The notes beneath the pieces are model-generated. The model saw only the letters and a list, made by a program, of their open reading frames with translations. It searched no databases and was not told the DNA's origin. The position numbers and the translations under genes were made by a program. Below, one piece after another: positions 1 through 64,000 of a DNA stretch of 64,000 bases (position 1 is its first letter; every line of letters begins with the position of its first letter). The stretch lies in NCBI RefSeq assembly GCF_965233845.1, contig NZ_OZ247584.1, positions 1,755,914 to 1,819,913 of the forward strand, written 5' to 3'. The DNA is from Flagellimonas sp. (GTDB taxonomy: Bacteria > Bacteroidota > Bacteroidia > Flavobacteriales > Flavobacteriaceae).

Positions 1-411
1 CTTTCTGAACGTATTTTCATTGGTGAACAGGGTGAACACATTATCCTCTCCAACATTTTTGATCAAATCCTGCACGGCCTGTTCCAAAATGGAAAGTCCA
101 TTGTCTTTGGCCTGCATGCTGAAGGAATTATCCAAGTAAATGACTGTCTCCTTTGTTGTGGTTGCGGTTTGGGAGGCGCTAAAGGGTTGGGCAAAGGCGA
201 CCACCAAGGCAGCAATCAACAACAATCTTGTGATGAGGAGCAACCATTTTTTGAGCTGGTTACTTTTTCTGGATTCCGAAACTACCTTTTGCAGCATGGC
301 TACATTGGTAAAGGGTGTTCTTTTAAACCTTCGTAACTGAAAAAGATGAATGAAAATGGGAATCAGGAGAAGTAATAGGGCCCAAAGGATTTCCGGATGT
401 TTAAACTGCAT
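1..411 (-). CDS. BatA-like (aerotolerance-regulator N-terminal domain) / vWA-like membrane protein. Only the 5' part is present; the gene runs off the window start.
   Basis: Not in the ORF track because there is no stop in the window. Reverse translation from the ATG at 411 gives MQFKHPEILWALLLLLIPIFIHLFQLRRFKR...KETVIYLDNSFSM. This shows an N-terminal TM hairpin typical of BatA_N proteins, then a DxSxS MIDAS-like motif. Confidence 0.6.
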   Translation of the reverse strand, partial: MQFKHPEILWALLLLLIPIFIHLFQLRRFKRTPFTNVAMLQKVVSESRKSNQLKKWLLLITRLLLIAALVVAFAQPFSASQTATTTKETVIYLDNSFSMQAKDNGLSILEQAVQDLIKNVGEDNVFTLFTNENTFRK

Positions 412-569
412 TCCCAACTTTGATTAAGCAAATATAGGTGATACTTAGCTAATGGCGGTGTTAAGGGTTTGTTAGATTCAATTTCCAATTAACAATTCAC
501 AATAACCAATGAACAATGAGTAACGTTGGACCCTGTTAATTGATAATTGTTTATTGTACAATGCAAAAG

Positions 570-1577
570 CTAGCAGAAGAAAAAGTAGTCTTTCATAGCC
601 TGTTGTCCCAGAGTGGAGAAGAATTCACGGATTTCCTTCTGGGCAGTCTCATTGGCCACTGTTACCAAGCTCTGGGGGTTTTTCAGTTGTCTCAGCATTT
701 CAAAATGCACCAATTCCTGTCCGTATATTTTTTTTCCAATTTTTGCGGGATTGTCGCATAACCACACAAAGTCCAATTCTTGATTTACTAAACTTTTTGC
801 GATGGATTTACCTTTAAAACCTGCGCCCCATACTACTAAGGGTCGCATTGGGTCGCGGTCTAGTTTTAAAAAGTAATGAAGCTTGATGTCCAAAAAATAA
901 TTCTGCGCATAATGTTCATGGGTTCTGGATGTTCGGGTATCATAATCCCTCCATAAATGAAGCACTTCATTACAGGGTATGATCTTCAATTGATTTTCGT
1001 AAAATCGAAAGGTGAGATCGTAGTCCTCAGGATACCGATTGGGGCGGAAAGCATCGCTCAGTTCAAAATCATCCCTGTACACCATCCAGCAAGGGGAAGG
1101 GATTACGCATTCCTTATAAATTTCATTATAGTTGTTCCCGTTTGCGGTTAGTGCATTCAACCATGTTTCATACCGTGCATACCCATCGCTGATACCTCGA
1201 TGGGAAAAATACTGTACTTGCCCCACGGCCACATGACCTCTTCCATGACTACCCAACGATTCTGCCATGACTTCCAGGCGATTGGGTTTCATGATGTCGT
1301 CAGAATCCATACGGGAAACCAAATCTCCAGAACTATGGGCATAGGCTGTTTGTAAAGCCGGAATAATTCCATTTCCAGAATTGGGATAAACTTTTATTCG
1401 GTTATCTTTCTTGGCGTAAGCTTCCAGAACTTTCCTGCTTTTGTCTTCCGAATAATCATCCACGGCCAACACCTCCCAATAAGGATAGGTCTGAGCTAGA
1501 ATGGAATCCAAACATGCGGGAAGGTATTCCTGGGTATTTTTAAATGGGATAAAAAGGCTGACGGTAGGATTTTGCAT
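570..1577 (-). CDS. Family 2 glycosyltransferase
   Basis: GT-A N-terminus SLFIPFKNTQEYLPACLDSILAQTY, plus acidic motifs AVDDYSEDKS and SRMDSDD. Confidence 0.85.
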   Translation of the reverse strand: MQNPTVSLFIPFKNTQEYLPACLDSILAQTYPYWEVLAVDDYSEDKSRKVLEAYAKKDNRIKVYPNSGNGIIPALQTAYAHSSGDLVSRMDSDDIMKPNRLEVMAESLGSHGRGHVAVGQVQYFSHRGISDGYARYETWLNALTANGNNYNEIYKECVIPSPCWMVYRDDFELSDAFRPNRYPEDYDLTFRFYENQLKIIPCNEVLHLWRDYDTRTSRTHEHYAQNYFLDIKLHYFLKLDRDPMRPLVVWGAGFKGKSIAKSLVNQELDFVWLCDNPAKIGKKIYGQELVHFEMLRQLKNPQSLVTVANETAQKEIREFFSTLGQQAMKDYFFFC

Positions 1578-1599
1578 GAAATTGCCAAGAATTCCTGAT

Positions 1600-2535
1600 T
1601 CATTTCAGTGATAAGATGTCAAACTGGGCTTTGTACAATCGGCTACCCCCATTTTGATAGCTTTTCAGATAATCCAAGAGATCATCCATGGAAACCATGT
1701 TGGAGCCAGGTTCTTGACTTCTACGGCTGGTGAAGTACAAAACATTGTTTGTTGGGTCCACAAATGGGCAGTAGTCCATGTATTTCGAATTAATGGGAAC
1801 GGGTAAGGGTATGGCTTTAGTCCAATTCCCGGAATCGTCTTTGAAACTGACATAGAGATCACCACTCCCTTGACCGTCCTCGCGATTGTATCCTCCAAAA
1901 ATCAAGTAAGAATCATCAGGGGAAATGTAACTATTGTATTCAAAGCCTTCCGTGTTAATGTTCCCGCTCAAGGAAATGGGTTCGGCGTAACTCCCATCAT
2001 CATACGAACTGAAAAAGATATCATCCCTTCCAAGTGCACCAGGGCAATCACAGGTGTAATACAAATTCCCGTTTTGCGCAACAGCAGGGTAAAATTCATT
2101 GTGTTCGGTATTGATTGGAGCACCTATATTAATGGGAGTAGACCATTCCGAAGTCGAATTAGCCCTTTCCACGTACCAAATATCAAAATCCTTTGGAGTT
2201 GTTGATGCCTGGTCCACGGGCCTATTGGATACGAAATATAGGCGCAACCCATCTGGGGACAGAAATGGTTCCAAGTCTTTATATTTTCCCGAAAAAGAGG
2301 TAATTGCTGGCATGTCCCAGCCATTATTCCCATTAACGGATTTCACGATTACGGACACCTCTTCATTGGGAGATTGAATAGTGAAGTAGGATTCTTTCCC
2401 TTTGGCATCCATGGTAAAATCCCTGATTTTATCAAACATGGGCAAATGTTCCAGAACAGGCTGGACTTGACTGTTGTTTTGCCCATTCACAGACCATCCG
2501 AAAAATAGCACCAAAAGCGGAATGTAAAATTTCAT
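1600..2535 (-). CDS. Secreted TolB-like beta-propeller (PD40/WD40-like repeat) protein
   Basis: Signal peptide MKFYIPLLVLFFGWSVNGQ. Repeated PD40-type motifs LSPDGLRLYFVSNR, ISPDDSYLIFGG and NNVLYFTSRR. Confidence 0.75.
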   Translation of the reverse strand: MKFYIPLLVLFFGWSVNGQNNSQVQPVLEHLPMFDKIRDFTMDAKGKESYFTIQSPNEEVSVIVKSVNGNNGWDMPAITSFSGKYKDLEPFLSPDGLRLYFVSNRPVDQASTTPKDFDIWYVERANSTSEWSTPINIGAPINTEHNEFYPAVAQNGNLYYTCDCPGALGRDDIFFSSYDDGSYAEPISLSGNINTEGFEYNSYISPDDSYLIFGGYNREDGQGSGDLYVSFKDDSGNWTKAIPLPVPINSKYMDYCPFVDPTNNVLYFTSRRSQEPGSNMVSMDDLLDYLKSYQNGGSRLYKAQFDILSLK

Positions 2536-2537
2536 AT

Positions 2538-3227
2538 CTAACTCTTAATAGCCATTTGAATGGTTTTATTGGCAAGCTCGGCCATGATTTCATAGCCTGC
2601 GGTAGTTGGGTGAACCCCGTCATCCGCTAGTTCCTTGGGAAGCCCATTCCTGTTATCCGACATAGCGGAAAAATAGTCCAGATAAAATATATTCTTATCC
2701 CTGGCCAGACGCTGCAGCATATTGTTCAATTGTGGGATTTTTATGTTCGGAGCCATTTTGGGTTTCCATGGGTAGTCAAAAGCAGGGAGTACTGAACAGA
2801 TTACGGGTGTAATATTGTTGGCTTGCGCTAATTCCACCATGGATTGAATGTTATCTCTTATTTGTTCTAAGGTCATGGGTCCGGTATTTCCAGCAATATC
2901 ATTGGTGCCGGCCAAAATAAGAACCACCTTGGGTTTTAGATCGACAACATCCTGCCTAAATCGCAATAGCATTTGAGGGGTGGTCTGACCACTAATCCCC
3001 CGATTTACATAAGATGGATTTTCAAAGAAAGAAGGCATGCCATTGGTCCACCCCTCGGTAATGGAATTACCCATAAAAACTACTCGATTTTCATCTATTG
3101 GAGCGGTTAATAACTTTTGGTTCGCCTCTTGGTATTTAGCTAGATTGGGCCAATCCTGGGCTTGGGTATTTTTAAAAAATGAAAGGAAGGATAGCAAGGT
3201 AATAACTAGGATTCTGTGTTTTGACAT
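2538..3227 (-). CDS. Secreted SGNH/GDSL-family hydrolase
   Basis: Signal peptide. Block I FMGNSITEGW, block III AGTNDIAG, block V DDGVHPT. Confidence 0.85.
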   Translation of the reverse strand: MSKHRILVITLLSFLSFFKNTQAQDWPNLAKYQEANQKLLTAPIDENRVVFMGNSITEGWTNGMPSFFENPSYVNRGISGQTTPQMLLRFRQDVVDLKPKVVLILAGTNDIAGNTGPMTLEQIRDNIQSMVELAQANNITPVICSVLPAFDYPWKPKMAPNIKIPQLNNMLQRLARDKNIFYLDYFSAMSDNRNGLPKELADDGVHPTTAGYEIMAELANKTIQMAIKS

Positions 3228-3323
3228 GATTGAAGGTGTTTGCTAAAATTAGGAAATAAAGCCTTAAAAGGCTATCTGTAGATTAAATAATACGTACAGA
3301 TTTGTCGGTTCATGGTTGGTAGA

Positions 3324-3965
3324 TTATTCCAATGCCAATTTCGGATTATTCAGCAATTCCTGAACATTTTCAAAATACCGCCCCATATGTCTGCCATCCA
3401 CCAAAGCATGGTGGGCTTGAACGGACAATGGCATTAAATGGGTGTTGTTTTGGCGGAAGAATTTCCCCCAGCTTATTCTGGGTACCGAATCATGCGGGTG
3501 ATAATGCATGGCATGCTGAATACTGGTGAAACTTACCCAAGGGATTGCCGACATAAACAAGTAATCGTCCCTTCCAGGTTCATCTTCAATGGAAGGGTTT
3601 GTTTTCATGGCTTCATTGATCCGTTTGGCATCAGCTATAAAATCTTGGGCACTTGTTTGAAATGGAACCGTACAAAAACTAAAAACGTCCGTTTCGTTGG
3701 TGGGAACTGTAAAAGAGGGATGCACACTCTCATGCTCAACCACTTCATTTTCTCGAATTCTCCATCGAAACTCAATAATATCATTGGCCGCTTTGGATAA
3801 CAAATAGACCAGACTATAGGTCAACGGCATTTCCATTGACTTTACGTAAGGTAGGAATGAGCCAAGGTCTACATTGGCCGTAATGTTGAAATGAGGATGG
3901 TTCATGTGATTGAAAAATGCGAAATGCTTTTTCCTATGGGGATTGTCAAAGACAATTTTCTTCAT
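3324..3965 (-). CDS. Chloramphenicol-acetyltransferase (CAT) family protein
   Basis: The 213-aa size matches type A CATs. C-terminal motif AHHALVDGRHMGRYF resembles the catalytic HHAVCDG motif. Confidence 0.75.
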   Translation of the reverse strand: MKKIVFDNPHRKKHFAFFNHMNHPHFNITANVDLGSFLPYVKSMEMPLTYSLVYLLSKAANDIIEFRWRIRENEVVEHESVHPSFTVPTNETDVFSFCTVPFQTSAQDFIADAKRINEAMKTNPSIEDEPGRDDYLFMSAIPWVSFTSIQHAMHYHPHDSVPRISWGKFFRQNNTHLMPLSVQAHHALVDGRHMGRYFENVQELLNNPKLALE

Positions 3966-3974
3966 TGAACCTTT

Positions 3975-4553
3975 CTAATTCTTCGGAGGTGTTATCATAA
4001 TGTGGGCCCTATGGGTTCCTGGGTTCATGATCCATGCATGCCCAGGAGGAGTAGGGGTGGTGGGTAATCCTGTGGATTCCCCTGTGGCAAAGGGAATGTA
4101 AAATACGTAGCGCACATAGGGATTTTCAATTTCCTGGGTTTCCGCGTTTACGTTTCCCGTAAAGACACATAAGGTGGTCTTGTCCGGCATTTTCAACTTT
4201 CCTACCTTAACTTCCTCCTCCCGAATATCAAAGATTTCCTTTCCATCTTTTCCTTGGGCTTTCAACTCCCTTCCACGCGCCATAAAGGGTTCCAGTTCCT
4301 TATGATAGGCAGCGGTAGAAAACTTTTCCTTTTTGGGGTCATCTGCCAATGCGATGTAGTCATTGCTTCCTTCACGCAGCGTTACAAAATTCCCCGAAGC
4401 ATCATAGCCATATACTTTGGCTCCGTCTTTATAATCCGCTGGTACGGCCATTAAGGCAGTTTTGATTTGCCATTCTTTTGGAGGTATGGCTTGGGCGAGG
4501 ATGCATTGGGAGGTAAGTCCCAATACCAGGGATAAGATTGCTATTTTATTCAT
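3975..4553 (-). CDS. Secreted hypothetical protein
   Basis: The ORF was trimmed to the internal ATG (MNKIAILSLVLGLTSQCILAQA signal peptide), which removes the overlap with the upstream gene that stops at 4558. No recognisable family motif. Confidence 0.6.
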   Translation of the reverse strand: MNKIAILSLVLGLTSQCILAQAIPPKEWQIKTALMAVPADYKDGAKVYGYDASGNFVTLREGSNDYIALADDPKKEKFSTAAYHKELEPFMARGRELKAQGKDGKEIFDIREEEVKVGKLKMPDKTTLCVFTGNVNAETQEIENPYVRYVFYIPFATGESTGLPTTPTPPGHAWIMNPGTHRAHIMITPPKN

Positions 4554-4557
4554 GATA

Positions 4558-6045
4558 TTAATATTTGGCACTTTTTCCATTGGCCGTTGTTCGTACAATA
4601 AAGTTTCTGAGGTCGTCATTGGCTTTTTTCAAATCTTCCCTTCTTAGATACATCATATGCCCTGATCGATACCCTTTAAATTCAAATCGATCTTTCATCC
4701 GCCCGCTTGGGTCAACCTGCCACATGGTGTACTTGGCATTGAAATAGGTAGTGGCACCGTCATAGTACCCAGATTGAACCAAAACGTTCAAATATGGATT
4801 CTGTGCCATGGCCTGTCTCAGATTATCCCTTGTATTGTCATCTTCATTGTTCCAGGGATGTACAGGACCAAACATATTATACTTGATATCCGTTTTGAAC
4901 TTAAGTTCTTCCTGTAGATAATAGTTGATTGCGGGGGTAAAGCTATGGAGCCAAGAGGTAAGCTCAGCAGAATAATCAGGTCCTTCTCCGAACAGTTGTC
5001 GGTCAATTCCTAAATAGCGGCTGTCCAACCTTCCAACGTTATAACCACCGTTCTCCTTCAAAAGATTTTTCCAAAAGAATTGCGTAGGCACATCCAAATT
5101 GTGATCTAGGATATCCTTTTCTTTTAAGCCTGAATAAAAGGCCATTTTTTTGGCAACCGAATTTCGTTCCGAGTCTGAAATAAATCCACCTTTGGCGATG
5201 GCTGGGATCAAAGTATTGATCGTATAGTTTTCAGCCTCTGGCAAAACCTCCAACAAATCCTTATTTTGAAGTTCTGATGGCAACGCCTTATGATGCCATG
5301 CTGCAGCCGTATAATAGGGGAGGTTCAGGGCACTTGAAACTGGCCCACCAACCCTGATGACTTTATAATCCGCAGGGGAAACCATAATTACCCCGTTGAG
5401 ATACATCCATTGCTGATTCTGCAAGGCCAGGGACAATCCCATAACACGGGTTCCCCCATAACTTTCACCAATGATATATTTTGGGGAACGCCATCTGTTA
5501 TTTCGGGTTACAAAGGTGTTCAACCATTCTGCCAAATAGGCAACGTCCGCGTTGATGCCAAAAAACTTGTCCCTATCCACCTTTTCACCTGTTTCGGGAA
5601 TGGTTCTGGAATATCCAGTATTGGCTGGATTTACATAAACAATATCGGTAACATCCAAAACCGAAAAGGGATTTTGCTTAACCCCATAAGGCTGTACAGG
5701 ATATCCCTCATCATCAATCTTGAGTACCCTTGGCCCAGTGTACGCCAGGTGCATCCAAACAGATCCGGAACCTGGTCCTCCATTGAAGGAAATCAACAAG
5801 GGGCGCTCTGCCCGGTTCCGTACATTGTTCCTCGTATAATATGTATAATGAAGGGAGGCAATCGGCTCTCCCATATCATCCCATACAGGTTGTGTGCCCG
5901 TAGTGGCTGTATAACTAATATTGGCCCCATTGATGGTAACACTATGTTGCGTGGTGATGGTAGTGTCAATGGGTAATTTCCGATTTTGGGCAAAGGTCAA
6001 GGCAGTGCACAGAATTGTGCAAAGAACTAGGAAGTTTTGTTTCAT
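4558..6045 (-). CDS. Secreted S10-family serine carboxypeptidase
   Basis: Signal peptide. Motifs FNGGPGSGS, GESYGG (catalytic Ser context) and C-terminal SGHMMY (His context). Confidence 0.8.
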   Translation of the reverse strand: MKQNFLVLCTILCTALTFAQNRKLPIDTTITTQHSVTINGANISYTATTGTQPVWDDMGEPIASLHYTYYTRNNVRNRAERPLLISFNGGPGSGSVWMHLAYTGPRVLKIDDEGYPVQPYGVKQNPFSVLDVTDIVYVNPANTGYSRTIPETGEKVDRDKFFGINADVAYLAEWLNTFVTRNNRWRSPKYIIGESYGGTRVMGLSLALQNQQWMYLNGVIMVSPADYKVIRVGGPVSSALNLPYYTAAAWHHKALPSELQNKDLLEVLPEAENYTINTLIPAIAKGGFISDSERNSVAKKMAFYSGLKEKDILDHNLDVPTQFFWKNLLKENGGYNVGRLDSRYLGIDRQLFGEGPDYSAELTSWLHSFTPAINYYLQEELKFKTDIKYNMFGPVHPWNNEDDNTRDNLRQAMAQNPYLNVLVQSGYYDGATTYFNAKYTMWQVDPSGRMKDRFEFKGYRSGHMMYLRREDLKKANDDLRNFIVRTTANGKSAKY

Positions 6046-6182
6046 TTTGTGTTTTAATTAGTCCAGTTCTAAAAGTAGGAATTTTGAGTGGATTTAAAAG
6101 AATTAAGTTGGTATAGATTAATACAAACCAGCCCTTTTCTTCTTGTTTATTTCTAACTTTAAAGAACTCGAAATAAGGAAGT

Positions 6183-7313
6183 ATGAAAACCATTTCCAGA
6201 AGAACATTTAATTCCACTTTGGGCAAAGGTATTGGAGCTACTGCACTATTGGGCTCATCAGCTTTTATCGTTGCCAATACTTCATCTCAAAACAAGAAAA
6301 AATTGGGGATTGCTTTGGTAGGATTGGGAAGTTATAGCACTTACCAATTGGCACCTGCGCTATTGGACACTGAACATTGTTATCTGACTGGAATTGTTAC
6401 CGGAACTCCTGAAAAAGAGGGAGTATGGGCGTCCAAATATGGCATCCCAAAAGAGAATATATACAATTATCAAAATTTTGACACCATCAAAAACAATCCT
6501 GACATAGATGTGGTTTATGTGGTCCTGCCCAATAGCATGCATGCCGACTTTTGTATCAGGGCAGCAAAGGCTGGAAAACATGTAATCTGCGAAAAACCCA
6601 TGGCAGTATCTGTTGCAGAGTGTGATGCTATAATAACCGCGTGCAAGGATGCTGGTGTTAAACTGGGTATGGGTTATCGGCTGCATTCAGAACCCTATAC
6701 CCAAGAAATCAAAAAATATGTTCGGGAGAAAACCTTTGGAAATGTCCATTATATAACAGCAGATGCGGGATATCGATCTAGGTCCAACCCAGAACAATGG
6801 CGATTGAACAAAGCCTTATCTGGTGGAGGAGCATTGATGAATATGGGGGTGTATGCCATTCAAAGTGTGATCTATGGAACAGGTGAGAATCCCTTATCTG
6901 TTTCCGCCCAAGAGTTCAGTACACGCCCCGACTATTTCAAGGATACGGATGAAACCATAACCGCCCAATTTGAGTTTGAAAGTGGAGCGGTCGGAAATAT
7001 CATGACCTCTCACAACATCAGAGCCAATCGCTTGTTTGCCTCCTGTGATCAAGGTTGGTATGAATTAGATCCTGCCAGTACTTACATTCCTTTGGCTGGA
7101 CGCACTTCCCGCGGAGATTTGGACTTTCCACAGGAAAGTCAGCAAAAATTGCAAATGGATGACTTCGCCAAGCATATACTGTTTGGCGAACCCAATGTGG
7201 CTCCGGGTGAAATGGGACGCCGTGACATGATTATTGTGGAGGCCATTTACAAATCCATTGCCCGGGGTGGCCAGAAAATCCAGCTTGATATTCCGAAAGG
7301 CTACGGTCTTTGA
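6183..7313 (+). CDS. Tat-exported Gfo/Idh/MocA-family oxidoreductase
   Basis: Twin-arginine leader SRRTFNSTLGKGIGATALLGSSA. Rossmann motif LGIALVGLGSYS and the EKP motif (ICEKPMA). Confidence 0.85.
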   Translation: MKTISRRTFNSTLGKGIGATALLGSSAFIVANTSSQNKKKLGIALVGLGSYSTYQLAPALLDTEHCYLTGIVTGTPEKEGVWASKYGIPKENIYNYQNFDTIKNNPDIDVVYVVLPNSMHADFCIRAAKAGKHVICEKPMAVSVAECDAIITACKDAGVKLGMGYRLHSEPYTQEIKKYVREKTFGNVHYITADAGYRSRSNPEQWRLNKALSGGGALMNMGVYAIQSVIYGTGENPLSVSAQEFSTRPDYFKDTDETITAQFEFESGAVGNIMTSHNIRANRLFASCDQGWYELDPASTYIPLAGRTSRGDLDFPQESQQKLQMDDFAKHILFGEPNVAPGEMGRRDMIIVEAIYKSIARGGQKIQLDIPKGYGL

Positions 7314-7327
7314 TAGGCGTCGGCCGT

Positions 7328-8347
7328 TTATGCTTTTAATATGGTTTCAATTTGTTGTAATTCATCAGAACTGAAATCCACATTGTTCAAGGCCTGGATA
7401 TTATCCAATAATTGACTTGTCCTGCTAACTCCAACCAGCACCGTTGTAATTTTCTCATCACGTAACACCCAGGCCAAAGCCATTTGGGCCAAACTTTGGT
7501 TTCTGCCTTCGGCAATGGCATTAAGCTTTGCGACTTTGTCCAAAACTTCCGGTGTAATCTGATCGGATTTCAAATAGCGTGCATCCTTGACCGCTCTGGA
7601 ATCCTCAGGAAGTCCTTTCAGATATTTGTTGGTCAGTATACCCTGTTCCAACGGGGAAAAAGCAATGGAACCAATTCCCTTTTGACCCAAGACATCCAAA
7701 AGCCCATCCTCTATCCAGCGATCAAACATATTGTATCTCGGCTGATGGATTAGTAAGGGAGTTCCAAGCTCTCTAAGTATATTGTATGCTCTAGCCGTGT
7801 CCTCCGCATTATATTGGGAAATTCCAACGTAAAGTGCTTTACCTTGTTGGACTATTTGATGCAGGGCGCCCATAGTTTCTTCCAATGGGGTATCCGGATC
7901 AGGTCTGTGGTGGTAAAATATGTCAACATAATCCAGACCCATACGCTGCAAGCTTTGATCTAAACTTGCAATCAGATATTTTCTGGACCCAAAATTTCCA
8001 TACGGTCCCGGCCACATATCCCATCCGGCTTTGGAAGATATGATCAACTCATCCCGATAGGTTTTGAAATCTTTTTGGAATATACGTCCAAAGTTGTCTT
8101 CGGCCGCCCCGTAGGGTGGGCCATAGTTATTGGCCAAATCAAAATGGGTGATTCCATGATCAAAGGCTGTCCGCAAAATCTGTCGTGCTTTGTTAAAATC
8201 GTCCGTATGTCCAAAGTTGTGCCATAGCCCAAGGGAAATCATGGGCAAAAGGAGCCCGCTATTTCCGCATCTACGGTATTTCATTTTCTCGTACCGATCT
8301 TCGGAAGCGACATAGGTGGGTATGCCAAAGCTGTCATTTATGCTCAT
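7328..8347 (-). CDS. Aldo/keto reductase (YghZ/Gpr-like L-glyceraldehyde-3-phosphate reductase type)
   Basis: KMKYRRCGNSGLLLPMISLGLWHNFG closely resembles the YghZ N-terminus. Length is typical for an AKR. Confidence 0.85.
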   Translation of the reverse strand: MSINDSFGIPTYVASEDRYEKMKYRRCGNSGLLLPMISLGLWHNFGHTDDFNKARQILRTAFDHGITHFDLANNYGPPYGAAEDNFGRIFQKDFKTYRDELIISSKAGWDMWPGPYGNFGSRKYLIASLDQSLQRMGLDYVDIFYHHRPDPDTPLEETMGALHQIVQQGKALYVGISQYNAEDTARAYNILRELGTPLLIHQPRYNMFDRWIEDGLLDVLGQKGIGSIAFSPLEQGILTNKYLKGLPEDSRAVKDARYLKSDQITPEVLDKVAKLNAIAEGRNQSLAQMALAWVLRDEKITTVLVGVSRTSQLLDNIQALNNVDFSSDELQQIETILKA

Positions 8348-8415
8348 TGGTTGTTTGGATTTTGGTATTATACGTTGAACCCAAAAATAACATAGAATAC
8401 CCTAACAAAATAGTG

Positions 8416-9180
8416 CTAAAATTTTTCAAAAACACCTAAACCAAAAAGCGCAAAATCGTATTTAACAGGATCAGATGCATCTAAACTTCTCAGGTTGTTA
8501 TCCAGTTCGGCAAGAGCCGTCGCATCATTTTGCTTCCGTTTCAGTAGTTTTAGCTTTCTGGCCACATTCCCCGAGTGTACATCCAAAGGGCAGGAAAGCT
8601 GTGATGGGTTTAGGTGCTTCCAGAGTCCAAAATCCACCCCAGTGTCGTTGTCTCTAACCATCCAGCGTAAAAACATATTGATTCGTTTGGCCGCCGAACC
8701 CTTTGCCGGATCGGAAACATGTTTGGTGGTACGTTGTTGATGAGGCAATTCAAAAAACACTTTTTTGAATTCAGAAATGGCGGGCTGTAGGGTTTCCTTT
8801 TGTTGAAATTGGGTAAACACAGCTTCCAATCCCCCGTGTTTGGTGTAGATATTTTGAAGACTTTTGACAAAATATGTCAAATCCAGGGCGTTAAAGGTGC
8901 GGTGTACAAATGAGCCAAGCTTTTCCAATTCCGCCTCGGAATGGTTATAAACAAAATCATAGGGAGATTGATCCATTAGCGCCATAAGGGAAGAAGCATT
9001 TTTAATGATGCTCTTCCGATTACCCCATGCAATGGTCGCAGTTAAGAATCCACTGATTTCAATATCTTCTTTCTTGGAGAAGTGATGGGGAATTTGAAGA
9101 GGGTCATCTTCCAAAAAACTGGGATGATTGTACTGCTCCACTTTGGCATCCAAGAATTCCTTAAGCTCGGCCTTTGTCAT
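8416..9180 (-). CDS. Conserved hypothetical protein (TIGR02757/DUF2400-like, from recollection)
   Basis: 254-aa soluble protein. The family call is from memory of similar Bacteroidota sequences and was not verified. Confidence 0.55.
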   Translation of the reverse strand: MTKAELKEFLDAKVEQYNHPSFLEDDPLQIPHHFSKKEDIEISGFLTATIAWGNRKSIIKNASSLMALMDQSPYDFVYNHSEAELEKLGSFVHRTFNALDLTYFVKSLQNIYTKHGGLEAVFTQFQQKETLQPAISEFKKVFFELPHQQRTTKHVSDPAKGSAAKRINMFLRWMVRDNDTGVDFGLWKHLNPSQLSCPLDVHSGNVARKLKLLKRKQNDATALAELDNNLRSLDASDPVKYDFALFGLGVFEKF

Positions 9181-9181
9181 C

Positions 9182-9847
9182 CTATCTTGAAACGATCACA
9201 CCATCCACCATGGTGAGTTTTCTATCTGCCATATTGGCCAATTCGGTGTTGTGGGTTACCAAAATGAAGGTCTGACCAAATTCATCACGTAGCTTAAAAA
9301 ACAGCTGATGCAGGTTGTCAGCACTTTCCGAATCCAGGTTTCCACTGGGCTCATCGGCAAGGATTACAGACGGATTATTGATAAGTGAACGCGCTACGGC
9401 AACCCTTTGCTGTTCACCCCCTGAAAGCGCATTGGGTTTATGGTCGTAACGATCAGAAAGCCCTAGGAAATCCAACAACTCCTTGGCCCTCTTTTCTGCC
9501 TCGACCCTGGGTGTTTTTTTGATAAAAGCGGGGATGCATACGTTTTCCAATGCCGTAAACTCGGGCAAAAGTTGATGAAATTGAAATATGAACCCAATAT
9601 GCTCATTCCGAAACCGTGCCAGCCCTTTATCGTTCAATTGATTCACCGGGGTGTCATTGATCAGCAAAGTACTATCGGTTTTGTTTGAAGGTTCATCCAG
9701 GGTCCCCAATATTTGCAAAAGGGTAGTTTTACCAGCCCCGGAAGCGCCCACAACAGAAACAACTTCACCTTTGTTGATAGTCAGGTCAACACCTTTTAAA
9801 ACCTCCAAGTGCCCAAAAGATTTTTTAATGTTTGTGGCTATGATCAT
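9182..9847 (-). CDS. ABC transporter ATP-binding protein (LolD/MacB-type)
   Basis: Walker [10 protein letters not shown], signature LSGGEQQR, Walker [12 protein letters not shown]. Confidence 0.85.
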
Positions 9848-10005
9848 AAAATCCTCGCTTCGGGGAGTGAAAGTAACAATTACTGCTGAGCGAACAAAAA
9901 TTGGAGTTTTAAATAAAGTTTTTCTTAAGATTTACGACAATAAAATGCGAATCTCTTTGGGCATGAATGCTGGAATGGATAAGTTTATTTTAAGGTTTGA
10001 TAAAT

Positions 10006-10566
10006 ATGGACATACAAGAAAACAAAAATTTGGAATTGGCAATTTTTGCCGGAGGCTGTTTTTGGTGTACGGAAGCAGTTTTTCAAAGATTGAATGGAGT
10101 AGTTGAGGTAATCTCGGGCTACACCGGTGGTGCAATCAAGAATCCAGCCTATCGGGAAATTTGTACGGGTAGAACAGGGCATGCAGAGGCCATTCAAATT
10201 AAGTATGACCCGACCAAAGTCTCCTTTGTGGAGTTATTGGAGGTGTTCTTTGCCACCCATGATCCCACAACATTAAATAGGCAGGGGAATGATGTGGGCA
10301 GCCAATACCGGAGTGAGATCTTTTATACTTCTCCTAATCAAAAGAAGGAAGCGGAGGAGTTTATTGCCTTGCTGGAAAAAGAAAAAGTGTTCACAAATCC
10401 TATTGTAACAGCCGTTTCAGAAGCAAAACCTTTTTATATTGCGGAACAGGAGCATCAGAATTATTACAATGATCACTCCAATCAACCGTATTGTCAGTTT
10501 ATCATTGATCCAAAGATCAAGAAATTGAACAAGCATTTTTCTAACAAGCTAAATACCGCAACATAG
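10006..10566 (+). CDS. msrA: Peptide-methionine (S)-S-oxide reductase
   Basis: GGCFWCTEAVF active-site motif. The start was moved from the TTG at 9997 to the ATG at 10006. Confidence 0.9.
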   Translation: MDIQENKNLELAIFAGGCFWCTEAVFQRLNGVVEVISGYTGGAIKNPAYREICTGRTGHAEAIQIKYDPTKVSFVELLEVFFATHDPTTLNRQGNDVGSQYRSEIFYTSPNQKKEAEEFIALLEKEKVFTNPIVTAVSEAKPFYIAEQEHQNYYNDHSNQPYCQFIIDPKIKKLNKHFSNKLNTAT

Positions 10567-10569
10567 CCT

Positions 10570-11169
10570 ATGGCGCCCTATCAGAATCTGGAAGAATATA
10601 ATATCGAAATTACCAACGAGGTCAAGGATCGTTTTGCCAAAATCATTGACGAGATTGGGGAGGATGTGCAACGGGACGGCCTCCAAAAAACTCCTGAACG
10701 AGCGGCCAAGGCCATGTTGTTTTTGACCCAGGGATATGGCCAGGATGCAGCGGAAATTTTGCGTAGCGCCATGTTTGAGGAGGATTATGACGATATGGTG
10801 ATCATCAAGGATATTGAAGTGTATTCCCTCTGTGAGCATCACATGCTTCCTTTCTTTGGAAAAGCCCATGTGGCCTACATCCCCAACGGGCATATAGTGG
10901 GATTGAGTAAAATACCCAGGGTAGTGGATGTCTTTGCCCGAAGACTGCAAGTACAGGAGCGGTTGACCCATGATATATTGGAGTGCCTGAACAACACTTT
11001 AAAACCAAAAGGTGTGGCCGTGGTGATAGAAGCAGCGCATATGTGCATGATGATGCGAGGGGTCCAAAAACAGAATTCCGTAACCACAACTTCAGGGTTC
11101 CGGGGACAATTTGAAAAGATTGAGACCCGCAATGAGTTCTTGAAACTCATCAGCTCGGATTTGTCATAG
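10570..11169 (+). CDS. folE: GTP cyclohydrolase I
   Basis: [20 protein letters not shown] motif. 199 aa. Confidence 0.9.
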
Positions 11170-11208
11170 GGATTTCCCCATCTCATTTGGAATTGCTATT
11201 TTTCCGCA

Positions 11209-11490
11209 ATGGCAAAGGTGGAAGACCAAAAATATCAGCATTTACTTTTGGGATTATTGTTTGACGGTATTGGAATGCTGTCCTTCGCCATTCCGGGCAT
11301 CGGGGAATTTTCAGATGTCATTTGGGCCCCAGTGGCAGGTTGGCTCATGACCCGGATGTACAAAGGAAAAATTGGTCAAGTGGCCGGGGTGGTAACCTTT
11401 GTGGAAGAACTTATACCAGGCTTGGATATTGTCCCTTCCTTTACCTTGATGTGGCTTTATACCTATGTTTTTGCCAGGCTTAAAAAGTAA
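11209..11490 (+). CDS. Small membrane protein, hypothetical
   Basis: 93 aa with two or three hydrophobic segments. No family motif recognised. Confidence 0.5.
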   Translation: MAKVEDQKYQHLLLGLLFDGIGMLSFAIPGIGEFSDVIWAPVAGWLMTRMYKGKIGQVAGVVTFVEELIPGLDIVPSFTLMWLYTYVFARLKK

Positions 11491-11515
11491 CCACAGATTG
11501 ATCTGGGGTTCAGTA

Positions 11516-12391
11516 TCATTTGGTGGTATTGGAGTTCAAAAACCCATCCAATAGTTGATTGAATTTTTCCGGGTTTTCCCAAAACATAGCATGACTGGTA
11601 ATGGGAACGGTTTTAGCATTTGGGGCATGGGTGTGTAACCAATGGGAAGCATCATTGTACCAGTTATCCCTTACCATGTAGAGGGCTGGGATTTTACCAT
11701 CAATGCTTTTAACGATTTCATTGTAATCACTAATAAGTCCGTCAATGTAAAGGCTTAATGCCGCATATTTGGGAGTTTGAAGGGTTTCGGCGATCATCCA
11801 ATCTTCCACGGTTTTGGAAATTTCAGTTTCCAACATCCAATCCACAACAGCTTTGGCATAGCCTTCGGGGTCATTCAATAGATTTTTGAGACTTCCCCTG
11901 TAACCATCAAAAGTTCCATAGACCCATTCTGTTTCAGAATCGCCTATCCACTTTGGAGGCTCGTCAATAAAAACCAGTTGATCAAGACTCTTTGTACCAT
12001 ATTGCTGAACATACTCAAAAATAGTAGCGCATCCACTAGACCAACCAACCAATATGGCATTTTCAAGTTTCAATTCCGTAATCAAATGGTGTAAATCCTG
12101 GGCATGGACTTCATACGTATTCCCATTTTCAGTTTTGGTGGACTTGCCCTGACTCCTTGGATCATAGGAAACATATCGAAATTCTTTAGCGTAATGATCC
12201 TTCTGGTGCTTAAAAAATTCCGTGGTCATGGTCCAACCCGGTATAAAAATGACGGGCTGTCCATTTCCAACGTCTTCCACGAATAAATTCAAATCCTCAT
12301 TTGGCAGCTTAATAAAACTCTCTTGTGCAAAAAGCCAAGAAGAACCCAAGCTAAAGAGGATAATAACCAGATGTTTACAGGAATTCATCAT
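11516..12391 (-). CDS. Secreted alpha/beta hydrolase
   Basis: Signal peptide MMNSCKHLVIILFSLGSSWLFAQ. Nucleophile elbow GWSSG. The start was trimmed to the ATG at 12391, which overlaps the upstream stop in a different frame. Confidence 0.8.
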   Translation of the reverse strand: MMNSCKHLVIILFSLGSSWLFAQESFIKLPNEDLNLFVEDVGNGQPVIFIPGWTMTTEFFKHQKDHYAKEFRYVSYDPRSQGKSTKTENGNTYEVHAQDLHHLITELKLENAILVGWSSGCATIFEYVQQYGTKSLDQLVFIDEPPKWIGDSETEWVYGTFDGYRGSLKNLLNDPEGYAKAVVDWMLETEISKTVEDWMIAETLQTPKYAALSLYIDGLISDYNEIVKSIDGKIPALYMVRDNWYNDASHWLHTHAPNAKTVPITSHAMFWENPEKFNQLLDGFLNSNTTK

Positions 12392-13601
12392 GAACGAATT
12401 TAGGAATGGATTCTTTATACTGAATTTGAAGATAGTTGTGACCACCTGCTAATTTACCAAATCCCTCTGGTGTTATTTCAGGCTGGTCTGGCCCAATTAG
12501 CGTAGCTATATCTCCTACATCAACAGTTTTTTCTGGGCCAATGGCCAGATTGCAATGGCTGGCATTCACGTTGACCACGTTGTAAAGTGTATCGTTGATC
12601 AGTACTTTGGCACCGTTTTCGGCTCCGCTGTAGTATCCGTCGGCCCATCCAATGGGCAAGGTAGCAGTCCACTCATCAGCCTCTACTTTATAAAATCGGG
12701 AAAAACCAATGGTATCTCCTTTGCGCAGTTTTTCCATTCGAATCACCGGAGCTTTCAATCGATAGGCAAGTTGCAACGGCACATTTTTGGCTTGATCCAT
12801 TTTGGAAAGGGGATAAGTACCGTGCAATAATATGCCTGGCCTAACCGTATTAAAATGGGATTCTGGCAGATCCAAAAGTGATAGGGAAGGGGCCATATGT
12901 AATCTTGATGGTATGATCCCATTGTCCTTCAATTGACCAATAATATTGGAGAAGCGTTGAATTTGAGTCTGAGCAAAGTCCACTGGAGTGGTCAAGGTGC
13001 TAAATAGGCCAGTAATTTTGATGTTGGGTGTAGATGCCAATTCTTTGATCCAACCCACTCCTTTGGAGTATGGCATTCCCATCCTGCCTAAGCCGGTATC
13101 TATATATAATTCTACAAGAACCTCTTTATTACCTTGGGATGCGAGCTTTTTGATTTTGTTGCTGGATGCCAGGGAAAATGCGCTTAAGGTAATGGCATTA
13201 TTAACCAAATCCATTCCTAAATCCTCATTAAAATCCCCCATTAACAGTATAGGTTTGCTAACCCCATTTCCGCGCAGCGCAAGACAGCGTTCATCCTTTA
13301 CCAGTGCAAAACCTGCAATGTGTGTACTTTGATCTAAAATTTGAGCCACCTGAACATCACCCAAACCATAGGCATTGTTTTTTAAGACAGCCATAATAGG
13401 CTTGTTTTGTGCCATTTGGGAAATCAATTGTACGTTTTTCAAATAGGCATTCGAGGAGAGCTCAATCCAAGGATTGGTGGTTTGGCTTACCAAATTGCTC
13501 TCGCTAGGATGTAAAGTTTGCGCAAGTGAAAGATGATGCGAAAGGCCAATACCTACAGTAGCGAAGGCAGTATTTTTTAAAAATTTCCGTCGGGTTTTCA
13601 T
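12375..13601 (-). CDS. Tat-signal alanine-racemase-fold (PLP fold type III) protein
   Basis: Twin-arginine leader MKTRRKFLKNTAFATVGIGLS. PLP-lysine motif AVLKNNAYGLG and LPIGWADGY motif. An alternative ATG lies at 13625. Confidence 0.75.
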   Translation of the reverse strand: MKTRRKFLKNTAFATVGIGLSHHLSLAQTLHPSESNLVSQTTNPWIELSSNAYLKNVQLISQMAQNKPIMAVLKNNAYGLGDVQVAQILDQSTHIAGFALVKDERCLALRGNGVSKPILLMGDFNEDLGMDLVNNAITLSAFSLASSNKIKKLASQGNKEVLVELYIDTGLGRMGMPYSKGVGWIKELASTPNIKITGLFSTLTTPVDFAQTQIQRFSNIIGQLKDNGIIPSRLHMAPSLSLLDLPESHFNTVRPGILLHGTYPLSKMDQAKNVPLQLAYRLKAPVIRMEKLRKGDTIGFSRFYKVEADEWTATLPIGWADGYYSGAENGAKVLINDTLYNVVNVNASHCNLAIGPEKTVDVGDIATLIGPDQPEITPEGFGKLAGGHNYLQIQYKESIPKFVHDEFL

Positions 13602-13645
13602 TCTATTGAGTTTTATTGAGGGCATTAGAATCCTCCTACAACTAC

Positions 13646-15862
13646 TTAAAATTGCTTTAGGAGGGTAATCTTGCCAATGAATTGTCTAGTACTTTGCATC
13701 GGATCAAAAATGTCCGTTTGGGTATCGTTGAACACGAGATACACAAAAGAAAGCGGCATATATTCCCAGCTCAAACGCGCATTCCACCTTCCCTGCTCAT
13801 TAAAACTATTATACTGGTAAAAAGTGGAGAGTTGTACCCTGGGGTTCAAAGCCAACCGTAAATTAGCGGAATACAGATTTGTGGTTAGATTGGAGTCACC
13901 AATCCCCACATCTTTGATCGTATTATGCTCGTATTCCAATGCCAGTGCGGCATGGGGAATGGGGGCAAAGCGGGCAGCAGCATTTACGGTATTCCGGGTT
14001 CCGTTGTAAAAACTTCCAAAATTATATCCTAGGTCACCCGACCATTTTTTGGATTGGTCGGTGTTGTATTGCACCAAATAACGGGTGTAATAATAGTTGT
14101 CCTGAGCAATTTGGAGACCCAATGGAGCAAAATCAAAGTTGATATTTTGCCAGGTTGGCGTTGCTGAAACCTCAAAAAAACTATTGTCCTTGAACCAAGT
14201 AAAGATCGGAAATATGTACAAACTAGCCTGTTGAAACTGCGTAGGGTCTGTTGCATCATGCAAATAATTGACAAACATCCCGGGGTCCCACCGCCTGATC
14301 CAATCCATTTTTTTGGGTCTGACCACGAAATACCCGCCAGGATTATGTCTGATCACATTGGTTTGACGAACAAAACCCATTCTTGGATTGTAATTGGCAT
14401 CTGTATATTCTGTTACCCATCCATAGTAGAATTTATTGGAGTCATTGCCTGCAAAAAACCGCCCTGCGAAGCCGGTTTCCCCGGTTTCCTCGTCTATGGA
14501 TGTGGATAGGATATACTGAATATCCCATTGACTTGTGGGGCGTATTTGTCCGTCTACAGTGAGGGTGGTATTGTTATTACTTTCCAAATTCAGGTCATCA
14601 TGTTCGTTATCCAAGCGATGTGTGACCATAACCCCAACATTGTTTTCCCTACCGTAATTCCTGAGATAACGGAATACTCCAAAATTTGCTCCCGCGGAAC
14701 CATCCGTTTCCCTTTGACGTACGAACAATCCGGCCAAGGCATTTTTTTCGGTACGCTGGGTAAAACGTGCGCCAACATCAATGGGTGCCGGGGTGGCATT
14801 AAAGTTCCCCTGAAGTCCAATACGTCGGCTAAAAAATGGCCTTATGGATTGTTGCAATCCACCAGCCCAGATTCCCGAATTTTCCAAAAAGAACTGTCGC
14901 CGTTCTGGAAAAAAGATATTGAAACGTTCCAAGTTGTTTACCGCTCTGTCCACATCTGCTTGGGCAAAATCGGTATTTACCGTTAAATCCAATACGGTTT
15001 TGGGATTCATGGCCCATTTGACATCAAAACCCAACTTGGGATCACTGGCTTTGGACGTTAGAACATCTCCTTCCTTGTTTTCATCATACTGGTACAAGGT
15101 ATAGGGCTCCACCCTAATATTGGCAGAGGGAGGTGGAACTTCAATATCCGTCAATTTAGCGGCATAGGTCATTCTATAGGGGGTGAATGACTGTGGGATA
15201 GCTGGAAAAGTGGATACTTCCACTTCCCTACGGGCATAACGAACCATGGTCATTCCCAACTCGATGGTATTCCCATTTTCCGGGAGGTTGTATCGAAGTG
15301 ATTTAAACGGAATTGCCATTTCCACCGTAAATCCTTGATCTGTACGTTGCGTTCGAACCCTCCAAAGGGTATTCCAGCCTGTATCAAAATTGTTCCCATT
15401 AAAATTTTGGAAATCCCTTTGGTTCCCATAAGGTGTGGTCTGAAATCCTTGGGCATATTGTTTCAGGTTTTGGGGATCCAAGGCAACTCCAAAGATATCG
15501 TTCTCCCCCCAACTAAAATCCCGACGCAAATCCTGAATCCGAATTCCTGGAATTCCCAGGGAATCCTTACAAAATGCGGATACATATAGATTTTTGTCAT
15601 CATAAAGGAATTTCACCAAGGTTTTATAGGTGACCTTGCCTCCCTGTCTGGGTTCAATGCGAAAAAAATCATCCGCCAGTTCAACCTTATCCCATGCGGG
15701 TTCATCCAAACGACCATCAATCTGGATAGGGGACGCAGCCCTAGAAACTGAAATTTCCATGGGTACTTCCGGTGGGGGAAAATTCTCTGCATTCTCTTCC
15801 TGGGCTTGGATGCCATGTACGCATAGGAGCCAAGAAAAAATCAAAATATAATATGCTCTCAT
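13646..15862 (-). CDS. Outer-membrane-type protein with an N-terminal CBM9-like domain (DUF5916-like, from recollection)
   Basis: Signal peptide MRAYYILIFSWLLCVHGIQAQ. Aromatic-rich sequence with alternating beta-strand pattern, ending in ...LLKQF (C-terminal Phe). The start was trimmed to 15862, just after the upstream stop at 15864. Confidence 0.65.
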   Translation of the reverse strand: MRAYYILIFSWLLCVHGIQAQEENAENFPPPEVPMEISVSRAASPIQIDGRLDEPAWDKVELADDFFRIEPRQGGKVTYKTLVKFLYDDKNLYVSAFCKDSLGIPGIRIQDLRRDFSWGENDIFGVALDPQNLKQYAQGFQTTPYGNQRDFQNFNGNNFDTGWNTLWRVRTQRTDQGFTVEMAIPFKSLRYNLPENGNTIELGMTMVRYARREVEVSTFPAIPQSFTPYRMTYAAKLTDIEVPPPSANIRVEPYTLYQYDENKEGDVLTSKASDPKLGFDVKWAMNPKTVLDLTVNTDFAQADVDRAVNNLERFNIFFPERRQFFLENSGIWAGGLQQSIRPFFSRRIGLQGNFNATPAPIDVGARFTQRTEKNALAGLFVRQRETDGSAGANFGVFRYLRNYGRENNVGVMVTHRLDNEHDDLNLESNNNTTLTVDGQIRPTSQWDIQYILSTSIDEETGETGFAGRFFAGNDSNKFYYGWVTEYTDANYNPRMGFVRQTNVIRHNPGGYFVVRPKKMDWIRRWDPGMFVNYLHDATDPTQFQQASLYIFPIFTWFKDNSFFEVSATPTWQNINFDFAPLGLQIAQDNYYYTRYLVQYNTDQSKKWSGDLGYNFGSFYNGTRNTVNAAARFAPIPHAALALEYEHNTIKDVGIGDSNLTTNLYSANLRLALNPRVQLSTFYQYNSFNEQGRWNARLSWEYMPLSFVYLVFNDTQTDIFDPMQSTRQFIGKITLLKQF

Positions 15863-15863
15863 G

Positions 15864-17291
15864 CTATGGTGTAATGATGTTTTTACTGGATTGATACCCC
15901 ATTCCTTTTGCAAACCCCAGCGCTACCAATCCCAATGCAATCACTACAAGTACCAATATGCTTTTTGTGGTGCTATCGGATTCCAATGATACATATTCAA
16001 AGACGGGTAGATTTTTGTAATCTTCACTGGAAAAGGGTTGATTGTTATAGAGGAAAGGCAATAAATGCTGCCGCCAAGTTTCTGCAAAGGCCGTTACTTG
16101 CTTTCTATAATTTTCATAATCCCTTGTAGAAGTTCCTGCCAATGCGTTGAGTTCCTGCTGCACAATAATGGCAGGGGATACCCATTTGAGTTGGGAAATC
16201 CATTGTTGCTGATTCTGTAATTGACCTTCAAACTTTTGAATTACGGGTTGCAACTCTTCCCGTACCAATTGTTGGGATGCCATATACCGATGATAAAAAC
16301 TTCGGCCCTGGTTGGGGTCGTTGATGGCATATTCTGGATGATCCCTTAAAAAGTTATCCAGGATTTCATCTTGTTTCTTTGTAGCATCCTCCTTGGCATT
16401 TCTCAATTGATTAATCATCAGGGTACGGGAGGGCATAGGGTAAAGTGTACTGCCCATCTGATTCAATGTGGATGGGATCAGCAAAACAAATAGCAGCCAT
16501 AAGCCTATAAGAGCTATAGCGTTTTTCGCTGAACTTCCTACCCAAAGGTTGACTACGAACGCCACAGCAAACCAAAACAGAACGTATCCCACGGTCACAC
16601 CCAACACGGGTAAAAGATCAGCTAAGTTGCTATCATTGCCATTGATATAGAATACAATTGTGAGTATAACACCAATCATTACAATGATCCAAAACAGACG
16701 TATGACCATTTTTTGCAGTACCCATGACGCCAACGAAATGGGCTGGGAAGCCAAAAGCCTCAACGTTCCACTTTCCCGTTCTGAAGAAAGGACATTATAG
16801 GTAAATGCAATGATGATCAAGGGCAACAAGAAAATAATGACAAAGGCAGGATCAAAACTGCCAAACAACTGCTGAACGGGATTAGTGATTTCCGTGAAAT
16901 TAAGGGCTAGATCATCACCAGAGGTCTTTGGTTTTACGTAGTGCGTAAATAAATCACTTTGTCCCGTGGAGATATAAGCTAAATTGGAAGGATCCATAGC
17001 AGCAACACGTGGATGATAATTACCAACCGCCATAGGTTTGGATGGAATGGTCCAAGGCGAAGCAGAGACCTCCATACCACGTTCTATGGAGTCCAATAAT
17101 ATTAGCATTTCCTGATCGGTTTCCTTTACCTCCTGATGGGCCGCCAGAATATCCAATTTTCTCTTGTCCACTTTTTCGTGGCCGTTGTAAAAGGCAAAAA
17201 AGAACAACGCAAAAAGGAGGAGGCTCAGCAATTGGATCCAACCATTTCGAAGAAGCCCTTTTAGCTCATATATAAAATTAAACTTGTACAT
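15864..17291 (-). CDS. ABC-2-type transporter permease with large extracytoplasmic domains (DUF3526-like, from recollection)
   Basis: N-terminal TM, a roughly 110-aa loop, a cluster of TM helices, a roughly 150-aa soluble domain and a terminal TM. Two nt downstream of its paralogue. Confidence 0.7.
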   Translation of the reverse strand: MYKFNFIYELKGLLRNGWIQLLSLLLFALFFFAFYNGHEKVDKRKLDILAAHQEVKETDQEMLILLDSIERGMEVSASPWTIPSKPMAVGNYHPRVAAMDPSNLAYISTGQSDLFTHYVKPKTSGDDLALNFTEITNPVQQLFGSFDPAFVIIFLLPLIIIAFTYNVLSSERESGTLRLLASQPISLASWVLQKMVIRLFWIIVMIGVILTIVFYINGNDSNLADLLPVLGVTVGYVLFWFAVAFVVNLWVGSSAKNAIALIGLWLLFVLLIPSTLNQMGSTLYPMPSRTLMINQLRNAKEDATKKQDEILDNFLRDHPEYAINDPNQGRSFYHRYMASQQLVREELQPVIQKFEGQLQNQQQWISQLKWVSPAIIVQQELNALAGTSTRDYENYRKQVTAFAETWRQHLLPFLYNNQPFSSEDYKNLPVFEYVSLESDSTTKSILVLVVIALGLVALGFAKGMGYQSSKNIITP

Positions 17292-17293
17292 CG

Positions 17294-18700
17294 CTATAAT
17301 TTTTTAGTGGTGAGAAACAGAAGGGAAAATGAACCCAATATCCAGACAGATAAAATGGCCGAGTTGGAAGAATTCCTTGAAAGGGTTTCGGAAAGCTCAG
17401 GAGGATCATAGTCAAATACAGGCATTTCTTTCCAGGTGGATTCATCTGCCCTGTAGCTCCATTCTCCATAAGAGGAATTTTCGGCAAAATTACCATTGAG
17501 GAAGGCCTGCAGGTCTACCCGATATGTTTCTGCCGCATCAGCAAAGTCCCAGTGGGTGGCATAATCTGTATTTGCAACGGCCATACTCATAAATCGTGCA
17601 GGTAAAAAAGGCGATAACACGGCCAGGTTGCGGTACAATTTGGACTGTTGCTCAAATTGTGTTTTTAAATGCTTATAATGCTTAAAATAGATTTCAGCGG
17701 TATGTTCCTCCCCTTTCTGCATCCGATAGGCGTCAAAATTGAATGGAAGTTGTTCCAAACTATCCACATTATGCTGCTTTAAGACTTCATCTTCCAGCAT
17801 TTTAGCCTGTTTGTTCCATGGATCATGACCGTCAATTCCACTTTTTTGATCCTTGGTTATGCTCGCAGCGAATTCTTGTCTAGTAGGGTAGGGATATTGG
17901 GATTCTGCCATATTGCTAGCGGCCTTCGGAACTGCCAAACAAGCTAATATCCAGACCCCTAGAGATAATACAAGAGAGATTCCCGATTTCTTCATTTTAG
18001 AGGAAATGAACAGGACCAAATTGATGAATATCATATAATAGACCATATACACTAGCAACATAACCCCCAAAGATTCCCAGCTAAACACACCAAAATCCTT
18101 AAGATTGGACAGGACAATTCCAGCTACCATAAAAAGTAGTGCTACAACGAGGAAAATAGGAGTGAAAATAGCCAACCACTTTCCAAAAATCAGTTTCCAG
18201 ACTGGAGTTCCCTGACTTTTCAAAAGCACCAAGGTTCCCATTTCCTTTTCTTTGGTGAAGGCGTTGTATCCAAGAAATACGATCAACAAAGGAAGAATAA
18301 ACAAGAGCACAAAATCGGGCGTTAAGTCGCCAAATCGGGCCAATCCAGTTTGATCTGCGGCTTGGCTAAATTGGGCTTCGTTACGTTTATGTGCCTCCAA
18401 GAAAATGGAGGTTCCAGTAAATTTATCAACCCCATGATCCACAAGGGAAAGCGGATATTTGGGTTTAAAGGCATAAGTGCCATAGTGGGCGGCGGAATGT
18501 GGGTTTTTTTCTCCTTGACCTTCCCAAATGTGACGCTCAGCGGTTTCGGCTTCCTTATATTGTTCGTTGATTGTTGTGTACTGGCTCTTACTGATCCAAG
18601 TGGCTACCGCCATCAATAGCACTACAATTAGAAAACTAATTCTGACTCTTCCGTCCCGAGACAACTCCTTAAGTTCTTTTAGAAATGTACTGCGTATCAT
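17294..18700 (-). CDS. ABC-2-type transporter permease with large extracytoplasmic domains (paralogue of 15864-17291)
   Basis: Same topology as its neighbour. Its start overlaps the ATPase stop by 4 nt. Confidence 0.7.
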   Translation of the reverse strand: MIRSTFLKELKELSRDGRVRISFLIVVLLMAVATWISKSQYTTINEQYKEAETAERHIWEGQGEKNPHSAAHYGTYAFKPKYPLSLVDHGVDKFTGTSIFLEAHKRNEAQFSQAADQTGLARFGDLTPDFVLLFILPLLIVFLGYNAFTKEKEMGTLVLLKSQGTPVWKLIFGKWLAIFTPIFLVVALLFMVAGIVLSNLKDFGVFSWESLGVMLLVYMVYYMIFINLVLFISSKMKKSGISLVLSLGVWILACLAVPKAASNMAESQYPYPTRQEFAASITKDQKSGIDGHDPWNKQAKMLEDEVLKQHNVDSLEQLPFNFDAYRMQKGEEHTAEIYFKHYKHLKTQFEQQSKLYRNLAVLSPFLPARFMSMAVANTDYATHWDFADAAETYRVDLQAFLNGNFAENSSYGEWSYRADESTWKEMPVFDYDPPELSETLSRNSSNSAILSVWILGSFSLLFLTTKKL

Positions 18701-19413
18701 ACTACTGCCTCTTTGTAGTCCATGGTTTCCAAGTATGCATGTTCCAAATCACTTAGGGATATCTCATCGGCCACAAATTCCTGCTTCAATTGGCCATTTT
18801 TCATAATACCAATGTGCGTGGCAATTTCTTTTGCCCTAAATAGATCATGGGTGGCCATGAGAATGGCTACGCCCTTGCTTCGTAACTTTTGGAGCAGCAA
18901 ACCAAATTCGTTGCTTGCTTTGGGGTCTAAGCCCGAGGTAGGCTCATCAAGTAACAACACGCTGGCATTTTTGGCCAGAGCCAGGGCTATGCCCACTTTT
19001 TGTCGCATTCCTTTGGAAAAGGTTGAAATTCGTTGGTGGAAGGCACTGGTTTGAAGTCCAGCCTCTTCCAAAAAAGCCTCCAATTTGGCTTTATTCAATT
19101 GGTTTCCGCCAATACCGGAGAAGTAATCCAAGTTCTCAACTGCGGTCAGGTTGGGATATAGCATAAGATTTTCAGGGATGTAGGCAAGATGCTTTTTAGT
19201 CTTTTTTGGGTTTTCGGAAACAGCAAGACCATTGATAAAGCAGCTACCGGATGTGGGCTTGATAAAACCCAGTAACAGGTTGATAGTGGTAGTTTTACCG
19301 GCACCATTGGCTCCTAACAAACAGTATAGGTCACCGGCTTTGATGTTTAGATTGAGATTGTCCAGTACAGTAGCATCACCATAAACCTTGGAGAGATTGT
19401 TGGTCGTAATCAT
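18697..19413 (-). CDS. ABC transporter ATP-binding protein (ABC-2 subfamily type)
   Basis: Walker A GANGAGKTT, degenerate signature FSKGMRQK, Walker B LLLDEPTSGLD. Confidence 0.9.
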   Translation of the reverse strand: MITTNNLSKVYGDATVLDNLNLNIKAGDLYCLLGANGAGKTTTINLLLGFIKPTSGSCFINGLAVSENPKKTKKHLAYIPENLMLYPNLTAVENLDYFSGIGGNQLNKAKLEAFLEEAGLQTSAFHQRISTFSKGMRQKVGIALALAKNASVLLLDEPTSGLDPKASNEFGLLLQKLRSKGVAILMATHDLFRAKEIATHIGIMKNGQLKQEFVADEISLSDLEHAYLETMDYKEAVV

Positions 19414-19519
19414 TTTGAGTTGTTTTTTGATTTGAAGTGTATATGCAATCGCACCCTCAAAATCGTTTTTGACTTCGAAGTGTAAAGAACCAGGGCCAAA
19501 TCCTGATGGAAAGGCCTAT

Positions 19520-19861
19520 TTAGATAAGGGAGATACGGGGAGAGGGAGGACCCCGTCTATAGTTGGTATAATGCCCAACAATTGAAGAGAGTTGGCTTTT
19601 GGATTCTGGAACCCGAAAGCACAGGGAACCGTGGTCTGGGGAATAGGTTTCTGCGGTGTGAACCGCCGGAGTGGGGTTCAATTTTGCGCAGATGTCACAT
19701 GCATCTTCGCTACTGCTAACCCATTCATCGCTATTGGCTTGGTCCTGTTCAAAATCATTTGCATGAAAAATAAACATATGGTAAGCACCAAACAGCTGCT
19801 GTATGGCTAATACAGCAACCATTAAAGTGCTTAAGACCGTATGTCTAAATTCTTTATTCAT
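19520..19861 (-). CDS. Small membrane-anchored Cys/His protein (paralogue of 22982-23284)
   Basis: N-terminal hydrophobic anchor, YHMFIFH, an acidic stretch, CDIC and a C-terminal HYTNYRRGPPSP. The order of elements matches the 100-aa protein. Confidence 0.6.
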   Translation of the reverse strand: MNKEFRHTVLSTLMVAVLAIQQLFGAYHMFIFHANDFEQDQANSDEWVSSSEDACDICAKLNPTPAVHTAETYSPDHGSLCFRVPESKSQLSSIVGHYTNYRRGPPSPRISLI

Positions 19862-19883
19862 GAAATAATTATGCTATTTACAG

Positions 19884-19906
19884 CACCTTGATTTTGAAAT
19901 CAGGTG
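19884..19906 (-). terminator. Stem-loop immediately after the lipoprotein stop codon (possible partial terminator or mRNA-stability element)
   Basis: CACCT(T)GATTT / AAATCAGGTG form a stem of about 10 bp with a 1-nt bulge. No U-tract follows. Confidence 0.3.
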
Positions 19907-20500
19907 TTACTCTATAGTTAGGTTAAAGGTTTGTGTGATATCGGTTTCACCACCAGCATCAGCCAAAGTCCCATCATTGGGTTTTTTAGGCTCATGTCGC
20001 AAGGTTACCGTAAGAGTTCCGGAGCTTGCATCTGTCGTGGTAAGTGTAAAAGTTATGCCCACAGGATTATTGGTGGTGAAATTGGTGCCCGTCTCGGCAG
20101 AAACGTAGTCAGATTCTTCATCACTATACTCCGTTGTGGCATTTAACCCACCTTCAACAACATAGAAGAACTGATGCTCTGCAGCTTCACCTTCTATTTC
20201 CTCATTGACTTCTTCTGCAGGAGTTTCAGTTTCATTGAGGAGCACAACAGATCCGTTATAGGTTGTGTTTTCCGCCAAATTTCCCGAAACCGTGATTACA
20301 GGAGCATTTGGACCATCGCCATCCAAATCCCTGGATTGTAGCTCGATGGCAGTTCCGCCACCGTCTGGGGTAAGGGTAACCGTCATGGTAGTGATGGTTT
20401 CCTCTTCATTGATTTCCTCCGGGGAGTTATCATCATTGGAGCATGATGCCAAAAAACTTCCCGCTAGGATTGCCATTGATAAAAATTTGATCGTTTTCAT
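19907..20500 (-). CDS. Acidic surface or periplasmic lipoprotein, hypothetical
   Basis: Lipobox LAGSFLASC. Asp/Glu/Thr-rich sequence. 12 nt downstream of the TonB-dependent receptor. Confidence 0.7.
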   Translation of the reverse strand: MKTIKFLSMAILAGSFLASCSNDDNSPEEINEEETITTMTVTLTPDGGGTAIELQSRDLDGDGPNAPVITVSGNLAENTTYNGSVVLLNETETPAEEVNEEIEGEAAEHQFFYVVEGGLNATTEYSDEESDYVSAETGTNFTTNNPVGITFTLTTTDASSGTLTVTLRHEPKKPNDGTLADAGGETDITQTFNLTIE

Positions 20501-20512
20501 GTAATAAAGGAT

Positions 20513-22912
20513 TTAATAATTAAGTTTTAATTGAATCAAAATGTTTCTCCCTAAATCATCGGCGAAAAACCTTTGGCGATTTAGATAGTCCCTATAATTG
20601 GTGTTCAAAAGGTTATTGACCACCAATGAGGTCGTTATTTTTTTATTTCCTCCCCATGGAAATTCCATTTGAGAACGTAAGCCCAACAGGTGATAGGCAT
20701 CTGGTGCTGTATTTATTTCGAGCAGAACTTCCTGTTGCTGCTCAGGAGAAAAGACCACGATGTTGTCCGGTGTCTCATTTTGTCTAAACACATATTGACT
20801 TTCCAAGGAAACACTGAAATTTTTCCATTGGGGAATGCTATACGTGATTTGATTGCCCAAATTAGCTGCCGGAATATTGATCAAAGCTGTATTGTTGTCC
20901 ATTTCCTGTCCTTTGACCAATGAAAAGCGATGGTCCGTTTTCCATGAGTTCGTCCAATGGGCGTAGGCCGAGAAATCCAGTCCAAGAAGTCTGGCATCGG
21001 TCTGACGGTATTCCCAGACCGGAAAAGCACCTCTAATGGTGAACTCCACACCTGAGGGCTCCAGGAGTAAAAAGTTTTGTACCCAGTTGGCAAAAGGTTC
21101 CACGGAATATCCCCAAGAATCAAAATCCTGTTCAAAGGAAGCCGTGAACTTGTGTGAGGTCTCGTTATCCACCCTTAAATCCCCCAATTCAATTCGGGCC
21201 GCGGAATGATGCAAGCCGTCGCTAAACAATTCAGAAGGGTTTGGCGCTCTCTGGGCCAAGGCGTAGTTTAATTTTAAGGTCTCTCCCGTGTCCCATTGAT
21301 ATTTCCCACCTACTGTGGCCGAAATGTTATGGTAGTCAAATACAGGATTGACCAACAAAGAAGTTCCTAAATCTTCCACAATTAAATCTTGGAACTCGCT
21401 GTTGTATCCACGTTCATTCCATCTGGAAGTTTGATAAAATTTTTGGGCATCTATTCTGGTGAAATCGTAGCGGATACCCCCTTCCAGTAAGAATTGATCC
21501 GAGATTTGGATTTCACCCAATGCAAATGCTCCCAGGTCGAACTTCTCATAATCCGGGATCAACCTACGAACTCCAGTTGCGGGATTGGGGAAATTTTCCT
21601 GATAGCGACCCAAAAGCCCCACATGCATTTGATAATCTTCCTTGGAATCCCATTTAAAATCAGTAGATAGGGTATGGGTGGTCAATTCCAAATCTATGGA
21701 GGCCCGGCCATCCAGTTCTCCTCGTCGAACATCAAATTCGAACCGTCGATTGCTTTGAAAATCATATTGGAAATTCCATTTGCCAAGTCCTTCAAATCTT
21801 TTATAAAAATGGAGCTTGGCCAAATGATGTTTTACTTCTTGTTTTGGGTTTTGCAGATCATAGGTGAAATCACGGATAACCTCGGGTTGTCCATTGTTAA
21901 TGCTTCTGATCAAGTCATCCACATTACCAATATGGGAAGCCCGTAAAACAGCAATTTCAGAAGAAAAATAGGCATACCGAATGTCCCAACCCCAAGTGAA
22001 CAAACGCTTTCCGAACCTTAAGGAGGTGCCAAATTCCTGTATTCCGGTATTGGAAAGGACATAATCTGGAGCCTCCAAATCCCCAAGTCGTTTGTAGGAG
22101 CCTTGAACCTTGGCAAACCAGCCTGATCCAAAGGCTTTGGTCAACTCGGAGGTTATTGCGCCTCCTCTACCATTGGTATTGCCACTGATCAGTGTTTTGC
22201 CAAAAATGGTATCCTTAACAGGAATTTTGGCCTGTTCCAGAACTATGGTTCCCCCAATGGCATCACCGCCATACTGTAGCGCCGATGCCCCCTTTATTAC
22301 GGAAACAGCTCCTGCTGTATTTATATCGATATTAGGGGCGTGTTCATCTCCCCATTCCATATCTTGCATCCGCACGCCATCGTTTAGAATCAAAACACGG
22401 CTGCCATTTAAACCGTGAATAGTTGGCTTTACGATGTTGGCACCGGTATTCAGAGAAGAAACGCCCCCCAATTCCCGCAAAGCATCACCCAGAGTTCCCG
22501 AACTATAAAGTTCCAAGGTCGGAAGCTTCAATTTTTCCTCGGATGCTGTATTGGTCTTGTCGTTAATGGCTTCTCCAACTACATCCACTTCATCCAATTC
22601 CTCCAAATGGTGTTCCAACTTGATGTCAATTTTGGTATCCTCTTGGATCGCTATATTCATTAAAATGGTGTTGCATTCGGGATGCGACACTTCCAATTCA
22701 TAATTCCCAGCGCAAACTGCGGACATTAGAAAATTTCCATCGGCATCGGTTTCTACCGAGTGGGCAGTTCCTACAATCAAGAGGGTTGCATTTTCCAAGG
22801 GTGATTTGCTATGGTAATCTGTTACTTTACCGGTAATGGTATGGGTGCAATTCTGCGATAGGCCCCAAAAAGGGGTTGCTATCACTAGTGTGATGAAAAG
22901 CAATGCTTTCAT
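20513..22912 (-). CDS. TonB-dependent receptor with an N-terminal carboxypeptidase-regulatory-like domain
   Basis: Signal peptide. TGKVTDYHSKSPLENATLLIVGT (CarboxypepD_reg-like). Plug region LDEVDVVGEA...GANIVKPTIHGL. Long beta-barrel ending ...QLKLNY. Confidence 0.9.
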   Translation of the reverse strand: MKALLFITLVIATPFWGLSQNCTHTITGKVTDYHSKSPLENATLLIVGTAHSVETDADGNFLMSAVCAGNYELEVSHPECNTILMNIAIQEDTKIDIKLEHHLEELDEVDVVGEAINDKTNTASEEKLKLPTLELYSSGTLGDALRELGGVSSLNTGANIVKPTIHGLNGSRVLILNDGVRMQDMEWGDEHAPNIDINTAGAVSVIKGASALQYGGDAIGGTIVLEQAKIPVKDTIFGKTLISGNTNGRGGAITSELTKAFGSGWFAKVQGSYKRLGDLEAPDYVLSNTGIQEFGTSLRFGKRLFTWGWDIRYAYFSSEIAVLRASHIGNVDDLIRSINNGQPEVIRDFTYDLQNPKQEVKHHLAKLHFYKRFEGLGKWNFQYDFQSNRRFEFDVRRGELDGRASIDLELTTHTLSTDFKWDSKEDYQMHVGLLGRYQENFPNPATGVRRLIPDYEKFDLGAFALGEIQISDQFLLEGGIRYDFTRIDAQKFYQTSRWNERGYNSEFQDLIVEDLGTSLLVNPVFDYHNISATVGGKYQWDTGETLKLNYALAQRAPNPSELFSDGLHHSAARIELGDLRVDNETSHKFTASFEQDFDSWGYSVEPFANWVQNFLLLEPSGVEFTIRGAFPVWEYRQTDARLLGLDFSAYAHWTNSWKTDHRFSLVKGQEMDNNTALINIPAANLGNQITYSIPQWKNFSVSLESQYVFRQNETPDNIVVFSPEQQQEVLLEINTAPDAYHLLGLRSQMEFPWGGNKKITTSLVVNNLLNTNYRDYLNRQRFFADDLGRNILIQLKLNY

Positions 22913-22981
22913 ACTTAAATCAATAAAATATTAGTGTTCATTTAGGACTCCTATACAAGTCCAGTTGCGGGATTCAAGCCA

Positions 22982-23284
22982 TTAGGCCTGAGCTGAGGGT
23001 GGAGGCCTCGAAAAAAAGAAATGGGAGCTGGGAATTGGAACATTTATCTGATACTGGAATTCCACCTCTTCGGTAATGAAGAAAGTGTTGACTTCCGGTA
23101 TCATGACCTTTCCAGTAATTTCAAAATTGGATTGCTGTGATTCCAGTGCAATTTCGCAGATAGCACAGTTTTCAATTTCATGTGTTTCCCCATCTTGATG
23201 GGAGTAAACATGCAAAGCAGAAACCTTCACCAACATGAGGGTGGCGAACAAAAGAAATACGAAAATCTTCTTTAAATCCTGCAT
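22982..23284 (-). CDS. Small membrane-anchored Cys/His protein (paralogue of 19520-19861)
   Basis: Anchor IFVFLLFATLMLVKVSA, then HVYSHQDGETHEIEN, CAIC and a C-terminal HFFFSRPPPS. Confidence 0.6.
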   Translation of the reverse strand: MQDLKKIFVFLLFATLMLVKVSALHVYSHQDGETHEIENCAICEIALESQQSNFEITGKVMIPEVNTFFITEEVEFQYQINVPIPSSHFFFSRPPPSAQA

Positions 23285-23291
23285 TAGATGG

Positions 23292-23299
23292 CAAATCTA
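23292..23299 (-). promoter_or_regulatory. Candidate Bacteroidota -7 box (TAGATTTG) in front of the first gene of the receptor locus
   Basis: Matches TAnnTTTG on the minus strand, 8 nt upstream of the ATG at 23284. This would imply a near-leaderless mRNA. Confidence 0.25.
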
Positions 23300-23339
23300 A
23301 CCAAATTAATGGTAGGAATTATGTTAACAAAACCTTAAA

Positions 23340-23855
23340 CTAGGGGATTAGGAACCCCAGTCCCATGCGCTTGAGCATCTTCTTTTCAAAGTCCCAAAAG
23401 AACTTAAACTGGCCAAAAAGCCATCCGAAGCAAATCAACAGTACCTGATATATGGGAAAAATAAGCAGGATTCTAGCGGTCCAATACAGCCAGCCGCTTA
23501 CCAAATCCCGTTTTAGTCCAATGATTTCGGTCAATGGTCCGGCCAATTTACCGGAGAGACTACCCGTGACGGCAAAAACGATAAATATGGCTATCATTTC
23601 CCAACGTTGTTCCACAATCCATTTATTGGATAATTTCTTGAAGCACCATAAAAAAAAGCGGAGCATCACATAATATAAAAGGACTGAACTCCCAAGCGTA
23701 AAAGGCCATTCCCAAATGCTGTTGTTTAATTCGAAGAGATGCAGAAACCTCCTGGCAATCATATAGGCGGTAAGAAAAAGCAATGCTACACCCAGGAAAG
23801 GAAAAAGGTATTGCCAGTTTTGGGTAATGTCCCAGCGTGCTTTTATTTTTTTCAT
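23340..23855 (-). CDS. Integral membrane protein, hypothetical
   Basis: 171 aa with four to five hydrophobic helices. No catalytic motif seen. Confidence 0.55.
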   Translation of the reverse strand: MKKIKARWDITQNWQYLFPFLGVALLFLTAYMIARRFLHLFELNNSIWEWPFTLGSSVLLYYVMLRFFLWCFKKLSNKWIVEQRWEMIAIFIVFAVTGSLSGKLAGPLTEIIGLKRDLVSGWLYWTARILLIFPIYQVLLICFGWLFGQFKFFWDFEKKMLKRMGLGFLIP

Positions 23856-23885
23856 CGAATAAATTTCGACGGCAAAAATAACATT

Positions 23886-24344
23886 TTATATCCTTGGAAG
23901 GAAGGGACCCAATCGCTGATTGTATTTGCGTTGGAAATAAATAAAATAGTTGTAGAGCTTGTAGTTTACATCGTACCCATAATCTATATTCGGGTCATAA
24001 TCAATCTGGAGTTGATAAAGATTGGGATTGAATCTTTGGGGCTGAAGTACCCTTTGATTCCAATTGATGACCAACAATTGATTTCGGTTTTCCAGAAAGT
24101 GTTGGGAATAATAACCTTCTGGTCTGGCTATGCTTTGCAGCCATTGATAAAAACCGGGTTCAATGATGATGATTTCGTACTCTGTTTCTTCATCCTTAAT
24201 TTCAACCTGTGCATCATCTTCCGAGGTAAAAACCGCTTTTTCCTCTTCAGATATGGCCACCGTTTCTTTTTGGGCCGTACAGGAAAGAATCAATCCCAGA
24301 ATCATTACAGCCCCAAATAGCTTTTGTAAAATGTTCTTTTTCAT
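23886..24344 (-). CDS. Lipoprotein, hypothetical
   Basis: Start trimmed to MKKNILQKLFGAVMILGLILSC (lipobox). No family motif recognised. Confidence 0.55.
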   Translation of the reverse strand: MKKNILQKLFGAVMILGLILSCTAQKETVAISEEEKAVFTSEDDAQVEIKDEETEYEIIIIEPGFYQWLQSIARPEGYYSQHFLENRNQLLVINWNQRVLQPQRFNPNLYQLQIDYDPNIDYGYDVNYKLYNYFIYFQRKYNQRLGPFLPRI

Positions 24345-24411
24345 AATATTAAGGTACGAAAAAGCCATTTGAAATTTCAAATGGCCTTGTTAAATAACGT
24401 TAATTCTTGGA

Positions 24412-25053
24412 TTATTTCCTGAAGAGGCCTCCCAAGAGCCCTCCAAGTCCACTTTTCTTTTGATTGCCGCCGCTAAGTACCATTCCGGCTAAATCGTCAA
24501 TAACGCTGCCGTCTCCATCGGAATCCAAGAAGGTCTCAATAAGGGATTGTTGCCTGGTAGCAGAGCTTCCTCCTCCCATAAGTCCTCCTAAAAGGCCACT
24601 AAGGGCATCAGGTTTGCTTACGTTTTGCTGACGGGTCTGTTTGCCCAAGTACCCTAAAAGAATGGGTGCAGCTATTTTCAAAATTTGTGCTATAGATCCA
24701 GTATCCATGCCCGACTTGCTGCTCAAGGCACTTTCCACCTGTGGTTGTTTTGCTCCGAAGATATGTCCCAATATCCCTGCTCCATCATTCATTACACTTT
24801 GATCTACACCACCGCCGAAAAGTCCACCAAGATCATCCAAAATACTTCCGTCGTGTTTTGAAGAAAGCGCGTTCATCAATCCTTCTGCACCGCTTTGGGT
24901 AGAGACATTTCTTTTCATGGCACCCATAAGCAAGGGCATGGCCATACTGAGCACATCTGCGGTCTTGTTTTCTGGCTGCCCTGTTTGACCGGCAACTCCG
25001 CTAATTAATTGTTTGCCCATTGGGCTGTTTAATAAATCTAATAATCCTGACAT
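24412..25053 (-). CDS. DUF937-like Gly-rich protein (from recollection)
   Basis: N-terminus MSGLLDLLNSPMGKQLISGVAG and repeated GGLLGGL/GGLFGGG segments. Confidence 0.55.
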   Translation of the reverse strand: MSGLLDLLNSPMGKQLISGVAGQTGQPENKTADVLSMAMPLLMGAMKRNVSTQSGAEGLMNALSSKHDGSILDDLGGLFGGGVDQSVMNDGAGILGHIFGAKQPQVESALSSKSGMDTGSIAQILKIAAPILLGYLGKQTRQQNVSKPDALSGLLGGLMGGGSSATRQQSLIETFLDSDGDGSVIDDLAGMVLSGGNQKKSGLGGLLGGLFRK

Positions 25054-25125
25054 TCCTTTAGTGTTTAGTTAAGACCCCCAATGTACAAAATTGAAGGTAT
25101 CGATTCTGGGTTTGGTCAAAAAAAC

Positions 25126-26079
25126 TTAGCTCAGTAAGCTAACCACCTGATTGGCCAATTCCAGACCTATCCGGTCTTGGGCGGCCTTGGTGGATGCCCC
25201 AATATGGGGTGTCAAGGAAATTTTGGGATGCATTAGGATTTTGATTTCGGGAGTGGGTTCGGATTCGAAGACGTCCAAACCAGCAAATGACAGTTTTTCT
25301 TTTTCCAGGGCATCAATCAGTGCAACTTCATCCAAAACGCCCCCACGAGCCGCATTGACGATTCCGGCACCTGTCTTCATCATTTCAAATTCTTTTTTTC
25401 CCAGGATATATCCATTTTGCGCTGGGACATGAATTGTAATGAAATCGGATGCTTGCAAAACTTCTTCAAAAGTGTTGGCTTTCATTGAAAAGGTTACCGA
25501 CTGTCCATCAAAAAAAGATACGCTTAAGGTGCAGTCTTCTACATTATGGTCTGCATAGAGCACCTTCATGCCCATGGCAAGCCCAATCCGGGCCGTAGCT
25601 TGTCCAATTCTTCCAAAACCGATGATACCCAAGGTCTTTCCCCTAAGTTCCATTCCATTGGTGTAGCTTTTTTTCAATTGCTTGAATTTGCTATCCCCTT
25701 CCAAAGGCATATTTCTATTGGAATCGTGTAAAAATCTGGCCCCACTGAACAAATGGGCAAAAACAAGTTCGGCCACAGAGGCTGAGGACGCGGCTGGTGT
25801 ATTGATTACATGGATTCCCTTCGATTTGGCATAAGGAATATCGATATTGTCCATGCCAACACCTCCACGGCCCACCAGTTCCAAATTGGGACAGGCATCA
25901 ATCAATGATTTATCCACTTGGGTAGCACTTCGTACCAATAGTGCCAGTACTTGGTTGTCATTGATAAAATTGGATAATTGTTCCTGTGCCACTTTGGTTG
26001 TCAAGACTTTAAAGCCTTCTTTTTCCAAGAGTTCTATGCCGGACTGTGCGAGTCCATCGTTTGCCAGTATCACCTTCAT
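25126..26079 (-). CDS. serA: D-3-phosphoglycerate dehydrogenase, short type without an ACT domain
   Basis: D-2-hydroxyacid dehydrogenase NAD motif GIIGFGRIG and a catalytic His context (LTPHIGAST). Adjacent to serC. Confidence 0.8.
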   Translation of the reverse strand: MKVILANDGLAQSGIELLEKEGFKVLTTKVAQEQLSNFINDNQVLALLVRSATQVDKSLIDACPNLELVGRGGVGMDNIDIPYAKSKGIHVINTPAASSASVAELVFAHLFSGARFLHDSNRNMPLEGDSKFKQLKKSYTNGMELRGKTLGIIGFGRIGQATARIGLAMGMKVLYADHNVEDCTLSVSFFDGQSVTFSMKANTFEEVLQASDFITIHVPAQNGYILGKKEFEMMKTGAGIVNAARGGVLDEVALIDALEKEKLSFAGLDVFESEPTPEIKILMHPKISLTPHIGASTKAAQDRIGLELANQVVSLLS

Positions 26080-26132
26080 AAATTAAAAGTGTTGAATTTT
26101 AAATGCTACGTTTTGAATTGCTGTTGACTTGT

Positions 26133-27197
26133 TTATCCCCTTTTCTCCAAATCGCTCATAATATCTACCAAAACACCAACACTTTCCAAGGACATGGCGT
26201 TGTACATGGAAGCACGGTACCCGCCTACAGAACGGTGGCCGTTTATTCCGCTTATTCCTGCTTCCAGGCATTTTTGATCAAAGATTTCCTTTAGGGTCTC
26301 ATCGGTGATATTGAAGGTGGCGTTCATGATGGAACGATCCTCCTTGGCCGCAAATCCTGAGAAAACAGGATTCAATTCTATTTCCGAATAGATTAGATTG
26401 GCCTTGCGCTCATTGATTTCCTCAATGGCAGCAATTCCTCCCAAATCCTTTAGCCATTGCAGGGTGAGCATGGAAACATAAACCGCAAAAACTGGAGGTG
26501 TGTTAAACATACTATCCTTGCTGGCATGCACCGAATAGTCCAACATCGAAGGGATTTTTCGGGATACCTTGCCCAAAATATCTTCCTTAATAACGACCAA
26601 GGTAGTACCGGCGGGCCCCATGTTCTTTTGAGCGCCGGCATAGATCAAATCAAATTTGGAGAAATCCAGTTGACGGGAGAATATATCCGAACTCATATCA
26701 CAAACCAAGGGGACATCTGTTTTGGGAAACTCCTTGATCTGGGTACCGAAAATGGTATTGTTTGAAGTCAAATGCAAATAATCCAGGTCTTTTGGAACGT
26801 TGTAACCCTTTGGGATGTAATTGAAGTTTTGATCTTGTGAAGAGGCAACTTCCACAATTTCGCCCATTAAACGAGCTTCCTTGATGGCTTTTAGACTCCA
26901 AGTACCGGTATTGACATATCCCGCTTTTTTATCCAGAAGATTATAAGCGGTCATTAAAAATTGGGTGCTGGCCCCGCCTTGCAAAAAAAGTGCTTGATAA
27001 CCTTTGCCTTCCAACCCCAACAACTCCAAAGCCAAGGAGCGGGCCTTTTCCATAATGGCCACAAATTCTTTACTCCTATGGGAAATTTCGATAAGGGACA
27101 ACCCAATGCCATCCAATTCCACAACGGCTTCTGCCGCTTTCTGCATTACTTCCTGTGGCAAAATACATGGGCCTGCGCTAAAATTGTGCTTTTTCAT
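26133..27197 (-). CDS. serC: Phosphoserine aminotransferase
   Basis: N-terminus HNFSAGPCILPQEV. PLP-lysine context YAGAQKNMGPAG. Confidence 0.9.
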   Translation of the reverse strand: MKKHNFSAGPCILPQEVMQKAAEAVVELDGIGLSLIEISHRSKEFVAIMEKARSLALELLGLEGKGYQALFLQGGASTQFLMTAYNLLDKKAGYVNTGTWSLKAIKEARLMGEIVEVASSQDQNFNYIPKGYNVPKDLDYLHLTSNNTIFGTQIKEFPKTDVPLVCDMSSDIFSRQLDFSKFDLIYAGAQKNMGPAGTTLVVIKEDILGKVSRKIPSMLDYSVHASKDSMFNTPPVFAVYVSMLTLQWLKDLGGIAAIEEINERKANLIYSEIELNPVFSGFAAKEDRSIMNATFNITDETLKEIFDQKCLEAGISGINGHRSVGGYRASMYNAMSLESVGVLVDIMSDLEKRG

Positions 27198-27279
27198 TTG
27201 ATAGAGGTTAGTTGCAATCCGATTAATTAAGCGTCAAAGGTCTTAAAAAAACTTGGATCTAAAAATCGGATGGTCTTAT

Positions 27280-28326
27280 CTAAAGCTGCTGTAAAAAATC
27301 CAAGGTATCAATCCCGTCCGCATAATCGTGAAGGCTGGGTTTTTGGGTTTCTCCAAAAGCTATTTCGGAAGCTAGCAACCCTTTGGACACCACACATTGG
27401 ATATCCTCCTTCCGATCTTCAAGAAGATTTTTGATTGTATCCAAAGAATCATAATGCGCATAAAATAAAGAAGCTATGGGAGAAGCAAAACCCTCATCTT
27501 CCTTCAGAACCAAGAACCCATTGTCCAGTATTTTGAACTCACTCATCAAATACACCGCTTTATTGTAGTCGTAATTGTTGGCATATTTATGTTGATGGAT
27601 GATGTCCTTGTATTCAAACAAGGCATTAAAAAGGGGTTCAAAATTGTAATCCTTTGGCACGTAGATTTTGGAGACATTACGGCAACCTAAACCGTAGTAT
27701 CTAAAAATATCTTCACCCAGTGCTATCAGTTCTTCTTTGGTTTCCTTTCCCGTAAGAACGGCAACAGCATTCCGATTTTTTCGTATGATGTTGGGCTTTT
27801 TCCCAAAGTAGTATTCAAAATAGCGACTTGTATTATTGCTACCCGTAGCGATTACAGCATCAAAATGGTCAAACTTTCCATCAACAAATTGAATGGAGTC
27901 CTTAAGAGAGGCTTCATACCCAATCAACTGTTCCGCAAGATAGGGTAGGAGCACGGTATCATTGGAAGATAGTTTGGCCTGAACCTTATTTCCCGAGAGC
28001 AGCACGCAAATGAAATCGTGAAAACCCACTAAGGGAATGTTTCCGGCCATGACAATCCCAACAACTTTGACATTTTTTCCTTTTTCAAATGCATATTGGG
28101 ACAACCAAGTGACCATATTTTCCTCCGTCAACAGATGGGCCCAGTGTCCAAGGCTATATAGCATGTTTTCTTGGGTAAACCAACCATTTTGTTGTTCGGA
28201 CCGGGCCAATACTTCTTTAAAATCAGCGTTAGCATTATTGGCTCCTGAATTGCGGGATTCACAAAAATCCTGGATAAAACCTCCAAGTTTAACAAAAGCT
28301 TGCACTATTGGGTTATGGGCCGTCAT
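27280..28326 (-). CDS. LuxC-type acyl-CoA reductase family protein (from recollection)
   Basis: 348-aa soluble protein resembling the acyl-CoA reductase family commonly annotated in Flavobacteriia. I could not verify a unique motif by eye. Confidence 0.55.
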   Translation of the reverse strand: MTAHNPIVQAFVKLGGFIQDFCESRNSGANNANADFKEVLARSEQQNGWFTQENMLYSLGHWAHLLTEENMVTWLSQYAFEKGKNVKVVGIVMAGNIPLVGFHDFICVLLSGNKVQAKLSSNDTVLLPYLAEQLIGYEASLKDSIQFVDGKFDHFDAVIATGSNNTSRYFEYYFGKKPNIIRKNRNAVAVLTGKETKEELIALGEDIFRYYGLGCRNVSKIYVPKDYNFEPLFNALFEYKDIIHQHKYANNYDYNKAVYLMSEFKILDNGFLVLKEDEGFASPIASLFYAHYDSLDTIKNLLEDRKEDIQCVVSKGLLASEIAFGETQKPSLHDYADGIDTLDFLQQL

Positions 28327-28413
28327 TATATTTGTACACTAAATTGGTAGGGTTTATTTTTGCGCAAAAGTACGCATGCTGAAATAAACTCAGCATATAG
28401 GAAAAAGAAAATT

Positions 28414-28767
28414 ATGGCGATTATTATAACAGACGAATGTATCAACTGCGGGGCTTGTGAGCCGGAATGCCCAAACACCGCAATTTATGAGGGTGCTGAT
28501 GAATGGCGCTATAGTGACGGTACTTCCTTGGTTGGTGATGTAGTATTGCCAGACGGAAAGGCAGTAAATGCTGATGAAGTACAAGAACCTATCAGCGACG
28601 AAATTTACTATATAGCTCCGGATAAATGTACCGAGTGCATGGGCTTTCATGAGGAACCCCAATGTGCCGCTGTATGTCCAGTGGACTGTTGTGTTCCAGA
28701 TGAAGACCGGGTAGAGTCCGAAGATGTTCTTTTGGGCAAGCAGAAATTTATGCACCCGGACGGGTAG
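28414..28767 (+). CDS. 4Fe-4S ferredoxin
   Basis: CINCGACEPECP and CTECMGFHEEPQCAAVCP cluster motifs. The start was moved to the ATG at 28414 (MAIIITDE). Confidence 0.85.
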   Translation: MAIIITDECINCGACEPECPNTAIYEGADEWRYSDGTSLVGDVVLPDGKAVNADEVQEPISDEIYYIAPDKCTECMGFHEEPQCAAVCPVDCCVPDEDRVESEDVLLGKQKFMHPDG

Positions 28768-28768
28768 G

Positions 28769-29545
28769 CTACATCATTTTAGCCACAATTTCCCTAAAAA
28801 GTTTGCCACAGACCATGACGGTCATATCATTGATATCCCTGGTAGGATTGTATTCCACAATATCCGCACCCACCAAGGGCACTCGGATATCCTGAATCAA
28901 TTCTATGGTTTGACGTGTGCTTAGTCCGCCTGGTTCATGGTGCGAAACCCCAGGGGCAAATGCAGGGTCCAAGGCGTCCATATCCAAGGAAAGGTAAAGT
29001 GGATTTGTAAATTGGGGCATGCTAAAGGATGCAAAATCCTTCATTTCATTGATTTTGACACCAAACCGCTGGGCATGCTGCCGTTGTTCCTCATTTAAGG
29101 TCCGAATCCCTACCTGCACCAAATTTTCTGCCAACTCATTTTCCATGATATTGTAGAACGGACAAGCATGGGAGTGCTTATCCCCTTCAAAACTGGAATA
29201 CAAATCGCCATGCGCATCAATATGCAGTATGTCTAACTTTCCGTAAACGGAATAAAATGCTTTAATTAACGGAAAAGTAACGGAATGATCTCCGCCAAAG
29301 GTGAGCAAGGGTGTTCCCTTTTTTAGATTTTTGGAGGTTGTCTTTTCAATATCGAAATAGTTTTCAATTTCAAAATCGCCTTTGTCATCAAACATTTCAG
29401 GAGTGATTTTTTTGCCATCTTCAGCATAGTAATTGGCGGAATGGCTGTGGTATGCCTTACGGATCAACGGCGGGGCCAAGGCGGGGCCCCTTAGAAAAGA
29501 GGACTTTGCATCAAACAAAATTCCTTGCAGTGTAATCTGAGCCAT
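28769..29545 (-). CDS. Arginase-family hydrolase (agmatinase/formimidoylglutamase-like)
   Basis: Mn-binding motifs GGDHSVTFP, DAHGDL and SLDMDALDP. Confidence 0.85.
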   Translation of the reverse strand: MAQITLQGILFDAKSSFLRGPALAPPLIRKAYHSHSANYYAEDGKKITPEMFDDKGDFEIENYFDIEKTTSKNLKKGTPLLTFGGDHSVTFPLIKAFYSVYGKLDILHIDAHGDLYSSFEGDKHSHACPFYNIMENELAENLVQVGIRTLNEEQRQHAQRFGVKINEMKDFASFSMPQFTNPLYLSLDMDALDPAFAPGVSHHEPGGLSTRQTIELIQDIRVPLVGADIVEYNPTRDINDMTVMVCGKLFREIVAKMM

Positions 29546-29624
29546 GGACTAAAGGTAGTAACATTGAATGGCTTTTATCAAAAGCATTTCTTGCTATTTT
29601 TGCAGGACTAAAACAGAAGCAAGC

Positions 29625-29753
29625 ATGCAGCAAAAGGAAAAGGATTATAATGGTTTTTGGAAACAATTGGGTTGTATTCTTTCTGTAATTGTCATTCTTG
29701 GAATACTTACCGTAATGGGGCTTGGTATCTATCTTTTCGTAAAAGGCTTCTAA
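29625..29753 (+). CDS. Possible 42-aa single-TM protein
   Basis: MQQKEKDYNGFWKQLGCILSVIVILGILTVMGLGIYLFVKGF. A TAnnTTTG box (TATTTTTG, 29595-29602) lies 23 nt upstream. Confidence 0.3.
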   Translation: MQQKEKDYNGFWKQLGCILSVIVILGILTVMGLGIYLFVKGF

Positions 29754-29879
29754 TCCAAGCAGGGATTGCTTTCTTTCCAAAACTTCAGACTATATTTGCA
29801 CGCTTAAATCAATTGACAATTAGCAATGAACAATTGACAATTGTCTAACATCTCAAGTCTAACGTCTAAGATCTATCAC

Positions 29880-30974
29880 ATGAAAGCCGGAATTGTAGGA
29901 TTGCCCAATGTAGGAAAGTCAACTTTGTTCAATTGTTTGTCCAATGCCAAGGCCCAGAGTGCCAATTTCCCTTTTTGTACCATTGAACCCAATATAGGAG
30001 TAGTCAATGTACCTGATCCAAGATTGGAAAAGCTTGAGGAAATGGTAAATCCCGAAAAAGTGATTCCGGCCACAGTGGAGATTGTGGATATAGCCGGTTT
30101 GGTAAAAGGAGCCAGTAAAGGGGAAGGTCTGGGTAACCAATTCTTGGGCAATATCAGGGAAACCGATGCCATCCTACATGTGCTTAGATGTTTTGACAAC
30201 GATAACATTGTCCACGTGGATGGTTCCGTGGATCCTATCCGGGACAAGGAGACCATTGATATGGAACTGCAACTTCGGGATTTGGAAAGTGTGGAAAAGA
30301 AATTGGATAAGGTAAAGCGTGCTTCCAAAACCGGAAACAAAGATGCCCAGAAAGAAGCAGAGGTGTTAAACAAGATAAAAGAAGCTTTGGAAGCCGGTAT
30401 CTCGGTAAGGGCCATTTCCATTTCCGAAGATGATCATTGGGATTATGTAAAACCTCTGCAACTGATTACGGACAAACCCGTAATGTATGTGTGCAATGTG
30501 GACGAAGGTGCAGCAGTGGAAGGGAATGACTATGTAAAAAAAGTAAAGGAAGCTGTGGCCAACGAAAATGCCGAAGTAATTTTCCTGGCCGTTGGCACCG
30601 AAGCTGATATTACCGAACTGGAAACCTATGAGGAGCGCCAAATGTTCTTGGAAGATTTGGGACTCTCAGAACCTGGTTCCGCAAAACTCATACGAGGGGC
30701 CTACCGATTGCTTGATCTAGAAACATACTTCACCGCAGGACAAAAAGAGGTACGCGCTTGGACTATCCCAGTCGGTGCTACCGCACCGCAAGCCGCTGGG
30801 GTAATCCATACCGATTTTGAAAAGGGCTTTATCCGTGCGGAGGTCATTTCCTATGCCGATTACGTACAACACGGTAGCGAAGCTAAAGTGAAAGAAGCGG
30901 GTCGTATGCGTGTAGAAGGCAAGGAGTATGTGGTACAGGATGGGGATGTGATGCATTTTAGATTCAATGTTTAG
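29880..30974 (+). CDS. ychF: Redox-regulated ATPase YchF
   Basis: G1 motif GLPNVGKSTLFN and C-terminal TGS-like YVVQDGDVMHFRFNV. The start was moved to the ATG at 29880. Confidence 0.95.
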   Translation: MKAGIVGLPNVGKSTLFNCLSNAKAQSANFPFCTIEPNIGVVNVPDPRLEKLEEMVNPEKVIPATVEIVDIAGLVKGASKGEGLGNQFLGNIRETDAILHVLRCFDNDNIVHVDGSVDPIRDKETIDMELQLRDLESVEKKLDKVKRASKTGNKDAQKEAEVLNKIKEALEAGISVRAISISEDDHWDYVKPLQLITDKPVMYVCNVDEGAAVEGNDYVKKVKEAVANENAEVIFLAVGTEADITELETYEERQMFLEDLGLSEPGSAKLIRGAYRLLDLETYFTAGQKEVRAWTIPVGATAPQAAGVIHTDFEKGFIRAEVISYADYVQHGSEAKVKEAGRMRVEGKEYVVQDGDVMHFRFNV

Positions 30975-31040
30975 AGGCTAAACTCAAGACAAAAGACATA
31001 ATACATAAGATGGGGTCATCTCTAACTCTATTTACACGCT

Positions 31041-31086
31041 AATTTGCGAAACCTCCCTGCCGGTAGACAGGTTCGTGTCAAACCAT
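31041..31086. repeat. REP/MITE-like repeat unit A1 (degenerate hairpin + TTCGTGTCAAACC)
   Basis: aatttgcgaaacctccctgccggtagacaggttcgtgtcaaaccat shares AATT-GTG, ACCTsCCTGCC, CAGG and TTCGTGTCAAACC with the other units. Confidence 0.7.
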
Positions 31087-31142
31087 CAGAGCAAATGCCG
31101 TCCGGTCATCTCAAAACACCATATACACTACTTATTGGTGAG

Positions 31143-31165
31143 AATTAGTGGAATCGGTGTCAAGC
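31143..31165. repeat. REP/MITE-like repeat unit A2 (hairpin-less form)
   Basis: aattagtggaatcggtgtcaagc matches AATTAGTG..TTCGTGTCAAGC of units B2, C1 and C2. Confidence 0.55.
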
Positions 31166-31333
31166 TAAAGGGTAGTCTGTAACATACCTTGATGTAATTT
31201 GTAGAAATTCCCAAAACAACAATCCGTCAATCAAGACCTTGGATTCGTCAACTCAGAAGGCCAATCCATCCATTGGCCCATAATTGCTAGCTGCAGAATC
31301 CCCAATTTAGTATAACAGCTAAAAGTGAATTAA

Positions 31334-31789
31334 ATGAGGGGGTTTTTCAATAATTTGTTCAGGGGAAAACAGAGCGTATCTTTAGAGGAGGCCTGCCAAA
31401 AAAATCAGGAAAACCTTTCAAGGGCTAAAGCTACGGATGAGGAAGAAATTTTGGTGTGGCAAGCTTCCAATGCCTTAACAAGCGGAGAATTTGAAGAAGC
31501 CGTGCAACGCTATTTGGAATTGGCCATCAAATATCCATGGAACAAAGGACTTTACCTGAGCCAAGTAGGGGCTGGGTACTATTTTCTAACGGAATTTGAT
31601 AAAGCTATAGCCTATTATCTGGAAGCCAAACAAGTTGGGATGGACGCAGCCATGATGGACGATAGTGTTTGGGAAACCTGTGAAACCCAGTACAACAACA
31701 CCCATAACAAAACCGATATCAAAAAATACCTGGAATATTTCCCTGAAGGCAGTCACATCAAAAAAGCCCAAAAGTTGTTGAATGGATAA
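31334..31789 (+). CDS. TPR-like hypothetical protein
   Basis: 151 aa, helical, with TPR-like segments (FEEAVQRYLELAIKYPWN, FDKAIAYYLEAKQVG). Confidence 0.55.
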   Translation: MRGFFNNLFRGKQSVSLEEACQKNQENLSRAKATDEEEILVWQASNALTSGEFEEAVQRYLELAIKYPWNKGLYLSQVGAGYYFLTEFDKAIAYYLEAKQVGMDAAMMDDSVWETCETQYNNTHNKTDIKKYLEYFPEGSHIKKAQKLLNG

Positions 31790-31820
31790 AACTACCGGTT
31801 AAGAATGGAGTCTTGGTGCA

Positions 31821-31862
31821 AAATTGTGAAACCTGCCTGCCGGCAGGCAGGTCCGCATTGGA
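31821..31862. repeat. REP/MITE-like repeat unit B1 containing a perfect 22-nt palindrome
   Basis: ACCTGCCTGCCGGCAGGCAGGT (31831-31852) is its own reverse complement and is preceded by AAATTGTGAA. Confidence 0.8.
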
Positions 31863-31898
31863 ATACCAACAATACCTCAGACTCAAAGGTGTTTGTGA

Positions 31899-31961
31899 AA
31901 ATTAGTGCGATTCGTGTCCAACTGTTGTGGCCAATTCATCTAACCTGCCTCCAGTACAGGT
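31899..31961. repeat. REP/MITE-like repeat unit B2
   Basis: aattagtgcgattcgtgtccaactgttgtggccaattcatctaacctgcctccagtacaggt is colinear with unit C2. Confidence 0.7.
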
Positions 31962-32105
31962 TTATTCAAAACCCTAAGCTTCAACTACTCCTAGATCAAC
32001 CCAAACCCCTCATTCATCAATCCAAAAGGCCCATCCGTAAAATGGGAGGTAGTTTGCTCCTTTAAAAATCTGACTTTAGGACTTTCTAATTAAAAAACAA
32101 AATCT

Positions 32106-33398
32106 ATGAAAATCCTGAAATCTTATTCCTTTAAGAAATGGCTGGTCTTTGGCTTGCCAACTCTAGCCATGTGTGTGATCATTGCTTGTAGCGATGATGA
32201 TGGTAAAACTGATGATGGTACAGGAGGTACGGATGACGATCCAACACCTGAAACAATGACCTTTACCTCATTTGATCCAATGGAAGGTGAACGGGGCAGT
32301 ACCGTTGAGTTGACCGGAACCAGCTTTAGCACAACCACAACTGGGAACACGGTAAAATTTGGAACTGTGGATGCAGAGGTTACTGGCGCCACGCCAACTA
32401 TGTTAACGGTAACTGTACCAGATAATGCCACCTCGGGAACTATAAGCGTTTCAACAGGAACTACAACGGTAACAAGTACTGGTGAGTTTAACGTAATTAC
32501 TGGAAAATGGAGGCAAGTGGCAGATTTTGGTGGTGGTCCTCGAGCTGATTTTATGGTTACTGCTTCCGAAACAAAAGGGTATGCAGGTTTTGGTATCGGG
32601 GAAACAATTGAAATTGATAAAAAGGATATTTGGATTTTTGACCCCAATCTCGAGGAAAATGGCACTTGGAGCTTAATGGAAGATGAGTTTCCAGGTAGTG
32701 AAAGATGGATTCCAAATGGTATTACTATTGATGAGACCTTATATATTCTTGGTGGTTATGGATACGTTGATCAGGAAGCTGATGAATTACAAGATTTTTA
32801 TTCTTATACATCTGAAAATGGCTGGCACCAAGAGGTTGATTTACCAGGCGAATTAAGGAGAAATGCTGTGGTCTTTTCTGCTAATAGTAAAATTTACTAT
32901 GGACTTGGGGGGTATGGAGACACCTTTTACACTGATTTATGGGCTTTTGATCCAGATTTGGAAGAATGGGGCAAAGTCTCAAGTTTTACTGGAACCCCAC
33001 GAGAGGATTATACTTATTTTGTTATAGATGGCGCACTTTATTTTGGGTTGGGCGATAAGGAAGGCCCGGGAGGAATGATGGACTTTTGGAAATACGATTC
33101 TTCAAGTGATGTTTGGACAGAACTTTCAACATTTCCGGGTGGTTCATATGGATATCATGGGGCATTTAGTTTAAATGGAAAAGGATATATAACCACAGGT
33201 TATAATGGAGATGAGTTTGTTTCAACAACGTGGGAGTATACTCCTGAAAATGATTCGTGGACTAAGAAGAGTTCTTTTAAGGGAGAAGCAACTCACATTC
33301 AAGGGTTTTCAATTGGTAATAGAGGTTATGTTATTGGAGGTTATCTTCCTGAGAACAATATTTCGGATGAACTTTGGGAATTCAACCCAGAAAACTAA
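32106..33398 (+). CDS. Lipoprotein with an IPT/TIG domain and a Kelch-type beta-propeller
   Basis: Lipobox VIIACS. IPT/TIG-like FTSFDPMEGERGSTVELTGTSF...TVTVPDNATSGTISV. Repeated Kelch-like motifs (YILGGYGY, YYGLGGYG, YFGLGD, YITTGYNG, YVIGGY). Confidence 0.75.
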   Translation: MKILKSYSFKKWLVFGLPTLAMCVIIACSDDDGKTDDGTGGTDDDPTPETMTFTSFDPMEGERGSTVELTGTSFSTTTTGNTVKFGTVDAEVTGATPTMLTVTVPDNATSGTISVSTGTTTVTSTGEFNVITGKWRQVADFGGGPRADFMVTASETKGYAGFGIGETIEIDKKDIWIFDPNLEENGTWSLMEDEFPGSERWIPNGITIDETLYILGGYGYVDQEADELQDFYSYTSENGWHQEVDLPGELRRNAVVFSANSKIYYGLGGYGDTFYTDLWAFDPDLEEWGKVSSFTGTPREDYTYFVIDGALYFGLGDKEGPGGMMDFWKYDSSSDVWTELSTFPGGSYGYHGAFSLNGKGYITTGYNGDEFVSTTWEYTPENDSWTKKSSFKGEATHIQGFSIGNRGYVIGGYLPENNISDELWEFNPEN

Positions 33399-33443
33399 AA
33401 CAACAAAGCTTTTTTTTGACCACCAATTGTATGGGATAAGAAG

Positions 33444-33468
33444 CACCGGCCAAAGGCCGGTGTTTTTT
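33444..33468 (+). terminator. Rho-independent terminator after the IPT/Kelch gene
   Basis: CACCGGCC-aaa-GGCCGGTG stem followed by TTTTTT. Confidence 0.8.
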
Positions 33469-33485
33469 GTTGGGTTGCTTAAAAT

Positions 33486-33571
33486 AATTAGTGCCACCTG
33501 CCTGCCTGTTTACATGCCTTTGGCATGCAGGCAGGTTCGTGTCAAGCCGTTTTAGCCACTTAGTGCAACCC
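33486..33571. repeat. REP/MITE-like repeat unit C1 (long hairpin form)
   Basis: AATTAGTG + ACCTGCCTGC...GCAGGCAGGT (33496-33536, with inner stem CATGCC/GGCATG) + TTCGTGTCAAGCCGTTTTAGCCACTTAGTG. Confidence 0.8.
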
Positions 33572-33630
33572 ATTTTCTGATATGTAGATTCTTATCCACC
33601 AAAAGCAAAGCTTGAACGTTTGTATTTGTG

Positions 33631-33707
33631 GTAATTGGTGCCATTCGTGTCAAACCATTTTAGCCAATTAATGAAACCTGTCTGCGGATAGACGGGTTCG
33701 TGTCCAG
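33631..33707. repeat. REP/MITE-like repeat unit C2
   Basis: aattggtgccattcgtgtcaaaccattttagccaattaatgaaacctgtctgcggatagacgggttcgtgtccag. It contains two TTCGTGTC boxes around a 7-bp hairpin. Confidence 0.75.
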
Positions 33708-33845
33708 TCTTTATAAGCTATTCATGAAATCTAAGCCAAACCCCGATAAAATCCCCTATCAACACCCCTTGTTGATTACTTTCTAGCTGCTGCGCTAGTA
33801 TTTTTGTGCCTAAATTTTATATTAGCAAGGATTAACCCCTAACAC

Positions 33846-35699
33846 ATGGCACAGACCCAGTATACAGAGGATAACATTCGTTCACTGGATTGGAAGGAGC
33901 ATATCCGTATGCGTCCCGGAATGTATATTGGTAAACTTGGTGACGGCTCCTCCGCTGATGATGGTATCTACATTCTTCTAAAGGAAGTGATAGACAACTG
34001 TATTGACGAATTTGTCATGGGGGCAGGTAAGACCATTGAAATCAACATCAAGGAAAACACCGTTCATGTTCGGGACTACGGTCGTGGAATTCCCTTGGGC
34101 AAGGTGGTGGATGTGGTTTCCAAAATGAACACAGGGGGAAAGTACGATACCCGTGCCTTTAAAAAATCAGTGGGATTGAACGGTGTAGGGACCAAGGCAG
34201 TAAATGCATTGTCCACTTCCTTCAAGGTGGAATCCACCAGGGACGGAAAATCCAAGACAGCCGAATTTGAGACCGGAAACCTCATTAATGAGGAAATGCT
34301 GGAGGAAACCTCTAGAAGAAGGGGAACCAAGGTAAGTTTTGTCCCGGACGAGTCCATTTTCAAGAATTATAAATACCGCAATGAGTATGTAGAACGCATG
34401 CTCAAGAACTACGTTTATCTAAATCCTGGCCTCACCATTGTCTTTAACGGGGAAAAATTCCATTCGGAAAATGGATTAAAAGACCTTTTGGAGGACAATA
34501 ACAATCAAGAAGACTTTTTATACCCCATCATTCATCTTAAGGGGAATGACATTGAAGTGGCCATTACCCACAGCAAAACACAATACAGTGAGGAGTATCA
34601 CTCCTTTGTTAACGGGCAGCACACCACACAGGGAGGTACCCATCAGGCGGCATTTAGGGAAGCCATTGTAAAGACTGTCAGGGATTACTACGGCAAAAAT
34701 TATGATGCTTCGGACATCCGTAAGTCCATTATCTCGGCAGTGTCCATAAAGGTCATGGAGCCGGTTTTCGAAAGTCAGACCAAGACCAAGCTGGGTTCTA
34801 CCGATATGGGTGGAAACCTACCGACAGTGCGTACCTATGTGAACGACTTTATAGGGAAGTACCTGGACAACTACCTGCACAAAAATCAGGAAACGGCTGA
34901 TGCCCTGCAGCGAAAAATTGTGCAGGCCGAAAAGGAACGCAAGGAACTTTCAGGTATTCGTAAACTGGCCAGGGAACGAGCCAAAAAGGCTAGTCTTCAC
35001 AACAAAAAACTACGCGATTGCCGTGTGCATCTTCAGGATATGAAAAAGGATCGTAGGTTGGAGACCACCCTCTTTATCACAGAAGGGGATTCGGCCTCGG
35101 GTTCCATCACCAAATCCCGTGATGTAAATACCCAAGCGGTTTTTAGTCTTCGGGGAAAGCCATTGAATTCCTATGGCATGTCCAAAAAGATTGTGTATGA
35201 GAATGAGGAATTCAACCTGTTACAGGCAGCGTTGAATATTGAGGAGTCCATGGAGGGCTTGAGATACAATAATATTGTAATCGCCACGGATGCCGATGTG
35301 GATGGAATGCACATTCGATTGCTCTTGATCACCTTCTTTCTGCAATTTTTCCCAGAACTGATCAAAGAAGGGCATCTATACATTTTACAAACTCCCTTGT
35401 TCCGGGTTCGAAATAAAAAGGAAACCATCTATTGCTATAGCGAGGAAGAAAAACGAAATGCCATTGAAAAGTTGACCGGCAAACCTGAAATTACGCGCTT
35501 TAAGGGGTTGGGTGAGATTTCTCCAGATGAGTTCCAACATTTTATAGGGGATGATATTAGATTGGAACCTGTAATGCTGGACAAGGCCATGAGCATAGAT
35601 ACGTTGCTGAAATTCTATATGGGAAAGAATACGCCCGATCGTCAGGAATTTATCATCAATAATCTTAAAGTAGAACTTGACTTAGTAGAAGAAAACTAA
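33846..35699 (+). CDS. parE: DNA topoisomerase IV subunit B
   Basis: GHKL motifs [18 protein letters not shown] and GLNGVG. Toprim motifs EGDSA and TDADVDG. 617 aa, shorter than a typical GyrB, and directly followed by the A subunit. Confidence 0.85.
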
Positions 35700-35729
35700 C
35701 TATAAACTAATAAAATGACCTCCTTCTAA

Positions 35730-38357
35730 ATGGAAGAGAATGAAGCACTGAACGATGAAGGTTTAGAAAGCCAGGAAAAATCCCAAGACAGTCTTACCCG
35801 CGTAACCGGCATGTACAAGGACTGGTTCTTGGATTATGCCTCCTATGTAATCTTGGAACGTGCGGTTCCCGCCATTGAGGATGGCTTTAAGCCCGTGCAG
35901 CGTAGGATCATGCACTCCCTTAAAGAATTGGACGATGGTCGCTATAACAAAGTGGCCAATGTGGTGGGACACACTATGCAATACCACCCCCATGGAGATG
36001 CCAGTATTGCGGATGCTATGGTTCAGATTGGTCAAAAAGACCTACTTATTGATACCCAAGGAAACTGGGGAAACATTCTTACGGGAGATAGTGCGGCCGC
36101 ATCGAGATATATTGAAGCCCGGCTTTCCAAATTTGCGTTGGACGTTGTATATAGCCCAAAAATTACGGAATGGCAGTTGTCCTACGATGGACGAAAAAAG
36201 GAACCTGTCAACTTACCCGTCAAATTTCCTTTGCTATTGGCCCAAGGAGCGGAAGGGATTGCTGTTGGCTTATCAACCAAGATCCTGCCACATAATTTTA
36301 ATGAACTTATTGATGCGTCCATCAAACATTTGAAGGGACAGCGTTTTAAACTTTATCCTGATTTTCCCACAGCTGGAATCATCGATGTGACCAACTACAA
36401 TGAGGGAATGCGTGGTGGAAAGGTAAGAGTACGGGCCAAGATTTCAACCTTGGATAAGAACACCCTAGTGATCAACGAAATACCCTATGGCACCAACACA
36501 TCTTCTTTAATAGATTCCATCCTTAAAGCCAACGATAAGGGGAAAATCAAGATTAAAAAGATTGAGGATAATACTGCTGCCGAGGTAGAGATTTTGGTGC
36601 ATCTGCCTAGTGGCCTTTCTCCGGATAAGACCATTGATGCACTCTACGCCTTCACGGCCTGTGAATCATCCATTTCGCCCTTGGGATGCATCATTGAGGA
36701 CAACAAACCCTTGTTCATTGGTGTTAAGGAAATGCTGGAGCGCTCTACCGATTATACGGTTGAGCTGCTTAAAGCAGAACTTGAAATCCAATTGGGTGAG
36801 TTGGAGGAACAGTGGCACTTTGCTTCCTTGGAGCGGATTTTTATCGAAAACAGAATCTACCGAGATATTGAGGAAGAGGAAACGTGGGAAGGTGTTATTG
36901 CAGCCATTGACAAAGGGCTAAAGCCCCATACCAAAAATCTGAAAAGGGCTGTAACCGAAGAGGATATTGTACGCTTGACCGAAATCAGAATTAAGCGAAT
37001 ATCCAAGTTTGATTTGGAGAAAGCACAACAGCTTATTGAGAGTTTGGATGAACGTATTGCCCAGACAAAGCACCATTTGGCACATCTGGTGGATTACGCC
37101 ATTGATTACTTCAAAGAACTAAAGAAAAAATATGGCAAAGGCCGTGAGCGCAAATCGGAAATCAAGATTTTTGATGACATTGAGGCGGCTAAGGTGGTCA
37201 TTAGAAACACCAAGTTATATGTGAATAGGGAAGAAGGTTTTATTGGCACCTCTCTTAGAAAGGATGAATATGTAACCGACTGTAGCGATATTGATGACGT
37301 CATTGTTTTTACCAAAAAAGGGGAAATGATGGTCACCAAGGTGGATTCCAAGACCTTTGTTGACAAAGGAATTATCCATGTTGCGGTATTCAAGAAAAAG
37401 GATAAGCGCACCACCTACAACATGATCTATAAGGATGGTAGGGGTGGACCCAGCTACATCAAAAGATTTAACGTTACAGGGGTTACCCGGGACAAAATGT
37501 ATCAACTGGCTGGGGACAAAGCTTCGGCTGAGGTATTGTATTTCTCTGCAAATCCCAACGGTGAGGCTGAAATCATTACGGTGTTGCTGCGCCAATCAGG
37601 CAGTATCAAGAAGCTGAAATGGGATTTGGATTTTGCCGATTTGTTGATAAAAGGAAGGGCGTCCAAGGGAAATTTGGTTACTAAATATCCTGTGAAGCGC
37701 ATTGAACTCAAAGAAAAAGGTGTATCCACCTTAAAACCCAGAAAGATTTGGTTCGACGACATTGTGAACCGTCTTAATGTAGACGGACGAGGAGAACTTT
37801 TAGGGGAATTTAAAGGAGATGACTTGCTCTTGATCATTGACCAAAAGGGAAAAGTAAAGACCATTCCGCCCGATTTGCTAACCCGCTTCAACGATGACAT
37901 GATCGTACTGGAAAAATGGAATCCCACCAAGCCCATTTCCGTAGTACATTATGAAGGAGAAAAGGAACGCTATTACATCAAGAGGTTCCTTATAGAAAAT
38001 TCGTCCAGGGAAGAGCTGGTCATTTCAGAACATCCCAAATCTGTTTTGGAATTGGTATCTACAGATTGGAGGCCAGTAATTGAGATTGAGTTTGTAAAAC
38101 CAAGGGGCAAGGAGGCCAAACCCAACCAACAGGTGGATATCGAAAGTTTCATTTCCGTCAAGGGAATAAAAGCCATTGGCAACCAATTGACCACGGAAAA
38201 AGTGAAAAACATCAACGCTTTGGAGCCGCTTCCATTTGAAGAGCCCAAGGATCCAACTCCAGAGGAAATGGAGGTGGTGGATGAAGAGTCAATCGGTTTT
38301 TCAAATGATGAGAAAAAGAACAATGATGAAAGTTCTGAGCAAACTACTTTGTTTTAA
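35730..38357 (+). CDS. parC: DNA topoisomerase IV subunit A
   Basis: YHPHGD motif and active-site Tyr context AASRYIEARL. I saw no canonical GyrA box (QRRGGKG). Adjacent to parE. Confidence 0.85.
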   Translation: MEENEALNDEGLESQEKSQDSLTRVTGMYKDWFLDYASYVILERAVPAIEDGFKPVQRRIMHSLKELDDGRYNKVANVVGHTMQYHPHGDASIADAMVQIGQKDLLIDTQGNWGNILTGDSAAASRYIEARLSKFALDVVYSPKITEWQLSYDGRKKEPVNLPVKFPLLLAQGAEGIAVGLSTKILPHNFNELIDASIKHLKGQRFKLYPDFPTAGIIDVTNYNEGMRGGKVRVRAKISTLDKNTLVINEIPYGTNTSSLIDSILKANDKGKIKIKKIEDNTAAEVEILVHLPSGLSPDKTIDALYAFTACESSISPLGCIIEDNKPLFIGVKEMLERSTDYTVELLKAELEIQLGELEEQWHFASLERIFIENRIYRDIEEEETWEGVIAAIDKGLKPHTKNLKRAVTEEDIVRLTEIRIKRISKFDLEKAQQLIESLDERIAQTKHHLAHLVDYAIDYFKELKKKYGKGRERKSEIKIFDDIEAAKVVIRNTKLYVNREEGFIGTSLRKDEYVTDCSDIDDVIVFTKKGEMMVTKVDSKTFVDKGIIHVAVFKKKDKRTTYNMIYKDGRGGPSYIKRFNVTGVTRDKMYQLAGDKASAEVLYFSANPNGEAEIITVLLRQSGSIKKLKWDLDFADLLIKGRASKGNLVTKYPVKRIELKEKGVSTLKPRKIWFDDIVNRLNVDGRGELLGEFKGDDLLLIIDQKGKVKTIPPDLLTRFNDDMIVLEKWNPTKPISVVHYEGEKERYYIKRFLIENSSREELVISEHPKSVLELVSTDWRPVIEIEFVKPRGKEAKPNQQVDIESFISVKGIKAIGNQLTTEKVKNINALEPLPFEEPKDPTPEEMEVVDEESIGFSNDEKKNNDESSEQTTLF

Positions 38358-38421
38358 TGCGTTATTCTGCCTATTTTGTGACCTTGGATACGCAGCTAAC
38401 CCCACAGTTTAATACCCCCTT

Positions 38422-39378
38422 ATGGATTTCACCAACCCTTTAGTATACGGAGTACCCGTATTTATTGTTTTCATTTTGGCAGAGCTGGCGTACAGCAAGG
38501 CACATGGTGACCATGAGCTATATAATTGGAAGGATTTGGCTGCCAGTGGGTTCATGGGCGTTGGGTCTGCTATTTTGGGTCCACTGTTCAAGGTGGCGTT
38601 TGCCATTGTTCTTTTTGAAGGTGTTTACGAACTCTGCAATCCCGAGGTAAATGGTGTTCGACAGAACTTTTTAGGATACCAATCTTTTGGCTATGCCTGG
38701 TATGTTTGGTTGCTTTGTCAACTAGCGGATGATTTTACCTACTATTGGTTTCATAGGGCCAACCATGAAATTCGCTTCCTTTGGGCTGCCCATATAGTCC
38801 ACCATTCTTCGGATAACTATAATTTGGGCACTGCAGTTCGCAATGGATGGTTTACCATCGTGTACAAACCTCTGTTTTATATGTGGATGCCGGCCATTGG
38901 ATTTCCTCCGGAAATGGTAGTGGTCTGTTTGGGCATAGAAGCGCTATGGCAATTTCAATTGCATTCCGTTTATGTTCCCAAACTTGGATTTTTGGAAAAA
39001 ATCTTCAATACGCATACCATGCATCAGGTGCATCATGCACAAAACGTGGAATATCTGGATAAAAACCATGGGGGATTCCTGAATATATTTGACAAGCTAT
39101 TTGGAACATGGAAAGCCCTGGACGATGACATTGATGTTAAATATGGTGTGATTCATTCACCGGATTCCTATAACCCCGTAGTGATTTTGACACATGAGTA
39201 TAGGGATATTTGGAATGATGTAAAGAAATCCAAAAAATTATCCCACAAGTTGATGTACATCTTTGGCCCTCCCGGATGGAGCCATGACGGCAGTACGCTT
39301 ACCGTGAAACAGCAACAGGCGAAGTTCAAGGAGTACAAGAAACTCAATCCCAAGTTGGCGTACCACAGGCCCAACTAA
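38422..39378 (+). CDS. Fatty-acid hydroxylase / sterol desaturase family membrane protein
   Basis: Histidine boxes HRANHE, HIVHHSS and HQVHH. Several TM segments. Confidence 0.8.
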   Translation: MDFTNPLVYGVPVFIVFILAELAYSKAHGDHELYNWKDLAASGFMGVGSAILGPLFKVAFAIVLFEGVYELCNPEVNGVRQNFLGYQSFGYAWYVWLLCQLADDFTYYWFHRANHEIRFLWAAHIVHHSSDNYNLGTAVRNGWFTIVYKPLFYMWMPAIGFPPEMVVVCLGIEALWQFQLHSVYVPKLGFLEKIFNTHTMHQVHHAQNVEYLDKNHGGFLNIFDKLFGTWKALDDDIDVKYGVIHSPDSYNPVVILTHEYRDIWNDVKKSKKLSHKLMYIFGPPGWSHDGSTLTVKQQQAKFKEYKKLNPKLAYHRPN

Positions 39379-39384
39379 AGCACC

Positions 39385-40200
39385 TTATTGTTCTACCGTC
39401 TCCTTTTTGTTTTTAGATTTATTTTTCTTCATCCGAAGATCAAAGAACTCTACCATTAGTGAAAATGCGATGGCGAAGTACAGATAACCTTTTGGAATTG
39501 CACCAACCTCATTGTCAAAAACAATCAAATGGGAAAGGTGGGCAGCTTCAGCAATTAACATAAACCCGATCAAGATAAGAAAGGACAATCCCAGTACCTG
39601 AACGGAAGGGTGCCTATTTACGAACTCACCGACAGGATTGGCGAACAACATCATAATCAAGACCGAAACCACTACCGCAGTAACCATTAAAACCAAGGCA
39701 TCGTTTGGGTTGGGGGAAATACCGTTGGTCATGCCAATGGCCGTAAGAATGGAATCAAATGAAAAAACGATATTGATTACAGTGATTTGAACGATAGCAT
39801 TGGTCAGGGATGAGGAACGCGATTTTTTCACTTCCCTTTCATCATGTCCACGGTCCTCAATTTTCTCGTGGATTTCCTTTGTACTTTTATAGAGCAAGAA
39901 GAGTCCTCCAAAAAATAAGATCAGCGCCTGCCAACTTATTCCACCTGTTATCCATGATTCGTCCAAAACCAAAAATGGTTTTTTCATCTTGGTCAACCAG
40001 GTAATTCCAAACAACAATAGAATTCGCATTCCCATGGCCAGGACGAGTCCAATATTAGTGGCTTTGCGACGATCTTTTTTATCCAATTTGCCAGCCGCAA
40101 TGGAAATGAAGATGATGTTGTCAATCCCCAGGATTATTTCCAAAAAAGTCAAGGTAAGCAATGCCATCCAGGCATCCGGACTCGTAAAAATTTCAAACAT
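39385..40200 (-). CDS. TerC-family integral membrane protein
   Basis: N-terminus WMALLTLTFLEIILGIDNIIFISI and a second GIDN-like repeat (SFDSILTAIGMT). Confidence 0.85.
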   Translation of the reverse strand: MFEIFTSPDAWMALLTLTFLEIILGIDNIIFISIAAGKLDKKDRRKATNIGLVLAMGMRILLLFGITWLTKMKKPFLVLDESWITGGISWQALILFFGGLFLLYKSTKEIHEKIEDRGHDEREVKKSRSSSLTNAIVQITVINIVFSFDSILTAIGMTNGISPNPNDALVLMVTAVVVSVLIMMLFANPVGEFVNRHPSVQVLGLSFLILIGFMLIAEAAHLSHLIVFDNEVGAIPKGYLYFAIAFSLMVEFFDLRMKKNKSKNKKETVEQ

Positions 40201-40202
40201 GG

Positions 40203-40580
40203 TTAGTGTATTTTATGGGCGGTGCCCTTAAATTTTCGTTTATCGCCAATGGCGTTGTATTCAAATGTATAAGAAGAATCGGAAGTTGTCAATATTTTTA
40301 TGTGAATAGATTTTTCCTCTGCCTTGTTTTTCGGGTTCAAGTTTCTAAGGACATATTCGCAATCATTGATCCATCTTACAGATGAAGAATCTTGTTTTCC
40401 TTCAAAATAATCCACCTCCAAATCATCCTTTCTAAGGAAGGTGGTGGTTTTATTTTCACCATTGATTTCCGTGGTGAATGAAAACCGACCATTCTTAAAG
40501 TTGGTGCAATTACGCTCAGGCGGCTGCTGGCATGAAAGTAACAGGGAAAGTACGAGTAGGGGCAACAGTTTTTGTAACAT
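40203..40580 (-). CDS. Small lipoprotein, hypothetical
   Basis: Lipobox LLLSC. 125 aa. Only 2 nt upstream of the TerC gene. Confidence 0.5.
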   Translation of the reverse strand: MLQKLLPLLVLSLLLSCQQPPERNCTNFKNGRFSFTTEINGENKTTTFLRKDDLEVDYFEGKQDSSSVRWINDCEYVLRNLNPKNKAEEKSIHIKILTTSDSSYTFEYNAIGDKRKFKGTAHKIH

Positions 40581-40619
40581 GCATGCAAAGTAAATGCAAA
40601 GAACTGAATGTGCCTGAAC

Positions 40620-40997
40620 CTATCCGTTTTTTTTTGCGTCAAAAGACTCAAAGGTGCCATCGGCGTAAAAAACCACCATACGCACAGGATCGGAATTTGA
40701 GTTCCCCGAGGTTTTTGTGGGTGCCTCATCACCGATCTTGGATGAAATCTCGGTAGGGGAGGTTTCCTTTTCTGACTGGGCCGGGAATTTCCCCTTTCCA
40801 ATCAGGAGCCAATACAAGTTGACTTCCGGATAAATCTTTACCACCTTCAGCACAAAATCCAGACTGGGTTTATTTCTTCCGCTCAGGATGTGGGAAATAC
40901 TGGAGCGCTGCACTCCAATGGAATCTGCAAAGGAAGAAACCGTGAGTCCAAAATGGTCAATTACCGATTTAATTCGGATGGCAATCTCGTTGTTCAC
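40620..40997 (-). CDS. XRE-family helix-turn-helix transcriptional regulator
   Basis: N-terminal HTH FADSIGVQRSSISHILSGRNKPSLDFVLKV, followed by a Ser/Pro-rich linker and a short C-terminal domain. Confidence 0.75.
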   Translation of the reverse strand: MNNEIAIRIKSVIDHFGLTVSSFADSIGVQRSSISHILSGRNKPSLDFVLKVVKIYPEVNLYWLLIGKGKFPAQSEKETSPTEISSKIGDEAPTKTSGNSNSDPVRMVVFYADGTFESFDAKKNG

Positions 40998-41163
40998 AAA
41001 AATAAATTTCTAAGGCTAAATTAGTAATACGAATGGCCAAAGTCAACATAAAACAGGAAGAAGGGCGACTAGATATGTAAATTTAAAGTTTATGTAATCG
41101 AATATAAATATCTGTTAATAAAGAATATATAGGTATTAATAAATAAAGTTGATTTTTGTGATT

Positions 41164-41236
41164 ACAATTGTGTGTTTCCGAGGAACCAACTGATTACAAA
41201 GGTGAACGTTTGCTTACAAGTTCGTATACAATTGTA
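41164..41236. promoter_or_regulatory. Two ACAATTGT-core palindromes in the divergent XRE / M14 peptidase intergenic region (candidate operators)
   Basis: ACAATTGT at 41164-41171 and TACAATTGTA at 41227-41236. GATTAC recurs three times nearby. A TACTTTTG -7 box sits at 41251-41258. Confidence 0.3.
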
Positions 41237-41283
41237 AATTATGTTTGGATTACTTTTGTAAACTTAATTAAGGATTGCCATAC

Positions 41284-42390
41284 ATGATTCACTTTGAAAG
41301 TTATAAGGAAAGGTCTGTAGAGGGACGTTATGTAACTGTTGATTCCCTGCAAAAAACATGGCTCAACACCCTGGATTCTTCCTTAGTTGAAACCATTGGC
41401 GGCTCGGTTCTAGGGAATACTATTTTTTCCATAACTCTGGGGAGTGGTCCAAAGAAAGTGCTCATGTGGTCCCAGATGCATGGGAACGAATCTACCACAA
41501 CAAAAGCGGTATTGGATTTGGTCAATTGCCTAATTGCCGAGGAAGATTTTAGTCAATCAATTTTGGAAAATTGCACCCTTTGCATAGTACCTATCCTTAA
41601 TCCGGATGGCGCAATCGCCTACACCCGGGTAAATGCCAATGAAGTGGATCTTAATCGTGATGCCAAAAATAGAACGCAGCCTGAGAGTGTTGTCCTGCGA
41701 GAACTATTTGAACGGTTTCACCCCAATTACTGTTTTAACCTACACGACCAACGTACCCTGTTTAGTGCAGGTAACACGGATAAGCCCGCAACGGTCTCGT
41801 TCCTGTCTCCATCCAACAATCCAGAAAGAACAGTGGATCAAACCAGGACTATAGGGATGCAGCTTATTGTTGCCATGAATCGGATGTTGCAGAATCAAAT
41901 TCCAGGGCAGGTGGGAAGGTATGATGATGGGTTTAATGAGAACTGTATAGGGGATACTTTTCAGATGTTGGGTGTACCCACTATCTTGTTCGAGGCCGGT
42001 CATTTTAAAGAAGACTACCAGCGAGAGGAGACCAGAAAATATATTTTTATGGCTCTGATGGAAGTTCTAGGGGTTATTTCAAAAAATCGGATAGCTGAGT
42101 TTCCGCATCAGGAATATTTTGATATTCCTGAAAATGAAAAACTCTTTTTTGATATCCTTATTAAGAATGCCCATTTGGTCAATGAGTCCTTGGCGGTAAA
42201 TCAGCAAGTGGGTATCCGATTTGTGGAGACTTTGAAAAACGGGGCCATTGACTTTGTTCCTGAAGTAGCAGAGGTAGGGGAGTTGGACACAAGCTTTGGC
42301 CACTTCAATTTAGATTGTTCCATTTCCGACCACATAGAGCAGATGGAGCGTAAGAATCTTCTTCCGTTAATACGGAATATCAAGAGTTAA
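41284..42390 (+). CDS. M14-family zinc carboxypeptidase-like protein
   Basis: Zinc motif QMHGNEST (HxxE) and DLNRD. The start was moved from the TTG at 41275 to the ATG at 41284. Confidence 0.7.
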   Translation: MIHFESYKERSVEGRYVTVDSLQKTWLNTLDSSLVETIGGSVLGNTIFSITLGSGPKKVLMWSQMHGNESTTTKAVLDLVNCLIAEEDFSQSILENCTLCIVPILNPDGAIAYTRVNANEVDLNRDAKNRTQPESVVLRELFERFHPNYCFNLHDQRTLFSAGNTDKPATVSFLSPSNNPERTVDQTRTIGMQLIVAMNRMLQNQIPGQVGRYDDGFNENCIGDTFQMLGVPTILFEAGHFKEDYQREETRKYIFMALMEVLGVISKNRIAEFPHQEYFDIPENEKLFFDILIKNAHLVNESLAVNQQVGIRFVETLKNGAIDFVPEVAEVGELDTSFGHFNLDCSISDHIEQMERKNLLPLIRNIKS

Positions 42391-42466
42391 TCTTGGTATT
42401 ATCAGGTATTTGTTACATTTTGTTTAAAAAAAAGGCATTTTTTTTAAATATAATTTCTTAATTAAC

Positions 42467-42474
42467 TAATTTTG
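42467..42474 (+). promoter_or_regulatory. Candidate -7 box (TAATTTTG) for the Lrp/AsnC gene
   Basis: Matches TAnnTTTG 18 nt upstream of the ATG at 42492, in an AT-rich intergenic region. Confidence 0.35.
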
Positions 42475-42491
42475 ATCAAAATATTCACACT

Positions 42492-42971
42492 ATGAGCAAA
42501 GTTAAGTTAGACGAAATCGACCACCAGATACTGGACATGTTAATTGACAATACCCGTACACCTTTTACGGATATTGCCAAAAAGCTGCTGATCTCTGCTG
42601 GTACTGTTCATGTCAGGGTTAAAAAAATGGAAGAATCCGGAATCATCAAAGGATCTTCATTGACCTTGGATTACGTCAAGTTGGGATATTCCTTTATAGC
42701 ATACGTCGGAATTTTTCTGGAGAAAACGCACCAAACAAAATTTGTCCTGGAACGTTTGAACCAAATCCCGTACGTGACTGTTGCTCATATTACCACAGGA
42801 AAATTCAATATTTTCTGTAAGATCAGGGCCAAGGATACCACTCATGCCAAGAATATTATCTTCAAGATTGATGATATTGACGGTATCAGTCGAACGGAAA
42901 CCATGATTTCCCTGGAAGAGAGCATCAATGACAAAAAGCGCTTGATGCATACCATCTTTAACGAGCTTTAA
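42492..42971 (+). CDS. Lrp/AsnC-family transcriptional regulator
   Basis: LDEIDHQILDMLIDNTRTPFTDIAKKLLISAGTVHVRVKKMEESGII followed by a RAM/ACT-like C-terminal domain. Confidence 0.9.
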   Translation: MSKVKLDEIDHQILDMLIDNTRTPFTDIAKKLLISAGTVHVRVKKMEESGIIKGSSLTLDYVKLGYSFIAYVGIFLEKTHQTKFVLERLNQIPYVTVAHITTGKFNIFCKIRAKDTTHAKNIIFKIDDIDGISRTETMISLEESINDKKRLMHTIFNEL

Positions 42972-42990
42972 GCTTAAATACTTTTCGGAT

Positions 42991-43512
42991 ATGCTAAGTT
43001 CAGAACTTTCCCCGTCTGAATACAACCCTTTTTATCATACCTATATAAAGGCATTGGGCGGAGAGGTAAAACTATTGGATCAGTTGGTGGACGGAAGGGA
43101 TGTGTTCCTTTCTTTTCTCAAGGATATTCCTGCCGCCAAACTTTTGTTTGCCTATGGTCCAGATAAATGGGCTTTGGCAGAAGTGCTAATGCATATTATT
43201 GATGCCGAACGGGTCTTTCAATATCGTGCTCTGAGGTTTGCACGGAACGATTCCACTCCATTGTCCGGGTTTGATCAGGATATTTATGTCCCTGAATCCA
43301 ATGCAGCAAAGAAGACCAAGGAAGAAATTATGATCGAATACAAAACCGTTCGGGATTCGACCATAGCACTTTTCCGTTCCTTTGATGACGAGGCGTTGAC
43401 ACGTATGGGTATGGCAAGCGGTTCAGCTATGAGCACAAGGGCCATGGGTTTTATCATTTGTGGGCATCAAGCCCACCACATGTCCGTGATACGTGAACGG
43501 TATTTAAACTAG
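42991..43512 (+). CDS. DinB-family protein
   Basis: Four-helix-bundle His triad pattern (LMHIIDAERVF, CGHQAHHMSV). Confidence 0.7.
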   Translation: MLSSELSPSEYNPFYHTYIKALGGEVKLLDQLVDGRDVFLSFLKDIPAAKLLFAYGPDKWALAEVLMHIIDAERVFQYRALRFARNDSTPLSGFDQDIYVPESNAAKKTKEEIMIEYKTVRDSTIALFRSFDDEALTRMGMASGSAMSTRAMGFIICGHQAHHMSVIRERYLN

Positions 43513-43527
43513 TTGAAAAAGTAGTTT

Positions 43528-43863
43528 TTAGTATAGGCCTTCGTTTTCTTGTTCTTGATCGGGATCCAGATCCGGGTTCAAAGATTCTTCACTCTCACCC
43601 AATACCGCTTCGGGCTTTTCTGCATTGCCCAGCTCTTTTTCCATGTTCTCCTCAAAATTGGAAATGAAGTTGGACAGACTTTTACTGATTTTCACCAAAT
43701 AAATGGTATCCTCCGTTTTTACTTCTACGGTTTCAATTATTTCCCCGTTGGGTTTTTTCAGGGTGATGATATCTTCATCCCCATAACCGTAAGGATAAGA
43801 ATCGATTAAAACCGCCGCCACTTTGCGATCTAGTTTTTTGTAATCTATTAGTACACGTTTCAT
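43528..43863 (-). CDS. Hypothetical protein with an acidic C-terminal tail
   Basis: 111-aa ORF with compact spacing to its neighbours. No recognisable motif. Confidence 0.5.
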   Translation of the reverse strand: MKRVLIDYKKLDRKVAAVLIDSYPYGYGDEDIITLKKPNGEIIETVEVKTEDTIYLVKISKSLSNFISNFEENMEKELGNAEKPEAVLGESEESLNPDLDPDQEQENEGLY

Positions 43864-43956
43864 TATGGATAGGTTTATGGTTTCCTATCCTAAACTATAA
43901 ATTTTTGAAACTGACCAGGCTAAAGAGTTGTAAATGGCAATTTTTAGTATATGTAT

Positions 43957-45021
43957 CTAAGATTCTTTGTAGTAAGCAAAGGATTCTGCAAATAAATTTT
44001 CTGGAACCTTGATGTCCGTCACAGCTTTTCCAATACTTTGGAGCAACACAAAGTTGATATCACCATGCGAGTTTTTCTTGTCGTATTTTAAAAGCTCCAC
44101 AATAGCCGTTATGTCCTCTGGTTCAAATTCCACCTTCTCAAAATGTTTCAGAAAAGTTTCCTTGATTTCTTGAAGTGATAATGCCGAAAGCCCCTTTAAT
44201 TTATGGGATAGGTAGCCCTCCAAAATCATTCCCACCGCAATGGCTTCCCCGTGCAACAAACTCTTTTTGTTTGGATTTTCCAGAAAGTAGGATTCTATGG
44301 CATGCCCCAAGGTGTGTCCAAAATTCAGGATTTTCCTAATGTTCTGTTCCGTTGGGTCCTCTGTGACCACCTCGTTTTTTATGCTGATTGATTTTTGAAT
44401 GGTGGCCGCATTGCCATAGTCATTGGTTTCCCTAAGCGATTTCCAATAGGTTTCATCTTTGATCAAGCCATGTTTGAGCATTTCAGCAAATCCACTGGTC
44501 CGTTGTCTCTGATCAAGCGTATGGAGAAATTCAGGAATGACAAGAACCATTTGCGGTTGGTTTATGACCCCAATTTGATTTTTAAGAACTCCCAAGTCCA
44601 CTCCGGTTTTACCTCCCACCGAAGCATCGACCATGGACAATAGGGTAGTGGGGATGTTTATAAAATGGATTCCCCGTTTAAAAGTGGAAGCCACAAACCC
44701 ACCTAGATCGGTGAGGACACCTCCCCCAAGATTGATCAATAGACTTTTTCGGTCAGCACCTTGGTCCGATAACCATTCCCATACCAACATGCAGGTCTGG
44801 ATGTGTTTGTTTTCCTCTCCGGATTCAATTTCAAAAATACCATCCACAGGAACCTCACCTCTCATTTTCTCCTGAAGTAGGGGAAGACAATATTTTTTGG
44901 TGTTTTCATCCACCAAAACAAAGATTTTTGAGTAGTTGCTTTTAGCAACATGTTGTCTCAGAGAGGCTTCCGCCAACTCTTCCAGATATACCTCGTAAGC
45001 GTGAGATTTAATGGAATCCAT
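43957..45021 (-). CDS. aroB: 3-dehydroquinate synthase
   Basis: LGGGVLTDLGGFVASTF, DASVGGKTG and NFGHTLGHAIE motifs. The ATG at 45021 was preferred over the GTG at 45036. Confidence 0.9.
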   Translation of the reverse strand: MDSIKSHAYEVYLEELAEASLRQHVAKSNYSKIFVLVDENTKKYCLPLLQEKMRGEVPVDGIFEIESGEENKHIQTCMLVWEWLSDQGADRKSLLINLGGGVLTDLGGFVASTFKRGIHFINIPTTLLSMVDASVGGKTGVDLGVLKNQIGVINQPQMVLVIPEFLHTLDQRQRTSGFAEMLKHGLIKDETYWKSLRETNDYGNAATIQKSISIKNEVVTEDPTEQNIRKILNFGHTLGHAIESYFLENPNKKSLLHGEAIAVGMILEGYLSHKLKGLSALSLQEIKETFLKHFEKVEFEPEDITAIVELLKYDKKNSHGDINFVLLQSIGKAVTDIKVPENLFAESFAYYKES

Positions 45022-45113
45022 AAATTGTAATTGCACCGCTAAATAAAGATTATTTTTATAGATAATGATCCAATATGGCGACTTATATTTGAATCTTTAA
45101 TAAATTCACAACA

Positions 45114-46286
45114 ATGCAGCCAGATTTTGAGAATACTGCAATAGCGTTCCAAATGAAAACCGACTCCGAATTGGAACGTGCATATTTCCTTTTTAAACTT
45201 ATTGCGAACGAGCCCTTGGTAAAAATTGGAACTGCGGTCACCAATTTTGCGATAAAAGCGCATTTGCCCATAGAAGGGTTGATACGTGCCACGGTATTTG
45301 ACCATTTCTGTGGTGGGGTCAACGAAGAAGATTGCCTCCCCATAATTGATAAAATGTTTGCCAATGGAGTAAGTTCCATTTTGGACTATTCTGTGGAAGG
45401 CAAGGAGGTTGAAGATCAATTCAATTTTGCGCTTCAAAAGACATTGGAAGTATTGGACTTTGTGAAAGAAAAAGAAGCCATTCCATTTGCCGTTTTTAAA
45501 CCCACAGGATTTGGGAAATTTGAGTTGTATGAAAAAATGAGCGCTGGAATTAAATTGGAGCAAAAGGAAACCGAGGCTTGGGAAAGATTATTGGATCGCT
45601 ATGAACAGGTGTGCAAAAAAGCGTACGATTTGGACGTTAAGTTATTGATTGATGCCGAAGAGAGCTGGATGCAACAAGCTGCGGATGACATGGCACTGGA
45701 CATGATGCGGAAGTACAACAAGGAAAAGGCGGTTGTTTTTAATACGTTGCAGATGTATCGGTGGGATCGAATGGACTATTTGGAGCAATTGAACCAATTG
45801 GCAGAAGAGGAAGGATTCAAAATTGGATTGAAGGTTGTGCGTGGAGCGTATATGGAAAAAGAAAATGACCGGGCCAAGGAGTTGGGTTATAAAAGCCCCA
45901 TTTGCGTATCCAAAAAAGCCACGGATGAAAACTTTGATTGTGCTGTTTCCTTTATCATGAATAATTTGGATACCATTTCCATTTTTGCGGGCACCCATAA
46001 TGAATCAAGTTCCTTAAAACTCCTGGAACAAATGGAGCAAAAAGGCCTTGAAAAAAACAATTCCAATGTTTGGTTTGGACAATTATATGGGATGAGCGAT
46101 CATATCTCATTCAACCTATCGGAAGCAGGCTACAATGTGGCCAAATATGTGCCCTATGGTCCCGTGAAAGATGTAATGCCTTATTTGATCCGAAGGGCAG
46201 AGGAGAATACTTCGGTGGCAGGGCAGACCACCCGGGAATTGGCTCTATTACAAAAAGAAAAGAAGCGTAGGAAGTTGGATTTGTGA
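45114..46286 (+). CDS. Proline dehydrogenase family protein (monofunctional)
   Basis: 390-aa TIM-barrel-type sequence with VVRGAYMEKE and C-terminal YLIRRAEENTS motifs typical of PRODH. Confidence 0.8.
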   Translation: MQPDFENTAIAFQMKTDSELERAYFLFKLIANEPLVKIGTAVTNFAIKAHLPIEGLIRATVFDHFCGGVNEEDCLPIIDKMFANGVSSILDYSVEGKEVEDQFNFALQKTLEVLDFVKEKEAIPFAVFKPTGFGKFELYEKMSAGIKLEQKETEAWERLLDRYEQVCKKAYDLDVKLLIDAEESWMQQAADDMALDMMRKYNKEKAVVFNTLQMYRWDRMDYLEQLNQLAEEEGFKIGLKVVRGAYMEKENDRAKELGYKSPICVSKKATDENFDCAVSFIMNNLDTISIFAGTHNESSSLKLLEQMEQKGLEKNNSNVWFGQLYGMSDHISFNLSEAGYNVAKYVPYGPVKDVMPYLIRRAEENTSVAGQTTRELALLQKEKKRRKLDL

Positions 46287-46292
46287 TAGCAC

Positions 46293-46658
46293 CTATTGAA
46301 TTCTCTCGATAATAAGTCCATCTGGACAATTTTTGGCCACCATTTCTTTCTGTTGATTGCCATCAGAAAGCAATACTTTGTAGGTTTTACAGGGTTCGGA
46401 TTTGGTATCGCTGTTCCCAAAATCGATATCCCCATCTTGTAAAAAGGATTGTATCAAGAGTGTGTCCTGGTATTGGATTGGGACTTGTTCACCAAAAGAC
46501 AATGGCTTGGAGCGCATGTCCTTGAGTACCCTACAGTTGGGGAAATAGCAGAAATCAATCCCATTCTCCCCAGATTTTTTCTTGAGAAAGAAAACAAGAA
46601 ATACAATCCCTATGGACAGTCCTACCAGATACCATCCCAAGCGCCTTAAAAATGCCAT
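46293..46658 (-). CDS. Membrane-anchored hypothetical protein
   Basis: N-terminal TM LGWYLVGLSIGIVFLVFFL. 121 aa. Six nt downstream of the ald-like gene. Confidence 0.5.
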   Translation of the reverse strand: MAFLRRLGWYLVGLSIGIVFLVFFLKKKSGENGIDFCYFPNCRVLKDMRSKPLSFGEQVPIQYQDTLLIQSFLQDGDIDFGNSDTKSEPCKTYKVLLSDGNQQKEMVAKNCPDGLIIERIQ

Positions 46659-46664
46659 TCCGTA

Positions 46665-47864
46665 TTAAAAAATTAGAAAATTAATATCATTATAGGTGAG
46701 CCCAAACCAGTCTCCCACAGACTTGTTGGTTAGGATACCATGGTACATGTACAGTCCATTTCGTAGACCTTTGTCAAAACGTAACGAGTGTTCCAAACCT
46801 CCATCTTCACCAATTTTCAGTAAATAGGGCGTAAAGATATTACTTATGGAAATACTTGAGGTTCTTGGGTAACGGGACGGGATATTGGGAACCCCATAAT
46901 GGGTTACGTCAAACTTTTCTATGGTGGGTTTGTCATGGCTTGTCACTTCGGAGGTTTCAAAACAGCCGCCCATATCAATGCTAACATCGATAATCACAGC
47001 TCCTTTTTTCATGTTCTCTACCATGGAACTAGAAACTACAATAGGGGAACGATCCTTCCCCCTGGCTGCTCCGATGGCCACATCACAACGCTTTAATGCC
47101 TTTAATAAATTCTTGGGTTGGATGGTAGAGGTATAAACCGTTTGATTAAGATTGGTCTGTATGTTTCTTAGTTTGGTGATGGAATTGTCAAAAACCTTGA
47201 TGTTGGCGCCTAGGCCCAAGGCCGACCGTGCCGCAAATTCACCCACTGTTCCAGCTCCAATAATGACCACTTCCACGGGTGGTACACCACTAATATTTCC
47301 AAACATGAGTCCATTGCCTTTGTTGGTGGTGGCCATTAACTCGGATGCTATAAGGATAGAGGAGATGCCCGCAATCTCACTAAGTGATCTAACAGCTGGG
47401 TACTTCCCGTCCTCATCCCGGATGTATTCAAAAGCAATAGCTGTTAATCGTTTCTTGGCCAAGGTTTCAAAATACTCCTTGGACTGTGTCTTGATTTGTA
47501 AGGCAGAAATGACAATGGTCTGCGGATTGATCAAATCAATTTCCGAAAGGGTAGGGGGTTCCACTTTTAGAATAATGGGACAGGAAAAAACCTTTTTGGT
47601 GTCCCTGCTAATTTCGGCTCCAGCTTCTGTATAATCTGCATCTGTAAAGCTGGCACCTTCACCTGCTCCGGATTCAATAAGTACCCGGTGTCCATGCGCA
47701 GTAATGGCATTGACCGCATCTGGCGTAAGGCAAATACGTTTTTCCTGATATTGGTTTTCCTTGGGAATGCCAATAAAGAGTTCGCCTTTTTTTTTGAGAA
47801 TCTCTAGGGTTTCTTCCTGGGGTAACAGTTGTTGTTTACTAAAAGGGGAGGAAGGTTGGTCCAT
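46665..47864 (-). CDS. ald: Alanine dehydrogenase / PNT-alpha-family NAD enzyme
   Basis: IGIPKENQYQEKRICLTPDAV N-terminal domain and Rossmann motif VVIIGAGTVG. The ATG at 47864 was preferred over the TTG at 47873. Confidence 0.75.
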   Translation of the reverse strand: MDQPSSPFSKQQLLPQEETLEILKKKGELFIGIPKENQYQEKRICLTPDAVNAITAHGHRVLIESGAGEGASFTDADYTEAGAEISRDTKKVFSCPIILKVEPPTLSEIDLINPQTIVISALQIKTQSKEYFETLAKKRLTAIAFEYIRDEDGKYPAVRSLSEIAGISSILIASELMATTNKGNGLMFGNISGVPPVEVVIIGAGTVGEFAARSALGLGANIKVFDNSITKLRNIQTNLNQTVYTSTIQPKNLLKALKRCDVAIGAARGKDRSPIVVSSSMVENMKKGAVIIDVSIDMGGCFETSEVTSHDKPTIEKFDVTHYGVPNIPSRYPRTSSISISNIFTPYLLKIGEDGGLEHSLRFDKGLRNGLYMYHGILTNKSVGDWFGLTYNDINFLIF

Positions 47865-47906
47865 ACAATGCAAATCTGAAAGAACCGCAACGGGTTTAAA
47901 ACAAAT

Positions 47907-48473
47907 TTACATTTTTTTTGAAAGGGTGTGCTGCCGCTGTTCCAGTTTCTCACGTTCCTTTCGCAACTCCTCTTTCTCTTTCAAGATTTGAAGTTCGGTG
48001 TCCATGGCATCCAAATCAATACCGTGAACATGTTTGTCTATCAATTTAACCCTTATGAAATACACTACTGGAACTACTACCATAGTAACTGCTATTACAT
48101 AAAAGATCTCATTTTCATCAACTTGCTTTGAATTGTTCGTAATCACACTATATAGCTGGAAGCTGTACATGGAAATTGGAATAAGAATGGCATGATACCA
48201 CCATTGTTTGTTAGTGACAAACCATGTTATCAATAAAACAAGCGGAATAATCTTTAGCAAGTAAAACCAAACTGCGGTTCTAGCATCCGCAAATCCATTG
48301 GATGTTACTTCAAACAACCAAAAATCCAACGATTCAGTATCATTGGGCATGTACTTATAAGAGTAAAACATTACAGGCGATAAGGCTATGACCAGCGTAA
48401 TAATCCCCTCAATAATAAGCCGCTTTCGTACTTTCTTTTCACCGCGCATACACATATAACTGTGGATGCCCAT
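47907..48473 (-). CDS. Integral membrane protein with a C-terminal coiled-coil, hypothetical
   Basis: Four hydrophobic helices, then ELQILKEKEELRKEREKLEQRQ. Confidence 0.55.
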   Translation of the reverse strand: MGIHSYMCMRGEKKVRKRLIIEGIITLVIALSPVMFYSYKYMPNDTESLDFWLFEVTSNGFADARTAVWFYLLKIIPLVLLITWFVTNKQWWYHAILIPISMYSFQLYSVITNNSKQVDENEIFYVIAVTMVVVPVVYFIRVKLIDKHVHGIDLDAMDTELQILKEKEELRKEREKLEQRQHTLSKKM

Positions 48474-48484
48474 TTTTATTGTAT

Positions 48485-48510
48485 AAAAAAACCCCTCAAA
48501 ACAAGAGGGG
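48485..48510 (-). terminator. Rho-independent terminator following the 44-codon ORF
   Basis: The minus strand reads CCCCTC-ttgtttt-GAGGGG followed by TTTTTTT. Confidence 0.8.
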
Positions 48511-48539
48511 TTTCAAAGAAATGATCTTTAGGATACTTC

Positions 48540-48674
48540 TTATTGCTTGCCTATCTTTTTCTTATCTACATTAACCGTCTGGTCTTGATCAACGTCAATA
48601 ACGTTGGTAGAAACAGCAGTCATAGCAAGAAAAGCAACAGCCAGCAATCCAAAAAATAATCTTTTAGTGTTCAT
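48540..48674 (-). CDS. Unannotated 44-aa secreted or membrane-anchored peptide
   Basis: Read by hand, since it is below the ORF-track cutoff: MNTKRLFFGLLAVAFLAMTAVSTNVIDVDQDQTVNVDKKKIGKQ. It has a signal-peptide-like N-terminus, a TACATTTG -7 box at 48717-48724 and a strong terminator downstream. Confidence 0.45.
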   Translation of the reverse strand: MNTKRLFFGLLAVAFLAMTAVSTNVIDVDQDQTVNVDKKKIGKQ

Positions 48675-48848
48675 CGTAAAAGAGTTTTTGGTTAATAAAT
48701 GAATTCATTTCAATAACAAATGTAGGAAAAATTACTTACCTACAATGCATTTCATCGATAAAAATTGCATTTAATCCAAAAAAGGGAACTTTTTACCGAA
48801 TTCGATACCGTTAATCGAAATGTTCAAATAAGGTAGATGAATTAATTT

Positions 48849-49265
48849 TTACTCTGGACTAAACTCGATTGAACGGGTGTTTTCATCGATAAAGTGTAAG
48901 TAAATGGATACAGTTTGGGTAGGCAACAAAGAGCTTACCTTCTCTGGCCATTCCATAAAGAGCCAAGTTTCTGGGGACAGGTAGTCTTCCAGCCCCAGGT
49001 CCAAAGCCTCGGCTTCATTTTCAATTCGATAAAAATCAAAATGGTATCCCAATAGTTGATCCTGCTGATCATGATATTCGTTTACAAAACCAAAAGTTGG
49101 GCTATTGGCCTCATCAACCCCACCCAAATTTTTGACCAAGGCTCTGATCAATGTCGTTTTACCCGCTCCCATTTCACCATAAAAAAGAAGTGTCTTATGT
49201 GGAACCGTGTCCAAAATGGTTTGGGCCACTTCATCAATTTCCGATAATTGAAAGGTACGTTTCAA
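48849..49265 (-). CDS. tsaE: tRNA t6A37 biosynthesis ATPase TsaE
   Basis: P-loop GEMGAGKTTLIRAL, SPTF motif and 138 aa. Confidence 0.85.
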   Translation of the reverse strand: MKRTFQLSEIDEVAQTILDTVPHKTLLFYGEMGAGKTTLIRALVKNLGGVDEANSPTFGFVNEYHDQQDQLLGYHFDFYRIENEAEALDLGLEDYLSPETWLFMEWPEKVSSLLPTQTVSIYLHFIDENTRSIEFSPE

Positions 49266-49271
49266 ACTGCG

Positions 49272-50816
49272 TTATTTTGGATCCAAAACTACAAAAGGAA
49301 CGATCATTTCCTCCAATGAAACTCCGCCATGTTGATAGGTGTTTCGATAATAGCTTACATAATGGTTGTAGTTATTGGGATATGCAAAGAACATATCGTT
49401 TTTGGCAAAAATGAAACAGCTGCTCAAGTTTATATTGGGAAGATGAATGTCTTGTGGATTTCTTGAAGCCAATACTTCCTTATTATTATAGGTAAGACTT
49501 CTACCTGTTTTATACCTCAGGTTTAGGCTGGTGGCTTTGTCCCCAATAACTTTGGAAGGTTGTTTTACATTAATGGTTCCGTGATCGGTGGTCAGGATTA
49601 ACTTCATGCCAAGAGATTGGGCTTGTTGCACAATTTCCAACAAGGGCGAGTTTTTGAACCAACTCAAGGTCAATGAGCGGTAGGCCTTGTCGTTGGCAGC
49701 TAGCTCCTTAATCACCTCCATTTCTGTTTTGGAATGGGAGAGCATGTCCACAAAATTGTAAACCACTACAGTAAGGTCATTATCCTTTTGGGATTTAAAA
49801 TTCTGTGCCAACTGCTTCCCTTGTCTCAGGTTGCTGATTTTATGGTACTCCCATTTAATATCCATGCCGAGCCTTTTAAGTTGGGCGCCCAAAAATTCGG
49901 CTTCAAACAAATTTTTGCCTCCTTCATCCGTATCGTTTTTCCACCAATCTGGATGTCGCTTTTCCATATCTAAGGGCATCAAGCCCGAAAAGATGGCGTT
50001 TCTGGCATATTGTGTGGCAGTGGGCAGGATACTGTAATAGGAACTCTCCTGCTTTTTCTTATAGTGAACAGCCAAGGTTTCCTCAAAGGCCAACCACTGG
50101 TCGTATCTGAGGTTGTCAATAACAACCAATAAGGTTTTCTGATTTTCAATCTCAGGTTGAATTTTTTTTCGGAACAGGGTGTGCGACATGGTTGGGCCAT
50201 CTCCATCCTTAAACCAATCCTGGTAGTTTTTATCCACAAACTTACTGAACTGGGCATTGGCCTCCACCTTCTGCGATTCCAAAATTTCAAACATTCCAGA
50301 GTCTTCAATTTCCTCTAACTGAAGCTCCCAGTAGATAAGCTTTTTGTAGAGCTCTACCCATTCGTCATAGCTGTTCACCATGGACAAGTCCATGGCAATT
50401 TTCCGAAATTCTTGTTGGTAATTTGCTGTGGTCTTTTCAGAAACCAATCGGGAGTTGTCCAAGCTCTTTTTAAGAGAAAGTAAAATTTGATTGGGATTAA
50501 CAGGCTTGATTAAATAATCCGCAATTTTGGACCCAATAGCCTCGTCCATAATATATTCCTCCTCACTCTTGGTAATCATGACCACAGGGATGGAGGCGTC
50601 ATACTTTTTTATTTCGTTCAGGGTTTCCAAACCAGAGATGCCCGGCATGTTCTCGTCCAGAAAAACAATGTCAAAAAAGGTATTTCGTATCTCTTCCAGC
50701 GCGTCTTGTCCGCTTTGGCTGGTCACTACTTTATAACCTTTGTTTTCAAGAAAAAGGATATGGGGCTTTAATAGGTCAATTTCATCATCGACCCACAGAA
50801 TTGTGATCTTGTTCAT
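49272..50816 (-). CDS. porX: PorX-type response regulator (CheY receiver fused to a PglZ/alkaline-phosphatase-superfamily domain)
   Basis: Receiver ILWVDDEIDLLKPHILFLENKGY...FLDENMPGISG...MITKSEE. The C-terminal ~380 aa carry PglZ-like motifs (VIDNLRYDQW, TDHGT). Confidence 0.75.
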   Translation of the reverse strand: MNKITILWVDDEIDLLKPHILFLENKGYKVVTSQSGQDALEEIRNTFFDIVFLDENMPGISGLETLNEIKKYDASIPVVMITKSEEEYIMDEAIGSKIADYLIKPVNPNQILLSLKKSLDNSRLVSEKTTANYQQEFRKIAMDLSMVNSYDEWVELYKKLIYWELQLEEIEDSGMFEILESQKVEANAQFSKFVDKNYQDWFKDGDGPTMSHTLFRKKIQPEIENQKTLLVVIDNLRYDQWLAFEETLAVHYKKKQESSYYSILPTATQYARNAIFSGLMPLDMEKRHPDWWKNDTDEGGKNLFEAEFLGAQLKRLGMDIKWEYHKISNLRQGKQLAQNFKSQKDNDLTVVVYNFVDMLSHSKTEMEVIKELAANDKAYRSLTLSWFKNSPLLEIVQQAQSLGMKLILTTDHGTINVKQPSKVIGDKATSLNLRYKTGRSLTYNNKEVLASRNPQDIHLPNINLSSCFIFAKNDMFFAYPNNYNHYVSYYRNTYQHGGVSLEEMIVPFVVLDPK

Positions 50817-50819
50817 ATA

Positions 50820-52079
50820 GTGGTTATCTTTGCGGAATTAAACACAAAGCCCTTGGCACAGACCAATAAGCTCAAAGTATTTAACGATCCAATTTACGGT
50901 TTTATTGGAACTCCCAATGAACTAATTTTTAAGCTGATCGCCCACCCATATTTTCAACGATTGCGTAGAATTTCCCAAATGGGAATGTCCTATCTGGTTT
51001 ATCCTGGTGCGCACCATACCCGATTTCACCACGCTTTGGGGAGTATGCATTTGATGACCAAGGCCATCCAGACCTTGCGTTGGAAAAATATTGAAATCAG
51101 TGAGGAAGAGGAAACCGGTTTGCTCTGCGCTATTTTGCTGCATGATATAGGACATGGCCCTTTTTCGCATGCTTTGGAAGGTTTTGTGGTTCCCGGCTTC
51201 CATCATGAACAACTGTCCTTGGAATTCATGACTGCTCTGAACAAGGAATTTGAGGGGCAATTGGATATGGGCATCTCTATATTTAGAGGAGAATATTCCA
51301 GGCCATTTTTGAATCAGTTGGTGTCCAGTCAATTGGATATGGATCGTTTGGATTATTTGAAACGTGACAGTTTCTATTCCGGGGTTACCGAAGGTAACAT
51401 CAATTCCGAGCGGTTAATCTCCATGTTGAATGTGGTGGATGGGCATTTAGTGGTTGAAGAAAAGGGAATCTACGCGGTGGAGAAGTTCCTTATGGCCCGA
51501 AGATTCATGTATTGGCAGGTGTACCTGCATAAAACAGGACTTTGTGCGGAACAGATGCTGATTCGGATCATGCAACGGGCCAGGAAGTTGGTCAACGAAG
51601 GCAATGCCTTGGAGGGAAGCAAAGCTTTTCTATTTTTCTTAAAAGGCATATCGGGAAAGTCAATTCCAGCTTCCACCTTAGACCTGTTTGCCCAGCTGGA
51701 TGATGTAGATGTGCTATCGGCCATAAAATCGTGGCAACAGCATTCCGATGTTGTGCTGTCCAAACTTTGCCAAATGGTATTGAATAGAAACCTGTTGCAT
51801 GTGAAAATCAAGAACCGACCCATTGCTTTGGAGAAGATGGAAGATAAATTGGAACAGATACAAACTGAGTTGGGTTTATCAACATCCGATGCTTCCTGTT
51901 TTGTGTTCACAGGTGAGATATCAAACAAAGCATATAGTGGGAATCACCAAGCCATTAGTATCTTAAAGAAGAACGGTAAGGTTACCGATGTATTAAAGGA
52001 ATCTGACCAACTTAGCTTAAAGGCCCTGTCCAAGACAGTGACCAAATATTACTGCTGCTATCCCAAACAAGCCGTTTAA
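50820..52079 (+). CDS. HD-domain phosphohydrolase (SAMHD1/dNTPase-like)
   Basis: FQRLRRISQMG, HTRFHHALGSMHL and LLHDIGHGPFSH motifs. The start is uncertain (GTG at 50820, with no upstream in-frame ATG). Confidence 0.8.
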   Translation: MVIFAELNTKPLAQTNKLKVFNDPIYGFIGTPNELIFKLIAHPYFQRLRRISQMGMSYLVYPGAHHTRFHHALGSMHLMTKAIQTLRWKNIEISEEEETGLLCAILLHDIGHGPFSHALEGFVVPGFHHEQLSLEFMTALNKEFEGQLDMGISIFRGEYSRPFLNQLVSSQLDMDRLDYLKRDSFYSGVTEGNINSERLISMLNVVDGHLVVEEKGIYAVEKFLMARRFMYWQVYLHKTGLCAEQMLIRIMQRARKLVNEGNALEGSKAFLFFLKGISGKSIPASTLDLFAQLDDVDVLSAIKSWQQHSDVVLSKLCQMVLNRNLLHVKIKNRPIALEKMEDKLEQIQTELGLSTSDASCFVFTGEISNKAYSGNHQAISILKKNGKVTDVLKESDQLSLKALSKTVTKYYCCYPKQAV

Positions 52080-52102
52080 CAAATTTTGTTACTTTTGCAG
52101 AA

Positions 52103-53134
52103 ATGAAATTTACAGCCACCCAAATTGCCGGAATTTTAGAGGGAGAAGTTGAGGGCAATCCTCAAATTGCTGTCCACAAATTATCCAAAATAGAAGAGGG
52201 GGAAAAGGGTTCTTTGACCTTCTTGGCCAATCCAAAGTACACCTCTTATATATACTCTACCAAAGCTTCCATAACTATTGTAAACAAGGATTTTATTCCT
52301 GAACAGGATTTGTCCACCACCTTGATCAAGGTGGATGATGCCTATAAATCTTTTTCGAAGCTGTTGGAATACTATAATCAGGTAAAGAACAATAAGGTAG
52401 GGATTGAAAATCCCTGTTTTATTTCAGAATCAGCTTCGTATGGGGAAGGTTTTTACTTAGGGGCCTTTTCCTATTTGGGCAACAACGTGAACATTGGAGA
52501 TGATGTAAAAATATATCCCAATGTATACATTGGCGACAATGTTACCATGGGAGACAACGTATTTGTTTTTGCTGGGGCCAAGATATATTCAGAGTCCATT
52601 ATCGGAAACAATTGTGTAATTCACAGTGGAGCCATTATAGGTGCCGATGGGTTTGGGTTTACACCTAACTCCAATGGCGAATATAGCAAGGTTCCCCAGA
52701 CCGGAAACGTTGTTTTGGAAGACAACGTGGATGTGGGTGCTGGAACCACGATAGATCGAGCCACTTTGGGTTCAACCATACTTCGGAAAGGAGTAAAACT
52801 GGATAATCAAATACAAATAGCGCACAATGTTGAAATTGGTGAGAATACTGCAATTGCTGCCCAAACGGGCGTTGCCGGTTCCACCAAAATTGGAAAGAAC
52901 TGCCTCATTGGAGGGCAGGTGGGAATTGTGGGCCATATCACCATAGGTGATCGTGTAAAAATTCAAGCACAGTCCGGGATTGGGCGCAACGTAAAGGATG
53001 ACGAGGTTCTACAAGGATCCCCTGCCTTGAATTATGGCGATTACAATAAATCTTATGTACACTTTAAGAATTTACCAAAACTGGTAAATCAAATCTCCAA
53101 CTTAGAAAAAAGAATTGACAGTGAGCAAGACTAG
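52103..53134 (+). CDS. lpxD: UDP-3-O-acylglucosamine N-acyltransferase
   Basis: LpxD-type N-terminal domain, long left-handed beta-helix hexapeptide repeats and a C-terminal helix. First gene of the lpx cluster. Confidence 0.9.
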   Translation: MKFTATQIAGILEGEVEGNPQIAVHKLSKIEEGEKGSLTFLANPKYTSYIYSTKASITIVNKDFIPEQDLSTTLIKVDDAYKSFSKLLEYYNQVKNNKVGIENPCFISESASYGEGFYLGAFSYLGNNVNIGDDVKIYPNVYIGDNVTMGDNVFVFAGAKIYSESIIGNNCVIHSGAIIGADGFGFTPNSNGEYSKVPQTGNVVLEDNVDVGAGTTIDRATLGSTILRKGVKLDNQIQIAHNVEIGENTAIAAQTGVAGSTKIGKNCLIGGQVGIVGHITIGDRVKIQAQSGIGRNVKDDEVLQGSPALNYGDYNKSYVHFKNLPKLVNQISNLEKRIDSEQD

Positions 53135-54527
53135 CGTAAAGCAGCGCACTATAAAAGACAAGGTTACCCTAAAAGGTGTAGGCTTGCATACCGGGGAGGA
53201 TGTCACGATGACCTTCGTTCCCGCCAAGGAAAACCATGGATTTGCCTTTAAGCGTGTTGACCTGGAGGGCGAGCCTATCATTGAGGCCGATGCCAACTAT
53301 GTGGTAAACACCCAAAGAGGTACCAACTTGGAAAAAAACGGAGTCAAAATCCAAACCTCTGAACATGTGCTTGCCGCCTTGGTTGGTTTGGACATTGACA
53401 ATGTCCTCATAGAACTGGATGCACCGGAACCCCCAATCATGGATGGTTCTTCCAAGTTCTTTGTTGAAGCTTTGGAAGAAGCTGGGATTGTTGAGCAGGA
53501 GCAAAATCGTGAGGAGTACATTGTAAAAGATGTCATCTCCTATAAAGACGAGGCCACTGGAAGCGAGATTACAGTGATTCCGGCTGAGGAATATAAAATT
53601 ACGACCATGGTGGACTTTGGCACCAAAGTATTGGGAACCCAAAATGCCACCTTGCAGCACATTTGCGATTTTAAGGAAGAAATTGCAGATGCCCGTACCT
53701 TTAGTTTTCTTCATGAACTGGAAATGCTCTTGGAGCATGGTTTGATCAAAGGCGGAGATTTGAACAACGCCATTGTCTATGTGGATAAAGAGATTTCTGA
53801 ATCCACCATGAAAAAACTGGAAAAGGCCTTCAAAAAGGAAAAGCTATCGGTTAAACCCAACGGAATACTGGATAATTTAACCCTACACCATCCAAACGAA
53901 GCGGCAAGGCATAAACTGTTGGACGTTGTTGGGGATTTGGCTTTGGCCGGAACCCGAATTAGGGGGAAGGTCATTGCAAACAAACCAGGTCATTTTGTAA
54001 ATACCCAGTTTGCCAAAAAACTTCAGAAAATAATTAAACAGGAACGCCGTAACTATGTTCCGGATGTCGATTTGAATGCTCCACCTGTCAAGGATGTGAA
54101 CCAGATAATGGATATGCTTCCACACAGGCCTCCTTTTTTACTGGTCGACAAGATTTTGGAATTATCTGAGGAACATGTGATTGGGCTAAAGAACGTTACC
54201 ATGAACGAGCCCTTTTTTGTGGGGCACTTTCCAGGAGCACCTGTAATGCCAGGAGTTTTACAGATTGAGGCCATGGCCCAAACAGGGGGTATTTTGGTGT
54301 TGAGTACCGTACCTGATCCAGAAAATTATCTTACTTATCTCTTGAAAATCGATAACGTTCGATACAAACATCAAGTAGTGCCAGGGGATACCCTTATTTT
54401 TAAGTTGGACCTTTTGTCTCCAATCCGAAGAGGTATCTGTCAGATGGTAGGTAGGGCTTACGCCAACGGAAGATTGGTTTCCGAAGCTGAAATCATGGCT
54501 CAAATCACTAAAGTAAAGGGAGAATAA
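53115..54527 (+). CDS. lpxC: Bifunctional UDP-3-O-acyl-GlcNAc deacetylase / 3-hydroxyacyl-ACP dehydratase
   Basis: LpxC motif LKGVGLHTG at the N-terminus and FabZ motif GHFPGAPVMPGVLQIEAMAQ at the C-terminus. Non-ATG start (TTG at 53115 or GTG at 53121) overlapping the end of lpxD. Confidence 0.9.
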   Translation: MTVSKTSVKQRTIKDKVTLKGVGLHTGEDVTMTFVPAKENHGFAFKRVDLEGEPIIEADANYVVNTQRGTNLEKNGVKIQTSEHVLAALVGLDIDNVLIELDAPEPPIMDGSSKFFVEALEEAGIVEQEQNREEYIVKDVISYKDEATGSEITVIPAEEYKITTMVDFGTKVLGTQNATLQHICDFKEEIADARTFSFLHELEMLLEHGLIKGGDLNNAIVYVDKEISESTMKKLEKAFKKEKLSVKPNGILDNLTLHHPNEAARHKLLDVVGDLALAGTRIRGKVIANKPGHFVNTQFAKKLQKIIKQERRNYVPDVDLNAPPVKDVNQIMDMLPHRPPFLLVDKILELSEEHVIGLKNVTMNEPFFVGHFPGAPVMPGVLQIEAMAQTGGILVLSTVPDPENYLTYLLKIDNVRYKHQVVPGDTLIFKLDLLSPIRRGICQMVGRAYANGRLVSEAEIMAQITKVKGE

Positions 54528-54528
54528 T

Positions 54529-55314
54529 ATGAATCAACCGCTGGCTTACGTCCACCCAGGGGCAAAAATTGCCAAGAATGTGGTAATTGAACCCTTCACC
54601 ACCATTCATAACAACGTTACTATTGGCGAAGGAACGTGGATCGGTTCCAACGTGACCATCATGGAGGGTGCCCGAATTGGAAAGAACTGCAATATATTTC
54701 CCGGCGCTGTTATCTCAGCTACCCCCCAGGATTTAAAATATCAAGGCGAGGAAACGACTGTCCATATTGGCGATAACACAACCATTAGGGAATGCGCTAC
54801 CATTAATAAAGGTACTGCGGACCGAATGAAAACGGTCATTGGTAACAATTGCCTGATCATGGCATATTGTCATATCGCCCATGATTGCTTTATTGGCGAC
54901 AACTGCATTTTTAGCAACAATTCCACTTTGGCGGGTCATGTGACCATAGGCACCAATGTGGTTTTGGCGGGAATGGTGGCCGTACATCAATTTGTTTCCA
55001 TAGGAAATCACGCCTTTGTAACTGGAGGTTCCTTGGTTAGAAAAGACGTTCCACCCTACGTGAAAGCGGCAAGAGAGCCCCTGTCTTATGTAGGAATAAA
55101 TTCAATTGGGCTGCGTAGACGTGGATTTACATCGGATAAGATCCGGGAAATCCAGAATGTATATAGGATTCTATATCAAAAAAATTACAACAACACCCAA
55201 GCCGCTTCAATTATAGAAGCTGAGATGGAAGCTACCCCAGAGCGGGACGAAATACTTCAATTTATAAGAGATTCCCAGCGAGGAATTATGAAAGGATACT
55301 TTAGTTCAAATTAA
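54529..55314 (+). CDS. lpxA: Acyl-ACP--UDP-GlcNAc O-acyltransferase
   Basis: Hexapeptide beta-helix followed by an LpxA-type helical C-terminal domain (GINSIGLRRRGF). Confidence 0.9.
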   Translation: MNQPLAYVHPGAKIAKNVVIEPFTTIHNNVTIGEGTWIGSNVTIMEGARIGKNCNIFPGAVISATPQDLKYQGEETTVHIGDNTTIRECATINKGTADRMKTVIGNNCLIMAYCHIAHDCFIGDNCIFSNNSTLAGHVTIGTNVVLAGMVAVHQFVSIGNHAFVTGGSLVRKDVPPYVKAAREPLSYVGINSIGLRRRGFTSDKIREIQNVYRILYQKNYNNTQAASIIEAEMEATPERDEILQFIRDSQRGIMKGYFSSN

Positions 55315-55318
55315 GATT

Positions 55319-55885
55319 ATGGCAAATACATCCGATATACGAAAAGGACTGTGCATCAAATACAATCATGATATCTATAAGATTGTGGAGTTTCTTCATG
55401 TAAAACCTGGAAAGGGGCCCGCTTTTGTGAGAACAAAACTCAAAAGTGTAACCACAGGTAAGGTGATTGACAACACTTTTTCTGCAGGGCATAAGATTGA
55501 TGATGTACGAGTGGAAACCCGTTCGTACCAATACCTTTATGCGGAAGGAGATACTTTTCATTTTATGAATACGGATGATTACAACCAGATTTCATTGGAG
55601 AAAAGTTCCCTGGATGCGCCAGATTTGTTGAAAGAAGGTGAAGTGGTGACCATTTTGTTCAACACGGAGGACAGTATGCCACTTTCAGTGGAAATGCCCG
55701 CCAGTGTTATTTTGGAAGTGACCCATACGGAACCAGGAGTAAAAGGTAATACCGCCACAAACGCCACCAAACCGGCCACTGTTGAAACCGGAGCACGTAT
55801 CAATGTTCCCCTGTTCATCAACGAAGGGGATAAAATAAAGGTGGATACAGAGAAAGGCAACTACCAAGAGCGGGTAAAAGAGTAA
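55319..55885 (+). CDS. efp: Elongation factor P
   Basis: VKPGKGPAFVRTKLK loop motif. 188 aa. Confidence 0.95.
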   Translation: MANTSDIRKGLCIKYNHDIYKIVEFLHVKPGKGPAFVRTKLKSVTTGKVIDNTFSAGHKIDDVRVETRSYQYLYAEGDTFHFMNTDDYNQISLEKSSLDAPDLLKEGEVVTILFNTEDSMPLSVEMPASVILEVTHTEPGVKGNTATNATKPATVETGARINVPLFINEGDKIKVDTEKGNYQERVKE

Positions 55886-55891
55886 TACGGA

Positions 55892-56830
55892 ATGAAATTT
55901 CCTAGAACCTATAGCCTAAAGGAAATATCAGAATTAATTGATGCCAAATTTATGGGAAGTGAAGACTTTCCAGTTTTGGGCATGAATGAAATTCACGTAG
56001 TGGAGGAAGGTGACATTGTGTTTGTGGATCATCCCAAATATTATGACAAGGCACTGGCCTGCAAGGCGTCAGTGGTCTTGATCAATAAGGAGGTGGAATG
56101 CCCGGAAGGCAAAGCCCTTTTAATTTCGGATAACCCGTTCAGCGATTTTAATAAGCTTACCCAGCACTTTTCACCTTTTAAGAGCGCACGTTCTGCCATA
56201 GCTGATTCTGCCGAAATAGGAGAAGGCACCGTAATCCAACCCAACGTATTTATAGGGAACCATGTAAAAATTGGTAAAAATTGTTTGATACATGCCAATG
56301 TTTCCATCTATGATAATTGCCTTATTGGTGATAATGTAATCATCCACAGTGGTTCGGTTTTGGGTTCAGATGCTTTCTACTATAAGAAAAGGGAAGAAGG
56401 ATTTGAGCGATTGTTATCTAGTGGCAGGGTAGTGGTGGAAGATAATGTGGATATTGGTGCTTCTTGTACTATTGACAGGGGAGTGACCGGGGATACCACC
56501 ATTAAGGAATGGGCCAAGTTGGACAATCAAATTCAAATAGGGCATGATACCGTAATAGGTAGAAAGTGTCAAATTGCTTCGCATACGGGAATAGCCGGTT
56601 GTGTGGTGATAGAGGATGAAGTTGTTCTTTGGGGACAGGTAGGTGTTATCAGTGCCATTACCATTGGAAAAGGGGCCGTGGTCTATGCGCAATCCGGAGT
56701 GGCCAAAAGTTTGGAAGGTGGAAAGGCATATTTTGGCAGCCCTGCCGAAGAAGCCCGTACAAAAATGAGGGAAATCAACACCTTAAAAAACCTTCCATCA
56801 CTGCTAAAAAAGATAACGGGAAATAGCTGA
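55892..56830 (+). CDS. Second LpxD-like UDP-3-O-acylglucosamine N-acyltransferase paralogue
   Basis: Same architecture as lpxD (N-terminal domain, hexapeptide repeats, KLDNQIQIGHD shared with KLDNQIQIAHN of LpxD), but 31 aa shorter. Confidence 0.8.
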   Translation: MKFPRTYSLKEISELIDAKFMGSEDFPVLGMNEIHVVEEGDIVFVDHPKYYDKALACKASVVLINKEVECPEGKALLISDNPFSDFNKLTQHFSPFKSARSAIADSAEIGEGTVIQPNVFIGNHVKIGKNCLIHANVSIYDNCLIGDNVIIHSGSVLGSDAFYYKKREEGFERLLSSGRVVVEDNVDIGASCTIDRGVTGDTTIKEWAKLDNQIQIGHDTVIGRKCQIASHTGIAGCVVIEDEVVLWGQVGVISAITIGKGAVVYAQSGVAKSLEGGKAYFGSPAEEARTKMREINTLKNLPSLLKKITGNS

Positions 56831-56891
56831 TAAAATACTTTAACTTTTAGCGTCAATGATATACTTTTGTCGAGGCTAACAAATACGAAAT

Positions 56892-57764
56892 ATGAGTGTC
56901 CTAGTAAATAAAGATTCAAAAATTATAGTCCAAGGCTTCACGGGAAGTGAAGGAACTTTCCATGCAGGTCAGATGATTGAGTATGGAACCAATGTAGTGG
57001 GAGGGGTTACCCCAGGAAAAGGTGGTCAGGAACATTTGGGCAAGCCTGTTTTTAATACCGTGGAAGATGCGGTGACCAAAGTGGGCGCGGACACAAGCAT
57101 CATATTTGTACCGCCAGCCTTTGCTGCCGATGCAATTATGGAAGCGGCTAGTGCTGGAATAAAGGTGATTATTACCATCACGGAAGGAATTCCGGTTGCG
57201 GATATGGTAAAAGCCAATGATTATATCAAAGATTTGGATTGCACTTTAGTGGGGCCCAATTGCCCGGGAGTTATTACCCCTGATGAAGCCAAAGTTGGTA
57301 TCATGCCTGGATTTGTGTTCAAAAAAGGAAACGTTGGAATTGTTTCCAAATCCGGTACGTTGACCTATGAGGCTGCTGATCAGGTGGTGCGTCAGGGATT
57401 GGGTATTACGACGGCCATTGGTATTGGTGGTGACCCCATTATTGGGACAACAACCAAGGAAGCTGTTGAGCTTTTGATCAATGATCCTGAAACAGAATGT
57501 GTAGTGATGATTGGGGAGATTGGTGGTCAGCTGGAAGCTGATGCTGCCCAGTGGTATAAGGAAAGCGGAAGCTCAAAGCCCATAGTTGGTTTCATCGCAG
57601 GTGAAACTGCTCCTGCCGGTAGAACCATGGGGCATGCTGGAGCCATAGTTGGTGGTAGTGATGATACTGCGCAAGCCAAGAAAAGAATAATGCGGGAATG
57701 TGGTATTCACGTTGTGGATTCTCCTGCAGAAATTGGCGTAAAGGTCAAGGAAGTAGTTGGATAA
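56892..57764 (+). CDS. sucD: Succinate--CoA ligase subunit alpha
   Basis: VQGFTGSEGTFH and the phosphohistidine loop MGHAGAIV. Confidence 0.95.
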   Translation: MSVLVNKDSKIIVQGFTGSEGTFHAGQMIEYGTNVVGGVTPGKGGQEHLGKPVFNTVEDAVTKVGADTSIIFVPPAFAADAIMEAASAGIKVIITITEGIPVADMVKANDYIKDLDCTLVGPNCPGVITPDEAKVGIMPGFVFKKGNVGIVSKSGTLTYEAADQVVRQGLGITTAIGIGGDPIIGTTTKEAVELLINDPETECVVMIGEIGGQLEADAAQWYKESGSSKPIVGFIAGETAPAGRTMGHAGAIVGGSDDTAQAKKRIMRECGIHVVDSPAEIGVKVKEVVG

Positions 57765-57785
57765 TCCAACCGTTAAAACTATTGT

Positions 57786-57813
57786 AAATCCCGTTTCTAG
57801 CGGGATTTTTTTT
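57786..57813 (+). terminator. Rho-independent terminator after sucD
   Basis: AAATCCCG-tttctag-CGGGATTT followed by a T-run. Confidence 0.8.
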
Positions 57814-57875
57814 CGCTAAAACCTAAAACAAAAACTATATTTGAATATCAACCATTCAAACTAACTTGGAATATT

Positions 57876-58622
57876 ATGAAACTATTGGAAGGCAAAAATG
57901 TCATCATTACCGGAGCAAGTAGAGGAATAGGTAAGGGAATAGCAGAGGTATTTGGTAAAGCTGGTGCCAATGTGGCTTTTACATATAGCTCCAGTGAAGC
58001 TCCCGCATTGGAATTGGAAAAGGAATTATCTGCATTGGGTGTAAAGGCCAAGGCCTATAAAAGTAATGCAGCAAGTTTTGAGGAGTCCCAAGAATTGGTA
58101 ACCAAGGTCTTGGAAGATTTTGGTGGAATTGATGTGCTTATCAATAATGCAGGGATTACCAGGGACAAACTTTTGATGCGCATGGGTGAGGAAGATTTTG
58201 ATACGGTGATTGAAATTAATTTGAAATCAGTTTACAATATGACCAAAGCGGTGCAACGCACAATGCTCAAGCAGCGCCAAGGCTCCATAATCAACATGAG
58301 TAGTGTTGTTGGGGTGAAAGGTAACGCGGGCCAGGCCAATTATGCCGCTTCAAAAGCAGGAATGATAGGTTTCACTAAATCCGTTGCCTTGGAGCTTGGA
58401 TCTAGAAATATCCGCTGCAATGCTATTGCTCCAGGTTTTATTGAAACCGAAATGACGGACAAGTTGGATGATAAAATGGTGCAGGAGTGGAGAGATGCCA
58501 TCCCACTAAAACGCGGTGGTAATCCAGAGGATGTTGCCAACGCTTGCTTGTTTTTGGCTTCGGATTTATCAGCTTATGTTACAGGGCAAGTACTCAATGT
58601 GGATGGGGGCATGCTAACCTAA
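57876..58622 (+). CDS. fabG: 3-oxoacyl-ACP reductase
   Basis: TGASRGIGKGIA and YAASKAG SDR motifs. 248 aa. Confidence 0.9.
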   Translation: MKLLEGKNVIITGASRGIGKGIAEVFGKAGANVAFTYSSSEAPALELEKELSALGVKAKAYKSNAASFEESQELVTKVLEDFGGIDVLINNAGITRDKLLMRMGEEDFDTVIEINLKSVYNMTKAVQRTMLKQRQGSIINMSSVVGVKGNAGQANYAASKAGMIGFTKSVALELGSRNIRCNAIAPGFIETEMTDKLDDKMVQEWRDAIPLKRGGNPEDVANACLFLASDLSAYVTGQVLNVDGGMLT

Positions 58623-58627
58623 ATTGA

Positions 58628-60661
58628 ATGGAAATACAAACGGTACTACTTATACTCTTAGCGGCCATTGTCGCGCTTACCGTTGTATTTTATCAATACT
58701 TCCATAAAAATCCCAGGAAAGGAACCCAAAGAATTATTTTGGCCTCCTTGCGATTTTTGACTCTTTTCTGTGCCCTATTATTATTGATTAACCCACAATT
58801 TGTTAAGCGCGATTATTTTGTAGAAAAAACCAAACTGGTGTTGTTGGTGGATGAATCATTGTCCATGGATACACACACAGATGAAGTTGGTATTCGGGAA
58901 CATTTGAAAGCCTGGACCGATAATGAAGCGGTGCAGACAAGATTTGAGATTCACAAATATGGTTTTGGGAATGGGGTAAATCCATTGGACTCCGTACAGT
59001 TTACTCGGAACAACACGGATATATACAAGGCTCTTACCGATGTAAATGAAATTTTTGGGAACCATCCCAAGTCCATCCTGTTATTTACAGATGGCAATCA
59101 AACTTTGGGTAGGGACTATGAGTACCTAAATTTAAACAACAACAGTACGGTTCACCCTGTGGTAATTGGAGATACAACCCAGTACGAGGATTTGTCCGTT
59201 AGGTTGATCAATACCAATACCTATGCTTTTTTGAAAAACAAGTTTCCTTTGGAAGCACAGTTGGTATACAGAGGAAACAGGGAAGTAGCCAAATCTGTTT
59301 CCGTTTTAATGGATGGGAAAATAGTTCATCGGGAGAATATGCAATTTTCGAGCTCAAAACGAAGTCAAACCCTCAATACCTTGATTGAGGCACAAAGCGT
59401 AGGAGTGAAGCCGTTGCAAGTACGTTTAGAATCCCTTCAAAACGAGCGGAACCCCTTCAATAATATGCGGGAAACCGCCATTGAAGTTATTGATGAAAAA
59501 ACCAAAATTGCCATTGTTTCCGAGGTACTGCATCCAGATATAGGTGCACTTAAAAAGTCAATTGAAACCAACGAACAGCGAACGGTGGTGTTGTTGAAAC
59601 CTACTGATAAAGCTGAAAAATATGATGATGTGGGACTTTTTATTTTATATCAACCCACACGAAGGTTCAAAAACGTTTACGAGCGTATAGATCAACTTGG
59701 AGCCAACAAATTTACCATTGCCGGAACCAAAACGGATTGGCCTTTTTTAAATCAAATCCAAAATAGTTTTTTTAAGGAACGGCTGAATCAAACCGAAGAG
59801 ATAATCCCGGTATTGAACAATGGCTTTGGCGTATTTGGATTGGCCGATTTTTCCGTACAAGGATACCCTCCATTGGAGGGGCAGTTAGGGGATATAGAGC
59901 TCAAAAAAGAATCCGAGACCCTTTTGTTTCAACGCATTCGCGGAGTCGATTTGGATATTCCCTTATTTTCAATTCTTACCGAAGGGAATCAACGGGAAGC
60001 TATTTTGTTTGGGGAAAACCTCTGGAGATGGAGGGCACAAAACTATCGGAACAACCAAAATTTTGAGGATTTCGATGCTTTGATAAGTAAGCTCATGGTG
60101 TATTTATCCAGTAACAGTGGAAGAAACAGGTTGGAGTTGGATTATGACAGGGTTTTTGATGATGCAAGTCTGGCCAAGGTTAGGGCTTCCTACTATGATG
60201 AGAGCTATGCGTTTGATGCTGCGGCAAGTTTGAAAATCAGCATACAATCCAAGGAAAATGATTTTTCCCGCGAAGCACCGTTATTGCTTAAAGGCTCGTA
60301 TTACGAAACGGACCTAAGTGACCTTCAAGCGGGCGAATATAATTTTACGATAACCGTGGAAAGTGAAAACCTCAAAAGGTCAGGAAGTTTCAAAATCTTG
60401 GATTTCAACCCTGAAAAACAAACCTATTCTTCTAATTTCAACAAGCTTCAACGCTTGGCTGAAAATAATAATGGAAAGGCTTATCTGCCTGGTCAAATGG
60501 ATGAATTGACCGAAGAACTTTCCAATTCCCAACGATACACACCAGTCCAAAAGAGCACTCAAAATGTCGTATCTTTAATAGATTTTAAAGTGCTTTTGGG
60601 CATCATGGCCATGACACTGGCTTTGGAATGGTTCATCAGAAAATACAACGGATTAATTTAA
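58628..60661 (+). CDS. Large membrane-anchored vWA-like protein, hypothetical
   Basis: N-terminal TM pair, MIDAS-like LLVDESLSM and a C-terminal TM (VLLGIMAMTLALEWF). N-terminal layout resembles the partial gene at 1-411. Confidence 0.6.
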   Translation: MEIQTVLLILLAAIVALTVVFYQYFHKNPRKGTQRIILASLRFLTLFCALLLLINPQFVKRDYFVEKTKLVLLVDESLSMDTHTDEVGIREHLKAWTDNEAVQTRFEIHKYGFGNGVNPLDSVQFTRNNTDIYKALTDVNEIFGNHPKSILLFTDGNQTLGRDYEYLNLNNNSTVHPVVIGDTTQYEDLSVRLINTNTYAFLKNKFPLEAQLVYRGNREVAKSVSVLMDGKIVHRENMQFSSSKRSQTLNTLIEAQSVGVKPLQVRLESLQNERNPFNNMRETAIEVIDEKTKIAIVSEVLHPDIGALKKSIETNEQRTVVLLKPTDKAEKYDDVGLFILYQPTRRFKNVYERIDQLGANKFTIAGTKTDWPFLNQIQNSFFKERLNQTEEIIPVLNNGFGVFGLADFSVQGYPPLEGQLGDIELKKESETLLFQRIRGVDLDIPLFSILTEGNQREAILFGENLWRWRAQNYRNNQNFEDFDALISKLMVYLSSNSGRNRLELDYDRVFDDASLAKVRASYYDESYAFDAAASLKISIQSKENDFSREAPLLLKGSYYETDLSDLQAGEYNFTITVESENLKRSGSFKILDFNPEKQTYSSNFNKLQRLAENNNGKAYLPGQMDELTEELSNSQRYTPVQKSTQNVVSLIDFKVLLGIMAMTLALEWFIRKYNGLI

Positions 60662-60674
60662 ATACATACTAGAA

Positions 60675-61490
60675 ATGGAAAGATTACCAAAGATTGCCCT
60701 GCCAGCTGTTGCAGTCATCATTTTTGTCATCATTGTGATATCCAAGTCGGCCGTGACCATTGGTTCCGGCGAGGCAGGCGTATTGTACAAAACCTTTGGT
60801 GATGGTGTGGTAACGGACAAACCGCCTCTGGGTGAAGGGTTTCACCTTGTGGCGCCTTGGAACAAAGTTTATATCTATGAAGTACGAAGACAAGAAATCT
60901 TCGAGAAAATGAAAGTGCTGTCCTCCAATGGTTTGGATATTCAATTGGATGCCTCCGCTTGGTACCAGCCCAACTACAACGAATTGGGAAAATTGCACCA
61001 AGAGATTGGCGAAAATTACCTGCAACGGATCATCTTGCCAACCATTAGGTCTGCGGCCCGTAGTGTAGTGGGTAGATATACCCCAGAACAGTTATATTCC
61101 AGCAAAAGGGATGCTATCCAACAAGAGATATTTGAGGAAACCAAAAAGATTGTGGATAATCAGTACATTGTCTTGGATGAAATTTTGGTTCGCGATGTTA
61201 CTTTGCCACCCACCATTAAGGAGGCTATTGAACGAAAACTGAAACAAGAACAAGAATCCTTGGAATACGAGTTTAGGCTGGTCACCGCACAGAAGGAAGC
61301 GGAGCGTCAACGTATTGAGGCCCAAGGTAAGGCAGATGCCAATAAGATTTTAAGTGCTTCTCTTACGGACAAGATTCTGCAGGACAAAGGAATTGAGGCA
61401 ACTCTGAAACTGTCAGAATCCCCAAACTCTAAAGTGGTAGTAGTTGGATCTAGTGGTGATGGTTTGCCTTTGATTTTGGGAAATAACTAA
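60675..61490 (+). CDS. SPFH/band-7 (prohibitin-like) membrane protein
   Basis: N-terminal TM, a PHB-domain pattern and a coiled-coil EAERQRIEAQGKADA. Confidence 0.85.
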   Translation: MERLPKIALPAVAVIIFVIIVISKSAVTIGSGEAGVLYKTFGDGVVTDKPPLGEGFHLVAPWNKVYIYEVRRQEIFEKMKVLSSNGLDIQLDASAWYQPNYNELGKLHQEIGENYLQRIILPTIRSAARSVVGRYTPEQLYSSKRDAIQQEIFEETKKIVDNQYIVLDEILVRDVTLPPTIKEAIERKLKQEQESLEYEFRLVTAQKEAERQRIEAQGKADANKILSASLTDKILQDKGIEATLKLSESPNSKVVVVGSSGDGLPLILGNN

Positions 61491-61520
61491 ATCATCCTTT
61501 TTTGATAAAAAAATATATAC

Positions 61521-61528
61521 TACTTTTG
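61521..61528 (+). promoter_or_regulatory. Candidate -7 box (TACTTTTG) for the his leader transcript
   Basis: Matches TAnnTTTG 8 nt upstream of the leader ATG. A TTTG lies at 61501-61504 in about the -33 position. Confidence 0.35.
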
Positions 61529-61536
61529 AACGCATA

Positions 61537-61590
61537 ATGAGAAACAGAAACACACATCATCATTTTTATACTTGCCCTCAAGCGAGATAG
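61537..61590 (+). CDS. Putative his-operon leader peptide (17 aa, three consecutive His codons)
   Basis: The hand translation reads ATG AGA AAC AGA AAC ACA CAT CAT CAT TTT TAT ACT TGC CCT CAA GCG AGA TAG, which gives MRNRNTHHHFYTCPQAR. Confidence 0.55.
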   Translation: MRNRNTHHHFYTCPQAR

Positions 61591-61622
61591 AGATGTATTG
61601 TTGTTTTTAAAATATATTCTAA

Positions 61623-61654
61623 CCCGTTTGAGAAATCAAACGGGTTTTGTTTTT
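61623..61654 (+). terminator. Attenuator terminator between the leader peptide and hisG
   Basis: CCCGTTTG-agaaat-CAAACGGG followed by TTTTGTTTTT, 36 nt before the hisG ATG. Confidence 0.7.
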
Positions 61655-61689
61655 AAGCCTGTTTGGTTCCAAACAAAATGAAAGCAAGA

Positions 61690-62547
61690 ATGACAAAGAT
61701 TCGAATTGCAGTACAAAAGAGCGGAAGGTTGAATGACGATTCCCTCAAGATTTTAAAGGATTGCGGAATTGCCATTGACAATGGCAAAGACCAACTTAAA
61801 GCTACCGCCAGGAATTTCCCTTTGGAAGTGTTTTACCTCCGCAATGGGGATATACCCCAATATCTTAGGGATGGGGTGGTTGACATTGCCATCATTGGGG
61901 AAAATGTACTGATAGAGAAAGGGGAGGACATTACAGTGGTGGAAAAACTGAATTTTTCCAAATGTAGGGTGTCCTTGGCAGTTCCCAAACGGATGGAGTA
62001 TAATACGGTAAAGGATTTTGAAGGAAAACGTATTGCTACTTCCTATCCAAACACGGTCAAAAAATACCTGGCATCCAAAGGGGTGTCCGCTGATTTGCAC
62101 ATCATTAATGGTTCTGTGGAAATTGCCCCCAATATTGGATTGGCTGATGGCATTTGCGATATTGTTTCCAGTGGTAGCACGCTGTTCAAAAATAACCTCA
62201 AAGAGGTGGAAATTATATTGAAAAGTGAAGCGGTTCTTGCGGTTTCACCGGAGATTTCAGAACAGCGGAAAGAGATACTGGAAAGGCTTCAATTTCGGAT
62301 TAAATCCGTATTACAGGCCCGTCAGAACAAATATGTTCTGCTAAATGCCCCCAATGAGAAATTGGATGAGATCATTTCCATTTTACCAGGGATGCGAAGC
62401 CCCACGGTTTTGCCCTTGGCGGAAGAAGGTTGGAGTTCGGTACACACGGTAATCAACAGGGACACTTTCTGGGAAGTTATTGATGAGCTAAAACTGGCTG
62501 GAGCGGAAGGAATTTTGGTTTGCCCAATTGAAAAAATGGTAATCTAA
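61690..62547 (+). CDS. hisG: ATP phosphoribosyltransferase (long form)
   Basis: KIRIAVQKSGRL N-terminus and a C-terminal regulatory domain. Start candidates are 61690 (ATG, preferred), 61678 (ATG) and 61663 (TTG). Confidence 0.9.
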   Translation: MTKIRIAVQKSGRLNDDSLKILKDCGIAIDNGKDQLKATARNFPLEVFYLRNGDIPQYLRDGVVDIAIIGENVLIEKGEDITVVEKLNFSKCRVSLAVPKRMEYNTVKDFEGKRIATSYPNTVKKYLASKGVSADLHIINGSVEIAPNIGLADGICDIVSSGSTLFKNNLKEVEIILKSEAVLAVSPEISEQRKEILERLQFRIKSVLQARQNKYVLLNAPNEKLDEIISILPGMRSPTVLPLAEEGWSSVHTVINRDTFWEVIDELKLAGAEGILVCPIEKMVI

Positions 62548-63836
62548 TGGAACGTATTGATTATCCCGCCAAGGAAAGTTGGAAGGCCATATTAGAACGA
62601 CCAACCCAGTCCGTGAACGACATTGAGACTGTGGTGGATACCATTTTTACTGAAGTCAAAGAAAAAGGAGATGAGGCTATTATCGCCTACACCAAAAAAT
62701 TTGACCAAGTGGAATTGGAATCGTTCTTTGTATCCCAGGATGAAATCCAGAATGCCATAAAAGAAGTTCCGAAACAGTTACAAGATGCCATTTCCTTGGC
62801 CAAAAACAATATTGAAAGATTTCATGCTGCCCAAAAAACGGAAAAGGTTAAGCTAGAAACCGTGCCGGGAGTGCAGTGTTGGCAAGAAAAAAGGCCAATT
62901 CAAAAAGTTGGGCTTTACATTCCCGGGGGAACTGCTCCGCTTTTCTCTACCATATTGATGTTGGCCGTTCCGGCGCAACTAGCAGGTTGCAGCGAAATTG
63001 TTCTATGTACTCCGCCCAATAAGGAAGGAAAAATAAACCCTGCCATTCTCTATTCAGCCCAATTATGTGGGGTCACCAAGATTTTCAAGGTTGGGGGTAT
63101 CCAAGCCATTGCCGGAATGACCTTCGGAACAGCATCTATCCCCAAAGTCTATAAAATATTTGGGCCTGGAAATCAGTATGTGACCGTGGCCAAGCAATTG
63201 GCCACCAAATTTGGTGTGGCCATTGATATGCCTGCTGGTCCCAGTGAACTTTTAGTAGTTGCCGATGATTCGGCAAATGCGGCTTTTGTGGCGTCTGATT
63301 TGTTGAGTCAGGCAGAACATGGTGTGGATAGCCAAGTAATTTTGGTGTCCACTTCGGAAAAACTCGTGACTGATGTTGCCGCAGAAATCAAGGAACAATT
63401 GCAAGCATTGCCAAGAAAAGACATTGCTGAGAAATCAATCGCCAATAGTAAACTGATTTTGTTGAAGAATGATGACGAGGCCTTGGAACTTATTGATGAA
63501 TATGGCCCTGAGCATTTAATTGTTTGTACGGAAAAGGAGGAGTTTTACACTCAAAATGTATCCAATGCCGGCTCCGTTTTTATCGGAAATTACACCCCGG
63601 AAAGTGCTGGTGATTATGCTTCAGGCACGAATCACACACTGCCTACCAACGGCTACGCCAAGCAGTATAGCGGAGTAAATTTGGATAGTTTTATGAAGAG
63701 TATGACGTTTCAAAAAATCTCAGCTGAGGGAATCCAACGGATTGGTGGCGCCATTGAACTAATGGCAGAAGCGGAAGGGCTTCAGGCACACAAAAATGCA
63801 GTAACGCTTAGGCTGAGTAGTTTAAAGAAAATCTAA
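62547..63836 (+). CDS. hisD: Histidinol dehydrogenase
   Basis: SQAEHG and DYASGTNHTLPT motifs. The ATG overlaps the hisG stop. Confidence 0.95.
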   Translation: MERIDYPAKESWKAILERPTQSVNDIETVVDTIFTEVKEKGDEAIIAYTKKFDQVELESFFVSQDEIQNAIKEVPKQLQDAISLAKNNIERFHAAQKTEKVKLETVPGVQCWQEKRPIQKVGLYIPGGTAPLFSTILMLAVPAQLAGCSEIVLCTPPNKEGKINPAILYSAQLCGVTKIFKVGGIQAIAGMTFGTASIPKVYKIFGPGNQYVTVAKQLATKFGVAIDMPAGPSELLVVADDSANAAFVASDLLSQAEHGVDSQVILVSTSEKLVTDVAAEIKEQLQALPRKDIAEKSIANSKLILLKNDDEALELIDEYGPEHLIVCTEKEEFYTQNVSNAGSVFIGNYTPESAGDYASGTNHTLPTNGYAKQYSGVNLDSFMKSMTFQKISAEGIQRIGGAIELMAEAEGLQAHKNAVTLRLSSLKKI

Positions 63837-63870
63837 TGTCAGGTCGAGCGCAGTCGAGACCTAAATTAAT

Positions 63871-64000
63871 ATGCTTAAAACGTTTAACATAGAAAACTTG
63901 GTAAGGGAATCCGTAAAAGGACTGAAACCGTATTCTTCCGCTCGGGATGAATATGTATCTGACGGTAGTGCCATGGTGTTTCTGGATGCCAATGAAAATC
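63871..64000 (+). CDS. hisC: Histidinol-phosphate aminotransferase, 5' part only; runs off the window end
   Basis: Hand translation MLKTFNIENLVRESVKGLKPYSSARDEYVSDGSAMVFLDANEN, a typical HisC N-terminus. Follows hisD. Confidence 0.8.
   Translation, partial: MLKTFNIENLVRESVKGLKPYSSARDEYVSDGSAMVFLDANEN

Follow-up and report, generated by a model that had tools for sequence, protein, structure and literature searches.

The closest characterised system to the locus described here, as likened by gene architecture, appears to be that of Caulobacter crescentus, where znuGHI and znuK (CC1517–CC1520) are repressed by Zur, which binds the promoter, and where ZnuK is required for growth in zinc starvation, the support for ZnuGHI being expression rather than transport (Mazzon et al. 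2014, PMC4176598). Small leader ORFs provide a second point of comparison, the characterised examples CruR and CutF sensing copper and not zinc (PMC9426467, PMC9973294). CruR of Bordetella pertussis (Bp2923, DUF2946) features a spacer of 45 ± 1–2 residues, and Roy et al. (2022, PMC9426467) found no such leader in Bacteroidota. CutF responds to copper by turning on a detoxifying oxidase, through melting of a stem-loop over the ribosome-binding site (PMC9973294), and a survey of CutF-like proteins identified many members in Bacteroidota and noted that copper specificity does not extend to every CutF-like protein (Öztürk et al. 2023, PMC9973294; 2025 preprint, 10.1101/2025.02.05.636593).

The present locus occupies the minus strand of a 64-kb stretch of DNA (the window) and is interpreted, with modest confidence, as a flavobacterial (Flagellimonas/Allomuricauda) locus of composite make-up for zinc uptake under starvation, combining receptor and ABC-2 halves with putative stalling leaders and an accessory cassette. 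Its ten minus-strand ORFs (g1–g10) were each recovered where the earlier note had placed them; gaps of 69, 12, 45 and 106 nt separate g1 to g5, followed from g5 to g10 by a 4-nt overlap, gaps of 2, 1 and 20 nt and a 17-nt overlap, in agreement with the junction pattern claimed there. Profile searches (Pfam, NCBIfam), the check proposed in that note, were run on all ten proteins and returned families for g2 and g5–g10, with no family match for g1, g3 and g4; no SusD, periplasmic binding protein or cytoplasmic catabolic enzyme was identified by these searches among the ten products, upholding the view that this is neither a classical PUL nor a siderophore locus.

Gene content, co-conservation pattern, motifs, spacing and neighbourhood were observed directly, the comparison set being 80 related loci picked by homology to g6, in which genes were called by a crude longest-ORF method. 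The invariant core is an ATPase and two DUF3526 ABC-2 permeases, present in 77/80 loci (the remaining three being short or cut contigs), usually with a ~100-aa Cys/His ORF at its head and often with a DUF5916 barrel after it, the latter directly downstream of permease 2 in 30/71 loci and within 10 kb in 39/56. The TonB receptor and lipoprotein form an additional module, optional and headed by a Cys/His ORF of its own, a receptor lying no more than 10 kb away in 27 of the 56 full-length loci; the combination of TonB receptor, ATPase and two DUF3526 permeases appears again on Blastomonas, Comamonas and Hymenobacter plasmids. Racemase and hydrolase genes accompany the core in only 8/56 full-length loci. 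The ten genes are thus three modules (g1–g3, g4–g8 and g9–g10) and not the single ten-gene system suggested earlier, which the neighbourhood comparison does not bear out, the genes not being co-conserved.

The last of these modules is a separable, optional accessory cassette (11491–13645, minus strand) corresponding to a precise 2,155-bp indel, with homology to loci L001 and L006 ending at the g8 stop codon and restarting at 11490; the cassette is missing from both L001 (a 97%-identical locus) and L006, and present in L002. g9 (12375–13625, minus strand; 416 aa) carries the Tat export motif TRRKFLK and belongs to the alanine-racemase family of PLP enzymes (Pfam Ala_racemase_N/C; TIGR00492 at 206.7 bits, cutoff 168), and g10 (11516–12391, minus strand; 291 aa from its ATG) is a secreted member of the alpha/beta hydrolases, in the cofactor-free haloperoxidase/arylesterase group. 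The two types are always paired, and elsewhere follow four different zinc-island operon ends. That all ten genes form one envelope system, with g9 and g10 processing D-amino-acid material moved by the transporter, is a fold-based proposal that appears very improbable: the genes are co-directional and closely packed in the window, and the position of the pair at the 3′ end of four metal-island operon types makes a link to such islands possible, but the clean absence of the pair from the closest relatives and its scarcity among the full-length loci argue against a single system, and the conserved core gives no hint of a peptide or amino-acid substrate.

Each of the other two modules begins with a small Cys/His leader ORF. 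g1 (22982–23284, minus strand; 100 aa) begins with a signal peptide ending in VSA and continues with LHVYSH and CAIC; 49 residues of spacer separate the latter from RPPP, which stands four residues short of the stop codon. Motif and spacing are kept in 19 orthologues, whose spacers measure 49 or 50 residues at 24% identity. In g4 (19520–19861, minus strand; 113 aa), a hydrophobic stretch at the N-terminus is followed by YHMFIFH, by CDIC and, after a spacer of 44 residues, by RGPP, seven residues short of the stop codon, the g4-type spacer being 44 residues long in 6/6 orthologues of cluster c37 and 12/14 of c16. The earlier description of g1 and g4 as paralogous holds for their common motif architecture, but not at the level of identity, which is only 15%. 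They are the sole ORFs in six frames of the 64-kb window to combine CxxC with a C-terminal [RK]xPP; among leader ORFs of the wider set, CxxC and [RK][PG]PP are found in 79/81, the PP motif mostly 2–4 residues before the stop codon, and an N-terminal hydrophobic segment in 76/79. Spacer lengths are fixed within subfamilies (44; 49–50; 51–53), with spacer identities of 24–42%.

In 46/76 loci the ORF immediately ahead of the ATPase is a leader of the g4 design, a figure that becomes 60/76 once loci recovered by a rescan and loci with COG0523 in between are added. The next gene on the same strand after a leader (n = 80) is an ATPase in 48 cases, a TonB receptor in 21, COG0523 in seven, a lipoprotein in two and another gene in two. 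Leader ORF 3′ ends are rich in C and poor in G, and the spacers after them have medians of 65–248 nt, compared with 1 nt at other junctions. The 106-nt g4–g5 spacer (19414–19519, minus strand) contains a 10-bp hairpin at 19455–19480 (CUUCGAAGUC / GAUUUUGAGG) and folds with z = -2.93; hairpins at matching positions in related loci feature some compensatory changes, as judged by eye, and the excess of RNA structure after leaders relative to other spacers is weak to marginal (p = 0.027). Upstream of g1, a promoter-like element (23292–23327, minus strand) consists of TTAACA (23327–23322), a 22-nt spacer and TAGATTTG (23299–23292), the last 7 nt from the g1 ATG. TTAACA-N22-TA(G/n)nTTTG, 41–43 nt from the ATG, precedes most g1-type leader ORFs in related loci, its TAnnTTTG portion agreeing with the Bacteroidota -7 consensus.

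Pfam DUF2946 (PF11162) did not match g1 or g4, and their likeness to CruR/CutF leaders lies in architecture rather than in demonstrated homology; a Comamonas counterpart has the same HxxxH, CxxC, 44-residue spacer and RGPP, together with a weak full-length DUF2946 match. By analogy with these leaders, g1 and g4 are more likely to be regulators than chaperones: the earlier reading of the Cys/His proteins as metal-related stands, but the metal-handling envelope role given to them is fitted less well than that of a CruR/CutF-type regulatory leader. Leader ORFs are missing from Cytophagales loci in which a Fur-type box sits right at the ATPase, and the ABC system also occurs without one on a Methylocystis plasmid (as annotated). 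Membrane-anchored or periplasmic metallochaperones passing metal from receptor to permeases in place of a binding protein would have the signal peptide or anchor seen in g1 and g4, a plausible Cys2His2 zinc site formed by two His and CxxC, strict linkage to receptor and ABC operons, and the want of any separately encoded binding protein to recommend them; such a role is nonetheless unlikely, given complete ABC systems without the small ORFs, a sequence that drifts at fixed spacer length (indicative of a constraint on tunnel length rather than on fold), and a conserved His/Glu site in permease g6 itself. The invariant R-x-P-P, first-gene position and long downstream spacer would be left unaccounted for, and CruR is thought to be exported and then degraded (PMC9426467).

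Downstream of g1, the TonB-dependent receptor g2 (20513–22912, minus strand; 799 aa) contains Plug, TonB barrel and N-terminal CarboxypepD_reg domains (Pfam). Its best NCBIfam matches are TonB-hemin/hemlactrns, ZnuD and TonB-copper, all far under their cutoffs (103.5 bits for the ZnuD model, cutoff 950), and, among solved structures, the nearest in sequence is ZnuD 4rdr (E = 5.8e-12, over the plug region alone), followed by OprC, placing g2 in the ZnuD/haem-receptor/OprC neighbourhood. The lipoprotein g3 (19907–20500, minus strand; 197 aa; lipobox LASC) is always paired with a g2-type receptor in related loci and has nine invariant residues across 22 homologues (D58, D60, G63, E96, E101, H109, Q110, H169 and D187); the acidic stretch CSNDDNSPEE after its lipid Cys suggests surface exposure. 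A relationship of g3 to DUF4625 was rejected, the alignment covering the signal peptide only, and no relative was found in the PDB.

The transporter of the g4–g8 module comprises the ABC-2/DrrA-like ATPase g5 (18697–19413, minus strand; 238 aa; Pfam ABC_tran, NCBIfam TIGR01188-like), which precedes g6 by a constant offset in every related locus, and two permeases, g6 (17294–18700, minus strand; 468 aa) and g7 (15864–17291, minus strand; 475 aa), each with ABC2_membrane_2 and DUF3526 over the Pfam cutoffs. His68, 72, 104, 292, 333, 341 and 383 of g6 are conserved in 72 orthologues, and in 152 distant homologues H68, H72, H104, E102, E331, D379 and E391 reach 91% conservation or more, none of the seven occurring in the second permease; g7 has a single conserved His, H318 (72 orthologues), and lacks the g6-type set. 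The two large g6 loops with His68, His72, His104 and Glu102 are predicted to be periplasmic, the AF2 model of g6 being poor (pLDDT 57). The g6 profile matches NosY at E = 4e-4, with ~125 transmembrane residues aligned. The following gene, g8 (13646–15862, minus strand; 738 aa from its ATG), has a signal peptide, CBM9_1 and DUF5916 domains (Pfam) and a C-terminus, ...KQF, with terminal Phe, and its AF2 model (pLDDT 61) has more than 20 long strands over residues 361–737, consistent with an outer-membrane protein in which a CBM9-like domain precedes a large DUF5916 beta-barrel. Foldseek returned only generic large-barrel matches (FimD, LptD, TonB receptors, MtrB) at TM-scores of 0.3–0.4, and no sequence relative of g8 was found in the PDB.

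The ABC-2 (type V) fold is found mostly in exporters and mechanotransducers, and the sole solved relative, NosY, is no importer; with a barrel co-conserved directly downstream, as for a trans-envelope export route, and minimal leader–ATPase–two-permease–DUF5916 operons with no TonB receptor of a recognised cluster nearby (for example, L018, L023 and L036), it is possible, though doubtful, that the DUF3526 system is an exporter or a NosDFY-like mechanotransducer driving periplasmic metal trafficking. Activities of this kind might include stripping zinc off a carrier, loading envelope proteins, or export of a zinc scavenger via the DUF5916 barrel. Import is preferred: conserved metallophore biosynthesis genes were not found near the related loci, nor NosD- or NosL-like partners among the ten proteins (Pfam/NCBIfam), the presence of a cytoplasmic zinc chaperone (COG0523) within the operon accords with delivery to the cytoplasm, and Caulobacter znuGHI, the sole annotated Zur-regulated ABC system, is regarded by its authors as a high-affinity importer.

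With neighbouring genes that point to zinc starvation and an architectural equivalent in ZnuK/ZnuGHI, the earlier verdict of no assignable substrate has been revised in favour of zinc. The similarity of the g2 plug to ZnuD and the His/Glu set confined to the first permease count towards the same reading. At least one listed metal-homeostasis marker gene lies within 10 kb in 33 of the 56 full-length loci, on a list that also counts MerC, DUF4625, His/Met-rich protein and MacB/FtsX ABC, which are not zinc-specific; COG0523/CobW is found in 17, a Fur-family regulator in 10 and metal-independent carbonic anhydrase in five, and the order leader ORF, COG0523, ATPase, permeases occurs in seven loci. 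A SilE-like His/Met-rich protein is present in some islands. A palindrome, TGCAAC-N3-GTTGCA, stands ahead of the Fur-family gene, COG0523, carbonic anhydrase and MerC; in four Cytophagales loci (L072, L076, L077 and L080), it is found 13–126 nt before the ATPase. It is not present at the window locus, so zinc regulation of the window copy rests on the leader-ORF hypothesis and orthology.

Copper, or another metal, handled by a locus whose leaders sense copper like CruR and turn off copper uptake, has a small probability. Every characterised DUF2946-type leader senses copper and most Cys-motif CutF-like genes adjoin copper genes; g2 weakly matches OprC and TIGR01778, the transmembrane part of g6 is similar to NosY, a component of the copper-delivery machine NosDFY, and MerC-like and His/Met-rich proteins are found in the islands. 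Set against these are COG0523 inside the operon in seven loci, metal-independent carbonic anhydrase, a Fur-family (Zur-like) box common to regulon and ABC operon, and an extra conserved His pair giving a Cys2His2 site typical of zinc, while no CopZ, PCuAC, Sco, CopC or multicopper oxidase was seen among the annotated clusters of the 80 neighbourhoods.

For the zinc-uptake reading, the choice of zinc, the inward direction of transport and the stalling mechanism with its polarity are all inferred. The ZnuD-like receptor and probably surface-exposed lipoprotein of g1–g3 would take zinc, as such or in a complex, through the outer membrane, and the ABC-2 transporter of g4–g8, one ATPase and a DUF3526 permease heterodimer operating without a separate binding protein, would most likely import periplasmic zinc, the role proposed for ZnuGHI in Caulobacter. 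Rather than being transport subunits, g1 and g4 would sense metal in cis, much as CruR and CutF do, g1 gating g2–g3 and g4 gating g5–g8. A ribosome may stall at the C-terminal R-P-P-P or R-G-P-P, placing the CxxC/His site, 44–50 residues upstream, just out of the exit tunnel, where bound metal would alter the stall and thereby govern whether transcription or translation proceeds through the long structured spacer into the genes that follow. With uptake genes as targets, a polarity opposite to that of CutF, and CruR-like, is expected. Shine-Dalgarno-dependent initiation is generally lacking in Bacteroidota.

Among known systems, NosDFY (NosY, PDB 7o0y) shares the ABC-2 class and periplasmic metal handling, NosY being the sole solved relative of the g6 membrane domain, but is without the DUF3526 periplasmic domain, two-permease heterodimer and receptor linkage, and its NosD and NosL are missing here. 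ZnuD of Neisseria meningitidis, which belongs to the haem-receptor clade of TonB receptors and is regulated by zinc, resembles g2 in the plug; g2 differs in carrying CarboxypepD_reg at its N-terminus and in being partnered by a lipoprotein. ZnuK/ZnuGHI likewise sets a TonB receptor beside an ABC-2 ATPase and two ABC-2 permeases with the binding protein absent; in contrast, Caulobacter uses a Zur box between divergent genes, without a leader ORF, lipoprotein or DUF5916 barrel. g1 and g4 fit the operational CutF-like definition, being shorter than 150 aa, carrying a signal peptide, a Cys/His motif and PP within 15 residues of the C-terminus, and having a gene downstream on the same strand, and the PPP arrest motif of Rhodobacter capsulatus CutF resembles the RPPP of g1, although zinc and ABC transporters are not mentioned in the CutF-like paper. 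With CruR, the locus shares a small exported first ORF in a TonB-transporter operon, an invariant CXXC, a C-terminal R-x-P-P near the stop codon, a ~45-residue spacer (44 in g4), a long downstream spacer and a C-rich 3′ region; it differs in the additional conserved His pair of g1 and g4, in the 49–53-residue spacer and RPPP/KPPP of the g1 subfamily, in its Bacteroidota host, in a zinc rather than copper context, and in the occurrence of two tandem leaders within one locus.

The ten minus-strand ORFs described in the earlier note are present at 11516–23284 on inspection of the sequence and are separated in transcription order (g1 to g10) by gaps of 69, 12, 45 and 106 nt, a 4-nt overlap, gaps of 2, 1 and 20 nt, and a 17-nt overlap, values that assume the most plausible ATG starts (g8 at 15862, g10 at 12391). 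Pfam and NCBIfam profile searches agree with the fold calls made there: g2 is a TonB-dependent receptor (Plug, barrel and CarboxypepD_reg domains); g5 is an ABC ATPase; g6 and g7 are ABC-2 permeases, both carrying DUF3526; g8 combines a CBM9-like domain with DUF5916; g9 belongs to the alanine-racemase family (TIGR00492, 206.7 bits against a cutoff of 168) and bears the textbook Tat motif TRRKFLK; and g10 is an alpha/beta hydrolase. The small Cys/His ORFs g1 and g4 and the lipoprotein g3 match no family in either database. The exclusion of a PUL also holds, with TIGR04056 at 47 bits against a cutoff of 368, no SusD domain in g3 and no glycoside hydrolases. The host is a Flagellimonas/Allomuricauda flavobacterium, the top related locus being that of F. 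flava (97% for g6). An Rfam scan of the whole window matched no family, and a promoter and terminator scan of the locus returned nothing beyond shuffled expectation and no minus-strand intergenic terminator.

Directly upstream (23340–25053) lie three conserved genes without assigned function, syntenic with the locus in Flagellimonas and encoding a 171-aa multi-pass membrane protein, a 164-aa lipoprotein and a 213-aa Gly-rich protein; read-through from this trio into g1 is possible because the direction is the same and the first gene is just 55 nt from g1. A promoter-like arrangement, TTAACA-N22-TAGATTTG-N7-ATG, is strongly conserved: it occurs at 23292–23340 on the minus strand and before g1-type ORFs in related loci L001–L054, implying a nearly leaderless g1 mRNA. 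For many relatives, TTAACA sits within an imperfect 7-6-7 inverted repeat, TTATGTT-N6-AACATAA, which could be an operator; the left arm of the window copy is degenerate (TTAAGGT).

The genes had been proposed to form a single ten-gene envelope system, to be judged by co-conservation in related genomes; judged in that way, the proposal is refuted. Eighty genome loci seeded on g6 were compared with 10-kb flanks, with ORFs called by a simple longest-ORF procedure and clustered, and gene order read. The invariant unit is an ATPase followed by two permeases (77 of 80 loci, the remaining three being short or cut contigs). A DUF5916 protein directly follows the permeases in 30 of 71 loci and is found within 10 kb in 39 of the 56 full-length loci, a TonB receptor (g2-type or other) lies within 10 kb in 27/56, and the racemase and hydrolase are found in 8/56, always as a pair. 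DNA comparison with L001, L002 and L006 defines g9–g10 as a clean 2,155-bp indel (window 11491–13645): homology to L001 and L006 breaks off precisely with the stop codon of g8 and is picked up again at that of the convergent gene downstream, and L002 has the g9–g10 cassette. These counts and the indel therefore divide the locus into three modules, g1–g3, g4–g8 and g9–g10; a 'ten-gene operon' read from one genome can be a mosaic, here of two regulated modules and a mobile cassette.

Four different island operon types carry the g9–g10 pair at their 3' end, in every case in co-directional orientation. The best PDB relatives of g9 are alanine racemases (E = 2e-37) and its PLP-lysine motif reads VLKNNAYGLG, and by sequence it is a bona fide alanine-racemase-family enzyme; g10 falls within the cofactor-free haloperoxidase/arylesterase group of alpha/beta hydrolases, and a loose functional link of the pair to zinc limitation is possible. 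Behind the lipid Cys of g3 runs a strongly acidic stretch, which resembles the Bacteroidota surface-export signal, and its invariant residues are Asp58/60, Glu96/101, His109 and His169; assignment as a DUF4625-type lipoprotein was rejected, the alignment being limited to the signal peptide. The model of g8 (AF2, pLDDT 61) places a barrel of >20 strands behind the CBM9-like domain, with structure searches matching only generic large outer-membrane barrels, and tight linkage to the permeases suggests that g8 is a second outer-membrane partner.

How marine Flavobacteriia, and Bacteroidota as a whole, acquire zinc is poorly understood. That the locus is metal-related, as had been proposed, is supported by the metal-homeostasis genes that recur around the core, and these make up a zinc-starvation set: a COG0523/CobW GTPase (17/56 loci), a metal-independent carbonic anhydrase (NF047901, E = 1e-39), a Fur-family regulator, alkaline phosphatase, MerC-like membrane proteins, DUF4625 and other His-rich lipoproteins, a FecB/FecCD-type ABC system, and a MacB/FtsX ABC system with a His-rich loop. 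Seven loci have the order leader ORF (the g1/g4 kind), COG0523, ATPase, permeases, which puts a zinc-chaperone-type GTPase within the operon. The palindrome TGCAAC-N3-GTTGCA, a candidate Zur box for Flavobacteriia and Cytophagia, lies upstream of the Fur-family gene, often twice in tandem ∼38 nt apart, and also before COG0523, metal-independent carbonic anhydrase, MerC and thioredoxin-reductase-like genes (L013, L016, L031, L033, L045, L057, L058, L072–L080). The same palindrome is positioned 13–126 nt upstream of the DUF3526-system ATPase in four Cytophagales loci (L072, L076, L077, L080) and, in L017 and L031, precedes the leader ORF; within the 64-kb window it gives chance-level matches only, none of them in the locus. 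The proteobacterial Zur box TGTTAT-N5-ATAACA has no match on the Blastomonas and Methylocystis plasmids. The earlier note saw no assignable substrate; on the strength of this neighbourhood and of a parallel in Caulobacter discussed below, zinc is now the likely substrate of the locus. Copper or silver might apply instead in some islands, the main hint being c34, a ∼160-aa secreted protein with HxxM/MxxH repeats, reminiscent of SilE/PcoE and divergent from the leader-ORF operon (L016, L030, L031, L040, L068).

Additional FolE-type-I-like paralogues of 222–248 aa stand beside the metal-independent carbonic anhydrase in the zinc islands of L016 and L031 and may be zinc-sparing GTP cyclohydrolase I variants; their housekeeping FolE counterpart has 199 aa (window 10570–11169). 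The neighbouring protein clusters c12 and c22 resembled ZrgBCD/PA4064-66, an identity that was dropped, c12 having no DUF3299 match, and the zinc exoprotein ZepA (PMC10957091) was dismissed, being of different architecture and not found in Bacteroidota.

The leader ORFs, labelled only 'hypothetical protein' in public records, share one common design across eight clusters of ∼100-aa operon-heading ORFs: a signal segment, a His pair (LHVYSH in g1, YHMFIFH in g4), an acidic linker, CxxC (CAIC in g1, CDIC in g4), a weakly conserved spacer of fixed length, and [RK][PG]PP. Both members in the locus are short (g1 100 aa, g4 113 aa; <150 aa), and are the sole ORFs in all six frames of the 64-kb window to pair CxxC with a C-terminal [RK]xPP. 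An N-terminal hydrophobic signal segment is present in 76/79 family members, g1 having a VSA cleavage-like site, and across 55 aligned members the first Cys is invariant and the second nearly so, along with His25. The arrest-type motif (RPPP+4 in g1, RGPP+7 in g4) lies mostly 2–4 residues ahead of the stop in the family, as RPPP in 35 members, RGPP in 23, KPPP in 20 and RDPP in one. From CxxC to the arrest-type motif the spacer measures 44 residues in the g4 type (18/20 of clusters c37/c16), 49–50 in the g1 type and 51–53 in the c3 type, constant within subfamilies despite a spacer identity of 24–42%.

Position is equally regular. The next same-strand gene after 80 leader ORFs is an ATPase for 48, a TonB receptor for 21, COG0523 for seven, a lipoprotein for two and another gene for two; after rescanning, a leader ORF is directly upstream of the ABC genes in 60/76 loci, in eight more it heads a receptor–lipoprotein–ABC operon, and the four Cytophagales loci with a Fur-type box at the ATPase have none. 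Spacers behind leaders have medians of 65–248 nt, against 1 nt at other junctions of these operons, and the last 150 nt of the leader ORFs are C-rich and G-poor (C 0.22–0.35, G 0.13–0.18; controls C 0.19, G 0.21), a bias for which Pro codons account in part. The g4–g5 spacer is more stable than its shuffles (z = -2.93) and contains a 10-bp hairpin at 19455–19480, hairpins being found at similar positions in related spacers; over all loci the structure excess of post-leader over other spacers is marginal (p = 0.027). Elsewhere, a strong GC-rich hairpin with a T-run behind it (for example GGGGAGTGGA...TCCACTCCCTTTTTCC) ends 3–8 nt before the ATG of the g4-type (c16) leader in L021, L022, L032, L041, L043, L048 and L066; this terminator-like element, which separates the second leader from the lipoprotein gene, is absent from the window.

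Leader peptides of comparable build are known for copper. CruR of Bordetella, first in a TonB-transporter operon, has CXXC and RAPP at a spacing of 45 ± 1–2, and copper on its nascent chain relieves ribosome arrest, allowing Rho termination (PMC9426467). CutF of Rhodobacter has a signal peptide, CXXXC and a C-terminal PPP, and copper-induced stalling melts a stem-loop (PMC9973294; 10.1101/2025.02.05.636593). Many Bacteroidota CutF-like proteins were already counted by Öztürk et al., with zinc and ABC transporters unmentioned. Both g1 and g4 have every operational 'CutF-like' feature, namely size, signal peptide, Cys/His motif, PP within the last ∼15 residues and operon position, and the g4-type spacer of 44 falls within the CruR range, whereas the g1-type spacer differs from it. 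The DUF2946 profile PF11162 does not match g1, g4 or flavobacterial representatives even at E <= 10, and for this reason the leaders are filed as working like CruR/CutF, not as DUF2946 members. A counterpart on a betaproteobacterial Comamonas plasmid has HxxxH, CxxC, a 44-residue spacer and RGPP as in the leaders, together with a weak full-length match to DUF2946 (E = 0.1, 13.8 bits against a cutoff of 23.7). Because of the matching design, g1 and g4 are read as putative cis-acting metal sensors; the link to metal drawn in the earlier note stands, and its metal handlers give way to probable regulators. Since g1 and g4 would gate uptake genes, a CruR-like polarity would be expected, with downstream genes switched off when metal is present.

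For the transport machinery, PF12040 (DUF3526) and ABC2_membrane_2 score above gathering thresholds in both permeases (g6 103.2 and 80.8 bits; g7 102.6 and 81.5 bits), in a family of 3,598 50%-identity clusters at E <= 1e-3. Two large periplasmic regions are predicted in g6, at residues ∼41–125 and in the DUF3526 domain (∼260–445), a topology read from hydrophobic segments and N-terminal positive charges. Among 72 orthologues His68, 72, 104, 292, 333, 341 and 383 are conserved in g6, and one His only in g7; further afield, His68, His72, His104, Glu102, Glu331, Asp379 and Glu391 are 91–97% conserved in 152 distant g6 homologues (144 representatives at 31–52% identity plus plasmid examples), and the set is absent in every second permease examined. 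A three-His/Glu set confined to one subunit is what would be expected of a built-in metal site replacing a binding protein. The sole solved relative of g6 is NosY of the copper-delivery machine NosDFY, aligned in the transmembrane region alone (E = 4e-4), which makes a non-importer mechanism possible; however, NosDFY joins a NosY-type permease to periplasmic NosD and the chaperone NosL, and no NosD- or NosL-like gene was found here by Pfam or NCBIfam. The AF2 model of g6 (pLDDT 57) is too poor for a fold search. Further DUF3526 systems, second or third, are found in the same islands (L019, L020, L030, L039, L041, L046, L072), partnered by ATPase-231 and an 830-aa TonB receptor or by a 780-aa TonB receptor and a DUF4374 lipoprotein, from which the pairing of TonB receptor and DUF3526 appears general; fused double permeases of 966–967 aa also exist (P0274, P0294).

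Taken as a whole, the import reading of the ABC genes and the sensor reading of the leaders combine into a tentative proposal, which we consider somewhat more probably wrong than right: that in g1 and g4 we would have the first ribosome-arrest leaders to respond to zinc and the first studied in Bacteroidota, a Cys2His2 branch of CruR/CutF missed by Pfam, gating in tandem the outer- and inner-membrane steps of one uptake pathway by co-translational metal sensing, and that the DUF3526 ABC-2 system they regulate would represent a novel type of metal importer, able to work without a binding protein, having a three-His/Glu site in one permease and partnered with DUF5916, an outer-membrane barrel that had no assignment before. 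If the leaders do sense zinc, the arrest-peptide concept widens from copper to zinc and arrest peptides reach beyond Proteobacteria into a phylum whose translation initiation is unusual; if the DUF3526 system does import zinc, it would be an ABC-2 importer with no need for a binding protein, with a bearing on how ZnuGHI-type systems work. A literature search on DUF3526 and DUF5916 found no papers; a testable role is now proposed for both and for the unnamed leader-ORF family, and a possible zinc-sensing arrest peptide becomes directly testable.

The Caulobacter parallel lies in the Zur regulon, where the TonB receptor gene znuK, needed for growth during zinc starvation, adjoins znuGHI, which encode two permeases and an ATPase of 'ABC-2 type'; Zur represses all of these genes and binds their promoter (PMC4176598). 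The plug of g2 is most similar to that of ZnuD (4rdr), a zinc receptor, with the copper receptor OprC in second place, and the alignment to 4rdr is confined to the plug; against the ZnuD model NF038289 g2 scores 103.5 bits, below the cutoff of 950. A TonB receptor, an ATPase and two DUF3526 permeases are also annotated on Blastomonas, Comamonas and Hymenobacter plasmids. As in ZnuGHI, the locus has one ABC-2 ATPase and two ABC-2 permeases, no binding protein and an adjacent TonB receptor, and a strong lead is that ZnuHI may themselves be DUF3526 permeases. Of the known systems, ZnuK/ZnuGHI comes nearest to the transport part of the locus, and CruR/CutF to its leaders.
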